From sequence record SRR20825019_49: a stretch of 44,666 bases of DNA; one strand, given 5' to 3'. Shown here in pieces: positions 1 to 44,666 of this stretch; position 1 is the stretch's first letter, and each line of letters begins with the position of its first letter. Below the pieces are notes generated by a model. The model worked only from the letters and a program-made list of their open reading frames with translations. It made no database searches and had not been told where the DNA came from. The position numbers and the translations under genes are program-made.

Positions 1-210
1 GCCTTACTGGCTCAGTTATTGAAGCCCTCAGGCATGCTGCTATGCATGACCGAGCTGTACCATGAGGGCATCGATTTTCATCGCTGGAATTATAAAAACG
101 ATCCGACTCACGTCTTCATTTACCAGCTTAACACTATAAAGTATATAGCTGATAAATATGGATTTTCATGTTATGAGGTTGATGAAAGGTTGGTCACCTT
201 CAGACGCTGA
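1..210 (+). CDS. C-terminal fragment of a class I SAM-dependent methyltransferase (5'-truncated by window edge)
   Basis: Frame 1 is open from base 1; LLKPSGMLLCMT...WNYKNDPTHV resembles the C-terminus of Methyltransf_23-type proteins. Confidence 0.6.
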   Translation, partial: ALLAQLLKPSGMLLCMTELYHEGIDFHRWNYKNDPTHVFIYQLNTIKYIADKYGFSCYEVDERLVTFRR

Positions 211-778
211 ATTGCTGTTTGATGGCGTCTTTTTCAGAGGCCGGCAGAGACACGGTCAAGCTGACTTTATCGGTGAATTGCTGGTCGATGATCTCACCAT
301 GGATCTGCTTTAGCTGGTACTCAAGCATTTGCAGTTGCGGGTAATCAATATCCAGCTTTAATGTCGCCATTTCTACCCAGGGCAGGATCTTCGCCGCGGC
401 AATCGCTTGTTTGGCCGCAGTGCCGTATGCACGGGTGAGGCCCCCGGTACCCAGTTTGATGCCGCCGAAATAACGCACCACACCGACAACGACATTGATT
501 AACGCTTCACCCTCGAGTGGCGCAAGGATCGGTCTGCCAGCGGTGCCTGACGGCTCACCGGCATCATGGAAGCGCTCTGTCAGAAAACCTTCTGGCTGGC
601 GAATCCGCCAGGCAAAGGCTAGATGATTGGCATTAGGATGCTGACGTGCCAGTTGGCCCAGTTTTCTCAACGCTTCATCTTCAGACTGGCAGGGCATGAT
701 CACACCGATAAAGCGTGATTTTTTGATTTCATACTCGGCTTCCGCAGCGCGGTGAATCGTGTTGAACTTGGATGCCAT
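200..778 (-). CDS. yigZ: YigZ/IMPACT family protein
   Basis: EIKKSRFIG, DAGEPSGTAGRPIL and VVRYFGGIKLGTGGLTRAY signature motifs. Confidence 0.95.
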   Translation of the reverse strand: MASKFNTIHRAAEAEYEIKKSRFIGVIMPCQSEDEALRKLGQLARQHPNANHLAFAWRIRQPEGFLTERFHDAGEPSGTAGRPILAPLEGEALINVVVGVVRYFGGIKLGTGGLTRAYGTAAKQAIAAAKILPWVEMATLKLDIDYPQLQMLEYQLKQIHGEIIDQQFTDKVSLTVSLPASEKDAIKQQFSV

Positions 779-861
779 GGCTTACAGCTATAGGAAAAAA
801 ACAGGCAACAATTTAACATATCGCTCCACAACACGCGTTTTAGCGCTAGCAGGAGACAATT

Positions 862-1140
862 ATGAAAGCCATCCAAGTGGAACATCAGCCTGACCAGTCG
901 CGCCTTACCGAACTCGGCGTCTATGCCTGGCCTATCTGGGAAAAAGAGGCATCAGAATTCCCCTGGCATTATGATGAGAGAGAAACCGCCTATATCCTAG
1001 AGGGCGAGGTTGTCGTTACCGCTGATGACGGTAGCGAATCGGTAGAAATCAGAGCCGGTGATCTTGTCACCTTTGCCGCCGGCCTGAGTTGTCGCTGGCA
1101 TATCAAGCAGGACCTGCGTAAACATTATCAATTCGGCTAA
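862..1140 (+). CDS. Cupin_3 (DUF861) family protein
   Basis: WPIWEKE..FPWHYDERETAYILEGEV...AGDLVTF..G..C.W...LRKHY; AGGAG RBS upstream. Confidence 0.9.
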   Translation: MKAIQVEHQPDQSRLTELGVYAWPIWEKEASEFPWHYDERETAYILEGEVVVTADDGSESVEIRAGDLVTFAAGLSCRWHIKQDLRKHYQFG

Positions 1141-1156
1141 AAGCCCGGGAAAAACA

Positions 1157-3994
1157 TTGTCAGAAATAGAATTTATCATTGGCCAACGCTGGGTCAGTAA
1201 CAGCGAAGCTGAGCTGGGATTAGGCATCATCAAGGATAGTAGTGGTCGTAGTATCGAGGTTTTCTTCCCGGCTGTCGCTGAAAGCCGCTTTTATGCGGCG
1301 GATAATGCGCCCTTAAGCCGTGTGGTTTACTCCGAAGGCGAGCAGGTCAAAACCCGCGAACAACTGAGCTTTACCATCTCCGCGGTGCAGCCGCTCAACG
1401 GCTGTGTGATTTATCAGGGCGAGACCAGCCAGGGTGAAGCAGTCAGCTTCCATGAAATGGATCTCGACAGTCGTGTGCATTTCAATCAGCCACAGGATCG
1501 CCTGTTTGCTGGCCAGGTTGATAAAAACAGCCAGTTTGAATTACGGGCCAGGGCACTGGCCTATCAGCATGAATTATTCAGCTCACCGGTATTCGGCCTG
1601 CTTGGCGCTCGGGTTCAACTATTACCGCATCAGTTATACATTGCCAGTCAGGTTTCTCAGCGACATGCACCACGAGTGCTGCTGGCCGATGAGGTGGGTC
1701 TGGGTAAAACCATTGAAGCTGGGCTCATCATGCATCAGAAGATGTTGAGTGGTGAAGTCAAACGCGCGTTGGTCATTGTTCCGGATGCCCTGTTACATCA
1801 ATGGCTGGTCGAAATGCTGCGCCGCTTTAATCTGCATTTCAGCCTGATTGATGTCGAGCGTCACCTCACGCTGGTTGAACTCGACGAAGGTAACCCATTC
1901 GACAGTGCCCAACTGGTCTTATGTGGTCTCAATGATCTGCTGGAAAACCCGGTGATGCAGGAAGACCTGCTGGCTGCACATTGGGACATGCTGATAGTGG
2001 ATGAGGCGCATCATCTTTACTGGGAACCCGGTAACAGCAGTCCGGCCTATCAGTTGATTGAAAAGCTGGCGGCCCGGATTGCCGCGCTGTTGTTACTGAC
2101 CGCCACACCCGAGCAGCTAGGTATCGACAGTCATTTTGCGCGTTTGCGATTGCTGGATCCGGAACGTTTTCATGATCTTGAAGCGTTCAGACAGCAGGAA
2201 GCGGCCTATCAGCCGATTTCGGATCTGATTGATAAACTTGATGTGCTTGAGGCAGCAGATAGCAGCGCCATTGGTAAATTAATACCTGACTTGCAGCCGT
2301 ATCTGTCAGAAACACTGATTACCGGTCTGCAGATTGAGGATGGTTTTGAAGCTTCAAGACAACAAGCCATCAGAGACCTGCTTGATCAACATGGTACCGG
2401 TCGGGTTCTGTTCCGTAACAGCCGTGAGGTAGTCAAGGGCTTTCCCAAGCGGATTCTGCACAGCTACCCGCTTGACTCGGATAGCAGGCTGATGGGGGCT
2501 GAAGCGCTCAGACCGGAAACTGTGCTTGGTCATGACTGGCTGAATGAAGACAGCCGGGTTGTCTGGCTGATTGATTTCCTCAAAGCCCGCCGTGGTGAGA
2601 AAATTCTGCTGATTTGTGCCAGTGCTGATACAGCGACTCAACTGGACAGTTACCTTAGTGTGCATCAAGGCGTTCGTAGTGCGGCTTTCCATGAAAATCT
2701 GAGCCTGATGAACCGTGACCGTGCCGCCGCCTATTTTGCCGAGGAAGAAGACGGCGCACAGTTACTGGTTTGCTCAGAGATCGGTAGTGAAGGGCGCAAT
2801 TTCCAGTTTTGTCACCATCTGGTATTGCTGGATTTACCCCGTCATCCAGATTTACTGGAGCAACGTATCGGCCGACTTGATCGTATTGGTCAGCAGCATG
2901 ATGTTGAAATTCATGTGCCTTATTACCATGGCAGTGCCCAACAAGTGCTGCTTAACTGGTATCACCAGGGCATGAATGCTTTCGAACAGGTGTTTGCCGC
3001 TGGCGATGCGGTCAACAAGACGACGCAGGCGCAGCTGGAAACCTGCCTGAACAGTCCAGATAATACAAAAGCTCTCGCAGCGTTGATTGATTCGACCCGT
3101 GCCACGGCGGAGAAAGCCAGACAAAGTCTGCAGTCGGGTCGTAATCGTCTACTGGAGCGAAACTCCTTTGATGCTGATACAGCCCAACACATCATTGCTG
3201 AACTGGAAGAAGCGACACGCGGCCTGGAACTGGCTGATTTTATGGATGATGTGTTTGATGCTTTCGGCGTAGAACAACAGCCGCATAGTAGTGACAGTGT
3301 GATTCTCGAGCCGGGTAATCATATGGTTTATCCTTTCCCGGAACTGCCGGAAGATGGTCTGACTGCCACTTACCAGCGCCATCGCGCGCTGGGACGGGAA
3401 GATATGGCATTTCTGACCTGGGAACATCCGATGGTGCTGGGTGCCATGGATATGGTGATGAATACCGAAATCGGTAACAGCGCCTTCTGCACACTGGATA
3501 GTGGTGAGTTCAAACCGGGCACACTGCTGCTTGAGGCTATTTTCAAGGTACAGGCTATCGGTACATTGCAGACCTATGTTGATCGTTTTCTGCCTCAGCG
3601 TTATTTCCGCATTGTGGTGGACGCCGAAGGCCGCCAATACCAGGAAATACTACCGGACAGGCAGTTCAATAAGCTGGCCGGACGCATTCCACGGGCGACC
3701 TCGCAGGAATTAATCCGTCATGCCCGTCCCCAGTTGGAGAACCTGATCCAGCAGGCACAGCAAGTATCGACCGAACCGGGAGAAACACTCAGAGGCAAGG
3801 CACTGACAGCCATGCAGCTGGAAATGGCTGCGGAGACTGCCCGCCTGCAAGCCCTGGCAGAAAAGAATCCGGCCATTCGTCAGGATGAAATTGACGTTAT
3901 GGCTACACTGACCAACGATCTGGCGAATACGATACAATCAGCCGAGTTAAGCCTGGATGCTGTCCGGGTCGCGATAGTTACTGAAGCAAATTAA
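1157..3994 (+). CDS. rapA: RNA polymerase-associated Swi2/Snf2 ATPase RapA
   Basis: N-terminal GQRWVS..E.ELGLG, LLADEVGLGKT, DEAHH, SEIGSEGRNFQF, QRIGRLDRIGQ; 945 aa; TTG start. Confidence 0.97.
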   Translation: MSEIEFIIGQRWVSNSEAELGLGIIKDSSGRSIEVFFPAVAESRFYAADNAPLSRVVYSEGEQVKTREQLSFTISAVQPLNGCVIYQGETSQGEAVSFHEMDLDSRVHFNQPQDRLFAGQVDKNSQFELRARALAYQHELFSSPVFGLLGARVQLLPHQLYIASQVSQRHAPRVLLADEVGLGKTIEAGLIMHQKMLSGEVKRALVIVPDALLHQWLVEMLRRFNLHFSLIDVERHLTLVELDEGNPFDSAQLVLCGLNDLLENPVMQEDLLAAHWDMLIVDEAHHLYWEPGNSSPAYQLIEKLAARIAALLLLTATPEQLGIDSHFARLRLLDPERFHDLEAFRQQEAAYQPISDLIDKLDVLEAADSSAIGKLIPDLQPYLSETLITGLQIEDGFEASRQQAIRDLLDQHGTGRVLFRNSREVVKGFPKRILHSYPLDSDSRLMGAEALRPETVLGHDWLNEDSRVVWLIDFLKARRGEKILLICASADTATQLDSYLSVHQGVRSAAFHENLSLMNRDRAAAYFAEEEDGAQLLVCSEIGSEGRNFQFCHHLVLLDLPRHPDLLEQRIGRLDRIGQQHDVEIHVPYYHGSAQQVLLNWYHQGMNAFEQVFAAGDAVNKTTQAQLETCLNSPDNTKALAALIDSTRATAEKARQSLQSGRNRLLERNSFDADTAQHIIAELEEATRGLELADFMDDVFDAFGVEQQPHSSDSVILEPGNHMVYPFPELPEDGLTATYQRHRALGREDMAFLTWEHPMVLGAMDMVMNTEIGNSAFCTLDSGEFKPGTLLLEAIFKVQAIGTLQTYVDRFLPQRYFRIVVDAEGRQYQEILPDRQFNKLAGRIPRATSQELIRHARPQLENLIQQAQQVSTEPGETLRGKALTAMQLEMAAETARLQALAEKNPAIRQDEIDVMATLTNDLANTIQSAELSLDAVRVAIVTEAN

Positions 3995-4040
3995 ATACGG
4001 ATAGTCATTTCCTTCTCAAGATGGTCGCTGGGAGCATAAG

Positions 4041-5273
4041 TTGTTAAAAAAAATCGCGTTACCCATCCTTATAATCGGTCTCGCTGTTCTGGCGTTCATG
4101 TTGCTCAAGGTCAGCGAGCCGGAAACGCCGGCAATGGAAAAAAAGGAAAAAGCCTGGCTGGTCGAAGCGGTTCAGGTTAACTACCAGCGGGTCGCGCCGG
4201 AAGTCACACTTTACGGCAGGGTGGAAACACCGCGTGATGCCAGTTTGAAGTCTGCGCTTGAAGCCGATGTCATCGAAGTCAATGTGCTCGAAGGCGACAG
4301 GGTGACGGCCGGTCAGACTCTGCTTAAGCTGGATGACATCGATATTCAGCTTCTGTTGCAGCAGCGTCAGGCTGATCTTCAGGAAGCTCAGGCTCAGATT
4401 GAGGGCGAGAATCAGCGTTTTCAACGTGATAAAGCCTTATTGGCCAACCAGAAACAGTTACTGGATCTGGCCGACAAAGCGGTACAACGTGCCCGCAAAC
4501 TGGAACAGACCCGGCTGGCTTCGCAGGCATCGCTGGATGATGCCCTGGCAGCCTATGAACAGCAGGCCTTAGCGCTGAAACAATTGCAGTTTGATATCGA
4601 TAATCACACAGTCAGACTGGCCCAGTTACAGGCAGCCAGGCAACGTGCTGAAGCATTATTGGCCCAGGCTGAAGTCAATCTCAGCCGAACCGAAATCAAG
4701 GCCCCTTTTGATAGCCGGGTCGCAGGACTCACGGTCGCTTTGGGTGACCGTGTCAGACCCGGTGATACGCTGCTGACGGTCTATGATCTGGATAATCTCG
4801 AAGTCAGGGCGCAGGTCCCGGGTCGTTATGTTCCGCAGGTACGCCAGATGCTGCAACAGGGTAAACAACTGGAAGCCAGTGCCGAGGTGGATGGTCAGTT
4901 GATGCGACTGACGCTGAACCGTTTGTCTGGTGAAGTCAGAGAAGACAGCGGTGGTATCGATGGCCTATTCCGCATTGAGAACAATATGGCACCGCTGCCA
5001 TTGGGCACCTTTGTTGAATTACAGCTACAGCTTGCTGAACAGGAAAATGTGATTGAAGTCCCGTTCAGCGCGCTATACGGCATGGATCGCGTATACCGTA
5101 TTGAGGAGGGGCATTTGCAGTCCGTGCCTATCCAGCGTGTCGGTGAAGTGGAACGGGAAAATGGCAAAAACAGCCTGCTGATCCGGAGTGAGGCGCTGAA
5201 ACCGGACGATCTGATTGCAGCGACCCAATTACCCAATGCGATTACCGGACTCAGAGTCGAGGTTGCTGACTGA
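4041..5273 (+). CDS. RND efflux periplasmic adaptor (membrane fusion protein)
   Basis: N-terminal TM, lipoyl half-motifs (V.EGDRV.AGQ.L; IKAPFD..V....V..GDRV.PG), long coiled coil; TGATG overlap with RND gene. Confidence 0.9.
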   Translation: MLKKIALPILIIGLAVLAFMLLKVSEPETPAMEKKEKAWLVEAVQVNYQRVAPEVTLYGRVETPRDASLKSALEADVIEVNVLEGDRVTAGQTLLKLDDIDIQLLLQQRQADLQEAQAQIEGENQRFQRDKALLANQKQLLDLADKAVQRARKLEQTRLASQASLDDALAAYEQQALALKQLQFDIDNHTVRLAQLQAARQRAEALLAQAEVNLSRTEIKAPFDSRVAGLTVALGDRVRPGDTLLTVYDLDNLEVRAQVPGRYVPQVRQMLQQGKQLEASAEVDGQLMRLTLNRLSGEVREDSGGIDGLFRIENNMAPLPLGTFVELQLQLAEQENVIEVPFSALYGMDRVYRIEEGHLQSVPIQRVGEVERENGKNSLLIRSEALKPDDLIAATQLPNAITGLRVEVAD

Positions 5274-8200
5274 TGGAAGGTCATCGCAACGATTTTATCG
5301 GCATATTCGCCCAGCATCGGGTTGCCGCCAATTTGCTGATGATCATGATGCTGGTTGCCGGTGTCTTATCGCTGAACCGCCTTAACACCCAGTTTTTCCC
5401 CAATTTTGCGCTCGATATTATTACCGTCAGCATTACCTGGCGTGGGGCCAGTGCCGAAGATGTAGAAGAATCACTGACTAGCCGCGTTGAGCAGGAACTG
5501 CGTACCATCGACTACGTCGACAAGATGACGTCGACTTCCTCTTATGGTGCCTCGCTGGTGACGCTGGAATTTGAAGAAGAGGCCGATATGGGCCGGGCAC
5601 TGGATCAGGTCAAAGATCATGTCGCTCGCCTGCGTAATCTCCCTGCCGACTCGGAAACCCCTGAAATCAGCCTGGTGACACGCTATGACACGGTGGCCAG
5701 ATTGCTCATCACCAGTGATGGTGAGTTGGATGAACTCCGAGACCTGGCTCATCAAATCGAGCATGAATTACTCGATCGTGGTATTTCCCGAGTCAATATT
5801 ACCGGCTTGCCGGAAGAAGAAATCGCAATCCAGCTCAGCACCCATGAACTCGAAGCTCTGGGTTTGAGTTTCAATCAGGTGGGTGAACGGGTCAGTGAGC
5901 AAAGTCAGGATCTGCCTGCCGGCGAGGTCGGTAACGACGAAACTGCAAGACAGTTGCGAAGTCAGGGCCAGAAACGTGATGTTTACGCGTTCAGTGAGCT
6001 ATTGCTGAAAGCGGATTATGCCGGTGGTCTGGTGATGCTCGATGATGTCGCCAAGATTGAGCGGCGGCCGATGCGTAACCAGGTCAAAGTGTTTTATCAG
6101 GGCCAGCCGGCGGTCGAAATCGAATTGCAGCGTACAGAGAATGCCGATGCGCTGAAGTCCGCCGAGATTATGAAGCAATGGCTGGAAGACAGCCGCGATG
6201 ATTTACCCGCTGGTGTCAAAATCAAAGTGTTTGACGCTACCTGGGAACTGATCGAAGAGCGGATTAACCTGTTGCTGCACAATGGTCTTGGTGGGCTGTT
6301 GCTGGTACTGGGCGTCCTGTTCCTGTTCCTGCATGGCCGAGTGGCTTTCTGGGTTGCGGTGGGCATACCGGTCTCATTCATGGCAGCGCTGTCTGTGCTT
6401 TATCTGCTGGGCGGCAGTATCAATATGATCAGCCTGTTCGGACTCATCATGTCGCTGGGTATTATCGTGGATGATGCCATTGTGGTCGGTGAAGACGCCT
6501 TATCGCACTATCAAAGCGGTGAACGTTCGCTGACCGCCGCTGAGGGCGGGGCCAGACGTATGCTGGCACCGGTGGTGTCCTCATCCCTGACGACAATTTC
6601 AGCTTTCCTGCCTTTAATGATGATAAGCGGTGTTATCGGCAATATCCTGTTCGATATTCCCTTTGTCGTTATTTGCGTGATTATCGCTTCCCTGATTGAG
6701 AGTTTTCTTATTCTGCCCGGTCACTTGCGACATTCTTTTCATACCATGCATCATGCCGAGCCCGGCCGTTTCCGTGGCTATCTTGACAGTCAGTTTCACC
6801 GTTTTCGGGACCATGTTTTCAAACCGCTGGTGACTCATGCCGTCAATTTTCGTGGGGTTACGATTGCTGCTGCGGTCGCTTTGTTGATTCTGGCTATCGG
6901 TTTACTCGCCAGTGGCCGTATTCTGTTCAATTTCTTCCCGTCACCGGAAGGCACGACCATCGTCGCCAATGCCCGTTTTATCGCTGGCACCCCGAGTGAG
7001 CATGTAGAGCGTTTTCTTGCCCATGTTAACCAGACGCTGGATGAGACAGCAGAAGAGCTTGGTCCGGAATTACTGGATCTCTCTGTGACACGTCAGAGCA
7101 CAGCCAGTGCCGCCAACCCGAATGCGACTTCCCAGGTCGATGAGCGTTTCGGCTCAATCCAGTTGGAAATGATTTCGCCGGACAAACGTGATATCCGCAA
7201 TAAAGACTTTATTAATGTCTGGCGTGAAAAAATTCATCTGCCACCGGGGATAGAGACTTTCACCATCAGCGAACGCCGCGGCGGACCGCCCGGCAGTGAT
7301 ATTGATATCAGGCTGACCGGTGCACCAGCGGACACACTTAAATCTGCTTCGCAGGAAATCGCCGAGAAGCTGAAAACCTACCCCGGGGTCAGTGCTATTG
7401 AAGATGATATGCCTTACGGACAGGAGCAGCTGATTTATCGGATAAAAGGGCAGGGTGAAGTGCTGGGCTTGACGCTGAATAACGTCGGCCGCCAGTTGCG
7501 GGCAGCCTTTGAGGGCCAGTTGGTGCAGATTTTCCAGGATGGTGATGACGAAGTCGAAGTCCGGGTGATGTTGCCTGAAAATGAACGCAACACGCTGGCC
7601 ACGCTGGAAAACTTTATGGTTCGCCTGCCTGACGGAGGGAGTGCCCCCCTGTCCAGCGTGGTCGAATTTGAAGCCCGTCGCGGTTTTGATGTGCTGCGTC
7701 ACACTGATACCCAGCTTGCGATTCATACCACGGCCACGGTCGACGCCACGGTGAATAATAACAATGAGATCCTTGCGGATATGCAGCAGACCTTTCTGCC
7801 TGAATTGACTTCACGCTATGGGGTTAAAGTCGCCTATGAAGGGCGGGCCGAAGAACAGGCAGAAACCATCGGCGATATGGTGCAGGGCGTCTTTCTCGCT
7901 TTTGTCATGATTTACCTGGTGCTGGCCTGGGTATTTGCCTCTTACGGTTGGCCTTTGGTGGTGATGTCGGCGATTCCATTCGGGCTTATCGGTGCTTTGT
8001 TCGGTCACTGGCTGCTTAATATCGACCTCACTATTCTGTCGCTGTTTGGTATTTTCGGTCTGTCCGGGATCGTGGTGAATGATTCAATTATTCTGGTGAC
8101 TTTCTTCAAACAATTGCGTGAGTCAGGCATGGGTACCCAGCAGGCGATTATCGAAGCGTCGAGTCAGCGCCTGCGTGCGGTATTGCTGACCTCATTAACT

Positions 8201-8395
8201 ACGATCGGCGGTCTGACGCCACTGTTGTTTGAGACCTCCCTGCAGGCCCAGTTCCTGATTCCGATGGCGGTATCGATATCGTTTGGACTCATGTTCGCAA
8301 CCGCGCTGGTTTTACTGGTGATACCGGCCATGTTGTCTGTGCATGAGAGTGCCGCAGATAAAATCAGTGGTAAGCTTGTGCCACAAAAAAGTTAG
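5273..8395 (+). CDS. RND efflux transporter permease (AcrB/AcrD/AcrF family)
   Basis: 1040 aa; GIIVDDAIVVGE in TM4, GIVVNDSI, RLRAVLLTSLTT; 12-TM layout. Confidence 0.95.
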   Translation: MEGHRNDFIGIFAQHRVAANLLMIMMLVAGVLSLNRLNTQFFPNFALDIITVSITWRGASAEDVEESLTSRVEQELRTIDYVDKMTSTSSYGASLVTLEFEEEADMGRALDQVKDHVARLRNLPADSETPEISLVTRYDTVARLLITSDGELDELRDLAHQIEHELLDRGISRVNITGLPEEEIAIQLSTHELEALGLSFNQVGERVSEQSQDLPAGEVGNDETARQLRSQGQKRDVYAFSELLLKADYAGGLVMLDDVAKIERRPMRNQVKVFYQGQPAVEIELQRTENADALKSAEIMKQWLEDSRDDLPAGVKIKVFDATWELIEERINLLLHNGLGGLLLVLGVLFLFLHGRVAFWVAVGIPVSFMAALSVLYLLGGSINMISLFGLIMSLGIIVDDAIVVGEDALSHYQSGERSLTAAEGGARRMLAPVVSSSLTTISAFLPLMMISGVIGNILFDIPFVVICVIIASLIESFLILPGHLRHSFHTMHHAEPGRFRGYLDSQFHRFRDHVFKPLVTHAVNFRGVTIAAAVALLILAIGLLASGRILFNFFPSPEGTTIVANARFIAGTPSEHVERFLAHVNQTLDETAEELGPELLDLSVTRQSTASAANPNATSQVDERFGSIQLEMISPDKRDIRNKDFINVWREKIHLPPGIETFTISERRGGPPGSDIDIRLTGAPADTLKSASQEIAEKLKTYPGVSAIEDDMPYGQEQLIYRIKGQGEVLGLTLNNVGRQLRAAFEGQLVQIFQDGDDEVEVRVMLPENERNTLATLENFMVRLPDGGSAPLSSVVEFEARRGFDVLRHTDTQLAIHTTATVDATVNNNNEILADMQQTFLPELTSRYGVKVAYEGRAEEQAETIGDMVQGVFLAFVMIYLVLAWVFASYGWPLVVMSAIPFGLIGALFGHWLLNIDLTILSLFGIFGLSGIVVNDSIILVTFFKQLRESGMGTQQAIIEASSQRLRAVLLTSLTTIGGLTPLLFETSLQAQFLIPMAVSISFGLMFATALVLLVIPAMLSVHESAADKISGKLVPQKS

Positions 8396-8399
8396 TCTG

Positions 8400-8432
8400 G
8401 TTAAGTTTGTATTAAGCTTATGCCGTAATAGT
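8400..8432 (+). promoter_or_regulatory. Putative PmrA/QseB-type response-regulator box upstream of TolC gene
   Basis: GTTAAG-TTTGT-ATTAAG (11-bp period), then 10 nt and AATAGT (-10-like). Confidence 0.55.
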
Positions 8433-8462
8433 AGCTGTTTGGCGTGATAGTAAGGGGCCTGC

Positions 8463-9692
8463 ATGTCTTATTTAAAACACCTGATTGCCAGTCTTCTGGT
8501 CTCTCATTCCTTCGTTGTCAGCGCAGGCGGGTTGCCAGCAGACTACTCTGACGGGATTACTCTGAGCAGTGTCACCGAGCAGGTCTATCAGCGCTTGCCG
8601 GGGAAACAGGCAGAAAGCAAGTTTGGCCAGTTGCAGCAAGCTAATGATGAGTTGGGCAATGCCTTATTTGCTGAGCCTGCCACTGCCAATCTTGACCATT
8701 TTAATGATGCTATCGGTAGTGGAGATGGTATGCAGGAATGGGAGGGCAGTGTTGATATGCCGATCTGGCTGCCCGGGCAGCAGCAGGCTCAACAGGCTCT
8801 TTCCGGCAAAATTATCGCGCAGTTGCCGGCTTACCAAAGCCGACTTCGTCTCCAGGCTAGCGGCGAAGTCAGGGAACTCGTCTGGCAGGTGAAGCTGGCC
8901 GAAGCTCGGCTTGAACAGGCCGAACAAGTCTGGGAAACAGCAAAAAAGCTGGAACAGGATGTACAATCCAGAGTGAAAGCCGGCGATCTCGCCGCCAATG
9001 AAGCGTTACTGGCCAGCAGCAACACAATGGAAGCGCACAGCAAGATGATTGCGGCCGAATCCCAACTATCGCAGCAGCTTAAGATTTATCAATTGATTAC
9101 CGGCTTGCAATCCTTGCCGGCGGAAGTGGCTGAAGCATCCCAGGAACAGACTGTTGTGCCCGCCCAGCATCCTGTACTTTTAATGCAGGATCAGGTCATC
9201 GCCAGGCTGCAGGCGGAAATGGGTATAGTCCGCTTTGAAGGTAGCGTCAATCCCAGTGTTTCTGTCGGTGTCCGTCGTGAACGCGGTGATGACAACGAGT
9301 CCTTTAATAACAGCCTTGGCATTGGTTTCAGTATGCCTCTTGATAATCAACGATATAGTGAGGTGGCGGTCGCTGAGAGTGCGGCTGCACTGGCCGATGC
9401 CCAAGTGGCCAGACAGGAACTGGAACGTCAGTTAAACAAGGACCTGCTGGCCAGCCAGGAGACCTTATCTGCCACGCGTAAACAGTTGGACCTGGCGGCT
9501 AAACAGAACCAGACCACCAATGAGTATTACCAGATGCAAAAACGCGCTTTTGATCTGGGTGAAATCAACCTGATTGATTTATTAAGAAGCCAGGTGCTGG
9601 CTAATGAGAGTCGCAGTCGTAAACGCGAAATCGAGGTTCAGATAGAGCAGCAAAAAGCGCTGGTAAATCAGGCGCTCGGCATCATTTTATAA
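8463..9692 (+). CDS. TolC/CzcC-like outer membrane efflux protein
   Basis: Signal peptide; two OEP repeats (..VKAGDL..; ..FDLGEINLIDLL..); helical coiled coils. Confidence 0.85.
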   Translation: MSYLKHLIASLLVSHSFVVSAGGLPADYSDGITLSSVTEQVYQRLPGKQAESKFGQLQQANDELGNALFAEPATANLDHFNDAIGSGDGMQEWEGSVDMPIWLPGQQQAQQALSGKIIAQLPAYQSRLRLQASGEVRELVWQVKLAEARLEQAEQVWETAKKLEQDVQSRVKAGDLAANEALLASSNTMEAHSKMIAAESQLSQQLKIYQLITGLQSLPAEVAEASQEQTVVPAQHPVLLMQDQVIARLQAEMGIVRFEGSVNPSVSVGVRRERGDDNESFNNSLGIGFSMPLDNQRYSEVAVAESAAALADAQVARQELERQLNKDLLASQETLSATRKQLDLAAKQNQTTNEYYQMQKRAFDLGEINLIDLLRSQVLANESRSRKREIEVQIEQQKALVNQALGIIL

Positions 9693-9714
9693 ATTTTCAT
9701 CAAACCTTTCCTCG

Positions 9715-9747
9715 CTTAATTTTTCGTTAAGACTACCACGCTAATCT
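9715..9747 (+). promoter_or_regulatory. Putative PmrA/QseB-type box and -10 upstream of the hemolysin/HDO operon
   Basis: CTTAAT-TTTTC-GTTAAG, then 10 nt and TAATCT. Confidence 0.6.
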
Positions 9748-9778
9748 GTGTCTCAAATGTCACAGACTGGAGTGGTAT

Positions 9779-10486
9779 ATGGAAGCAGTTTCGTTCAGTA
9801 ATCTCATGCCCGAAAACGGGCATTTTCAACGGCATGCAGCCAACTGGGGTTTGTTACCCCTCTATTCACTGAAGCTGCATACACCGCATACCCCTGACAG
9901 GGCAGCTGTAGAGCAGTTTATCTACCAGCGCTTCGCTCACCAGTATGGCGCTGATATCAGTGCCTTTCTTCCCATGCTGCTGTCTGCCGCTGATGATAAG
10001 GGAATCACCGCTGCACTGGGTTTCCAGCCTGCTTCTTTACATCGCTTGTTTCTAGAGTTTTATCTGGATTGCGATATCGAAACCACTCTGGGACTGGTGA
10101 CCCAGAGTGACGTCGAACGCCAACGAATCGTTGAAATTGGTAATCTCGCCTCTGGCAGACAACGTGCGACACAATCCTTGTTTCTATTACTGGCGCAGAT
10201 CCTTTATGCAGCAGGTTATGAATGGGTGGTGTTTACTGCTAACAGCGCGGTTAAAAGCTGGCTGGCAAGATTACAGATCCCTGCGTTTGTGCTTAACGAG
10301 GCTGACCCGAAACGTCTGCCTGACAAAGGCGCTAACTGGGGAACTTACTATGACGACAAACCTGTTGTTCTAGCTGCCAATATTGATCGTAGTTTCAGTA
10401 CGATGAATAGCCATCCACTGATGGCCCATCTACGCAATCAATATGCTGACGAAATCGGTCATTTTTCTGCACGGTTACCGCAATGA
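9779..10486 (+). CDS. 'Thermostable hemolysin' (delta-VPH) family protein, probably an acyltransferase-fold enzyme
   Basis: E.FI..RF...YGA.I..FLP.LL, LFLE.YLD..IE, IVEIGNLAS, WVVFTA, ADP.RL....NWGTYY...P.V motifs. Confidence 0.85.
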   Translation: MEAVSFSNLMPENGHFQRHAANWGLLPLYSLKLHTPHTPDRAAVEQFIYQRFAHQYGADISAFLPMLLSAADDKGITAALGFQPASLHRLFLEFYLDCDIETTLGLVTQSDVERQRIVEIGNLASGRQRATQSLFLLLAQILYAAGYEWVVFTANSAVKSWLARLQIPAFVLNEADPKRLPDKGANWGTYYDDKPVVLAANIDRSFSTMNSHPLMAHLRNQYADEIGHFSARLPQ

Positions 10487-11931
10487 GCCTGATCGTCCAG
10501 CAATTACGTGAATTGGCTGCTGCCAAGCCTGAGGCTATGGCTGTCACGGACAAACAGCAGCGTCTGACCCGGGTCGAATTGATAGGCGCGGTGACGCTGC
10601 TTGCTGAGAGCCTCAAGCCTTATCAGAGTCAGGTAGTGGCTTTGCTTGCAGACAATCAAATCGATTGGGTAGTGACTGATTTGGCTTGCCTTGAAGCCGG
10701 GGTGATATTGCTGCCTCTACCGGCCTTTTTCAATGCCACGCAACAGCAGCATGCGATAGCGCAAAGTGGTGCAGTAGCAGTGATTAGTTCCGCTGATAAC
10801 TTTCAGGGGGAACCAATCACAAGCCACCTCAGGATTAAGTCTATCCAGCCATCGGCACCGGCAAATTTACCTGACAATACCGTTAAAATCACTTTCACCT
10901 CCGGCTCTACCGGTCAACCCAAAGGGGTATGCCTGAGCGAGTCAAATCAATTCAATGTCGCGAACGCGCTGTTGCAACGCACCGGACTGAAAAGTCCGCG
11001 GCATCTTTGCGTTTTGCCGCTACCAACTTTACTGGAGAACATCGCGGGTGTGTATGCGCCACTGCTCAGCGGTGGTGAAGTCATTGTGCTGCCAGCCAAT
11101 GATCTTGGCTTTAACGGTGCCAGTGAGTTTGATGTGCACAAACTGGCCGCTGTGCTGGAGAGCGTTCAGCCTGACAGCCTGATTTTATTGCCTGGCATCT
11201 TGTCTGCATTAGTTGCCTTTATCAAGCATGGCTGGCAGGCACCAGACAGTTTGAAATTTGTTGCTGTCGGTGGCAGTCGGGTCGGTAGTGGTTTACTGGA
11301 AGCCGCTGAAGCAGTCAATCTCCCTGTGTATGAGGGGTATGGCCTGTCGGAGTGCAGCTCTGTCGTCAGTCTCAACAGCCCGAATGACAATCAGCAGGGT
11401 AGTGCGGGTATGCCCCTGCCGCATATTGAAGTCTCCATTGAAGACGAGGAAATATGCGTGTCCGGCAATGCCTTCCTGGGTTATGTCAACGAGCCTGAAA
11501 GCTGGTATCAGAAACAGGTCAAAACCGGTGATATCGGCGCAATTGATGACGCAGGATTTCTGCATATTCTGGGGCGGCGCAAAAACCTGCTGATCAACAG
11601 TTTCGGACGCAATATCAACCCGGAATGGATAGAAAGTGAAATCCTCGCCAACCCGGCCATTGCTCAATGCGTGGTCTACGGTGATGCGCGTCCCTTTTGC
11701 ATTGCACTTATTTATCCCCGAACGGCGGTAAGCGATGTGCTTATCAACAACTGGCTAAGCAGTGTTAATCAGGGGTTGCCGGTCTATGCCCGCATCAAAC
11801 ACTGGCTGCGACTTCCACAGCCACTGAGTCAGACCAGCGGCACACTAACAGCGAATGGCAAACCTGTACGGGAACAGATAGAGCGACTCTATCAGACAGA
11901 TATCAATCAAATTTTTAAGGAGCAGGCTTGA
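10483..11931 (+). CDS. AMP-binding (adenylate-forming, long-chain acyl-CoA synthetase-like) enzyme
   Basis: TFTSGSTGQPKG P-loop, YEGYGLSE, KTGD, GRRKNL; ATGA overlap with upstream gene. Confidence 0.92.
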   Translation: MSLIVQQLRELAAAKPEAMAVTDKQQRLTRVELIGAVTLLAESLKPYQSQVVALLADNQIDWVVTDLACLEAGVILLPLPAFFNATQQQHAIAQSGAVAVISSADNFQGEPITSHLRIKSIQPSAPANLPDNTVKITFTSGSTGQPKGVCLSESNQFNVANALLQRTGLKSPRHLCVLPLPTLLENIAGVYAPLLSGGEVIVLPANDLGFNGASEFDVHKLAAVLESVQPDSLILLPGILSALVAFIKHGWQAPDSLKFVAVGGSRVGSGLLEAAEAVNLPVYEGYGLSECSSVVSLNSPNDNQQGSAGMPLPHIEVSIEDEEICVSGNAFLGYVNEPESWYQKQVKTGDIGAIDDAGFLHILGRRKNLLINSFGRNINPEWIESEILANPAIAQCVVYGDARPFCIALIYPRTAVSDVLINNWLSSVNQGLPVYARIKHWLRLPQPLSQTSGTLTANGKPVREQIERLYQTDINQIFKEQA

Positions 11932-12600
11932 ATGGCTTTTTTTGATGTTTTACAGACAGAAACCGCTGAGGCAAGAGCGCAGCTTTTCAGCGCCCCCATT
12001 TTTGAGCGGGCCTTTAACGGTGATATCGATCACGCGCTTTATATCGATTTTCTGACACAGGCCTATCACCATGTGAAACATACAGTGCCTTTGTTAATGA
12101 CCGTGGGCGGCCGCTTGCCTGAAAGCAAGGAATGGCTGCGAACGGCGGTGGCAGAGTACATTGAAGAGGAAGTCGGTCATCAGGAATGGATATTAAATGA
12201 TATTGCCGCCTGTGGTGGGGATAAAGAGGCGGTCAGAGACAGTCACCCCAATCTGCATACCGAGCTGATGGTCGCTTACGCCTATGACCTTGCATCACGT
12301 GTTAACCCATTGGGCTTCTTTGGCATGGTGCATGTGCTGGAGGGCACCAGTATTACCTCTGCCGATCGGGCTGCGGAGTCGATCCAAAATGCATTAAACC
12401 TGCCTAATCAGGCTTTCAGTTATCTACGTTCTCATGGCGCGTTGGATCAGGACCATGTCAAATTCTTTGAGAGTCTGATGAACCGGATTTCTGAGCCAGA
12501 TGAACAGGCACTTATCATTCGTTCGGCCAGGATTTTCTATTACCTCTACGGAAATATCTTCCGTAGTCTCACCGGAGATAAAATGCCATGTACAGCATGA
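11932..12600 (+). CDS. Iron-containing redox enzyme (heme-oxygenase-like diiron oxidase; TenA/PqqC fold)
   Basis: EYIEEEVGHQEWILND, HVLEG and SHGALDQDH ligand pattern. Confidence 0.85.
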   Translation: MAFFDVLQTETAEARAQLFSAPIFERAFNGDIDHALYIDFLTQAYHHVKHTVPLLMTVGGRLPESKEWLRTAVAEYIEEEVGHQEWILNDIAACGGDKEAVRDSHPNLHTELMVAYAYDLASRVNPLGFFGMVHVLEGTSITSADRAAESIQNALNLPNQAFSYLRSHGALDQDHVKFFESLMNRISEPDEQALIIRSARIFYYLYGNIFRSLTGDKMPCTA

Positions 12601-13373
12601 AAGACAAAACCATCGTGTTGACAGGAGCAGCCGGCGGAATTGGCCGGGCTGTTGCCGAATTGCTCGACACTGTGGGAGCAACCCTGGTGCTGACTGATAT
12701 CAACGGCAATCAGCTGGAAGTGCTCAATCATAGTCTCGGCGACAGGCACTATACCGTAGAGGCCGATCTGGCGTCTGCTGAAGGACGCAGCAAGCTCGTT
12801 GACTGCTGTACTGACATGCTGTCGCCGCCGCAAATGCTGATCAATATTGCCGGGATTAATCAGTTTGCCAAGCTCGCTGACTACAGTGATGAACAGCTGA
12901 CAAAGTTAATTAATGTCAATTTGACCAGTCAGATCGCACTTTGCCGGGATTTTTTACCCTTATTCAGCAGATTATCTGCTGCCGCTATTATCAATGTCGG
13001 CTCCATTCTGGGCAGTATCGGTATGCCCGGTTATAGCGTCTACTGTGCAAGCAAGTTCGGACTACGTGGTTTCAGTGAAGCACTGGGCCGGGAATTAATG
13101 GATTCTCCTGTCGAGGTCCGTTATTTCGCTCCCCGAGCCACACAAACAGCTTTGAACGACAGCAGGGTCAATGAGATGAACAAGGCGCTGGGTAATGCGA
13201 TGGACACACCGCAGCGAGTGGCTGCCGAGCTGGTCAGTTTTCTGAAGAACCATGAGAAGCGCGGCTATCTGGGGTGGCCAGAGAAATTATTTGTGCGCAT
13301 CAATAGCCTGTTTCCGTCACTGGTCGATAAATCCTTTCGAAAACAGCTTGGCGTGATTAAACGCTATCTATGA
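12588..13373 (+). CDS. SDR family oxidoreductase (start may be 12597, ATGA overlap)
   Basis: TGAAGGIG Rossmann motif, NIAG, GS, YCASK catalytic motif. Confidence 0.93.
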   Translation: MYSMKDKTIVLTGAAGGIGRAVAELLDTVGATLVLTDINGNQLEVLNHSLGDRHYTVEADLASAEGRSKLVDCCTDMLSPPQMLINIAGINQFAKLADYSDEQLTKLINVNLTSQIALCRDFLPLFSRLSAAAIINVGSILGSIGMPGYSVYCASKFGLRGFSEALGRELMDSPVEVRYFAPRATQTALNDSRVNEMNKALGNAMDTPQRVAAELVSFLKNHEKRGYLGWPEKLFVRINSLFPSLVDKSFRKQLGVIKRYL

Positions 13374-13383
13374 GGAACAAACC

Positions 13384-14043
13384 ATGAAAAAACGCTTTGT
13401 GATTCTAGCACTTATGATCAGCTTTTCGGCTGTCGCCGATGTGATGAAACAGGTGGCAGAGGTTCAACATAATTGGGCGGAGGCCAACTATGAGCTTAAG
13501 GACAAAGCGCAGAAAACACGCTTTGAAGCATTGCTGAATGAGTCAGATGCCGTTGTGAAGGACAACCCTGATTCCGCCGAGGCCCTGATCTGGCGTGGCA
13601 TCGTACAATCGAGCTATGCCGGGATTAAAGGTGGACTGGGTGCGCTGGGGCTGGCCAAAGCCGCCAGAGCGGACTTTGAACAGGCGATGAAAATCGATGA
13701 CAAGGCACTTGATGGTTCGGCCTACACCAGTCTGGGCACGCTCTATTTTAAAGTCCCTGGCTGGCCATTGGGCTTTGGCGATAATGACAAAGCCGAAGCC
13801 TTGCTCAAAAAAGCCTTGAGCATTAACCCCGATGGGATTGATAGTAATTATTTTTATGGGGTTTTTCTGCTTGATCAGAGACAATACAAGCAGGCTGAAC
13901 AGTATTTACTGAAAGCCCAGCAGGCACCGGCACGTCCCAGTCGTCCTCTGGCTGATAAAGGGCGACAGAAGGAGATTGCCGAGGCCTTACAGCAAGTTCG
14001 TTATCAACTGAGAACAGATCAACATGCAGGTATTGCTGATTGA
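13384..14043 (+). CDS. Exported tetratricopeptide-repeat protein
   Basis: Sec signal (..FSAVA-D); TPR helices (LGTLYFKVPGWPLGFGD..KAE.LL.KAL.INPDGIDSNYFYG). Confidence 0.85.
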   Translation: MKKRFVILALMISFSAVADVMKQVAEVQHNWAEANYELKDKAQKTRFEALLNESDAVVKDNPDSAEALIWRGIVQSSYAGIKGGLGALGLAKAARADFEQAMKIDDKALDGSAYTSLGTLYFKVPGWPLGFGDNDKAEALLKKALSINPDGIDSNYFYGVFLLDQRQYKQAEQYLLKAQQAPARPSRPLADKGRQKEIAEALQQVRYQLRTDQHAGIAD

Positions 14044-14683
14044 GGACGACGCCTCTCTGGCGGAGGGACTGAAACGTTCACTTAAACGAGAAGGCTTTAT
14101 TGTTAACCATCTGGTGCAGGGAAAACAGGGCGTCAGCGCCGTTTCGACCTCGCCACCGGACATCGTTGTGCTGGATCTGGGGTTACCGGATATGGATGGG
14201 CAGGACGTGCTGAAAGCGATACGCAAGCTGGATGCAGCGCTACCGGTGTTGATTCTGACAGCCAGAGCCTCGCTGGAAGACAAAGTGGCGGGCCTGGATA
14301 ACGGGGCTGATGATTATCTGGCTAAACCTTTCGAAACGGATGAGTTACTGGCCCGTTTACGGGTGTTTGAGCGTCGTCTGAGCAGTTTCAAACATGCCGG
14401 ACTGACGATTGGTGAGGTTACGATGGACAGTAAAGCCCTGACCGTAACGGTGTCGGGTGCAGAGATTGAATTGTCACGCCGTGAATTTATGCTGCTTAAA
14501 ACGCTGATGGAGAATGCCGGTCGAGTACAGACCCGTGACAGCCTGGAGAGCAAGCTCTACAGCTGGGGAGAAGAGATCGCCAGTAACGCCATCGAGGTGC
14601 ATATCCATCATCTGCGCAAGAAGTTGCCTGATCAATTTATCAAGACTGTTCGTGGTGTCGGCTACACCATCAAACCGGCATGA
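14024..14683 (+). CDS. OmpR-family response regulator (QseB/PmrA-like)
   Basis: LLIEDD, LDLGLP, LTAR, GADDYLAKPF, SNAIEVHIHHLRKKL, TVRGVGY. Confidence 0.95.
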   Translation: MQVLLIEDDASLAEGLKRSLKREGFIVNHLVQGKQGVSAVSTSPPDIVVLDLGLPDMDGQDVLKAIRKLDAALPVLILTARASLEDKVAGLDNGADDYLAKPFETDELLARLRVFERRLSSFKHAGLTIGEVTMDSKALTVTVSGAEIELSRREFMLLKTLMENAGRVQTRDSLESKLYSWGEEIASNAIEVHIHHLRKKLPDQFIKTVRGVGYTIKPA

Positions 14684-16002
14684 AATCGATTCGTCTTTTC
14701 CTGCTGTTATCGCTGCTGGCCACGATCACTTTGGTGAACTTTGTGGCCTTGTTACACGGCTATCAGTCCAGTATGGAGAAAGCCCAGACTCTGTTTGACT
14801 CCAGGCTGGAAAGCACGGCAAGACTGATTGCTTCAGCGAACTCCGAACAGGCGATGCAGCAGGGAATTGCCGAACAACAGACACCATTCACTTATTTTCA
14901 AATCTGGGACAGTGGCGGCAAACAATTACTCACCCGATCGGGAAATGCACCGGCATTTGTCACTGGTGAGTTGAGTGAAGGTTTCCATGAAATCAATTTC
15001 GACAGCTATCGCTGGCGCAACTATGTTTATCGTGATGAGCACCTCAATCGCTGGATTGTAGTTGCTGAGCGTATTGATATTCGCTACGTCCTGGCCGAAG
15101 AAGTTGTTCTGGAATCCTTGCTTCCGATTGTGATTGCAATACCGGTTGCAGCATTGATTATCTGGCTGGCGGTTGGCGTCGGTCTTAACCCGTTGCGTCA
15201 GTTTGCTGCTCAGGTGATGGCCAAACGCGCTGATGATCTAAGCCCGATTCAACTTGAAAGGGTACCTCATGAACTGGTCACAGTAGTGTCCAATACCAAT
15301 GCTTTATTAGGCAGGCTGGATCACGCTTTCCAGCGGGAACAGCGCTTTGCTTCAGATGCGGCACATGAGCTGAGAACGCCCATCAGTGTGCTCAATGTAC
15401 ACTTGCACAATCTGAAACAACGCCTGGGCGAGGATGATGAAGACATCACTTTTCTCAAGGCAGGCATTGAACGGATGGGACATCTGGTTGAACAGATTCT
15501 GGCGCTTTACCGTACTTCACCGGATCAAGCCCTGGCGCGTTTTGAAACGGTTGACCTGTATAAACTGGCGCAAACGGTCATTGCCGGCGATTTTCTCAAT
15601 TTTGAGCGCAAGCAACAGCATATTTCTCTGGATGGGCAGAGTGCCTGCTTGTCCGGTAATCGATTTGCACTGGAAACCTTGTTGCAGAACTTATTGAGCA
15701 ACGCTGATAAGTACACACCGCCAGAGGGAGAAGTTCATGTCATTGTCAAACCGCTTCAGGGTGGCGTACAGCTCATTGTCGAAGATTCCGGTCCGGGTAT
15801 TCCGGCCGATCAATACGAACGTGTGTTTGAGCGTTTTTACCGCTTTCAGGGTGACAGGCATGCTAGTGGTGAGCTGGGCTGCGGGCTGGGCCTTACCATA
15901 GTCAGCCATATTGTCGAGCTGCACCATGCCAGTATCCGACTGGGTCCTTCATCCCTGGGACAGGGGCTCGCTGTGAACATTATTTTCCCCGGAGAAATTT
16001 AA
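14680..16002 (+). CDS. Sensor histidine kinase (QseC/PmrB-like)
   Basis: Two TMs, HAMP, DAAHELRTP H-box, NLLSNADKY, EDSGPGIP, GCGLGL. Confidence 0.95.
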   Translation: MKSIRLFLLLSLLATITLVNFVALLHGYQSSMEKAQTLFDSRLESTARLIASANSEQAMQQGIAEQQTPFTYFQIWDSGGKQLLTRSGNAPAFVTGELSEGFHEINFDSYRWRNYVYRDEHLNRWIVVAERIDIRYVLAEEVVLESLLPIVIAIPVAALIIWLAVGVGLNPLRQFAAQVMAKRADDLSPIQLERVPHELVTVVSNTNALLGRLDHAFQREQRFASDAAHELRTPISVLNVHLHNLKQRLGEDDEDITFLKAGIERMGHLVEQILALYRTSPDQALARFETVDLYKLAQTVIAGDFLNFERKQQHISLDGQSACLSGNRFALETLLQNLLSNADKYTPPEGEVHVIVKPLQGGVQLIVEDSGPGIPADQYERVFERFYRFQGDRHASGELGCGLGLTIVSHIVELHHASIRLGPSSLGQGLAVNIIFPGEI

Positions 16003-16003
16003 A

Positions 16004-16327
16004 TTGAAACAATGGCTTGCTTTTCTCACTTTATGTTCGCTCTCGACTGTCGCGTTAGCGGGACCGCCAGTGATAGAAATCGAGATTAAAGATCATTTGT
16101 TCTTCCCGGATGAGGTTCGAATTCCAGCCGACACCAAGGTGAAATTTCTGGTGAAAAATCTTGATCCGACAGCAGAAGAATTCGAAAGCTACGAACTCAA
16201 CCGGGAAAAAGTCATCGCCGGTCACAGCGAGGCCATTATTTTTATCGGACCGTTGCCAGCGGGGGAGTATCCCTTTTTTGGCGAATTCTTTCCTAAAACT
16301 GCCCAGGGCAAAGTGATCGCGGAGTAA
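16004..16327 (+). CDS. Periplasmic cupredoxin-domain protein (EfeO-N/FtrB-like)
   Basis: Signal peptide; F.P....PA, EEFES.ELNREKVI, GEYPFFGEF. Confidence 0.85.
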   Translation: MKQWLAFLTLCSLSTVALAGPPVIEIEIKDHLFFPDEVRIPADTKVKFLVKNLDPTAEEFESYELNREKVIAGHSEAIIFIGPLPAGEYPFFGEFFPKTAQGKVIAE

Positions 16328-16331
16328 TGCC

Positions 16332-17111
16332 ATGTTATTGAATGCGGTCATTATTATTCTGAGGGAAGTACTGGAAGCGGCACTGATCATCAGTGTGTTT
16401 CTGGCATTAAGTCATCTGCTTAATCGCAATTTGTGGTGGATGCTGCTGGCCCTGGTGCTGGGTTTCAGTGGTGCCTATGTCTATGCGGTGAATTTAAGTC
16501 AAATATCCATGGCATTGGATGGGACTGGACAGGAAGTTCTCAACGCTGTGCTGCACAGCGTTATCTTTCTTGCGTTATTGATATTCATGATCAGTGTGCC
16601 TCATCAGAGGCAGGCTAAATGGCGCTGGCTGAACCTGGTGACCATTGTGCTTGCTGTTATCACCGCCATCATTCGTGAAGGCTCTGAAATCATTCTCTAT
16701 ATCAAGGGGTTTTTCGGTATTCCGGATTTACTCAGTCCAGTGTTAATAGGGAGTGCCGTTGGTGCCGGCATCGGACTGAGTGTTGGCGTGTTTTTTTACT
16801 ATCTGCTGGTCAATATGCGCAGCAGCTATGGTATTTGGCTGGGTTATCTGATTCTGCTTCTGATCGGCGGCAGCATGGTGGCGCAGGCAGTCGAATTTAT
16901 GATCCAGGCAGACTATATCGCCGCCAGTGCACCGGTCTGGGACAGTTCTGCGATTATCAGTGAACGATCAGCTGCAGGCCAACTGCTCTACGCACTTGTC
17001 GGTTATGAAGCGACACCGGCTCCGGAACAGGCAGTGGCTTATTTCAGCAGCATGGGTCTGTTGATAGTGGCTGCCGTCATCAGCTTTATGTTCAGAAGGA
17101 AAACATCATGA
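16332..17111 (+). CDS. FTR1 family iron permease
   Basis: Two RExxE motifs (REVLE, REGSE); about 7 TMs; GQLLYALVGYEATP. Confidence 0.9.
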   Translation: MLLNAVIIILREVLEAALIISVFLALSHLLNRNLWWMLLALVLGFSGAYVYAVNLSQISMALDGTGQEVLNAVLHSVIFLALLIFMISVPHQRQAKWRWLNLVTIVLAVITAIIREGSEIILYIKGFFGIPDLLSPVLIGSAVGAGIGLSVGVFFYYLLVNMRSSYGIWLGYLILLLIGGSMVAQAVEFMIQADYIAASAPVWDSSAIISERSAAGQLLYALVGYEATPAPEQAVAYFSSMGLLIVAAVISFMFRRKTS

Positions 17112-17791
17112 AATTAATCCGCTATGCCACAGCGCCATTGTTGTTGATTCCCGGACTGGTGATGGCTGATGACCTTGCCATCGATAAGGTCTATCACCCC
17201 TATGTTCAGCCGCTGGAGCGGGAAGTGGAGTGGCGGATGGTGGCCGCGGATGGTGATCATTTACAGCGCCTGGGTATCGGACAATCTTTAAATGATCGGG
17301 TCTTTGTCGAAGGCTATCTGCTGGCAGCTGAAGAGGGCGATACTTTCCGGCTGGAAGGTTATGAACTGGAAACACGTCTGCAGTTAAGTGAACAGGGTGA
17401 GTATGCTGTTGACTGGGGCATGCTGGTTGAACTGGAAAAAGCGCATCATGAGGATGAATGGGAGCTGGCCACCGCCCTGTTGATGGAGAAACAGTGGGGC
17501 AAATGGGTAGGGGCGGCCAATTTCTGGCTGGAATATGAATGGGGCAATCAAATCAAGGATGAGTTTGAAACTGCTGTAGCCTTTCAAACCCGTTACCGTC
17601 TCTCCCCCGAGTTTGAGCCAGCGATTGAGTTTTATGGCGGTGAAAATACCCGGGCGCTGGGACCCGTTGCTATGGGTGATGTCCGCTTTGGTCCCGGTAA
17701 AAAGTTACATTGGGAGACTGGCATTCTGCTCGGTCTCAGTAAAAAAACGCCGGATGCAACCCTCAGGTTGCTTGCTGAATATGAGTTTTAG
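17108..17791 (+). CDS. Exported hypothetical protein, probable outer-membrane beta-barrel
   Basis: Signal peptide, alternating aromatic/polar strands, C-terminal ..AEYEF. Confidence 0.65.
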   Translation: MKLIRYATAPLLLIPGLVMADDLAIDKVYHPYVQPLEREVEWRMVAADGDHLQRLGIGQSLNDRVFVEGYLLAAEEGDTFRLEGYELETRLQLSEQGEYAVDWGMLVELEKAHHEDEWELATALLMEKQWGKWVGAANFWLEYEWGNQIKDEFETAVAFQTRYRLSPEFEPAIEFYGGENTRALGPVAMGDVRFGPGKKLHWETGILLGLSKKTPDATLRLLAEYEF

Positions 17792-17842
17792 CTGTGGACA
17801 GTAAAACAAAAATTCACACCCGATGAATAAAGGAAGTTTGTA

Positions 17843-18964
17843 ATGCATGAGTTAATGCCACGCGAGACATCATTTTCAGTGAAGCGCATGACGCGCATCC
17901 TGCTTTCCATCCTGTTAGTGTTGATAGGGTCACCGGTTTTTTCAGAACCGCTTATTCTCAATCAGCTTGAGCAGGATAATCTGGGTTTGAAACTGGCGTC
18001 GGCGAAAGCAATGTCAATCACCAGCAGTCCGTCATTTCCTGCTAATGTGATCATTCCCAATAATGCCCAAAATAGCGTGCACAGTCCTCAGGAAGGTATC
18101 GTGCTGCACCTTTTCAAAGCTGTGGGTGACACGGTCAGCCGGGGAGAGCTTGTTGCCGTTGTGAACAGCTTGAGCCTTATTACGGTGCAACGTGATTATC
18201 TCCAGTCTCACGGCAAACTCAGACAGATTGAAATTGAGTGGCGCCGGCTTAAACAACTTTATGCCGAAAGTATAGTGGCTGAAAGGCGCTATCAGGAAAT
18301 AGCATCGCAGCGGGAATTGGCGATTAACGAATATCAAGCGCTGGCACAGCAGTTGAAAATGATGGGCCTGTCCAAGGCGCAGCTCGATGAACTGCGTTCC
18401 AGTGGTGAATATACCAGTGAGTTACAGCTACATTCGGAAAAAGATGGTGTTGTCATGCAGCAACAGGTCACGACCGGGCAGCGGGTGACTGCGATGGACA
18501 GCCTGTATATGATTGCCGACCTCTCAACGCTGTGGCTGGAGATCCATGTTCCACTCGACATTGCCAGGCAGATTAATCCTGGTAAACAGGCCAGTGTGGA
18601 CGGACGCGATGTCAATGGGAAAGTCACGGCTGTGGGGCGAGAAGTGCATGAAGTTGACCGTGGTGTCATGGTCAGAGTCCTGGTTGAGGACAATACGGAT
18701 TTGCTGACACCCGGTGAATTTGTTCAGGTTAAGTTTTATGAGTCTGCGTCAGTACTGCGTTACGAAATACCATTATCTGCGGTGCTTAACCTGGAAGGCA
18801 CTCCCCATATTTTCGTTAAAACACCATCAGGCTTCAGCCCGGTACCGGTTGTCGTATACAGCCAACGTGACGACACAGCCATAATCGAAGTGAATGAAAA
18901 CGGTCTGGATAAAGTCGTGGTAGCTGGGGTCGCGGCCCTCAAAGCCGCCTGGAACAACAGGTAA
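17843..18964 (+). CDS. CzcB/CusB-like heavy-metal RND adaptor (start may be 17888)
   Basis: G.V...F..VGD.V..GE lipoyl motif, IADLSTLWLE, L.PGEFV; directly upstream of CzcA-like gene. Confidence 0.85.
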   Translation: MHELMPRETSFSVKRMTRILLSILLVLIGSPVFSEPLILNQLEQDNLGLKLASAKAMSITSSPSFPANVIIPNNAQNSVHSPQEGIVLHLFKAVGDTVSRGELVAVVNSLSLITVQRDYLQSHGKLRQIEIEWRRLKQLYAESIVAERRYQEIASQRELAINEYQALAQQLKMMGLSKAQLDELRSSGEYTSELQLHSEKDGVVMQQQVTTGQRVTAMDSLYMIADLSTLWLEIHVPLDIARQINPGKQASVDGRDVNGKVTAVGREVHEVDRGVMVRVLVEDNTDLLTPGEFVQVKFYESASVLRYEIPLSAVLNLEGTPHIFVKTPSGFSPVPVVVYSQRDDTAIIEVNENGLDKVVVAGVAALKAAWNNR

Positions 18965-18969
18965 GTCTG

Positions 18970-21900
18970 ATGATAGATACCATTATCCGTCTTTGTCTGA
19001 GTCAGCGCCTGTTAGTGATGCTTTCTGTTATCGGCTTGTTGGGTCTGGGGTGGCAGGCTTTCAAACAAACTCCGATCGATGCATTCCCTGATGTTTCTAC
19101 CACCCAGGTTAAGGTGATTCTGAAAGCGCCGGGGATGACGCCTGAAGAGGTCGAGAGCCGGATTACTGCATTGGTCGAAGTCGAAATGCTGGGGATCCCA
19201 CGTCAACAAATGCTGCGGTCAATAGTGAAATACGGTTTAACTGACATCACCGTGGACTTTGAAGAGGGAACCGATATTTACTGGGCAAGACAGCAGGTTG
19301 CTGAGCGATTGTCTGCAGTTCGAGATGCCTTGCCTGACGATGTCATGGGTGGGCTGGCGCCCATGACCACACCACTGGGCGAAATGTTCATGTTTACCGT
19401 GAACAGCGAAACGCTGAGCCTGATGGAAAAACGTGACTTGCTGGACTGGGTGATTCGACCGGCTTTAAGAAGCGTCGAAGGTGTTGCAGATGTGAATGCG
19501 CTGGGTGGCCGGGTTAAAACCTTTGAAGTGGTGCCTGATCTGGACCACATGGCTGCACTTGATATCTCGCTGTTCGATCTGCAGGCGGCATTGACTGAAA
19601 ACAATCGCAATGATGGATCCGGTCGTATTGATAAAGGTGAAGAGGTTCTGTTGGTCAGAGCTGAAGGCAACCTCTCAACTATCGAAGATATTGAGCAACT
19701 GGTGGTTAAAGCTGATCGTCTTGAACCTGTCACTATCGGTCAGGTTGCGACTGTTCAACTGGGTACATTGACCCGTTACGGCGCGGTCAGTGCCAATGGG
19801 ACTGGTGAGGTTGTTCAGGGCCTGGTGCTGGGTTTACGAGGGGCCAATGCTAAAACCGTTATTTCGGGAATAGAACAGCGTATTAAGGAAATCCAGCCGG
19901 GTCTGCCTGACGACGTCACACTGCAGGTATTTTATAACCGGGGTGAACTGGTCTCTGATGCCATCCATAGTGTCTCCAAGGCCTTATTGGAAGCGGTCGT
20001 TCTGGTTATGGTGTTTCTTCTCCTGTTTCTGGGGGACTTTCGTGCCGCCATCACCGTGGCCTTGGTTCTGCCGCTGGCAGCGATGGTGACATTTATCATG
20101 ATGAGGCAGTTCGGTCTGTCGGCCAATTTGATGAGCTTGGGTGGCCTGACGATAGCGATAGGGATGCTGGTCGACGCCGCTGTCGTGGTGGTTGAGAATG
20201 TGGTGTCACAACTGGCCGATGAAAAACGACGCAAGATGTTGCCACGACTGCATTTAATTTACCGTGCGGTTCGCGATGTTTCCGTTCCGGTCATCTCGGG
20301 GATTGTGATTATCATCATTGTTTTCCTACCGCTACTGACCTTGCAGGGACTAGAAGGCAAGCTGTTTGCGCCTGTCGCATTGACGATTGTTTTCGCCCTG
20401 GCTGGATCATTAATCCTGGCCCTGACTGTCATTCCGGTGCTGGCATCGTTTTTACTGGGACAGGTCAGTCATAAAGAGCCCTGGTTGCCGGCGTTGCTTA
20501 AACGGCTTTATCAGCCGGCACTGGAATGGTCACTGAATCATGCCGGCATCGTTGTTTCTGTCGCGCTGACTCTACTCTTGCTGACGGTGATACTGTTCAA
20601 TCAGGTCGGTAAGACCTTTATGCCAGTGATGGATGAGGGGGATCTGATTGTGCAGCTGGAGAAACTGCCCTCTATTACACTGGATCAGTCCGTAGAAACA
20701 GATCGTCGTGTTCAACAGACTTTACTGCAACAGGTGCCGGATATTCAGGGTATTGTTGCCAGAACCGGGGCGGATGAATTGGGGCTTGATCCGATGGGGC
20801 TCAATGAAACCGATATGTTTATGGTGCTAAAGCCCCGTTCTGAGTGGCAAAGCGATACTAAGGAAGATCTGAAAGATCGCATTCGGACCGTCATGGATGA
20901 ATTTCCGGGGCTTAATTATGGCTTCACTCAACCTATTGAGATGCGGGTATCTGAAATGCTCACTGGCGTCAGAGGGGATCTGGCGATTAAGGTCTTTGGA
21001 GACGAAGGCGACAAACTGAGTCGACTCAGTACTGAAATCAGCGATATTGTGCAAGACATTCCCGGTGCTGAGGATGTCATACTCAGCCAAACCGATGGGG
21101 CGCAGTATTTTCAGCTTGAACTGGATCCTTTAAAAGTCGGACGGCTGGGCCTGACTGTTGAAGCATTATTACCACAACTCAGAATGCTGATAGAAGGCGC
21201 TCAGGTTGGTACCATTTATCAGGCTGCCAGACGCTACCCACTGGTAATCAAAGGCAATCAGAGTGGAAGGAGCAGCACGGAAGCGTTTGCCAATGCCAGA
21301 CTCATAGTCAATGGCGGTCAGGAAATTCGCGTGTCAGACATCGCCACACTGAAACAGGTCGAGGGCCCTGTTTCCATCAAGCGTGAGCTTGGGAAACGGA
21401 TGGCCGTGGTAGTGGTTAATGTGTCTGACCGAGATCTGGTGAGCTTTGTGGAGGAGGCGCAAATGCTGGTTTCAGAACAACTTGACTTGCCCAGTGGCTA
21501 CAGCCTGTCCTGGGGAGGGCAGTTCGAAAACCAACAGCGTGCCTCGAAACGTTTATTACTGGTAGTCCCTGTCGCCATGGTCATGATATTTCTGCTGCTT
21601 TTTTCAACATTTCAATCATTACGCCAAGCTGTGCTGGTGATGACAAATGTGCCTTTTGCCCTGGTCGGTGGTGTCAGCGCATTGTGGCTCACGGGTGAAT
21701 ATTTGTCTGTCCCGGCGTCGGTCGGTTTTATTGCGCTGCTGGGGATTGCTGTGCTTAATGGCGTCGTGATGGTGAGTTTTTTCAACCAATTGCTGGCACA
21801 GGGGCTGGCCATGAAAGAGGTGGTTAGACAAGGGGCAATACGGCGTCTACGTCCGGTCATGATGACCGCGACAATAGCCGCTTTTGGTCTGGTACCATTG

Positions 21901-22038
21901 CTTTTTGCCACTGGTCCCGGTTCAGAAATTCAGCGGCCCCTGGCTATTGTGGTTATCGGTGGCCTGGTTAGCGCCACACTGCTGACTTTGATTCTATTGC
22001 CGGTGTTGTTTGAACGTTATGGCAGGAAAACGCTATGA
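18970..22038 (+). CDS. CusA/CzcA family heavy-metal efflux RND permease
   Basis: PIDAFPDVS, SANLMSLGGL, GMLVDAAVVVVEN, FTQPIEMR, GSEIQRPLA. Confidence 0.95.
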   Translation: MIDTIIRLCLSQRLLVMLSVIGLLGLGWQAFKQTPIDAFPDVSTTQVKVILKAPGMTPEEVESRITALVEVEMLGIPRQQMLRSIVKYGLTDITVDFEEGTDIYWARQQVAERLSAVRDALPDDVMGGLAPMTTPLGEMFMFTVNSETLSLMEKRDLLDWVIRPALRSVEGVADVNALGGRVKTFEVVPDLDHMAALDISLFDLQAALTENNRNDGSGRIDKGEEVLLVRAEGNLSTIEDIEQLVVKADRLEPVTIGQVATVQLGTLTRYGAVSANGTGEVVQGLVLGLRGANAKTVISGIEQRIKEIQPGLPDDVTLQVFYNRGELVSDAIHSVSKALLEAVVLVMVFLLLFLGDFRAAITVALVLPLAAMVTFIMMRQFGLSANLMSLGGLTIAIGMLVDAAVVVVENVVSQLADEKRRKMLPRLHLIYRAVRDVSVPVISGIVIIIIVFLPLLTLQGLEGKLFAPVALTIVFALAGSLILALTVIPVLASFLLGQVSHKEPWLPALLKRLYQPALEWSLNHAGIVVSVALTLLLLTVILFNQVGKTFMPVMDEGDLIVQLEKLPSITLDQSVETDRRVQQTLLQQVPDIQGIVARTGADELGLDPMGLNETDMFMVLKPRSEWQSDTKEDLKDRIRTVMDEFPGLNYGFTQPIEMRVSEMLTGVRGDLAIKVFGDEGDKLSRLSTEISDIVQDIPGAEDVILSQTDGAQYFQLELDPLKVGRLGLTVEALLPQLRMLIEGAQVGTIYQAARRYPLVIKGNQSGRSSTEAFANARLIVNGGQEIRVSDIATLKQVEGPVSIKRELGKRMAVVVVNVSDRDLVSFVEEAQMLVSEQLDLPSGYSLSWGGQFENQQRASKRLLLVVPVAMVMIFLLLFSTFQSLRQAVLVMTNVPFALVGGVSALWLTGEYLSVPASVGFIALLGIAVLNGVVMVSFFNQLLAQGLAMKEVVRQGAIRRLRPVMMTATIAAFGLVPLLFATGPGSEIQRPLAIVVIGGLVSATLLTLILLPVLFERYGRKTL

Positions 22039-22343
22039 AACAGTTGCTTGGCCTTATCATATTGCCAGAATTTGCCGAAACTTTAACAGACTGGTTATTG
22101 ATGCGGGAAGACATCACCGGCTTTACCTCCAGTCTTGTCGCAGGGCATGGTTCACAGCACCCGATGAGCATCAATGAACAGGTTCAGGGTTGGCGAAAGC
22201 AGCATCTATACTGGGTTGAAGTTAAAGCAGATATCAGCTCTCAACTACTTAGGGAACTACAGCAGGATCATCCTGGAGTGGATATTCATTATTGGCTGCT
22301 GCCACTGGCTGCAGAAGGCCACCTTGGAGAACTGGCACAATAA
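22035..22343 (+). CDS. DUF3240 family (PII-like) protein
   Basis: DWLL....GFTS....GHG......EQVQG, IHYWLLP; ATGA overlap with czcA-like gene. Confidence 0.8.
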   Translation: MKQLLGLIILPEFAETLTDWLLMREDITGFTSSLVAGHGSQHPMSINEQVQGWRKQHLYWVEVKADISSQLLRELQQDHPGVDIHYWLLPLAAEGHLGELAQ

Positions 22344-23009
22344 TTACTGCAGCGCCTGCTCCTTCATGCGTCTTTCCAGATCATTCCACAATGACAGTTT
22401 GGAAGCTTCACCGACCCGCTGACCTTCACCACGGGATTTGGCAAGCCACAAACCGGTACCGTTAAAGCTGTAGACCGGGACAAGATCATTCCGGCGACTG
22501 GCCGGTTTAATATCGGTAATCAGGTTGTCCAGTACCAGCGGCACTGATCGTTTGGTTTCGAAGTAGGTCAGCACCATATGCGCCTGATCGATTTCAATCG
22601 CCTTGACGTAAGTGATTCTGAGCTTGTCTTCATCGACACCCAGTTCCTTCAGTGTGAAATATTTGGCTATCGAGTAATCTTCGCAGTCACCGGCACCGAT
22701 GGAGAGCATTTCCAGTGGCGTTGCCCAGTAATCTTTCTTCTGCCACAGGGCAATATCATCAATAAACTGCACATTGGCATTGAAGAATTGATTGACCAGT
22801 TCCAGCTTTTCCTTTTCCGATAAGTCGTGGTTAGCGGGATTTTCTACCAACTCACGCCACCCCTCAACCCGCTTGCGGGCGAACTTGTTGTACTGGCTTT
22901 CAATTCTGGCCAGTACTTCATCGCTGATATTCAGCTTGGCAATGCCAGGCAGCGCAAACAGCAGCGAAGTCAGCAGCAGCGTAATCAGAGCATGACGGTA
23001 AAGTCGCAT
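22344..23009 (-). CDS. lapG: LapG-like periplasmic transglutaminase-like cysteine protease
   Basis: DYWATPLE...GAGDCEDYSIAKY, AHMVL, VLDNL (Cys-His-Asp triad). Confidence 0.9.
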   Translation of the reverse strand: MRLYRHALITLLLTSLLFALPGIAKLNISDEVLARIESQYNKFARKRVEGWRELVENPANHDLSEKEKLELVNQFFNANVQFIDDIALWQKKDYWATPLEMLSIGAGDCEDYSIAKYFTLKELGVDEDKLRITYVKAIEIDQAHMVLTYFETKRSVPLVLDNLITDIKPASRRNDLVPVYSFNGTGLWLAKSRGEGQRVGEASKLSLWNDLERRMKEQALQ

Positions 23010-23029
23010 TCAGTCCCCGGCGGTCAGGT

Positions 23030-24928
23030 TTAGCGGCTGATACCAAACAGACCGGCCTGTTTGACAATGTCAAAGTCATCATCTGCTTCTACTGACTCAG
23101 CGAGCACTTTGATTTCAATCAGGCTGGACACTTCCTGAATCAGTTCCAGGAAGTCCGGTTTGCTGGCATTGCCTCTGATGTTATGCGTGAGGTCGCGGGC
23201 CAGACGGATATAGTCGATATGCAGTTCACGCAGCATGTCGACCGGAATAATGTCGGAAGAATAGCGTTTCAGCAGGACGGTGGCACCCAGCGATTCAACA
23301 AAGGTGCTGAAGCTGTCAAAGGCGGCAATATCCTTTGCTGCGGCGTAAGCGGTGACCGAAAAAGCAAGCAGATGACTGGACAGGCTGCTTTGTTCCAGTC
23401 GGGCCCTGAGCCAGCGCTGGAAGCCCAGCGAAGATATAGAAGCCATTGACAGGTTAATCGTCACCGGGGTGGTGATATTGTCGGCCTCCATTTTCAGGAT
23501 GATCTTGTTGACGATGAGTTTATCCAGATCTTCGGCCAGTCCAAATTCCTGTGCGACCGAGAAGAAGGTCCCGATTGACAGCGGGTTACCACTTTCATCC
23601 CTGACCACAGTGAAGGCTTCCTGCATCACTTTAATAGGGATATCCGTGTTGTAGTTATAGGCTTCTGCAGTGAAGGTGATTTCCGGTGTGTTGTTGTCGA
23701 TGGCATTGACAATCGCTTCGCGCCAGTCTTGTTCGCTCATTGAGCTAATGCTGTCCTGTTTGATGAAGAAAGCATTCTGACCAATATTCCTTGCCTGTTC
23801 ATAGGCTTCGATTAAGGCCGGCATCAGACGATCGAATTCGCTGGTCTTATCGAAATACACGATACCGGTATGCATGATGTCCTCGACGGCATATTGTTGT
23901 CCTAACTCATTGATATCGTGCTTGAGTCGTTCAGCCAAAGCCGTGACCGAATTCACATCAGCCTGCGGACTTATCAGGGCAAATTCAGCGCCGTAAAGGC
24001 GGTAGGCATCAGCGTCACTTGATACGGCTTTTTGCAGCAGGTTGGCAAAAGACTGCAGTAACTTATCCGCTTTCTGATTACCCATTTCTTTACTGATGGC
24101 AGCCAGATCATCAAATTTGAAATACAGCACGTAGCCACTCATCCCAGAGGACAAGGCTCGTTTTACGTCATCATTGAATGTGGCTTGATTCAGCAAGTGA
24201 GTGAGCGGATCCCGCTTGAGGCTGTCACTAAGGGAATCCAGCCGGTTATTCAGACGGGCAATGGTATCGCCGATTTTGCGGGACATGCCGTTCATGGAGT
24301 TGGCAACCTGACGGACTTCAGTCGTCCAGGGCAGTTTGCTGATCGTGGTGAAATTACCGCCGGAGATTTCATTGGCCTGTCTCTGGATGGCTTTTAATGG
24401 TTGCAGGGTCAGACGCAGTACCAGAATCACCAATATAAAAGCGGCGATAAATATCATCAGCGAGTAGAGTAGGGTTTCTTTGGCCTGTTCATAAAGCTTC
24501 AGATAACCATAGGCCGGATTACTGCTGACATAGAGTGTGCCGGAAATATTCCATCCGGAACTGATCTCAGACTGGGCGGTTGCCGTCTTGATAGGCAGCA
24601 ACTCGATCAACCAGTCTGGTACGCCTTCCATCTGTACCGGGTTGGTTAACACTACCAGGTTCTCACCATCGACATTTTCCAGCCGCATTTCCTTGTAATA
24701 GCCCATATCGAAGATGGCACTCATCATCGTCAGCAGAATGGGATCGCTTTCATCATCCATATGCGGACTCAACGACAGACCGAGAGAGGTGGCGGTGTCC
24801 TGTACGTGAACTTCTGATTCCACTTCCAGGTAGTTACGGATATTGCTCATGCTGAGATAAAAGCTGACCGAGAAAACAATCAGGAAAATCAGACTGATCA
24901 GGATCAGGAGTTGCTTGGACAGAGACAT
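23030..24928 (-). CDS. lapD: LapD-like c-di-GMP receptor (periplasmic domain, HAMP, degenerate GGDEF/EAL)
   Basis: MSLSKQL..., TATSLGLSL, AIFDMGYY; GGDEF degenerate (YGAEF); ATG 24928 with GAGG RBS; adjacent to lapG. Confidence 0.88.
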   Translation of the reverse strand: MSLSKQLLILISLIFLIVFSVSFYLSMSNIRNYLEVESEVHVQDTATSLGLSLSPHMDDESDPILLTMMSAIFDMGYYKEMRLENVDGENLVVLTNPVQMEGVPDWLIELLPIKTATAQSEISSGWNISGTLYVSSNPAYGYLKLYEQAKETLLYSLMIFIAAFILVILVLRLTLQPLKAIQRQANEISGGNFTTISKLPWTTEVRQVANSMNGMSRKIGDTIARLNNRLDSLSDSLKRDPLTHLLNQATFNDDVKRALSSGMSGYVLYFKFDDLAAISKEMGNQKADKLLQSFANLLQKAVSSDADAYRLYGAEFALISPQADVNSVTALAERLKHDINELGQQYAVEDIMHTGIVYFDKTSEFDRLMPALIEAYEQARNIGQNAFFIKQDSISSMSEQDWREAIVNAIDNNTPEITFTAEAYNYNTDIPIKVMQEAFTVVRDESGNPLSIGTFFSVAQEFGLAEDLDKLIVNKIILKMEADNITTPVTINLSMASISSLGFQRWLRARLEQSSLSSHLLAFSVTAYAAAKDIAAFDSFSTFVESLGATVLLKRYSSDIIPVDMLRELHIDYIRLARDLTHNIRGNASKPDFLELIQEVSSLIEIKVLAESVEADDDFDIVKQAGLFGISR

Positions 24929-25136
24929 AATGCGTTCCTCGAAACAGGCCAATGCAGAATTAATTCATTATCTGATAAACCATGGCTATCCTTCTGGTCT
25001 ATCTGTAAATAATGACGAAAACTCCCTAAAGATACGCTGCCGACCGGCATCAGGCAAGGTGATTCCGGCGATGGCCCGGCTTTTGTTTTCAGCGAACCAT
25101 TGCTAGGATCAGTTTTTATCTCTGCAAGGCAAAAAC

Positions 25137-26057
25137 ATGTTGTCGACCATGATGCAGATGGGGCTGCTCATTGCCTTTGGCTCACTCTGGCGAATACTGG
25201 CTCCCAAGCACATTCCCGCACTCGCACATCGGCGTGCTTTAACCGATCTGGTCTTTTTCATTCTATTGCCGGCACTGGTGCTGGATGTCATTTGGGGGGC
25301 ACCAATTGACTTCACATCAATGAAAATCTCACTGGTCGCGCTGTCGACACTGGCGGTTTCTGCTGTGCTGATGACGGTGGCGTTACGTTTTTTTGATACC
25401 AGCCGGCCTCAGAAAGGCGCCTTATTGTTGGCTGCCGTATTTCCTAATGCGACCTATCTCGGACTGCCGGTGACAGATCAGGTACTGGGTAAATGGAGCA
25501 ATTCGGTGGTGCTCCAGTTTGACTTGTTCGCCTGCACGCCCGTATTGATGACACTGGGTATTTTGATGGCTAATCATTTCGGTGCTGATGGGCGGGAAGT
25601 TCACCCGTGGAGGGAGTTACGCAAAGTACCGCCTTTGTGGGCTGTCGCGGTGGCGATGTTATTAAACATACTAGAAGTGCCCAGACCGGAATTGGTACAC
25701 AATACGCTGACCACCTTATCGGGTGGGGTCGTACCGCTGATGTTAATAGCCCTGGGCATGAGCATCCGATGGGATACCATGCGACTGCGGTTTCTGCCCA
25801 AGCTGCTGCCCGTCACGGTGATTTCATTACTGATAGCCCCGGTCGTGGCTTATGGGGTCAGTCATGGTTTGGCTCTGCCACAGCATATTTCAACCGCCGT
25901 CGTATTGCTGGCAGCGATGCCGACGATGATTTTTGGCATCGTGATTTGTGAACGCTATGGGCTCGACAGTGCTATTTATGCTGCAGCGGTGTTTCTGACC
26001 ACGGTTATCAGCATTTCAACGCTAACAATCTGGTTTTATTTCCTGCCGCCGGCCTGA
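25137..26057 (+). CDS. AEC family (auxin efflux carrier-like) transporter
   Basis: About 10 TMs; LVFFILLPAL, FPNATYLGLP, PLMLIALG, AAMP. Confidence 0.88.
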   Translation: MLSTMMQMGLLIAFGSLWRILAPKHIPALAHRRALTDLVFFILLPALVLDVIWGAPIDFTSMKISLVALSTLAVSAVLMTVALRFFDTSRPQKGALLLAAVFPNATYLGLPVTDQVLGKWSNSVVLQFDLFACTPVLMTLGILMANHFGADGREVHPWRELRKVPPLWAVAVAMLLNILEVPRPELVHNTLTTLSGGVVPLMLIALGMSIRWDTMRLRFLPKLLPVTVISLLIAPVVAYGVSHGLALPQHISTAVVLLAAMPTMIFGIVICERYGLDSAIYAAAVFLTTVISISTLTIWFYFLPPA

Positions 26058-26788
26058 TCATCCCAGATAAATCCGGCTTTTTCGATTTCAGCAATCATTA
26101 CGGCCATGGCCTGTTCGACCTGTTGTTCATCACCACGCAGACTGAACAGAATATAGGGCTCATCACCCAGATGAGGCAGGCTGGATAACAGCAGATCCGG
26201 ATAATCATCAACAATCTGGTTCATGGTGTCGAGCAGGTCGGATTCGCGGCCTTTGGTAATGCGAATAATGCGTTCGCTGCGCGGACGCAGATCACGCAAG
26301 TCAGGGTATTCATTATCGAGCAGCCATTCCACCATCGGCCAGGCCATTTCCGGAAAGCCGGGCATGAAATGATGATTATCGACACTGAAACCCGCTACCC
26401 GATTGACGGGATTGGGAATCAGTCTGCAGCCTTCAGGTAGATGGCCCATTAGGATACGGTTGGGGTAGGCGGCCTCGCCAAACTTCTCTTCGATTTCTTT
26501 GACTGCTTGCGGATGAGGCACCAGTGGCACCCCTTTAACCAGCGCGGCGGTTTGACGGGTTCTATCATCCGGTGTGGCACCGATACCGCCAAAACTGAAT
26601 ACCAGATCATTACTGGCCATGGAAAATCGCATGGCGCGTTCCAGATCCGCCGCATCATCGCCAACGATCAGGGTCCAGCTGAGCTCCAGGCCGCGGGCCG
26701 CGAGGACTTCCTGCAGATGTGCAAAATGACGATCCTGTCGTTTACCGCAGAGAATTTCATCGCCGATAATCAAAGCCCCGATTTTCAT
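26036..26788 (-). CDS. CinA-N / molybdopterin-binding domain protein
   Basis: IIGDEIL.G..QD, VGDD, GGIGATPDD.T, PGFP. Confidence 0.88.
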   Translation of the reverse strand: MKIGALIIGDEILCGKRQDRHFAHLQEVLAARGLELSWTLIVGDDAADLERAMRFSMASNDLVFSFGGIGATPDDRTRQTAALVKGVPLVPHPQAVKEIEEKFGEAAYPNRILMGHLPEGCRLIPNPVNRVAGFSVDNHHFMPGFPEMAWPMVEWLLDNEYPDLRDLRPRSERIIRITKGRESDLLDTMNQIVDDYPDLLLSSLPHLGDEPYILFSLRGDEQQVEQAMAVMIAEIEKAGFIWDDQAGGRK

Positions 26789-27186
26789 CCGGATGTTTGC
26801 TCCTGTCTGTTACGCATAAAGTCAGCCGTCTGTACAAATGAGGACATTAATTGTTCAGCGAATAGCGGGTCAAGATCCATCGTTTTCAATGCCTGGGCCA
26901 TGCAATAAAGCCACTGGTCGCGTTCTTCAATACCGATAGAGAAAGGCAAATGTCTTGCGCGCAAACGGGGATGACCGAATTTATCGGTAAATAGTGGCGG
27001 ACCGCCCAGCCAACCGCTTAAAAACATAAACAGTTTTTCTTCACTGCTGTTGATATTCTCCGGGTGTAAACCCCGAATTAATTGGGTCTGCGGGGTGTCA
27101 CACATAATGCGATAGAAAGTCTGACACAGTTGTCTGACACCGGCTTCGCCGCCGATGCGCTCATAGGGAGTTGCAATGTCTGCCAT
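26785..27186 (-). CDS. Group II truncated hemoglobin
   Basis: YERIGG..GV..L...FY, FLSGWLGGP, GHPRLRARHLPF.I...ERDQWL; likely ATG at 27186. Confidence 0.92.
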   Translation of the reverse strand: MADIATPYERIGGEAGVRQLCQTFYRIMCDTPQTQLIRGLHPENINSSEEKLFMFLSGWLGGPPLFTDKFGHPRLRARHLPFSIGIEERDQWLYCMAQALKTMDLDPLFAEQLMSSFVQTADFMRNRQEQTSG

Positions 27187-27539
27187 GGGAATGTTTTTGC
27201 TGAAAAGCGCTAGTTTAACTTGCCTTGTCTGACCAATAAAGCAGCATTTTAGTGCCTGCCAAGACAAAATTTGTCAATAATCAATAATGTGTATTGCACA
27301 GACCTACGCTGACGTAGTTATCTATCTGCGTGCGCAGAGCTTCGCTGTAAGCTCTGAAAAATTCCGCCAGGCTCATTTTTTTCACAATCAGGCATGGGTT
27401 TTCCACCCGCCTGCAAGCCGCTGTTTTCAGGTTGATTGCAGCCAGATAGTCTGCCAAACAAGACAGGACGCGGGTTGCGACGAGTCACTCAGAGCGGGAT
27501 AATAAATAAATTTACCATTTCAAACTAAGGAGAAACTTC

Positions 27540-28121
27540 ATGACTGATAAAATTGTAATGCGTACCGGTGAAGCACTGGTCGCGGGTGGCCCGGCTTTCA
27601 CAGCGGCAGAACCGGAAGTAGTGATTGGTGAACTGGACGGTCCATTCGGTACCGCTTTTGCCAATCTGATGGGTGATCAGGTAAAAGGTCACTCACGTGT
27701 TCTGGCACTGATGAACACTGATGTTCAGGTTCGTCCCGCTACTATCATGGTCAGTAAAGTGACTGTGAAGCACACTGACTACACCAATATCCTGATGGGT
27801 ACCGTACAGGGCGCAATCGCCAACGGCGTTCTGGATGCGGTCCGTAATGGCACCATCCCTAAAGATAAAGTCAACGATCTGGGTATCATCGTTTCAGTCT
27901 GGCTGAACCCAAGCATCACCACGGTTGAAGACCTGGATCATGAAGCCTTGTTCAAAATCCACCGTGAAGCGACCCGTATCGCGCTGGAAAAAGCGATGAA
28001 CAACGAACCGGGCATCGACTACCTGCTGGAAAACCAGGACAAACTGGTTCACAAGTATTACCAGAAAGAACTGGATGCCAAAGTCAACGTTGAGAAAACG
28101 GCTAAAGACGAGCATCATTAA
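27540..28121 (+). CDS. fae: Formaldehyde-activating enzyme, divergent (Fae2/Fae3-type) paralog
   Basis: GEALV.GG, GP.GTAFAN, RPAT.MV.KVTVK, G.VQ.AIA.GV.DAV..G.IPK; strong AAGGAG RBS. Confidence 0.9.
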   Translation: MTDKIVMRTGEALVAGGPAFTAAEPEVVIGELDGPFGTAFANLMGDQVKGHSRVLALMNTDVQVRPATIMVSKVTVKHTDYTNILMGTVQGAIANGVLDAVRNGTIPKDKVNDLGIIVSVWLNPSITTVEDLDHEALFKIHREATRIALEKAMNNEPGIDYLLENQDKLVHKYYQKELDAKVNVEKTAKDEHH

Positions 28122-28188
28122 AACAGGAAACTCAGTGACTTAGCTGTGGTCAATGATAAAGAGGATTGATTCACAGCCTCACAAATTT

Positions 28189-28226
28189 AACGGTCTGTCC
28201 GCTACAGTGGATGGACCGTTTTTTTT
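28189..28226 (+). terminator. Rho-independent terminator of fae
   Basis: AACGGTCTGTCCGC-taca-GTGGATGGACCGTT hairpin running into a T8 tract; a second hairpin at 28143-28177 precedes it. Confidence 0.85.
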
Positions 28227-28269
28227 GCCATGTATAATGAGTTGATTAACACAAACCGCACAGGCAGAG

Positions 28270-28770
28270 ATGGAACTGTACTCCATAGATAAATTGATGC
28301 ATGAAACCCGGCAACTGGCTGCAAAATATCGTCAGACTACCGGCAGCACCTTACCCGTAACTGGTGAAATTGCGCGCTTTGATGCGGCCAAAGCGCTTAA
28401 CCTGTCTCTGATCGAGGAACCGGGCAGTCCGATTGATGCACTGGGCCGCGACGGGGAGCGGGAGAAGAAACGGATCATCATTAAAGGTCGCGCTATTTTT
28501 GAAAATACCCGATCCAGTCCCAGAATAGGACAACTCAACCCCGACCAGGACTGGGATTTTGTCGTACTTGTATTATTTGATGAGCAGTACGAAGCGGAAG
28601 AAATTTTTGAGGCCAGCCGCGAAGCGATTGCCGCGGCGATGGAAAACAAAGCAGACAGTGCCCGCAAAAAACGCGGCGCGATGTCGATTGCACAGTTTAA
28701 AATCATTGGAAACCGGGTCTGGACCCGTGAAAACGGACTGGAACAGGAAATCTGGGATAACCAGGATTAA
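28270..28770 (+). CDS. Conserved hypothetical protein, possible PD-(D/E)xK-like fold
   Basis: GEIA, IDA, IIIKGR and WD.VVLVL pattern; compact ORF heading the lemA operon. Confidence 0.6.
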   Translation: MELYSIDKLMHETRQLAAKYRQTTGSTLPVTGEIARFDAAKALNLSLIEEPGSPIDALGRDGEREKKRIIIKGRAIFENTRSSPRIGQLNPDQDWDFVVLVLFDEQYEAEEIFEASREAIAAAMENKADSARKKRGAMSIAQFKIIGNRVWTRENGLEQEIWDNQD

Positions 28771-28785
28771 CAAAAGGGAACTGCT

Positions 28786-29361
28786 ATGAGCGTAGGCGGA
28801 TTTATCTTCTGGGGATTGCTTGCTGTTTTACTGGTTTATATCGTCATTATCTATAATAACCTGGTCAGTCTGAAACATAATGTCAGTAAAGCCTGGTCCA
28901 ATATCGACGTCTTGCTTAAACAGCGCCATGACGAACTGCCGAAACTGGTGGAAACCTGCCGTCAATATATGCAATACGAGCAGGAAACCCTGGAAAAAGT
29001 CATGCAGGCACGCGCTTCGGTAGCCAGTGCTCAACAGCAGGGTGATGTGGCGCAACTTGGACAGGCTGAGGGAGCTCTGAGACTCGGGCTGGGTAATTTG
29101 TTCGCTCTGGCAGAAGCTTATCCGGAACTGAAAGCCGACGAAACGTTCCAGCACTTGCAGGCCCGAATAAGCGGCCTTGAAAATGCCATTGCCGACCGCC
29201 GCGAGTTCTACAATGAAAGCGTCAATATCAATAACGTTCGAATTGAACAGTTTCCGGATGTCATGATCGCCCGTCTTTTCAACTTCAAAGCCTTTACATT
29301 GCTGGAATTCAGTGCAGAAGAAACGGCCGATGTGAACCTGCGCAGCCTGTTTGAACAGTAA
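28786..29361 (+). CDS. lemA: LemA family protein
   Basis: N-terminal TM, YN.LV.L...V..AWSNIDV.LKQR.D..P.LV, EAYPELKA, RREFYN, FP. Confidence 0.95.
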   Translation: MSVGGFIFWGLLAVLLVYIVIIYNNLVSLKHNVSKAWSNIDVLLKQRHDELPKLVETCRQYMQYEQETLEKVMQARASVASAQQQGDVAQLGQAEGALRLGLGNLFALAEAYPELKADETFQHLQARISGLENAIADRREFYNESVNINNVRIEQFPDVMIARLFNFKAFTLLEFSAEETADVNLRSLFEQ

Positions 29362-30261
29362 ATGCAGGATTTCCTGACTGCAATCGCACTTGAAATCAGG
29401 AAGCTCAGTGAATGGGAGTTCTGGCTGGGCGCTGCACTGGCGGCGGCTGTCGTGGTGTTTTTATTCTGGCGAATGGCTTGCTGGTATCAGCATGCCCGGT
29501 TGATTGAAAATATACCCACCGCCCGTATACGCTCGGCACCGCAGGGTTATATTGAACTGATTGGACAGGCCGGCATGATGGAAGGGCCGGTGATTTTTTC
29601 ACCTTTATCGCAGACCCGCTGCGTCTGGTTTTCCTACAAAATTGAAGAAAAGACGCGTGAATACAATGCTAAAGGCCAGAGTCACAGTCGCTGGCATGTG
29701 GTGAAACAGCAAACCAGCGAAGCCATTTTTCTGCTTGATGATGGTAGCGGCGAGTGCGCCATCGATCCGGATGATGCGAAGGTGATTACCCGTAACAAAC
29801 GAGTCTGGTATAAACATGATGTGGTGCCGCCGCGACGTTACACTGAATGGACAATACTTGAAGGTGAGCCTTTATATGCCATGGGCCTTTTCAAAAGCGT
29901 TGCCAGTGTCGAAGACCAGAGTATTCGCCACCAGGTGAGCCACAAACTGCGCGAGTGGAAACAGGATCCCAATCAGTTGCTCCATCGTTATGACAGTGAC
30001 AAAGATGGCCAGATCAATGAAAAAGAATGGCAACAGGCAAGACAGGATGCGACTGTGGCAGTAAAACGGCAAATCGGGCAACGTGCCAAAATGAAACAAC
30101 TCAGTATCATGCGTAGCAGTCCCCACAAAAACCAGCCGTACATTTTGTCGACCATCCCTGAAACTAAACTGATTGCACGTTATCAACGCTATGCCCTGGC
30201 GGCCATGGCGGGATTTCTTATTCTGGGTACGATGCTCATTTGGGCCATTAATCAGCGTTGA
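29362..30261 (+). CDS. GIDE-domain membrane protein with an EF-hand-like insert
   Basis: TM, PT.RIRSA.QGY.EL.G, SPLS...CVW..Y, F.LDDGSG...IDP; DSDKDGQINEKE loop; C-terminal TM. Confidence 0.75.
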   Translation: MQDFLTAIALEIRKLSEWEFWLGAALAAAVVVFLFWRMACWYQHARLIENIPTARIRSAPQGYIELIGQAGMMEGPVIFSPLSQTRCVWFSYKIEEKTREYNAKGQSHSRWHVVKQQTSEAIFLLDDGSGECAIDPDDAKVITRNKRVWYKHDVVPPRRYTEWTILEGEPLYAMGLFKSVASVEDQSIRHQVSHKLREWKQDPNQLLHRYDSDKDGQINEKEWQQARQDATVAVKRQIGQRAKMKQLSIMRSSPHKNQPYILSTIPETKLIARYQRYALAAMAGFLILGTMLIWAINQR

Positions 30262-30269
30262 ATAAAATC

Positions 30270-32195
30270 ATGCAAGACGATATCGAACAATTATTCGCCG
30301 ATGATGGCCTGCTATCCAGACATGTCGAGCATTACAATGCCCGCAGCCAGCAAATAGAGATGGCAGAGAAAGTCAGCGAGGCACTGACAAACCGGGAAAC
30401 CCTGATTGCCGAAGCCGGTACTGGCACTGGCAAGACCTACGCTTATCTGGCACCGGCGATTTTATCCGGCCAAAAAGTCTTTATCTCAACCGGTACAAAA
30501 AATCTTCAAGATCAATTATTTAAAAAAGATTTACCGAAACTGCGTGAAGTCTTGTCGGTGCCATTAAAAGCCGCTTTATTAAAAGGCCGCAGCAATTATC
30601 TATGCCATTACCGGCTGTCTCTGGCAGAAACAGAGCCTAGCAGTGCAATGAACCAACATGTGCTGCATCAGCTACGCGAATGGTCTGGTAAAACTGACGC
30701 TGGTGATCTAAGCGAAACCGACCTGCTGGAAGAACAATCTATTTTATGGCCCAAAGTCACCTCCACGGTAGACAATTGCCTGGGACAGCAATGTCCTGAC
30801 TACGATCAATGCTTTATTGTCGAGGCAAGGCGTAAAGCGCAGGAAGCCGATATTGTTATCGTCAATCATCACCTATTAATGTCTGATATGGCGCTGAAAG
30901 CCTCGGGGCAGGGTGAAGTCTTGCCGGATGCTGATGCCTTTATTATTGATGAGGCACATCAGTTACCGGCGATTGCCAGTCAGTTTCTGGGCCACCGGAT
31001 CAGCAGTCATCAGTTGCAGGAACTCAGCCGCGACAGTGTGCGGGAGATGGAACTCGAAGCTAATGATATGGATAGCATCCGTCAGGCAGCTGACAAGCTC
31101 GAAAATCGCTTGCACCAACTCAAGCTGACGATGGGGGACAGTGAACAACGATTGCCCTGGCATCAGTGTCTGCAGCGTTTTCCCGAAGTGAGAGAAAAGC
31201 TGGAGGTGTTCATCAGTGCCCTGGAAACCCTGATGGAATCACTGGAAACCGCGAGTGAACGGAGCCGGGGACTGGAACAATGCTTTGAACGCAGTCAGGA
31301 TTTAATTGATCGTCTGTCTATCTTCAATGATAACGATCAAGATGAAAACCTGGTGTTATGGCTGGATATTCGTAGCAATGGATTCGTCATGCATGCCACA
31401 CCGCAGGACGTCAGTCAGCACTTCCAGCAATGGATATCGGACAAGCCCAGTGCCTGGGTATTCACTTCCGCCACGCTGACTGTCGCCGGTAAATTTAATA
31501 ACTTTATTCAGCAGTTGGGGCTGGAAGATCCCATCACCGCCAGTTGGCCGAGTCCATTCGATTATGCCCGGCAAAGCCTTTTGTATATGCCGACGATTCC
31601 GGTTGAGCCATCACACTCGTCTTATAACGAACATATTGCTGAGATTGCACGATCGGTGATTGAACACAGCCGTGGCCGTACATTCCTGCTTTTCACCAGT
31701 TATCGCGCTCTCAATGAAGTGGCTGAGGCATTGCAGGATATGGATTATCCGATCCTGGTTCAGGGGAGCCGGGCTAAAAATCAGCTGTTAGCCGAGTTCA
31801 GAGACCATGGCAATGCGGTATTGCTGGGCACCAATAGCTTCTGGGAAGGGGTCGATGTGCGTGGGGAAGCATTATCCTGCGTATTAATTGATAAGATTCC
31901 GTTTGCTTCACCCGGGGATCCGGTTTTAGAAGCTCGAATTAACCATCTGAGAGAGCGGGGCGGCAATCCGTTCCGATCTATTCAGATACCGTCAGCGGTC
32001 ATTCAGCTGAAACAGGGTATCGGCCGACTGATTCGCGACGAGCACGATTCGGGCGTTCTGGTGTTGTGTGATCCCCGTTTTTTGAGCAAACCTTACGGCA
32101 AAGTATTCATGCGCAGTTTGCCGCCGATGCCCATCACGCAGAAAATAGATGATGTGGCGGCTTTTTTCAGCGAAGAGGCCATTACTGCAGATTAA
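30270..32195 (+). CDS. yoaA: YoaA/DinG family Fe-S ATP-dependent DNA helicase (alternative TTG start 30258)
   Basis: EAGTGTGKT, KGRSNYLC, C.G..C...C cluster, DEAH, SATL, FWEGVDV.G, QG.GRLIR. Confidence 0.92.
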   Translation: MQDDIEQLFADDGLLSRHVEHYNARSQQIEMAEKVSEALTNRETLIAEAGTGTGKTYAYLAPAILSGQKVFISTGTKNLQDQLFKKDLPKLREVLSVPLKAALLKGRSNYLCHYRLSLAETEPSSAMNQHVLHQLREWSGKTDAGDLSETDLLEEQSILWPKVTSTVDNCLGQQCPDYDQCFIVEARRKAQEADIVIVNHHLLMSDMALKASGQGEVLPDADAFIIDEAHQLPAIASQFLGHRISSHQLQELSRDSVREMELEANDMDSIRQAADKLENRLHQLKLTMGDSEQRLPWHQCLQRFPEVREKLEVFISALETLMESLETASERSRGLEQCFERSQDLIDRLSIFNDNDQDENLVLWLDIRSNGFVMHATPQDVSQHFQQWISDKPSAWVFTSATLTVAGKFNNFIQQLGLEDPITASWPSPFDYARQSLLYMPTIPVEPSHSSYNEHIAEIARSVIEHSRGRTFLLFTSYRALNEVAEALQDMDYPILVQGSRAKNQLLAEFRDHGNAVLLGTNSFWEGVDVRGEALSCVLIDKIPFASPGDPVLEARINHLRERGGNPFRSIQIPSAVIQLKQGIGRLIRDEHDSGVLVLCDPRFLSKPYGKVFMRSLPPMPITQKIDDVAAFFSEEAITAD

Positions 32196-32569
32196 TTCAG
32201 ATCGGCAGCAAACTCTTTCAGTAAATCCAACGGTATGACTTCGGTTGCTCTCTGGTGTGTCCCCGCCAAGTAAACACGCGGGGCCATATTATGTTCATAG
32301 GCCTCCAGCCAGCGAACCGCGCACAGGCACCAGCGATCACCTTCCTTGAGACCTGGGAAACCGAATTCCTCCATTGGCGTAGTCAGATCATTACCGCGGA
32401 AACGCGAGTATTCAAGAAAGGCCTGGTTAACCTGAACACAAACCGTGTGCTGTCCGAAATCGGCATCACTGGTATTGCAGCAACCATCTCGATAAAAGCC
32501 AGTCAACGGTTCTTCACTACAGCTTTGCAGTGGTTCCCCAAAGACATTTAAGGACTCATCTATATCCAT
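32192..32569 (-). CDS. DUF2237 family protein
   Basis: NVFGEPL..CS..PLTGFYRDGCC.T...D.G.H.VC, FPGLK.GDRWCLCA.RW. Confidence 0.92.
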   Translation of the reverse strand: MDIDESLNVFGEPLQSCSEEPLTGFYRDGCCNTSDADFGQHTVCVQVNQAFLEYSRFRGNDLTTPMEEFGFPGLKEGDRWCLCAVRWLEAYEHNMAPRVYLAGTHQRATEVIPLDLLKEFAADLN

Positions 32570-33012
32570 TAATCACCTGGTTTCCTTAACATTTTCCGGA
32601 CTTCACCGACATGGGCTTCTTCTTCGGCTATTTTCTGGCGGGCATATTCTTCCAGCATCACACTTTTAGCTTCAACCAGTTTGAGTAAGGCATGATACTT
32701 CTCTATAGACAGCTGCTCATGCTCGAGTGATTCGTGCAGAATCGCACCGATATCGTGTTGTTGAGACTCCAGCAACGGCCCGATGCCCAGTGAAGGGTGA
32801 TAGCCAAGATGAGTAATGAGTTCACCTGCCTCCTGCGCATGGGCCAGCGATTCGTCTGCCTGGCTTCGCATCCAGGACACAATAGGAATACGTCCGTAAC
32901 CGTAAACCATAAAAGAATAGTGGGTGTAGCGCACCACACCCGCCAATTCGGTTTCCAGTATTTGATTCAGTAAATTTACAACGCTGTCAGTATCTAAAGG
33001 CTGGTCAGTCAT
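32569..33012 (-). CDS. Ferritin-like (bacterioferritin-related) protein
   Basis: ELAGVVRY.HY, ES..HA, LEHE, EE..H ferroxidase-type residues. Confidence 0.85.
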   Translation of the reverse strand: MTDQPLDTDSVVNLLNQILETELAGVVRYTHYSFMVYGYGRIPIVSWMRSQADESLAHAQEAGELITHLGYHPSLGIGPLLESQQHDIGAILHESLEHEQLSIEKYHALLKLVEAKSVMLEEYARQKIAEEEAHVGEVRKMLRKPGD

Positions 33013-33029
33013 AGCAGACCTCCCGTCAT

Positions 33030-33236
33030 TTAGCTCAGATGAATGGTGCCATCCACTTTATGTTTGATGGATAGCGCGGGAACATCCAAAGTCATTTTTA
33101 CCTCAATGGTTTCCATGCCATTGAGCTCATCATTATCCAAAGCACGGATAATCGCATGCTCGATTTCACGCTGTGAGGTAACGCCGACTTGCTTGAGGAA
33201 CTTGCGAATATCCATGTTCAGCATTTCTTCGTTCAT
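33030..33236 (-). CDS. DUF6494 family protein
   Basis: MNEE.LNM.IRKFLK.VGVTSQREIE; GGAGG RBS. Confidence 0.85.
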   Translation of the reverse strand: MNEEMLNMDIRKFLKQVGVTSQREIEHAIIRALDNDELNGMETIEVKMTLDVPALSIKHKVDGTIHLS

Positions 33237-33256
33237 GGTATTCCTCCGGTACGAAT

Positions 33257-33640
33257 TTAATCGTATTTGATGTATTTGAAGCGCGGATCGTCCGGCGTAC
33301 CGGTCAAAGCGCCTTCATCCAGGCCTGGCTGCCACATCACCACTTCCTCGATTTTGCTGGCCAGCTCGAAATCCTTATCCGTGATGCCTTTGGCCGCATG
33401 ATTGGTCAATTTGACGATAACAAAGGCATAGGACACAGTGAGATCAGGGTGATGGAACGCGGCTTCAGCCAGATGACCAACGGTATTGACCACCATCAAG
33501 GTGCTTTTCCAGCTACTGGTTTTGTATTTGCGCCGTATCCAGCCATTCTCCAGATACCAGTTGGGTAGCGCTTGCTTCAGTCGCGCTTCAACTTCTTCAT
33601 CAGTGTAGGTTTTTTCTTTTCCATCTTCTCTCCAGCTCAT
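33257..33640 (-). CDS. Pterin-4a-carbinolamine dehydratase family protein (methylotroph PcbD type)
   Basis: AEAAFHHPDL, L.NHAAKGITDKDFELA..IE; ATG 33640 with AAGGAGG RBS. Confidence 0.9.
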   Translation of the reverse strand: MSWREDGKEKTYTDEEVEARLKQALPNWYLENGWIRRKYKTSSWKSTLMVVNTVGHLAEAAFHHPDLTVSYAFVIVKLTNHAAKGITDKDFELASKIEEVVMWQPGLDEGALTGTPDDPRFKYIKYD

Positions 33641-33788
33641 GATAATCACCTCCTTTACGTCAATTGTACGCCCAGTTAGACATATTTAAATATCGCTGTC
33701 AAAACGATGCCAAATAGCGGGAAACGGTTTGTCTCCAAGCGTTTAAAGAGTAAGATGAAGTCATTGATTTTGAAGAAGGGGAGACAAT

Positions 33789-34613
33789 ATGAACGATGCC
33801 GCCAGCTTCAGAGAAGTCGGTTTCTTATCAGAACAATGCTGCCATGGCGATTTGGCCACGGAGATTCAACAAAGCAGTTATTACACAGTCTGCAAAGACC
33901 TCAACAAGCTGGGGCAATCCGTACTCAATCATTGTCATATCCACCCTGACGATGAAAAAGAGGTCTATCTGACACTTCATTTCCAACGCATGCTGTCAAA
34001 TTTTCAGTCCATCATCCTAATGTCAGAACGCGGCATGACCCACCAGGTCGAGATTATGGCCCGTTGTATGCTTGAACTCCTGTTCAATCTGGTGGCATTT
34101 CATCAACATGACGATCTGCTGGAAGCGATGACAGTCGGCAATGACGATCAAAGAAGGGAAGTGCTGATACGGCTTTATAATCAGCAACTTGAAACGCCTA
34201 CCTTGACTGAAGATGAGATGGCCTATCTGAAAAAAATCATTAACAGTGCTGATGAAGATGATCGTGACGATATTCCTGTGTTCATGAAAGCCGAGCTTTC
34301 TGGTTTATTAAATGAATATCGCACGACATATCAATTACTCAGCGAGAGCGTTCACAGTAATCTGCATTCGCTGAAAGCAGATCTTGAAATGGATGAACGC
34401 AGTGATGCGATAGTCGGTATCAACACCCGTGCTGATCATCAGGACAGAATATCTACGTTAATGTTAACCGCCGGTGACTATCTGATAAGCGGCGTTGAGA
34501 TCATGCTCAAAATTCACCGCCAACCAGACGAACAAACATCCAGCCTGGAAACAATAAAACACAAAGCTCAGGATGTCTGGAAACATATCGTGGTGAAAGT
34601 CTCACATCGATAA
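33789..34613 (+). CDS. Hypothetical helical protein, DUF5677/HEPN-like
   Basis: ARCMLE, A..SGL...Y...Y..LSESVHS pattern; GGGAG RBS; own terminator. Confidence 0.6.
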   Translation: MNDAASFREVGFLSEQCCHGDLATEIQQSSYYTVCKDLNKLGQSVLNHCHIHPDDEKEVYLTLHFQRMLSNFQSIILMSERGMTHQVEIMARCMLELLFNLVAFHQHDDLLEAMTVGNDDQRREVLIRLYNQQLETPTLTEDEMAYLKKIINSADEDDRDDIPVFMKAELSGLLNEYRTTYQLLSESVHSNLHSLKADLEMDERSDAIVGINTRADHQDRISTLMLTAGDYLISGVEIMLKIHRQPDEQTSSLETIKHKAQDVWKHIVVKVSHR

Positions 34614-34636
34614 CGCTTTAAATTATTCATCTTAAT

Positions 34637-34668
34637 GCCTGGCTGAGAAATTCAGTCAGGCTTTTTTT
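34637..34668 (+). terminator. Rho-independent terminator
   Basis: GCCTGGCTGA-gaaat-TCAGTCAGGC followed by T7. Confidence 0.88.
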
Positions 34669-34833
34669 ATGCTTTTCGGATTTTAAAATCTGAGCGACTT
34701 TACCAGGGTTCAATACACCACAAATTAAATTTTGAACCGGTTTTTCTGAAAGATTTTGAGTGAGAAAGAGAAGAAAGCTGATTTCTCATTGTGAGCACTC
34801 ACATAGTTACTGACCATTGGTGGTTAATAGTTG

Positions 34834-34861
34834 ATTTAACATAATATATATTATACGAACT
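34834..34861 (-). other. dif: Chromosome dimer resolution site dif (XerC/XerD)
   Basis: Minus strand reads AGTTCGTATAA-TATATA-TTATGTTAAAT; XerD arm identical to E. coli dif; intergenic. Confidence 0.92.
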
Positions 34862-34915
34862 TAGATTTATGGAAAGAAAAACGAGAAATCGCTTTTGGAG
34901 GTTCGTTTCTATGGT

Positions 34916-34943
34916 TATTCGGCTAATATGCGTTATGACAAAC
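34916..34943 (+). other. Degenerate second dif-like site, inverted relative to dif
   Basis: TATTCGGCTAA-TATGCG-TTATGACAAAC keeps 11-6-11 geometry and the TAA/TTATG inner ends. Confidence 0.45.
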
Positions 34944-35133
34944 AACGCAACTATTCAGGACTGGTCCGGGATTTAAAATCTGGGCAGGTTTACGCTACTC
35001 AGAGACCAACTAGGTTTTAAATTCTGAATTCTGTTTGTTCCGTAGTTTATGAGCCACGGTAAATAAACAACTTCACAATGTAAGCATATGCTGATACTTT
35101 GAAGTTACTGCCAGATTATTCAGGGAACGACTC

Positions 35134-35736
35134 ATGAACCAATCTAAATTCAGTTTATTGTTATGCATGCCTGTTTTGCTGGTTCTCACCTTGTTTCAAA
35201 CTGGATGTGATCAATCAAATCAGGAGGATTCATCTCAAACCGGTAATAAGGCGGACACTGCTTCGCCTGTTGAGACAGTTGCCGAACAACCCAGCCAAGA
35301 ATCAAAAAAAGCTGCGGCTGAGACGACACCTGAACAGAATGCCGTGTCCCCTGCTCCTTCAACGATAACGGCTACTGAAACAAACCCTTCGATAGACGAA
35401 ATGCAAGTATCCGCCGAGTTATATCAGGTTGTTGATGGTAATAAGCTGGATGAATTCAGTTATGAGGGCTTTAAGCTTTACCGGAACTGGTGTGCGCGTT
35501 GTCATGGCACATACGGACAAGGCATGGTCGGGCCTAATCTCGCCGAAAGCCTCAATGTCATCAGTAAAGAGCAGTTTGTTGAAGTAGTCACGCATGGTAA
35601 GACTGGACAGATAGGGAGTATGCCCGCCTGGGAGTCAAATCAGGGTGTGATGAACGGTATGGATAATCTCTACGCCTACCTTAAAGCCCGTGCTGATGGT
35701 GCTATTGGCGAAGTTAAACCAACTAAACAGAAGTAG
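35134..35736 (+). CDS. Monoheme c-type cytochrome, probable lipoprotein, related to methanol-metabolism cytochromes c
   Basis: CARCH heme motif, MPAW distal Met, LYAYLKARADGA; lipobox-like LFQTG-C; low-complexity linker. Confidence 0.85.
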   Translation: MNQSKFSLLLCMPVLLVLTLFQTGCDQSNQEDSSQTGNKADTASPVETVAEQPSQESKKAAAETTPEQNAVSPAPSTITATETNPSIDEMQVSAELYQVVDGNKLDEFSYEGFKLYRNWCARCHGTYGQGMVGPNLAESLNVISKEQFVEVVTHGKTGQIGSMPAWESNQGVMNGMDNLYAYLKARADGAIGEVKPTKQK

Positions 35737-35990
35737 TTTCGATACCAGCAATACAGTGCTAACGCTCATTCTACCTATTCAGCTGTTCAGGCTGGGTAGA
35801 TTCCTTGAATCTGAAAATCCAGAACGTGGCCACCTTCAGTGCATTGTTTTTTGGTCGGCAAATATGCTGTTTACCGCGATAGTTTTAATGTATCAATTAG
35901 CTAACCCGAATTTGAGGAAATGCCTTTCGAGTATACCTCTCACTTTACTTTATAAAAACAATATAAATATATGACTTATAATGAAAAGCA

Positions 35991-36977
35991 TTAAGATTTC
36001 AGTTCAGTTGAATTCGTAGTGCTCAGATCAAATGCACTGCTTGCTTCATACTTTCTTATGAAATATTTTTTACCAGATATTGAATCATCCTGAGCTTTTT
36101 TTGCGCTACGAGTCTGTTGATTGTATCCCAACTGGTATGCGGTTTATTAAGCATTAGCTGGATGATATTTTTACGTAACAGTTGGACTGCCGTTATCGAT
36201 AATATATCGTTCAACACAATCCTCATTGGCTGAGAAGATCTCCTCTTCCTCTGCGATCAGTAGCTCAGTCTGAGACACTTTTTTGCTTAGATACTGAAAG
36301 ATTTCATTTAATTTTCCAGGCTCAGGAGCACGGTAATCAGGTTTAGTTACCGTTCTGGTGGGAACTGCAATATAGGCCTTATCTGGTTGCAGCTGTTCTA
36401 AAAAATCTGCCAACCTTATTATGCCTAAGTCTGCTGTATTGACTTTGTCCAATAGCATTGTCACGGTGGTTAAGGTGCCATCAAAATCCTCGGCAAAATT
36501 TATGAGTGAAGACAGAATTCTGTCAAAATCCAGCATCGCAGCAGGTCGGTTGATCTTTTTCCATATTGACTCATCGACCGTGTCAACTTTGAATGATACC
36601 CAGTCAGCCAGCTTAAAGGCTTCTTGAACATCACTTCGCCAGATCAACGAGGCATTGCTGATGACGGCAATCTTAATTTTCAAATCTTTGAGTAACGAGA
36701 TGGTCTCAGTGAGATATTCATCCAGCGTAGGCTCACCAGACGGTACAAAGGTCAGATAATCGATGCTTTCGCCAGCATCATAAATTTCCTGAACCTTGTT
36801 TTTGACACAATCAAAAATGAACTGTGGTTTGTAATAACTTTGTCTGACTGTTTCAGTCCGGCTGGTCTCTCCAACCTGACAGTAAAGGCAAGAATAAGAA
36901 CAATGTTTGGGAGGAATATTACTGATACCCAGACTGCGACCAAGCCGCCTTGAGGGTACGGGGCCAAATGCAATCAT
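35991..36977 (-). pseudogene. Radical SAM protein with frameshifted C-terminus
   Basis: FGPVPSRRLGRSLG, CSYSCLYC, SGEPTL; family-like C-terminus continues in other frames after ~36218 (DILSITAV..) and ~36075 (GKKYFIRK). Confidence 0.8.
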
Positions 36978-37051
36978 GTGAACCTCTCATTCACAGGCGA
37001 AAACTCAAATCAATATTAATGAGTTTGATATGGACTCAGCGGCAAACCAAG

Positions 37052-37079
37052 TGCTGACCGACCTACAGGTCGGCCAGCA
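37052..37079 (-). terminator. Strong hairpin downstream of the acidic secreted protein (terminator or stabiliser)
   Basis: Minus strand TGCTGGCCGACC-tgta-GGTCGGTCAGCA, followed only by a weak U tract (CTTGGTTTG). Confidence 0.6.
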
Positions 37080-37091
37080 TCAACCGGTTTA

Positions 37092-38381
37092 TTATTCTAC
37101 GCTGTAATCATGTACATACTCGATGACTTGTAAGGCATCATCCGTGGCCTGTGTAAAGCCATCGATACCATCTAGATCATTGGTGTCGTTGGTATCCAGG
37201 ATCCCGTCATTATTTTCATCGACAGTATTAGGCACAGTCTCGAAACTGACGCCGGGAACAAAAATCTCCTGACCGTCATAAGTCACTGTGGCCCCGGTTA
37301 TCAGGTTAACTTCCACTGTCTGATAAATATCATCACTAAGGTCGGTGGGCGTATCCATGCCATCAACCTGTACATTAATCCAGCTTGTTGTCGCACCATA
37401 AGTGGATGAAGAACCATCGTATACATAGCTGCTCAGCAAGGTGCTCAGTTCATCATCAACCTCCAGGAATTGACTGACTGTGATAACGCGATCGACGGTC
37501 AACGAAGCGGTTTTATCTGAACCGGCAGCGAGTAATGAAGCCGCTAAATCCAGCTGAACGCTTTCCGGAACCAGAAAGGTATAAGTGCCGGAGCCACTTT
37601 CACCACTGTAATCAACACTGACTTCCAGTAATCCATCATTATTCGTATCGCTTGAGGTCAATAAAGCCTGGTATAAGGCCAGATTTTCCAGCGGTGAATC
37701 AATAGTGGCACCATCAACAACCAGCATTCCGGATTCAGTCAGCATATCGCTGGTCAGGCTCAGACCGTCCAGTTTGGATAAAGCCTCTTCCAGTGAATGC
37801 AAAATGACCTGACTTGGTGAGCGAGTGACATTACTGCGTCCCAATTCAACTTCCTGCACGGCATCAGCATATTCAGTAGGCAATTCATAATGACCATCGC
37901 CATCAGGATCGGTCAGTTGGACAACAACTGGTACACCGTCAACGATGATGATTGGTTGCACCTGACCATTGGCGTCCAGAATAGGATCGCCATTATTGTC
38001 ACGAAGTAAGACCCAGAGATCGCCATACTCATCGCCTTTTTTAGTGCCGCCACCCTCAGGTTTACCCTGCGAACCTTTACTATGCGGGTTCAGTTCCCGG
38101 TTGCCCTTAGCCCAGGCCGGAGCATCGGAGTCATCATCCATCGTCGATAAAATCTTGCCGCGAACGCTATCGGCGCCACCACGGCCGTCGGCACCTTTAC
38201 CCTCTCCTCTTTTACTGCCCGCTCCCTTCTGCTGTCCATGATCACTGCTACCATGGTCTACACTGCCATGATCATCTGCAAACGCCAAGCTGCTATTGAC
38301 CGAGAGCAACCCCAGACTGGCCGTGATCATGGCGGCCAGAGTGAGTCTTTTAGCTAGAAACTGAAGTTGATTATTTTTCAT
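37092..38381 (-). CDS. Secreted acidic hypothetical protein with DxDxDG-type loops
   Basis: Sec signal (..SLAFA-D), G/H/K-rich N-terminal region, DPDGDG, DTNNDG, DENNDG; AGGAGG RBS. Confidence 0.8.
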   Translation of the reverse strand: MKNNQLQFLAKRLTLAAMITASLGLLSVNSSLAFADDHGSVDHGSSDHGQQKGAGSKRGEGKGADGRGGADSVRGKILSTMDDDSDAPAWAKGNRELNPHSKGSQGKPEGGGTKKGDEYGDLWVLLRDNNGDPILDANGQVQPIIIVDGVPVVVQLTDPDGDGHYELPTEYADAVQEVELGRSNVTRSPSQVILHSLEEALSKLDGLSLTSDMLTESGMLVVDGATIDSPLENLALYQALLTSSDTNNDGLLEVSVDYSGESGSGTYTFLVPESVQLDLAASLLAAGSDKTASLTVDRVITVSQFLEVDDELSTLLSSYVYDGSSSTYGATTSWINVQVDGMDTPTDLSDDIYQTVEVNLITGATVTYDGQEIFVPGVSFETVPNTVDENNDGILDTNDTNDLDGIDGFTQATDDALQVIEYVHDYSVE

Positions 38382-38507
38382 GATTCATCCTCCTGAGGAA
38401 TGATATAAACCCGGTATAACTGACCGGGAGATTCTTCATATAAGAATTACATTAATTTCTTATATAAAAATTAAATTTGGTCGATTGGTCCATAAAATGT
38501 GAATACT

Positions 38508-41030
38508 TTAAAACCGGATCCCCAGGCCCAACCTAAACAGATTGCTTGAGCTATCAAAGCTCATCTCATCTGAATTACTGCCACCGCCGTGAGCTGTTAC
38601 AAAGTCATAGGATTCATAATTCGTGCGGGTGTAGTCCAACCTGATAAAGCTTTGCTTTGTCAGTGGTACTTCGGCACCCAGACCAAACCTGAAACCGTGC
38701 AGACTGTCCTCCCTCTCAATATCGAGATCGGCGTTGTTGCCCTTGCGCCACTGGGTTGTGAACTCGGTTCTCACAGGGCCAGCACGCAGGTACAAAACGC
38801 TACCGCTGTCGAGGATGTAACCGAGTTTAATGGCAGCCCCGATGGTTTCCCCCACTTCAACCGAGAAATCACGTCCACCGCCACCGTTAGTGTTACGTTC
38901 ATGCTCCCAGTCAAGCGATGTCACTTCCCCTTCCAACTCCAGAGCGAGCAGCATTCTCTGCCAGTTAATGGCATAGCCTGCGAAAACGCCGGGTGTAAAG
39001 CCATGATCAGCAAATTCGGCATTAAAATCATAGGGACCCATGCTCTGGTCTCGATGCAAACCGCTCAGATCACTGGCTGTCATCCCGTAGCCCATATGCA
39101 CACCGGCATAGGGGCCGGCGAGTGAATCAGGTTCTACTTTAAGCTGATGCTTGGGCACGGCGCCAAAGCGCCAGCCAATGCCGACATTGAACAGTCCTTC
39201 GTGGATGGCATAGTCTTCATTAAAGCCGGTTGAAACAATATCTTTGTCTTCATAGTTGGTCACGGTGTAATCAAGACGGGCAAACAGTTGCTCAGTCAGA
39301 TCAAATTCAACACCGACGCCAAAGCGAAGACCATTGAGGCTGAAATCATTATCGTAGGCATTTTGTGGTTCATCGTTAAGCTGGTAGAAAGCATCAAACT
39401 CTGTCCTGACTGCACCAATGCGGGCATAGAGAAGACTATTGTTTACCAGTGCCCTGCCCAACCGCACACTGGCACCAACGGACTGTTTTTTCTCCAGGCT
39501 GGATGTCCGGCTGTCTGCTTTGCTCTTACGGTGGTACCAGTCAGCATCGCTGTTTTCGGTTTCCAGCTCCAGACCCAGATACCAGTGATTGCGATTCCAG
39601 CCATAACCTCCGAACAGACCACCGGCAAATCCGGCTTCACCATAGCGGGCATCATCGTTACCACCGTCAGTTCTCTGTTCTGAACTATGTGTTGCCAGTG
39701 TGTTATGGCCCAGCTGTCCACCGACATAGAAGCCATAGGGGCCCGACTCTGCTGCCTTGCCTGAACCCCATACCCGCGACATGCTGGTATCCAATTCATT
39801 CCGAACCGGATACAACCTCGCATTAATGCTCAAAAATATCTGATGGCTGTCGTAATCGAGTGAGTTTTCAAGTCGGTCAAAGTCCACACTGGAATCACGA
39901 TGCAGATAACGATAGTCCCCGGACAGATAGATATGTTGGGTCAGGTCGTACTGCAGGCCGAACCCCACATCAAGATAATCATCCTCACGGCTGATTTCCT
40001 GATAGTCATACTCACTCCAGCTGATATGCGACTTCAGGACCAGATAAGGCAAAAGCCGGTGTTGCAGATTAGTACTGTAGATGGTTTCAACAGCACCGGG
40101 CGAGGCAAACAGCGTGGTCTCAGTAATGTCGCGTTCCACACTGGCCGAAATGAGCGTGCTGGGACCGCTGAGCCAGCGAAGCGAAGCGCCAAAGTCCGGT
40201 TTACTGATATCGCTAAAGGCTGCCTCATCGTATTGTTGCCAAAGGTGCCCAAGATAGACCTCTGATTTCAGCGTCTGACTGATCGTCGATGTAAAGCCTG
40301 CAGCCAGTCGATAGCCATCCGAGTCACGCTCAAACAAATTATCGTCGGGTTTATTTTCATATTCCCTGCGATCATAAATGGCCTGCACAAACGGGCTCAT
40401 GGTGGGATTCTTGTTATGCGTCAATCGCAGACCCAGACCATAAATATCCCTGTCCCGGTCATCATTATTCAATATGCCGGTCTCTGTTGGCACATTATCA
40501 AAATCAAGCTGCTGCCAGGTGCCGCCCAAACGCATGGCAAACTGGCCAAACTGCCTGACGGTGCCTGCATGGGCATCAAACGAACTGTATTCAGTTGGAT
40601 AGCGACCGAAAAAACTGTCGGGTGAGGCACGTGATTCATGGTCTTCACTGTAGCTGAGGCCGGCAAAAAGATTGTCTTTCTCAGACAGGTCATAACGGCC
40701 TGAAGTACCGAATCTGAGATCATCATAATCTTCAGTGTCGTAATCCTGGTATCGACCTATATCCGCGTTGGCAAAAAATTCGAGTTCATGTTTTTGCCAG
40801 TCGGAACTGATGTTCAGTGACGGGGAAAAAATGAGAATTTGATCGGCTTGCTTGTCAGTGCGGGTGGCGAAGATATTGTCATCATAAACACCGGTCAAAC
40901 CCAGCTCTGGTGTGACGACAAAACTGCCTGCCTGAAATCCACTTTTGGTAGGCGTCTGTTCTGGATCATCTGCCAGCGCGATACTTTGCTGACACAAAAC
41001 AACTAATGGCAATATTATGACAAATTTCAT
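38508..41030 (-). CDS. Outer-membrane beta-barrel protein (BBP2/DUF2320-like) fused to two Omp25/OmpA-TM-like barrels
   Basis: Signal peptide, YDDNIF motif, ~400-aa barrel, then two repeats G.Y.G...G...G.G.RF; terminal Phe. Confidence 0.8.
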   Translation of the reverse strand: MKFVIILPLVVLCQQSIALADDPEQTPTKSGFQAGSFVVTPELGLTGVYDDNIFATRTDKQADQILIFSPSLNISSDWQKHELEFFANADIGRYQDYDTEDYDDLRFGTSGRYDLSEKDNLFAGLSYSEDHESRASPDSFFGRYPTEYSSFDAHAGTVRQFGQFAMRLGGTWQQLDFDNVPTETGILNNDDRDRDIYGLGLRLTHNKNPTMSPFVQAIYDRREYENKPDDNLFERDSDGYRLAAGFTSTISQTLKSEVYLGHLWQQYDEAAFSDISKPDFGASLRWLSGPSTLISASVERDITETTLFASPGAVETIYSTNLQHRLLPYLVLKSHISWSEYDYQEISREDDYLDVGFGLQYDLTQHIYLSGDYRYLHRDSSVDFDRLENSLDYDSHQIFLSINARLYPVRNELDTSMSRVWGSGKAAESGPYGFYVGGQLGHNTLATHSSEQRTDGGNDDARYGEAGFAGGLFGGYGWNRNHWYLGLELETENSDADWYHRKSKADSRTSSLEKKQSVGASVRLGRALVNNSLLYARIGAVRTEFDAFYQLNDEPQNAYDNDFSLNGLRFGVGVEFDLTEQLFARLDYTVTNYEDKDIVSTGFNEDYAIHEGLFNVGIGWRFGAVPKHQLKVEPDSLAGPYAGVHMGYGMTASDLSGLHRDQSMGPYDFNAEFADHGFTPGVFAGYAINWQRMLLALELEGEVTSLDWEHERNTNGGGGRDFSVEVGETIGAAIKLGYILDSGSVLYLRAGPVRTEFTTQWRKGNNADLDIEREDSLHGFRFGLGAEVPLTKQSFIRLDYTRTNYESYDFVTAHGGGSNSDEMSFDSSSNLFRLGLGIRF

Positions 41031-41176
41031 CCCTAGCTACTTCCTTCCTGTCCACTTGTGTCACGTTCTTAATCTTGCAGCAGCATTTCTCTCTAACCTA
41101 CTTAATAAGTTAACTGATTAACTCAAGGACAGTTCGTTTTTTAGCGTTAGTATTGATCTCGATCAGATTCTCTATT

Positions 41177-41563
41177 TCACTCTTGCTCATCGCCCCAGAA
41201 TTGCCACCATTTCCTGCGGTTTTCTCGTGATTGTTGCCCCTGTTCTGAGCCCTTGCCCAGTTCCTTTTGTTCCTGCCCGGTTTTCATCTCACGCTGTTGA
41301 TTCATGCCCTGGCTTTCATCCTGATGCTCACGCAGTCTTTCACGATCCTGCTCTCTCATCTGCTCCTGTTGTCTGTCCCCCTGTTGTTGGCCGCGATGTT
41401 CTTCCTTGTGCTTTTGTTCCTGCTTCCTTTCCTGCTCCCGTATTTGCTCAGCCTGCTCACTCTTTTGCTGGCCCTTGCCTGATCCTTTACCAGGGTCGGC
41501 CATGCCGTGAAGCGGCCAAATGACCGCGCTTGTTACTAATATGCTGATAAATAGTTTTTTCAT
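41177..41563 (-). CDS. Secreted low-complexity Q/E/R-rich protein with C-terminal RKWWQFW motif
   Basis: ATG 41563 with AGGAG RBS; signal peptide MKKLFISILVTSAVIWPLHGMA; start overlaps RT stop (TAATG). Confidence 0.8.
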   Translation of the reverse strand: MKKLFISILVTSAVIWPLHGMADPGKGSGKGQQKSEQAEQIREQERKQEQKHKEEHRGQQQGDRQQEQMREQDRERLREHQDESQGMNQQREMKTGQEQKELGKGSEQGQQSRENRRKWWQFWGDEQE

Positions 41564-42687
41564 TATGGTTCTCCTGTTACTTGTCGGATTTCCAGCGGCC
41601 AACGGACACCGGCTAACTGATGGCGGTAGGATTTTTCCAGATCTGGATCTATATCATTGACATAGGACAGCAAACCGTCGAGGTACTTTTTGAAGCCGGC
41701 AGTGGAATGAAAACCACGTTTTTGAGCGTGCTTCTCAGGACCAATGTCCGCATGGTTAAGATGGAAAATATGTTGACGGATTTTATTGCGAACCTGCTTT
41801 TGCAGGCGGGGTTTTTCACCGTCGACTAAGAGCCCGAGGACAATTTTTCTGGCACCGGGGGAAACGATGACAGTTTTGCTCATATTGGGCGACTGACCAT
41901 GGGATCGCATCAACCGGTAAATCTGATGGATAAATGCCTTGGCCCGATCTCGTGAAAAATCCCTTAGCGGCGTTGAAAAATAGAGATCGTCTGCATAACG
42001 GCTGTAAGTTAATTGTTCCTCTGCCGCCAGACACAAAGCTTTCCTGTCGAAATTCACCATGACCAGATTGGATAAGGCTGGACTGGTCGGTGCGCCTTGT
42101 GGCAGGTGACCCATTCGCTGGCTCTGGTATTGGCCGATAACGCCATAATGACTGGCAATCTGCCACCGATGTCGACGCCGGAAAGCAGTCAGACTGCCCA
42201 ACCGGGTGCACAGTCTTGCAAGTTCAAATGCAATCAACGGCTGGTAACCCAGGCTTCGGAAAACCCGATAGACATCAATCTCGGAAATCGCACTGAAAAA
42301 ATTATACAAATCGAGCTTTATCAACCAGCGGCAACCACAATGAACACTGGCAGCATTCTGGATGGATTTTCCTTTCTGAAATGCGTAACTCACCGGGCTT
42401 GGCTGAATCAGAGTGAGGATTTGCCGGTAAACCCACTGCTGTACTCTAAGTAAATTCTCATCAGGAATGGCGATGATACGAAAGCCGCCTGACTTTTTCC
42501 TGATCCTGAATGTTTTGTAGGGTTCTGGCTGTTGTCTGGCAATAAATTGTCTGAGAATGGCATAGTCAATCTCAGTCATATCAGCCAGTTGTTTAAGACT
42601 GTTAATGACTGGAAAATGAGATCCGGCACTTGCTGGTGCTGGTTGCAAATCCTGAATGGGTGATAACTGAGAGTGCTTTCGACTCAT
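41563..42687 (-). CDS. Retron-type reverse transcriptase
   Basis: Y..FRI.KKSGG.R.I..P, region X NAASVH, KLDL.NFF, LPQGAPTSP.LSN, YSRYADD, region Y VLG; 374 aa with no maturase or endonuclease domain. Confidence 0.9.
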   Translation of the reverse strand: MSRKHSQLSPIQDLQPAPASAGSHFPVINSLKQLADMTEIDYAILRQFIARQQPEPYKTFRIRKKSGGFRIIAIPDENLLRVQQWVYRQILTLIQPSPVSYAFQKGKSIQNAASVHCGCRWLIKLDLYNFFSAISEIDVYRVFRSLGYQPLIAFELARLCTRLGSLTAFRRRHRWQIASHYGVIGQYQSQRMGHLPQGAPTSPALSNLVMVNFDRKALCLAAEEQLTYSRYADDLYFSTPLRDFSRDRAKAFIHQIYRLMRSHGQSPNMSKTVIVSPGARKIVLGLLVDGEKPRLQKQVRNKIRQHIFHLNHADIGPEKHAQKRGFHSTAGFKKYLDGLLSYVNDIDPDLEKSYRHQLAGVRWPLEIRQVTGEP

Positions 42688-42798
42688 CTACTCTGACCCA
42701 GAGGGGATGGTGTCGTGGCAAGCCAAGAAGGTAACGCCGCAGGCGCAGACGCGACACGCTTAATTACCAGCAAGGGCTTGTCCGAGAAGCTGGAGTAG
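42688..42798 (-). ncRNA. Candidate retron msr-msd RNA
   Basis: Terminal inverted repeat CTACTC/GAGTAG abutting the RT ATG; two short 5' hairpins; GTGTCG/CGACAC-closed branched stem (42710-42757). Confidence 0.6.
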
Positions 42799-42823
42799 TC
42801 TCCGCTCCCACTTTTCTCAACTG

Positions 42824-42854
42824 AAAAAAGCGTCGTTAGCAATCTAACGTGCAC
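42824..42854 (-). terminator. Putative terminator between the stress operon and the retron
   Basis: Minus strand CGTTAG-attg-CTAACG-acgc-TTTTTT. Confidence 0.5.
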
Positions 42855-42914
42855 TAGATAAGTCATCCGGCACTCCCAGTTAATCATCGATAAAAAATAT
42901 GAATGCTATGTCCA

Positions 42915-43361
42915 TCAATGCATAAACTCGCGCTGGAGATAACCCCGCAAATGCGCTTCAATCTCTTGATTTTCCATGCCTGCGAGGTCCTTGTTTTTTT
43001 CCAGAATGATATTTTTTCTAATCATGGCCGGCATTAATTTACGCAACTCGCCCAAAAAATCCGGTGATGCTATAACGACCAGGTTACCAAGACTCTTAAC
43101 CTCATAGAGATCCCGCAAGAAGGAAATGACCAGGGACGCAAACGACGCCACTTCATGATGTTTATGCGTGTCCGCTGCCTGATAACTGTGACTGCCACCT
43201 CCTTGAGACATAATTCTGCCCGGCAGATCGGAGGTCAGTTCCTGCTCCAGGCTATGCCCGCTGGGATTCTTCATCTGTTTGATTTCTGACAGCGCCGCAT
43301 GCCGGCTCTCAGCACTAAAGATTTTGGCCTCTGCCGCGTTGGCCACTAATACAGTCATCAT
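42915..43361 (-). CDS. Host attachment protein (AtsE / baeRF12-like)
   Basis: VLVAN...AKIF, L.SD.PGR, FA, LVVIASP.FLG.LR, KDL; likely ATG 43361. Confidence 0.85.
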   Translation of the reverse strand: MMTVLVANAAEAKIFSAESRHAALSEIKQMKNPSGHSLEQELTSDLPGRIMSQGGGSHSYQAADTHKHHEVASFASLVISFLRDLYEVKSLGNLVVIASPDFLGELRKLMPAMIRKNIILEKNKDLAGMENQEIEAHLRGYLQREFMH

Positions 43362-43387
43362 CGTCGTATCTCTCAAAAAATGGTCTT

Positions 43388-43690
43388 TTATTCAACGATC
43401 AGTAATCGTTCACGCAATGTGTTTATTTCATCCAGCAAGTCCAACGCCAGTGCTGCACCCGCGATATTTACTTCAAGATCCCGGCATAAGCGCGCGGCTT
43501 TACGGACTTTGTGTATGCACTCAGCCTCATACAAAGCTTCATGTTCCGTTATAGTCATTGCCGACGGGGCAATCACACCGTAATCGAGCATTTCTGCCAG
43601 CTTTGTTGCTGGCAGTTCACAGCAGTCACAAATCTGTGTGAACGATATGAGGTGGCTATGAAGGTGATATACGTCGGTATTCGATTGCAA
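43388..43690 (-). CDS. cbpM: Chaperone modulator CbpM (MerR-like)
   Basis: EM.DYGVI.P, RKAARL.RDLEVN..G.ALALDLLDEI..LR; TTG start after AGGAG. Confidence 0.85.
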   Translation of the reverse strand: MQSNTDVYHLHSHLISFTQICDCCELPATKLAEMLDYGVIAPSAMTITEHEALYEAECIHKVRKAARLCRDLEVNIAGAALALDLLDEINTLRERLLIVE

Positions 43691-43723
43691 TGAACCTGAT
43701 CTCCTGCGTCTTCAGCTTCTGCG

Positions 43724-44155
43724 TTATTTATCAACCTTGATTTCTACAGGGTTTGCTTTGGCCTTGGATTTTTTGGGAACGGTCAGTTCAAGCACACCAT
43801 CTGTGGTTTTAGCCTTTATTTTTTCCAGGTTAGCTGCCTCAGGTAACGTAAAACGACGCATGAAACTGCCACTGAAACGTTCAATGCGCTTGTAATTATC
43901 AGATTGCTCGCGTTTCTCTGACTCTCTTTCACCTTTGATAGTCAGTACATCATTCTCAACAGTGACTTTGATGTCATCAGCCTTAACACCGGGTAAATCG
44001 GCTTTGATAACGAACTTGTCATCTTCATCGCTAATATCAACAGCCGGAGACCATTCCTCACTATCGAAATTAGCTGTGGTTCTACTGGGAAAGAAATTAC
44101 TGAGTTCTCGTTGTAATTCGTTCATCAAACTCAATGGTCTGTACTGGGTTGTCAT
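43724..44155 (-). CDS. Hsp20/alpha-crystallin small heat shock protein
   Basis: WSPAVDI, ADLPGV, LTIKGER, ER.SGSF.RRF.LP, DGVL.LT.PK. Confidence 0.95.
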   Translation of the reverse strand: MTTQYRPLSLMNELQRELSNFFPSRTTANFDSEEWSPAVDISDEDDKFVIKADLPGVKADDIKVTVENDVLTIKGERESEKREQSDNYKRIERFSGSFMRRFTLPEAANLEKIKAKTTDGVLELTVPKKSKAKANPVEIKVDK

Positions 44156-44183
44156 ATCAATATCCTCTGTTTATGCAATTGGG

Positions 44184-44372
44184 TTAGTCCATTGATTGGT
44201 TGATGATTTGCTCTGCTTCCAACCAGTCTTCCAACTCGTGTTCGCTTTCAAAACCGCGTTTTTCGGCGAGGTAATAAGCTGCTTCTTCAATCAACCTGTG
44301 GCGTTCTGAAGTGAATGGTTGAGCGAGTTCATTCATTGTCTCAGGCGGGCTATCGTTCTTTGCTTTTGCCAT
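44184..44372 (-). CDS. DUF2934 domain protein
   Basis: R...I.EAAYYLAEKRGF......DWL.AE; GGAG RBS. Confidence 0.88.
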   Translation of the reverse strand: MAKAKNDSPPETMNELAQPFTSERHRLIEEAAYYLAEKRGFESEHELEDWLEAEQIINQSMD

Positions 44373-44418
44373 GATCTATTTCTCCAACGTTGAGAGGAAC
44401 GTTCCAGATAAAAACTAG

Positions 44419-44433
44419 GCAAAAGGCATGCCC
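44419..44433 (-). promoter_or_regulatory. Putative sigma54 (-24/-12) promoter
   Basis: Minus strand GGGCATG-CCTT-TTGC: exact GG-N10-GC spacing, about 46 nt upstream of the DUF2934 start. Confidence 0.65.
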
Positions 44434-44495
44434 ACATTTATCTTGATGAAATATATGGGGTTTTCATGTCACTTTGGAGATATTGATATGCCGGG

Positions 44496-44585
44496 TGTCA
44501 ACTAAAGTAGACAGCATATTGGGGAGATTCAGAGGATAAGGCCGTTACAGGGGGGGGATTGTGTGATTGTCTACAAAAGTAGACA
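44496..44585. promoter_or_regulatory. Two palindromic TGTC(T/A)AC-N4-GTAGACA sites (putative enhancer-binding-protein UAS)
   Basis: TGTCAAC-TAAA-GTAGACA at 44496-44513 and perfect TGTCTAC-AAAA-GTAGACA at 44568-44585, 72 bp apart. Confidence 0.7.
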
Positions 44586-44666
44586 GGCATCTATTTTTTC
44601 ATACACGACAGCTAGGACTAGTTGATCTTTCATATTCACCACTGCTGGAGGCTATTTTTGTGTCCG

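Follow-up and report, generated by a model that had tools for sequence, protein, structure and literature searches.

Published systems close to the gene set

One described counterpart of the cassette reported here is the delta-VPH/Dth/delta-VFH region of Vibrio (VP1729-VP1735; VCA1111, VCA1110), whose first gene belongs to the same Pfam family and which, by annotation, contains the same gene set. This cluster is already noticed in earlier papers, but as a haemolysin/virulence or beta-oxidation cluster, and its product is not described in the searchable literature. Many genome papers on Vibrio and Aeromonas count the gene delta-VPH/dth among the toxins, although its role was never clear. From Bacteroidales, the available part of the commendamide report (PMC5643525) describes a 'hemolysin'-annotated gene encoding an N-acyltransferase, ChoA, of which the lipid product, not the protein, lyses cells. 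ChoA is of another family than PF12261 and appears in that source without ligase or oxidase partners; purified ChoA did not lyse cells, in contrast to what has been reported for purified delta-VFH.

The oxazolone pathway OxzAB (10.1101/2020.06.11.147165), as far as the accessible text of its report goes, is carrier-free like the cassette, occurs in aquatic Proteobacteria and has an N-acyltransferase gene just 5' of a gene in which an ATP-dependent activating domain is joined to an oxidase. OxzB is described there as ThiF plus flavin nitroreductase, whereas the cassette has an ANL ligase and a heme-oxygenase-like dimetal oxidase (HDO) or a TauD-type enzyme, and goes beyond OxzAB with an SDR, a predicted periplasmic carrier and a two-component system. 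We use OxzAB as an analogy for working purposes and not as a homologue.

Organization and conservation of the cassette

The window, i.e. the whole 44.7-kb stretch of DNA that was analysed, contains a real cassette of five ORFs, all on the plus strand within 9779-14043, the limits given in an earlier note on this DNA. It belongs to a Methylophaga-like genome. The features of the region are as follows.

8401-8415, within the plus-strand entry 8401..9692: second operator copy, preceding the outer-membrane efflux factor gene
8463-9692, plus strand: outer-membrane efflux factor (PF02321)
9716..9730, no strand assigned: direct-repeat operator TTAA-N7-TTAA with 11-bp period, upstream of the cassette; one of two exact sites in the window
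9779..10486, plus strand: PF12261 'thermostable hemolysin' (delta-VPH/Dth family), 235 aa; PF12261 T_hemolysin E 1.5e-54
10483..11931, plus strand: stand-alone ANL adenylating enzyme of a cassette-specific subfamily, 482 aa; PF00501 and PF23562
11932..12600, plus strand: HDO, 222 aa; PF14518
12588..13373, plus strand: classical SDR of the PRK09072 family, NAD(P)-dependent reductase/dehydrogenase, 261 aa; equivalog 326 bits, cut-off 238
13384..14043, plus strand: exported TPR protein of BstC/TatT(TPAT) type, 219 aa; TPR, signal-peptide-like N-terminus
14024..14683, plus strand: QseB/PmrA-like response regulator; best NCBIfam scores QseB 225 bits and PmrA 216, both below cut-off
14680..16002, plus strand: QseC/PmrB-like sensor kinase; 2CSK_N, HisKA, HATPase; best NCBIfam score QseC 201 bits, cut-off 475
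16004-16327, plus strand: cupredoxin (PF13473); accessory, lineage-limited, same gene run
16332-17111, plus strand: FTR1 permease (PF03239); accessory, lineage-limited, same gene run
17108-17791, plus strand: unnamed exported 227-aa protein without family match; accessory, lineage-limited, same gene run

The earlier note had described the five genes as overlapping or abutting, which holds for three of the four junctions: the hemolysin and ligase genes overlap by 4 nt, ligase and HDO abut, HDO and SDR overlap by 13 nt (4 nt if the SDR begins at ATG 12597), but SDR and TPR genes lie 10 nt apart. The TPR gene further overlaps the response regulator gene by 20 nt. As the note had also proposed, the cassette comes without a carrier protein: the ORF list and Pfam gave no dedicated ACP/PCP gene in the gene run of the window, and the three matches of a crude carrier motif scan over 80 loci were all DUF423-like membrane proteins by inspection. 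Domains of an OxzAB-type ThiF-nitroreductase didomain were likewise absent from the window run.

We surveyed 80 genome loci carrying a PF12261 gene. A ligase gene was next to it in all 79 testable loci, an iron oxidase and an SDR then followed in 65/65, and the gene order was kept across Proteobacteria and other phyla. This clustering is far beyond chance. A literature search found no characterised product for the gene set, in line with what had been stated before.

Proposed pathway

We consider it somewhat probable that the operon encodes a carrier-protein-free pathway to a small amphipathic oxidised N-acyl amide. It would work in the manner of the OxzAB and Fee pathways, and OxzAB and ChoA count as precedents for it. 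The 'hemolysin' would draw a fatty-acyl group from the cellular supply of acyl-ACP or acyl-CoA and attach it to an amine or amino acid. On this acyl-amide scaffold two enzymes would then act back-to-back: the adenylating enzyme, which would activate a carboxylate with ATP, and the iron oxidase, which would use O2 to desaturate, hydroxylate or oxidatively decarboxylate. The SDR would add one reduction or oxidation, and the BstC/TatT-like protein would ferry the hydrophobic product through the periplasm. The adjacent QseB/PmrA-type regulator would drive the operon via the direct-repeat box, within an envelope-stress/metal regulon, and the haemolysis by clones of the PF12261 family would stem at least partly from the lipid product or from membrane binding of the enzyme. 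By analogy with OxzAB, we favour a route in which the acyltransferase acts first over one that begins with the ligase; the acyltransferase-first route carries about half of the weight of this reading. What has been computed is the folds and motifs, the order and fusions of the genes, the exchange of oxidases and the operator; every substrate, the step order, the product and the role of the product we infer.

The first protein

The VEIGNLAS (residues 118-125) and VFTA (151-154) motifs of the 'hemolysin' had been read as signs of a GNAT/FeeM/AHL-synthase-like fold, and structure prediction followed by Foldseek bore this out. The best Foldseek rows for the AF2 model (pLDDT 91.6) were TofI, MesI, BjaI, LasI and FeeM, and every row through rank 12 was an AHL synthase or FeeM. 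The top five VIA rows were also AHL synthases or FeeM, with Z 15.4, rmsd 3.3 and 167 aligned residues for LasI and Z 14.6, rmsd 3.2 and 170 aligned for FeeM. Taken together, the best matches were LasI, TofI, RpaI, FeeM and MesI. Among the structural matches listed by Foldseek and VIA all were GNAT-fold proteins and none was a pore-forming toxin. A confident model that best matches FeeM (PDB 2G0B) and LuxI-type AHL synthases (1RO5, 3P2H, 6WN0; Z 14.6-15.4) therefore indicates an N-acyltransferase fold. E119 was invariant in 150/150 homologues. ESM features fell into FeeM/AHL-synthase/GNAT clusters, mostly below 0.9 with FeeM-type look-alikes at 0.88-0.90, and serve as leads only.

The N-terminus was not hydrophobic (best 10-residue hydropathy 1.10), and a hydropathy of 2.0 was reached there by only 3/150 homologues versus 44/60 TPR proteins. 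A hydropathy scan of the protein found neither an export signal nor a membrane-spanning segment, and it indeed has no signal peptide, as noted earlier. From the structural model, the 'hemolysin' is most likely a cytoplasmic N-acyltransferase of the FeeM/AHL-synthase branch with GNAT fold. It differs from FeeM and LuxI in sequence (9-13% identity) and in its LFLExY and WGxYY motifs, which are specific to the 'hemolysin' family; PF12261 was the only Pfam match at E <= 0.01, with PF21926 (FeeM) and PF00765 (LuxI) unmatched. These missing matches and the 9-15% identity to its fold matches were counted against our preferred reading.

The published toxin work would instead make the first gene product a genuine secreted protein cytolysin, with neighbours that are incidental or only regulate it. 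One paper reported purified recombinant V. fluvialis delta-VFH to be cytotoxic, lipid-binding and present in the supernatant; it triggered pyroptosis and cell lysis, cytotoxicity was lower in a double mutant than in the single mutant of VFH, and haemolysis has been reported at second hand for V. cholerae Dth. However, loss of delta-VFH alone had hardly any effect, and the GNAT fold with invariant core Glu, the lack of an export signal, the strict coupling of the PF12261 gene to three enzymes and a family of 2,299 clusters at 50% identity, methylotrophs and Streptomyces included, all speak against a cytolysin, which we regard as highly improbable. The cytotoxicity of purified delta-VFH was nevertheless counted against the N-acyl amide pathway. 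If the PF12261 protein is an acyltransferase heading a pathway, the toxin annotation would be wrong for some 2,300 sequence clusters; the question of its role would then reduce to a simple expression and LC-MS experiment.

Ligase and oxidase

The ligase showed the ANL motifs (P-loop, YGLSE, TGD and GR), with the P-loop Lys in 85/90 rows and D350 and R365 in 90/90 each. At position 460, which we take to be the catalytic A10 Lys site, Lys was found in 14/90 rows, the ligase of the window included, and Arg in 73/90. His was absent from position 182, presumably the A4 His site, in 90/90 rows. Because of these two replacements, the ligase chemistry may be non-standard. The best 25 NCBIfam scores listed were all below cut-off. 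A canonical acyl-CoA ligase (FadD/MenE) was considered and rejected, as no curated equivalog score was reached, the A4 His is missing and the A10 Lys is rare. The non-canonical residues were counted against the preferred pathway. Ligase and HDO were fused in 14/65 loci and in 120/120 long HDO proteins among the matches listed; on the ligase tree, fusion with HDO requires at least four changes.

The HDO matched profiles of 3DDE (E 1e-26), CADD (E 1e-4) and MboA (E 0.03). Its predicted metal ligands, from alignment to CADD and MboA, are E80, H83, E137, H168, D172 and H175, five of them conserved in 75/75 rows and H175 in 74/75. PF14518 together with this full predicted 3-His/3-carboxylate set upholds the earlier assignment as a heme-oxygenase-like metal enzyme. 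E79, D90 and H47 were also invariant or nearly so in the 75 rows, an observation from sequence alignment that bears on 3H/3C versus 3H/4C. The consulted portions of PMC13108848 and PMC13185094 give the 3H/3C pattern predicted here for the HDO superfamily as well (UndA, BesC, CADD, MboA) and place MboA, presumably like the cassette HDO, within a small amide-forming cluster. The cassette HDO differs from those characterised there as an uncharacterised subfamily with the unassigned 3DDE as nearest structure, fused to an ANL ligase in places and swappable with a TauD enzyme; about a dozen HDOs were validated according to the accessible text of a 2026 review.

Among 65 loci the oxidase slot held an HDO in 60 and an unrelated TauD-type dioxygenase in 5. 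On plasmids, 51/56 records with a PF12261 gene had an oxidase within 4 kb (HDO 24, TauD 27, both 0), the TauD-type records being mostly from Streptomyces. Two unrelated Fe/O2 folds fill one slot, which implies that an oxidation is required. The chemistry is narrowed because the HDO comes with partner enzymes, is naturally fused to a ligase in some loci and is naturally replaced in others by a 2-oxoglutarate dioxygenase. No oxidase was nearby in 5/56 plasmid records, which was counted against the preferred reading.

The Streptomyces plasmid clusters with the module also contained type II PKS-like, nitrite-pathway-like or methyltransferase genes and MFS exporters, and the Serratia TauD-type operon, the first gene of which was reported to be up 184-fold in an rsmA mutant, includes a Bcr/CflA exporter. 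Such contexts strengthen the biosynthetic reading of the earlier note, in which the replacement of HDO by TauD, the fusion of ligase and HDO, the resemblance of the TPR protein to BstC/TatT, the operator and the report of a cytotoxic purified Vibrio homologue had no place. Tentatively, and with more doubt than confidence, PF12261 protein, ANL ligase and iron oxidase could form a portable module of three enzymes whose products, oxidised N-acyl amides or heterocycles, would be a new class. The ligase, with Arg at A10 and without the A4 His, would then cyclise or couple without CoA, HDO and 2-oxoglutarate dioxygenase would have converged on the same oxidation, and in Proteobacteria the product would be ferried by a BstC-like shuttle and serve as an envelope lipid or signal induced by stress. 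If so, the 'delta-hemolysin virulence gene' of Vibrio and Aeromonas would be a marker of a new metabolite. The Streptomyces and Pantoea modules are without SDR and TPR genes and may yield different products; this, too, was counted against the preferred pathway.

SDR and TPR protein

The SDR motifs TGxxGxG, NxAG, S139 and YxxxK were conserved. The TPR protein matched BstC (E 7e-8), with VIA Z scores of 19.1 for BstC, 18.7/18.6 for TPAT and 17.3 for TatT, and a conserved motif at residues 116-132 lined up with cavity residues of BstC. It thus shows the TPR ring fold with pocket motif known from BstC/TatT, although its BstC equivalog score was 42 bits (cut-off 350). To the extent covered by the available text (PMC10942540), it shares fold and pocket/lid motif with the sterol carrier BstC and the TPAT T-components (7T1S, 8G52/8G53, 3U64). 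It differs from them in the absence of a lipobox (0/60 TPR proteins) and of a conserved partner transporter (BstA/BstB, TRAP) near the gene among the loci. On this model the TPR protein is predicted to carry a hydrophobic ligand in the periplasm.

TPAT proteins function in uptake, according to the part of the source available, and the TPR protein could accordingly catch an outside fatty acid or antimicrobial that is then activated, oxidised, reduced and conjugated. For a corresponding P. alcaligenes operon, matched by annotation and gene order only, expression rose 38- to 389-fold in fungal exudate, where the ligase was reported as required and its mutant fails; the authors read this as catabolism, and we counted it against the N-acyl amide pathway. 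A vca1110 mutant of V. cholerae also had a changed odd-chain fatty-acid profile. We consider catabolism or detoxification very unlikely, as neither an importer nor a beta-oxidation gene is conserved among the loci, and TauD variants accompany exporters and lie in biosynthetic clusters.

Operator, two-component system and iron genes

A TT[A/C]A-N7-TT[A/C]A box lay 5' of the first gene in 61/77 loci, compared with a mean of 5.7 and a maximum of 10 in dinucleotide shuffles. We take this direct repeat with its 11-bp period to be a PmrA/QseB-type operator, and its conservation therefore points to the cassette's own adjacent QseB/PmrA-type regulator. With the copy at 9716..9730, this substantiates the proposed wiring to the neighbouring two-component system. 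A QseB/PmrA-like response regulator followed the cassette in 39/58 loci; the QseBC/PmrAB equivalogs were the closest families, all scoring below cut-off. The metal sensing inferred earlier is weakened, because the sensor is QseC/PmrB-like and falls below all NCBIfam cut-offs. An acidic HEIEEVYD-type patch was present in the sensors of many relatives but not in Methylophaga sensors. Operator and carrier provide handles on the timing of product synthesis and on the destination of the product.

The PmrA-type box also fits an envelope modification as one arm of a regulon of PmrA type for peptide/metal resistance: the enzymes would make an oxidised acyl group, with a membrane lipid, lipid A or a protein as its acceptor. 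Lipid-A glycosylation-type genes (GT2, ArnT-like, LAB_N) adjoin the cassette in several loci, and delta-VFH binds anionic phospholipids. The three-gene core, however, is found in Gram-positive Streptomyces clusters with exporters and the closest folds of the 'hemolysin' use small amines, so that we judge an envelope modification quite unlikely.

The earlier note had named a metallophore, a signal or an envelope modification as product, and a link to the Ftr permease. Of the product classes, the metallophore became less likely in view of the likeness of the TPR protein to lipid carriers. The Ftr and cupredoxin genes are present here but follow the cassette in only 13/58 loci, 9 of them Methylophaga. 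A ligase-first route would activate a small or aromatic acid, oxidise (e.g. N-oxygenate) and reduce it and join it to an amine, giving a diffusible metallophore or signal for iron handling or sensor-kinase feedback. Cupredoxin/FTR1, VIT1, FecR and TonB-receptor genes do recur near the cassette, loci without the two-component system often carry ECF/FecR/TonB receptors in its stead, and the best fold matches of the 'hemolysin' include CoA-dependent AHL synthases. On the other hand, the iron genes are lineage-limited, a dedicated uptake system is not conserved among the loci, and the predicted HDO ligand set is the majority type 3H/3C and not the 3H/4C of SznF, yet the accessible literature lists HrmI as a 3H/3C N-oxygenase. 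We regard this route as unlikely and prefer the N-acyl amide pathway. The efflux factor (8463-9692) was found beside the cassette in Methylophaga loci only and, judged from the second operator copy, is probably co-regulated with it.

Conservation of the cassette

The cassette consists of five genes on one strand, and these genes travel as one unit:
9779-14043, + strand: PF12261 'hemolysin', ANL ligase, heme-oxygenase-like dimetal oxidase (HDO, PF14518), SDR, exported TPR protein

ORF calls in the window agreed with the limits given for these genes in the earlier note, and a family profile search recovered the families it had named (PF12261, AMP-binding, PF14518, SDR and TPR). The overlapping or abutting junctions it described were found at three of four gene boundaries; the SDR and TPR genes are 10 nt apart.

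A genome scan gave 103 relatives, and the 80 best of them were used; the resulting locus set is biased by the search pattern [IV]VEIGNLAS, and 13 of the 80 loci are from Methylophaga, the closest named relatives. The ligase gene directly followed the PF12261 gene in all 79 loci with room for it. Among the 65 loci having 3.8 kb of downstream sequence, an SDR was present in 65, a TPR protein in 62 and an iron oxidase in 65, namely 60 HDO (59 counted by script plus that of locus L071, which sat slightly beyond the distance cut) and five enzymes of the unrelated TauD family. Further downstream, a response regulator followed the cassette in 39 of 58 loci and a cupredoxin in 13 of 58. Plasmid records with a PF12261 gene (n=56, many of the Streptomyces records being near-copies of each other) held an HDO within 4 kb in 24 cases, a TauD enzyme in 27, both in none and neither in five. 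A DUF423 gene recurred beside the two-component genes in 13 loci (e.g. L059, 16422-16796), and six loci carried an unnamed 124-aa ORF between the SDR and TPR genes (e.g. L047, 3531-3905).

Predicted fold of the PF12261 protein

Structure prediction and a Foldseek search, which the earlier note had called for, supported its reading of the 'hemolysin' as a GNAT/FeeM/AHL-synthase-like protein, and the lack of a signal peptide was likewise borne out, with no membrane span either. The model (mean pLDDT 91.6, from a 150-sequence alignment) matched exclusively AHL synthases or FeeM in the Foldseek results down to rank 12 (best E 2e-7). LasI came top in a structural scan of 48,161 chains (Z 15.4, rmsd 3.3, 167 residues aligned), followed by TofI (Z 15.3), RpaI (15.1), FeeM (14.6) and MesI (13.3), and generic GNATs ranked below (Z <= 12.6). 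The predicted fold is thus that of an acyltransferase. E119 of the IVEIGNLAS motif and the WGxY motif were both invariant in 150 of 150 alignment rows. Pfam probably places PF12261 in the acetyltransferase clan, which would make the fold assignment less new.

In profile searches the protein was no sequence member of the FeeM and LuxI Pfam families, and a search of PDB sequences gave chance histone matches only. The family comprises 2,299 clusters at 50% identity; long fused forms (525-2000 aa) numbered zero among 7,998 candidates, a count that carries little weight. A complex prediction of acyltransferase and ligase scored 0.00, which says nothing for or against an interaction.

That the first gene encodes a true cytolysin we consider very improbable. 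No pore-forming toxin fold was found among the listed structural matches. One report counts against an N-acyl amide reading, describing the purified V. fluvialis PF12261 protein delta-VFH as cytotoxic and lipid-binding (PMC11033176); this cytotoxicity could be explained by bound lipid or by binding of the enzyme to the membrane. The route by which such an N-acyltransferase becomes named a hemolysin is shown by ChoA (PMC5643525).

Ligase and oxidase slot

The slot between ligase and SDR is occupied either by an HDO or by an unrelated TauD-family Fe/2-oxoglutarate enzyme. Two unrelated iron folds in one slot point to a need for an O2-dependent oxidation that both can carry out, from which we infer hydroxylation, desaturation or oxidative decarboxylation. 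On a ligase tree made with a quick method and no one-clade test (90 rows, one short row dropped), the HDO/TauD label changed three or more times, and the ligase-HDO fusion, present in 14 of 65 loci, at least four times; the direction of the oxidase swap is therefore not claimed. All 120 long HDO-bearing matches listed, of 1,041, were ligase-HDO fusions, which suggests that ligase and HDO act in consecutive steps.

The predicted HDO ligand residues E80, H83, E137, H168, D172 and H175 are kept, which fits CADD (by alignment) and the 3H/3C type described in PMC13108848. The TauD variant had no close characterised structure, its best match being 9YUT (E 3.5e-12). An MboB-like role for the SDR as redox partner of the HDO was rejected, since MboB is a flavin/Fe2S2 reductase. 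The ligase scored under every curated NCBIfam cut-off shown. It differs from CoA ligases at two motif positions, those of the A4 His and the A10 Lys: residue 182 is His in none of the 90 rows, and residue 460 is Arg in 73 of 90, Methylophaga retaining Lys.

The TPR protein

The TPR protein model (pLDDT 95.1) best matched BstC (Z 19.1, rmsd 3.8, 195 residues aligned), followed by two TPAT proteins (Z 18.7 and 18.6) and TatT (17.3), with generic TPRs behind (Z <= 16.4). Its most conserved stretch aligns, with mapping by offset, with the residues lining the sterol cavity of BstC, as described in PMC10942540. The modelled protein looks like a lipid carrier; helical repeats easily score high, so the match with BstC is a likeness and no proof of ligand. 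In the five TauD-type gammaproteobacterial loci L028, L034, L048, L056 and L057, the pocket/lid loop was lost in three TPR proteins (one clade) and the TPR protein was absent in two. Carrier and oxidase type may therefore co-vary.

Proposed pathway

We put at slightly better than even the chance that the PF12261 enzyme would form an N-acyl amide, which ligase and oxidase would mature, the SDR would finish and the TPR protein would shuttle. The same pathway logic with other folds is found in OxzAB (bioRxiv 10.1101/2020.06.11.147165). A metallophore or a signal as the product appears unlikely to us, a modification of the envelope rather more so, and a catabolic role slightly less probable still.

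Regulation and surroundings

The same-strand run continues beyond the cassette with a response regulator and sensor kinase, both closest to QseBC/PmrAB (NCBIfam), a cupredoxin and an FTR1 permease, then an unnamed exported protein followed by a CzcBA-like pair. Surrounding features were:
8463-9692: outer-membrane factor with its own operator copy, upstream part of a CzcCBA-like efflux system
17108-17791: exported 227-aa protein, after cupredoxin-FTR1 in those loci having it
17843-22343: adaptor, CusA/CzcA permease (score exceeding the TIGR00914 cut-off) and DUF3240, downstream part of the efflux system
22344-24952 and 26785-28121: LapG/LapD-like pair, truncated globin and formaldehyde-activating enzyme, not unusual in a methylotroph

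Exact TTAA-N7-TTAA sites occurred only twice in the window, at 8401-8415 ahead of the efflux factor and at 9716-9730 ahead of the cassette. Of 77 loci, 61 had a TT[A/C]A-N7-TT[A/C]A box upstream of the first gene, compared with 5.7 for shuffled sequences and 5 for a control window. This is a post hoc count, as the initial test covered TTAA only and the TTCA variant was found later in the same loci. The box was absent where ECF/FecR/TonB-receptor genes were seen at the locus (L005, L026, L027, L044 and L080). A variant with N10 spacing lay upstream of the first gene in 17 of 77 loci, versus 3-7 for other control spacings.

The efflux system is divided around the cassette, and its downstream part stands behind the cassette in only some Methylophaga loci. 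The 227-aa protein matched no Pfam or NCBIfam family; its C-terminal Phe suggests a putative outer-membrane barrel. Scans of the window gave no Rfam match and near-shuffle numbers of sigma-70 promoters (8 vs 13.6) and terminators (20 vs 13.4). ORF annotation covered the window as far as 32.2 kb; between 34001 and 37000 the G+C content drops to 0.41-0.43 versus about 0.50 elsewhere.

Previous descriptions and contexts in other bacteria

The cassette, with its predicted enzyme set, would be a variation on N-acyltransferase-centred pathways. Among the full-text matches listed, most of them judged by title and abstract opening and one search listing 40 of 71, none assigned an acyltransferase role to the PF12261 gene or named a product of the cluster; subscription journals and supplements lay outside these searches. 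The cluster itself has been seen before: for Pseudoalteromonas it was described as a virulence cluster (PMC6262041), it was met in Methylophilaceae islands (PMC10872708) and in networks from V. parahaemolyticus (PMC10469919), and PMC12208996 treats it as the dth region. Published work also describes strong de-repression, in an rsmA mutant, of a Serratia 39006 TauD-type operon with a Bcr/CflA exporter (PMC4046660), and 38- to 389-fold induction by fungal exudate of a P. alcaligenes operon with matching annotations (PMC8304167). The mib1 cluster and a literature mention of VCA1107 were checked and found unrelated to the cassette.

A three-gene core was found inside Streptomyces plasmid clusters and next to exporters. 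In L087, L097 and L098 the TauD-type module lies in a type II PKS-like cluster together with cyclases, a cupin, exporters and dTDP-rhamnose genes. On the Streptomyces sp. Mg1 plasmid (L088, 7334-18336) the module lies near butyrolactone regulators, and behind it come a methyltransferase and a FAD/NAD(P)-binding/cycloisomerase pair that resembles the CreE/CreD nitrite pathway. A TauD-type cassette on a Pantoea plasmid (L089), adjoining an arn operon, includes at 11067-11966 an unannotated 299-aa protein whose ExxH motifs are suggestive of a ferritin-like diiron enzyme.

Follow-up and report, generated by a model that had tools for sequence, protein, structure and literature searches.

The window, by which we mean the entire stretch of 44,666 nucleotides analysed here, probably carries the core of a genuine type III-A lineage retron, namely a ncRNA and its reverse transcriptase (RT), from which the PRTase effector has been lost (we put the probability of this at roughly 0.7). 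This core adjoins a stress operon, directly downstream of it, in an accessory block with host genes on its flanks. The identical stretch of DNA also occurs in the public runs X1-X4, of which X1 and X2 may be its source. The usual view of retrons is that of defence systems of the toxin-antitoxin kind with three components. The features on which our analysis relied were the following:

41177..41563, minus strand: small Q/E-rich protein gene with a C-terminal WWQFW and a signal-peptide-like N-terminus, a flanking host gene judging from its locus in relatives.
41563..42687, minus strand: retron RT of the type III-A lineage, 374 aa (PADLOC RT_III-A, Pfam RVT_1, YADD intact).
41584..41586, minus strand: CGA codon that replaces the RT stop codon TGA of the relative G001 (junction alignment).
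42664..42882, minus strand: retron ncRNA (msr-msd), bounded by the outer repeat a1/a2 (inverted repeat, fold, conservation and covariation).
42664..42676, minus strand: outer arm a2 (GCACTCTCAGTTA), inside the start of the RT coding sequence (inverted repeat, covariation).
42680..42690, minus strand: 3' half of the inner arm (TAGATGAGTCG), holding the RT start codon ATG at 42687-42685 (repeat geometry, covariation).
42855..42865, minus strand: 5' half of the inner arm (TGACTTATCTA) (repeat geometry, covariation).
42870..42882, minus strand: outer arm a1 (TAACTGGGAGTGC) (inverted repeat, covariation).
42915..43361, minus strand: standalone baeRF12 / Host_attach protein, encoded by the final protein gene in the stress operon (Pfam PF10116 7e-31, PF18856 1.5e-25).
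43388..43690, minus strand: CbpM-like MerR_2 protein (Pfam MerR_2 1.2e-19; NCBIfam CbpM 9e-11, below cut-off).
43724..44155, minus strand: HSP20 small heat-shock protein (Pfam HSP20 2.4e-28).

The RT open reading frame matched the PADLOC RT_III-A model PDLC02944 at 5.3e-157 and Pfam RVT_1 at 1.3e-18, while the NCBIfam model retron_St85_RT scored 205.5 bits, under its cut-off of 235. In a 30-sequence family alignment, the YADD (Y231, D233, D234), NAASVH (A112, A113, H116) and VLG (L284, G285, L286) motifs all fell on invariant or nearly invariant columns, and every invariant family residue was retained. The original prediction of an intact retron RT with YADD, AASVH and VLG is thereby borne out: this is a retron-clade RT with an intact YxDD. 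Compared with other family members, it lacks about 16 residues in its N-terminal region. A scan of genome contigs yielded only one close RT locus, L001. RT matches were obtained in 1 of 401 genomes of a class-level sample at E <= 1e-60, this being G001 itself, and in 6 of 401 genomes of a phylum-level sample at E <= 1e-50. The RT is under purifying selection, with a dN/dS of 0.13-0.19 relative to G001 and a further relative, G032 (dS ~1.2 between the window and G032), and with an intact reading frame in all three genomes. The genes neighbouring the RT showed similar dN/dS values.

Just upstream of the RT, and on the same strand, lies a structured ncRNA bounded by a1/a2 repeats. A candidate ncRNA had already been proposed here, and it proved real, but the end assigned to it (42798) was too short, since the element runs to 42882. 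Its outer arm measures 13 bp and its inner arm 11 bp, its 3' end falls within RT codons 4-8, and it folds with a minimum free energy of -96.2 kcal/mol (z = -5.9). In comparison with G032, conservation sets in 3 nt before a1 and ends just past a2. Within these limits about 25 of 219 nt differ (~89% identity, against 76.5% across the whole region). Conservation of the ncRNA thus exceeds that of the coding DNA around it, and the changes in its stems mostly preserve pairing. Both the outer and the inner arm covary in an 8-sequence alignment, where every sequence retained the AUCUA/UAGAU core of the inner arm and 3 of the 8 did so through compensatory changes. Each of 14 PRTase-linked relatives possesses an outer arm whose a2 lies among the opening RT codons (-3 to +26 relative to the start); it was the longest repeat in 12 of the 14 and ranked lower in L044 and L009. 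The family-wide alignment of 14 ncRNA sequences gave no consensus structure, whereas the narrower set of 8 did. No Rfam retron RNA matched at E <= 1 in positions 40000-44666, which is weak evidence as a III-A model in Rfam is not assured. An open reading frame of 59-67 aa overlaps the ncRNA in all three RT-bearing genomes with a pN/pS of 0.31, a value derived from only 19 differences, and coding constraint on this frame may contribute to the conservation of the ncRNA.

This arrangement resembles that of Retron-Eco11, a PRTase-associated type III-A3 retron. Passages of PMC12746101 describe for Retron-Eco11 an outer arm of 14 bp and an inner arm of 11 bp, in a ncRNA that overlaps the 3' end of the effector gene and the 5' end of the RT gene. 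As far as those passages go, the same-strand position just upstream of the RT and the combination of outer and inner arms are shared with the window. The inner arm covering the RT start codon and the a2 arm within the first RT codons are further likenesses to type III-A.

The lineage of the RT shows which effector is missing. In a quick maximum-likelihood tree, all PRTase-linked RTs and the window RT formed one clade with 99% SH-aLRT support, and the Methylophaga clade (window, G001 and G032; 100% support) was nested inside it. Wherever the DNA preceding the ncRNA of a relative could be read (27 loci at 33-46% identity, a set that leaves out the sister clade P0005-P0012 at 51-56% identity), a PRTase_III-A gene lay immediately upstream of it. 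This held for 4/4 genome loci tested, 8/8 viral-contig loci, 2/2 plasmid loci and, by PADLOC, 11 of 12 metagenome loci; in the twelfth, L041, and in L045, an HMM built for this analysis revealed C-terminal PRTase fragments at the contig ends. The RT tree and homologue neighbourhoods proposed as a check thus placed the RT within the PRTase-linked type III-A clade, as had been suggested by its likeness to RTs linked to PRTase/ATPase effectors. In contrast to these relatives, the window has no PRTase-like gene adjacent to and upstream of the ncRNA. At this position the Methylophaga clade has the HSP20 / CbpM-like / baeRF12 stress operon.

None of the 44 window open reading frames scanned with PADLOC (8 + 36) matched a retron effector model, in agreement with the earlier statement that no known effector lies nearby. 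The scan also returned generic helicases, a match of the methyl-directed restriction-enzyme type, and weak matches to SduA/DUF4263, PDC-M43B and pVip radical-SAM. No PRTase remnant emerged when the window, L001 and L006 were translated in all six frames. The PRTase_III-A model PDLC02933 was also run against two relatives whose genomes may be incomplete; it found nothing in G001 and only a weak match (E = 0.005) in G032. The earlier suggestion of an orphan left after effector loss, the option preferred at the time, therefore holds in substance, in so far as the RT nests in a PRTase clade whose relatives with readable upstream DNA all carry a PRTase, but it misplaced the gap, as the place of the lost effector gene is ahead of the ncRNA and not at the RT 3' end. 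The decay that such an orphan implied is contradicted by the purifying selection on the RT and the conservation of the ncRNA. The absence of the PRTase reflects either its loss in place or capture of the core without it.

The stress operon and the retron core together make up a single accessory block, roughly 5 kb in length (4,951 bp in G001), which is missing from the close Methylophaga relatives G027 and G005. Both have the order permease, 134 bp, small gene, outer membrane protein (OMP), and neither has an RT_III-A. Homology of the window to these two genomes breaks exactly at position 41563, the ATG of the small gene, which is the edge of the block. The 134-bp intergenic region of G027 contained no relic of the block, its alignment score being equal to that of shuffled sequence.

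At this same edge the RT stop codon TAA (41565-41563) overlaps the small gene ATG (41563-41561), as originally noted; the minus strand at the junction reads ...ACAGGAGAACCATAATG. The TAATG overlap results from a single stop-codon substitution specific to the window strain: the change of TGA to CGA lengthens the RT by 7 codons, so that its C-terminus reads WPLEIRQVTGEP in the window and WPLET in G001. Neither the stop loss nor the overlap occurs in G001 or G032, where gaps of 20 and 26 nt, respectively, separate the RT from the small gene. The small protein had no above-cut-off match in PADLOC, Pfam or NCBIfam; its best scores in the ESM Atlas, 0.79-0.80, were uninformative, and it is putatively secreted, judging from the signal-peptide-like N-terminus. 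One match to PDLC02944 extended into the small gene by crossing 7-9 stop codons; since no PADLOC model matches the small protein on its own, we dismissed that extension as artefactual. The protein encoded by the OM barrel gene matched BBP2_2 at 2.9e-88 and also OMP_b-brl. A sigma-70 promoter scan detected no site upstream of the small gene.

Among the alternatives to the reading of a III-A core that lost its PRTase, the one that casts either the secreted WWQFW protein or the OM barrel as a retron effector translationally coupled to the RT seems scarcely credible. It draws on the TAATG overlap, on the AGGAG within the last RT codons ahead of the small gene ATG, and on the presence of the small gene 3' of the RT in 3/3 RT-bearing genomes, but the overlap is confined to the window, the OM barrel gene is not beside the RT in G032, and the signal-peptide-like N-terminus of the small protein sits ill with a presumably cytoplasmic RT. 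Moreover, orthologues of the small gene (94% in G027, 66% in G005) occupy the same permease / small gene / OMP locus without an RT. The association is incidental for this reason, and both genes appear, from gene order across relatives, to be host genes flanking the block and not parts of the retron. The original headline, which coupled the RT with envelope genes and a secreted protein, is accordingly not sustained. baeRF12 is a more plausible partner by position, as it is encoded on the RT strand exactly where canonical III-A relatives have their PRTase effector, with its stop codon ~30 nt before a1, and orthologues of more than 70% identity occurred, among 61 relatives, only in the two RT-bearing genomes. 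It could be proposed, in line with the other option named earlier, that baeRF12, alone or with HSP20 or the CbpM-like protein, replaced the PRTase as an effector controlled by RT-msDNA in a new retron type. We nonetheless consider this unlikely. The genome G033 carries the same operon (sigma54-activator / HSP20 / MerR_2 / baeRF12, with a 46% baeRF12 orthologue) and has no RT_III-A anywhere, the 30 nt that separate baeRF12 from a1 show no conservation, and the linkage of RT and stress operon in the window, G001 and G032 represents one inherited arrangement rather than independent events. In type III-A, a winged-helix DNA-binding domain is either fused to the PRTase or supplied by an auxiliary gene; the MerR_2 protein is the HTH protein of an HSP20 operon that is also found without a retron. 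The 148-153-aa, single-domain baeRF12 belongs, like baeRF-1 and Balon, to the bacterial aeRF1-like clade (Pfam PF18856), whereas Balon has three domains and 300 aa or more. baeRF12 adjoins Hsp20, which passages of PMC10901736 give as a common neighbour of Balon genes. It is correspondingly doubtful that the III-A retron serves as the last cistron of a heat-shock-type operon in which RT-msDNA gates baeRF12 as a blocker of the ribosomal A site. If true, the swap would connect retron sensing with a shutdown of translation, or with hibernation, during stress or infection, and would define a new retron type.

That the retron is partnered in trans by an effector encoded elsewhere in the genome is a slim possibility. 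RT and ncRNA are both under purifying selection despite the lack of a toxin in cis, and passages of Mestre et al. 2020 (PMC7736814) raise the same possibility for other orphan branches. Set against this are the absence of PRTase_III-A from G001 and its weak match in G032, these two relatives and this one model being the scope of our in-trans test, and the statement in the same source passages that homologues of the known partners are absent from the majority of genomes with orphan retrons. A functionless, decaying remnant is very improbable, even though no canonical effector is present, G027 and G005 can dispense with the block, and the RT C-terminus differs between strains. The low dN/dS of an RT that is intact in three genomes at a dS of ~1.2, the retention of all invariant residues, and a ncRNA more conserved than its surroundings and with mostly preserved stem pairing all speak against decay.

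For the III-A core without its PRTase, which we favour, we envisage that the RT would still copy the msd portion of the ncRNA to yield msDNA, with priming from a G just 3' of a1. Transcription of the stress operon would continue into the ncRNA and the RT, just as transcription of the effector gene does in canonical III-A retrons. A sigma-70 promoter scan of the minus strand between baeRF12 and a1 found no site; the sigma-54 consensus had 26 matches against 33 expected by chance, and no match lay 5' of the HSP20 operon inside the window. Lacking a toxin in cis, the element would not be a standalone tripartite system and would be unable, by itself, to act in classical abortive infection. That it has been retained for so long suggests a selected function for the RT-msDNA complex, exercised alone or together with the product of a gene located elsewhere.

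Effector-less retrons as such are already known. Passages of Mestre et al. 2020 (PMC7736814) describe orphan retrons in the Retron-Eco5/Ec107-like branch of clade 2 and in clade 11, and passages of PMC13712802 describe clade2_Ec107like as having no recurrent accessory modules. The window resembles these branches, as portrayed in PMC7736814, in having an RT and a ncRNA without a specific partner, which leaves a partner in trans or another role. In contrast to them, its RT belongs to another lineage (RT_Ec107-like gave only 9e-55, against 5e-157 for RT_III-A), its loss is visibly secondary, in a clade whose examined relatives all keep the PRTase, and its core is embedded in a heat-shock-type operon.

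These data also call for caution, in that both a translational overlap and adjacency to envelope genes can result from the substitution of one stop codon where an accessory block ends. As a compact ncRNA-RT pair with precise boundaries from a marine methylotroph, the element could serve msDNA-based tools. An RT and its template RNA have been kept under purifying selection across Methylophaga lineages, at synonymous sites near saturation and despite the loss of the effector, which makes this a clean natural case for the question, raised in passages of Mestre et al. 2020, of what role RT-msDNA may have without a toxin.

Around the retron, all genes lie on the minus strand. They are listed here in order of transcription:

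44372-44184, minus strand: 62-aa ORF, first in the transcription order
44155-43724, minus strand: HSP20
43690-43388, minus strand: CbpM-like MerR_2 protein
43361-42915, minus strand: standalone baeRF12 (Host_attach) protein
between the baeRF12 and RT genes, minus strand: gap of 228 nt
42687-41563, minus strand: reverse transcriptase (RT), 374 aa
41563-41177, minus strand: Q/E-rich protein, 128 aa, with WWQFW at its C-terminus
41030-38508, minus strand: outer-membrane (OM) barrel, 840 aa

The RT had been described from the sequence as intact, and this was borne out by its matches to PADLOC RT_III-A (PDLC02944; 5.3e-157) and Pfam RVT_1 (1.3e-18). In a 30-sequence family alignment the YADD motif and the NAxxxH and VLG regions form invariant or nearly invariant columns, all of which are kept by the window RT. 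Compared with the family, its N-terminal region is reduced by about 16 residues, while its first codons, which are constrained by arm a2 of the ncRNA, are still homologous. On the minus strand we could also see that the stop codon TAA of the RT gene shares one base with the ATG of the next gene and that AGGAG lies within the last RT codons, as originally predicted. In two RT-bearing Methylophaga relatives, G001 (C20:19123-20400) and G032 (C2:353832-355187), the alignment to the RT_III-A profile (597 positions) extends to positions 449-450 by crossing 7-9 stop codons and entering the gene of the small protein. As that protein has no PADLOC match of its own, the extension has the look of an artefact of low complexity. 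It also reveals a long C-terminal part of the profile that is absent from these RTs.

The candidate ncRNA upstream of the RT gene is real and its boundaries are precise. A 13-nt outer inverted repeat (a1, 42870-42882; a2, 42664-42676) spans 219 nt, and just inside it lies an 11-nt inner arm (42855-42865 and 42680-42690) that includes the start codon of the RT. The folding energy of the 227-nt segment is -96.2 kcal/mol, compared to a mean of -68.1 (sd 4.8) for shuffled sequences (z = -5.9), and none of 200 shuffles folded as well. Between G032 and the window, whose RT proteins are 76% identical, conservation starts 3 nt before a1 and stops just after a2, both flanks being divergent; the a1-a2 interval holds about 25 differences in 219 nt, versus 76.5% identity across the whole shared region. 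Most changes in the predicted stems preserve pairing, chiefly via G-U pairs, and an alignment of eight sequences retains the 13-pair outer arm as well as the AUCUA/UAGAU core of the inner arm, compensatory changes included. Each of 14 PRTase-carrying relatives likewise has an outer arm whose a2 falls in the initial RT codons (-3 to +26 of the start; span 225-259 nt); it is the longest repeat in 12 of them and of lower rank in L044 and L009. The ncRNA region had no match in Rfam. Its design of an outer plus an inner arm is the same as that of the type III-A3 Retron-Eco11, for which passages of PMC12746101 give arms of 14 and 11 bp. The first msr hairpin (CGTTAGATTGCTAACG; 42834-42849, minus strand) is followed by a T-run and has a terminator-like score; in the predicted fold this T-run pairs within the next hairpin.

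At all three Methylophaga loci (the window, L006 of G032 and L001 of G001) an overlapping ORF runs in the direction of the ncRNA; it measures 59-92 aa and its core starts with MTYLVHV:

window 42684-42887, minus strand: ncRNA-overlapping ORF
L006 10234-10413, minus strand: ncRNA-overlapping ORF
L001 7726-8004, plus strand: ncRNA-overlapping ORF

GGGAG precedes its ATG by 6 nt, and its C-terminus is altered in G032 by a 1-nt indel. Its pN/pS, given for an ORF of 59-67 aa, is 0.31 and comes from only 19 differences (4/4/11 by codon position). At 0.26, its pS is far under the divergence at synonymous sites of the adjacent genes, in keeping with constraint on the RNA itself. The ORF is probably a by-product of that constraint, a small protein being possible.

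Comparing RT relatives and their neighbourhoods, as the original prediction had proposed, showed which effector is missing and where it would be expected. A protein search with the RT scored 8,000 candidates, of which 7,099 reached E ≤ 0.001, mostly 382-392 aa long; four Methylophaga-type sequences were 92, 79, 76 and 70% identical and all others at most 56%. In every relative with readable upstream DNA, a phosphoribosyltransferase (PRTase) gene was found upstream. PRTase_III-A (PDLC02933) immediately preceded the ncRNA and RT, in the same orientation, at 4/4 genome loci (L007, L008, L009, L011), 8/8 viral-contig loci, 2/2 plasmid loci and 11 of the 12 metagenome loci tested with PADLOC; the twelfth (L041) and L045 carry C-terminal PRTase fragments at contig ends, as detected with an HMM built from 12 PRTases of the relatives' loci. 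L039, L046, L047 and L056 were left out for too little upstream sequence, and L010, which has a similar but unscored upstream ORF, stands outside the counts. In a quick maximum-likelihood tree of 48 RTs, those of the window, G001, G032, P0002 and P0004 formed one clade on a long branch (SH-aLRT 100%), nested within the clade of all PRTase-linked RTs (99% support), with P0005-P0012 as immediate sisters. The PRTase HMM matched no six-frame piece of at least 30 aa from the window, L001 or L006; the PADLOC PRTase model had no match in genome G001 and a weak one (E = 0.005) in G032. By these searches, the effector defining type III-A is absent at the Methylophaga loci. The proposal of an orphan left by effector loss gains support, but the expected position of the effector lies upstream of a1 and not at the RT 3' end.

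Complete relatives occur in other settings. On a conjugative Shigella sonnei IncF plasmid (L198, 12480-15136), a PRTase-ncRNA-RT retron whose RT is 45.7% identical to that of the window adjoins IS26 and mph(A). Canonical III-A retrons at L049 (7037-11071) and L050 (7248-8216) are directly followed by defence genes (DrmA of DISARM; PDC-S05), a defence-island context that contrasts with the stress-operon context of the Methylophaga retron.

Among 61 surveyed relatives of G001, three matched the RT at E ≤ 1e-20 (G001, 92%; G032, 75%; G046, distant, 31%) and 13 matched the small WWQFW protein, with full-length orthologues in G001 (95%), G027 (94%), G032 (71%), G005 (66%) and G030 (55%). RT_III-A had no match in G027, G005, G030 or G033. 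Window homology to G027 (92-96% at the nucleotide level) and G005 (80%) spans the OM barrel and small gene and ends exactly at 41563, the small-gene ATG. In both genomes the order is ABC-2 permease, 134-bp spacer, small gene, OM barrel. Because these genes occupy the same locus without an RT, the small protein and barrel are flanking host genes, and the originally predicted link of the retron to a secreted protein and envelope genes finds no support. In G001 a 4,951-bp block replaces the spacer and contains a sigma54-type activator, the 62-aa ORF, HSP20, MerR_2, baeRF12, ncRNA and RT; the window terminates within this block, before the activator gene. The activator is a single 461-aa ORF in G032 (L006 12163-13548) and is split into ORFs of 126 and 320 aa in G001 (L001 4459-5798). 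G032 carries the same block and then the small gene, with different genes and no OM barrel beyond. Beside its activator lies a 78-nt remnant of a permease 3' end (L006 13831-13905; 77% identical to the G001 ABC-2 permease), suggesting a permease-block junction older than the divergence of these lineages, with later erosion of the flanks. At 41584-41586 the window has CGA where G001 has the stop codon TGA, so that 20 nt separate the G001 RT stop from the ATG; this gap is 26 nt in G032, and the overlap in the window is recent.

The stress operon is an independent unit, to whose 3' end the retron core is joined in the window clade, since G033 has the sigma54 activator, an 87-aa ORF, HSP20, MerR_2 and baeRF12 (46% identical to that of the window) but lacks an RT both after these genes and in the rest of its genome. 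Homologues of baeRF12 were present in 31/61 relatives, those above 70% identity only in the two RT-bearing genomes. The 30-nt spacer between baeRF12 and a1 is not conserved, and no sigma-70-like site was found between them. As parts of PMC12746101 describe, the ncRNA of Retron-Eco11 overlaps the effector 3' end and the RT 5' end, and by analogy with this overlap of the effector-gene end in canonical III-A retrons, read-through transcription of the stress operon may extend into ncRNA and RT.

Elsewhere in the window, a radical SAM protein (36171-36977, minus strand) weakly resembles prokaryotic viperins (PADLOC pVip, 9e-14; NCBIfam viperin_w_prok, 45.8 bits versus a cut-off of 180) and probably belongs to the generic radical SAM enzymes. 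A DinG-type helicase (30258-32195, plus strand; PADLOC typeIV_DinG, 1e-153), a small enzyme matching the methyl-directed restriction-enzyme model mREase_II (28270-28770, plus strand; 1e-25) and a SNF2-type helicase with a PADLOC match (1157-3994, plus strand) look like housekeeping genes, not a defence island.

We consider it likely, at a probability of roughly 0.7, that the locus is an effector-less type III-A derivative, an active ncRNA-RT pair that is predicted still to make msDNA with no toxin in cis. One possible use of such a pair is that RT-msDNA would act on its own. Use with a partner encoded in trans is unlikely, and recruitment of the adjacent baeRF12 protein as effector is somewhat less probable still. 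We give little credence to a functionless remnant: RT dN/dS comes to 0.19 for the comparison with G001 and 0.13 for that with G032 (dS ~1.2), values like those of baeRF12, HSP20, MerR_2 and the small gene, which together with the conservation of the ncRNA argues against a decaying relic. That the secreted WWQFW protein is the effector is hardly credible.

Orphan retron branches have been described in portions of PMC7736814 and PMC13712802 (the Ec107-like branch of clade 2, and clade 11), so the general phenomenon is known. Term searches of the open-access literature found no published account of a retron associated with either baeRF12 or HSP20. For the Methylophaga retrons, what appears to be new is a documented secondary loss within a strictly PRTase-linked clade, the long retention of ncRNA and RT under selection, and the fusion of a retron core to a heat-shock-type operon beside an aeRF1-like protein.
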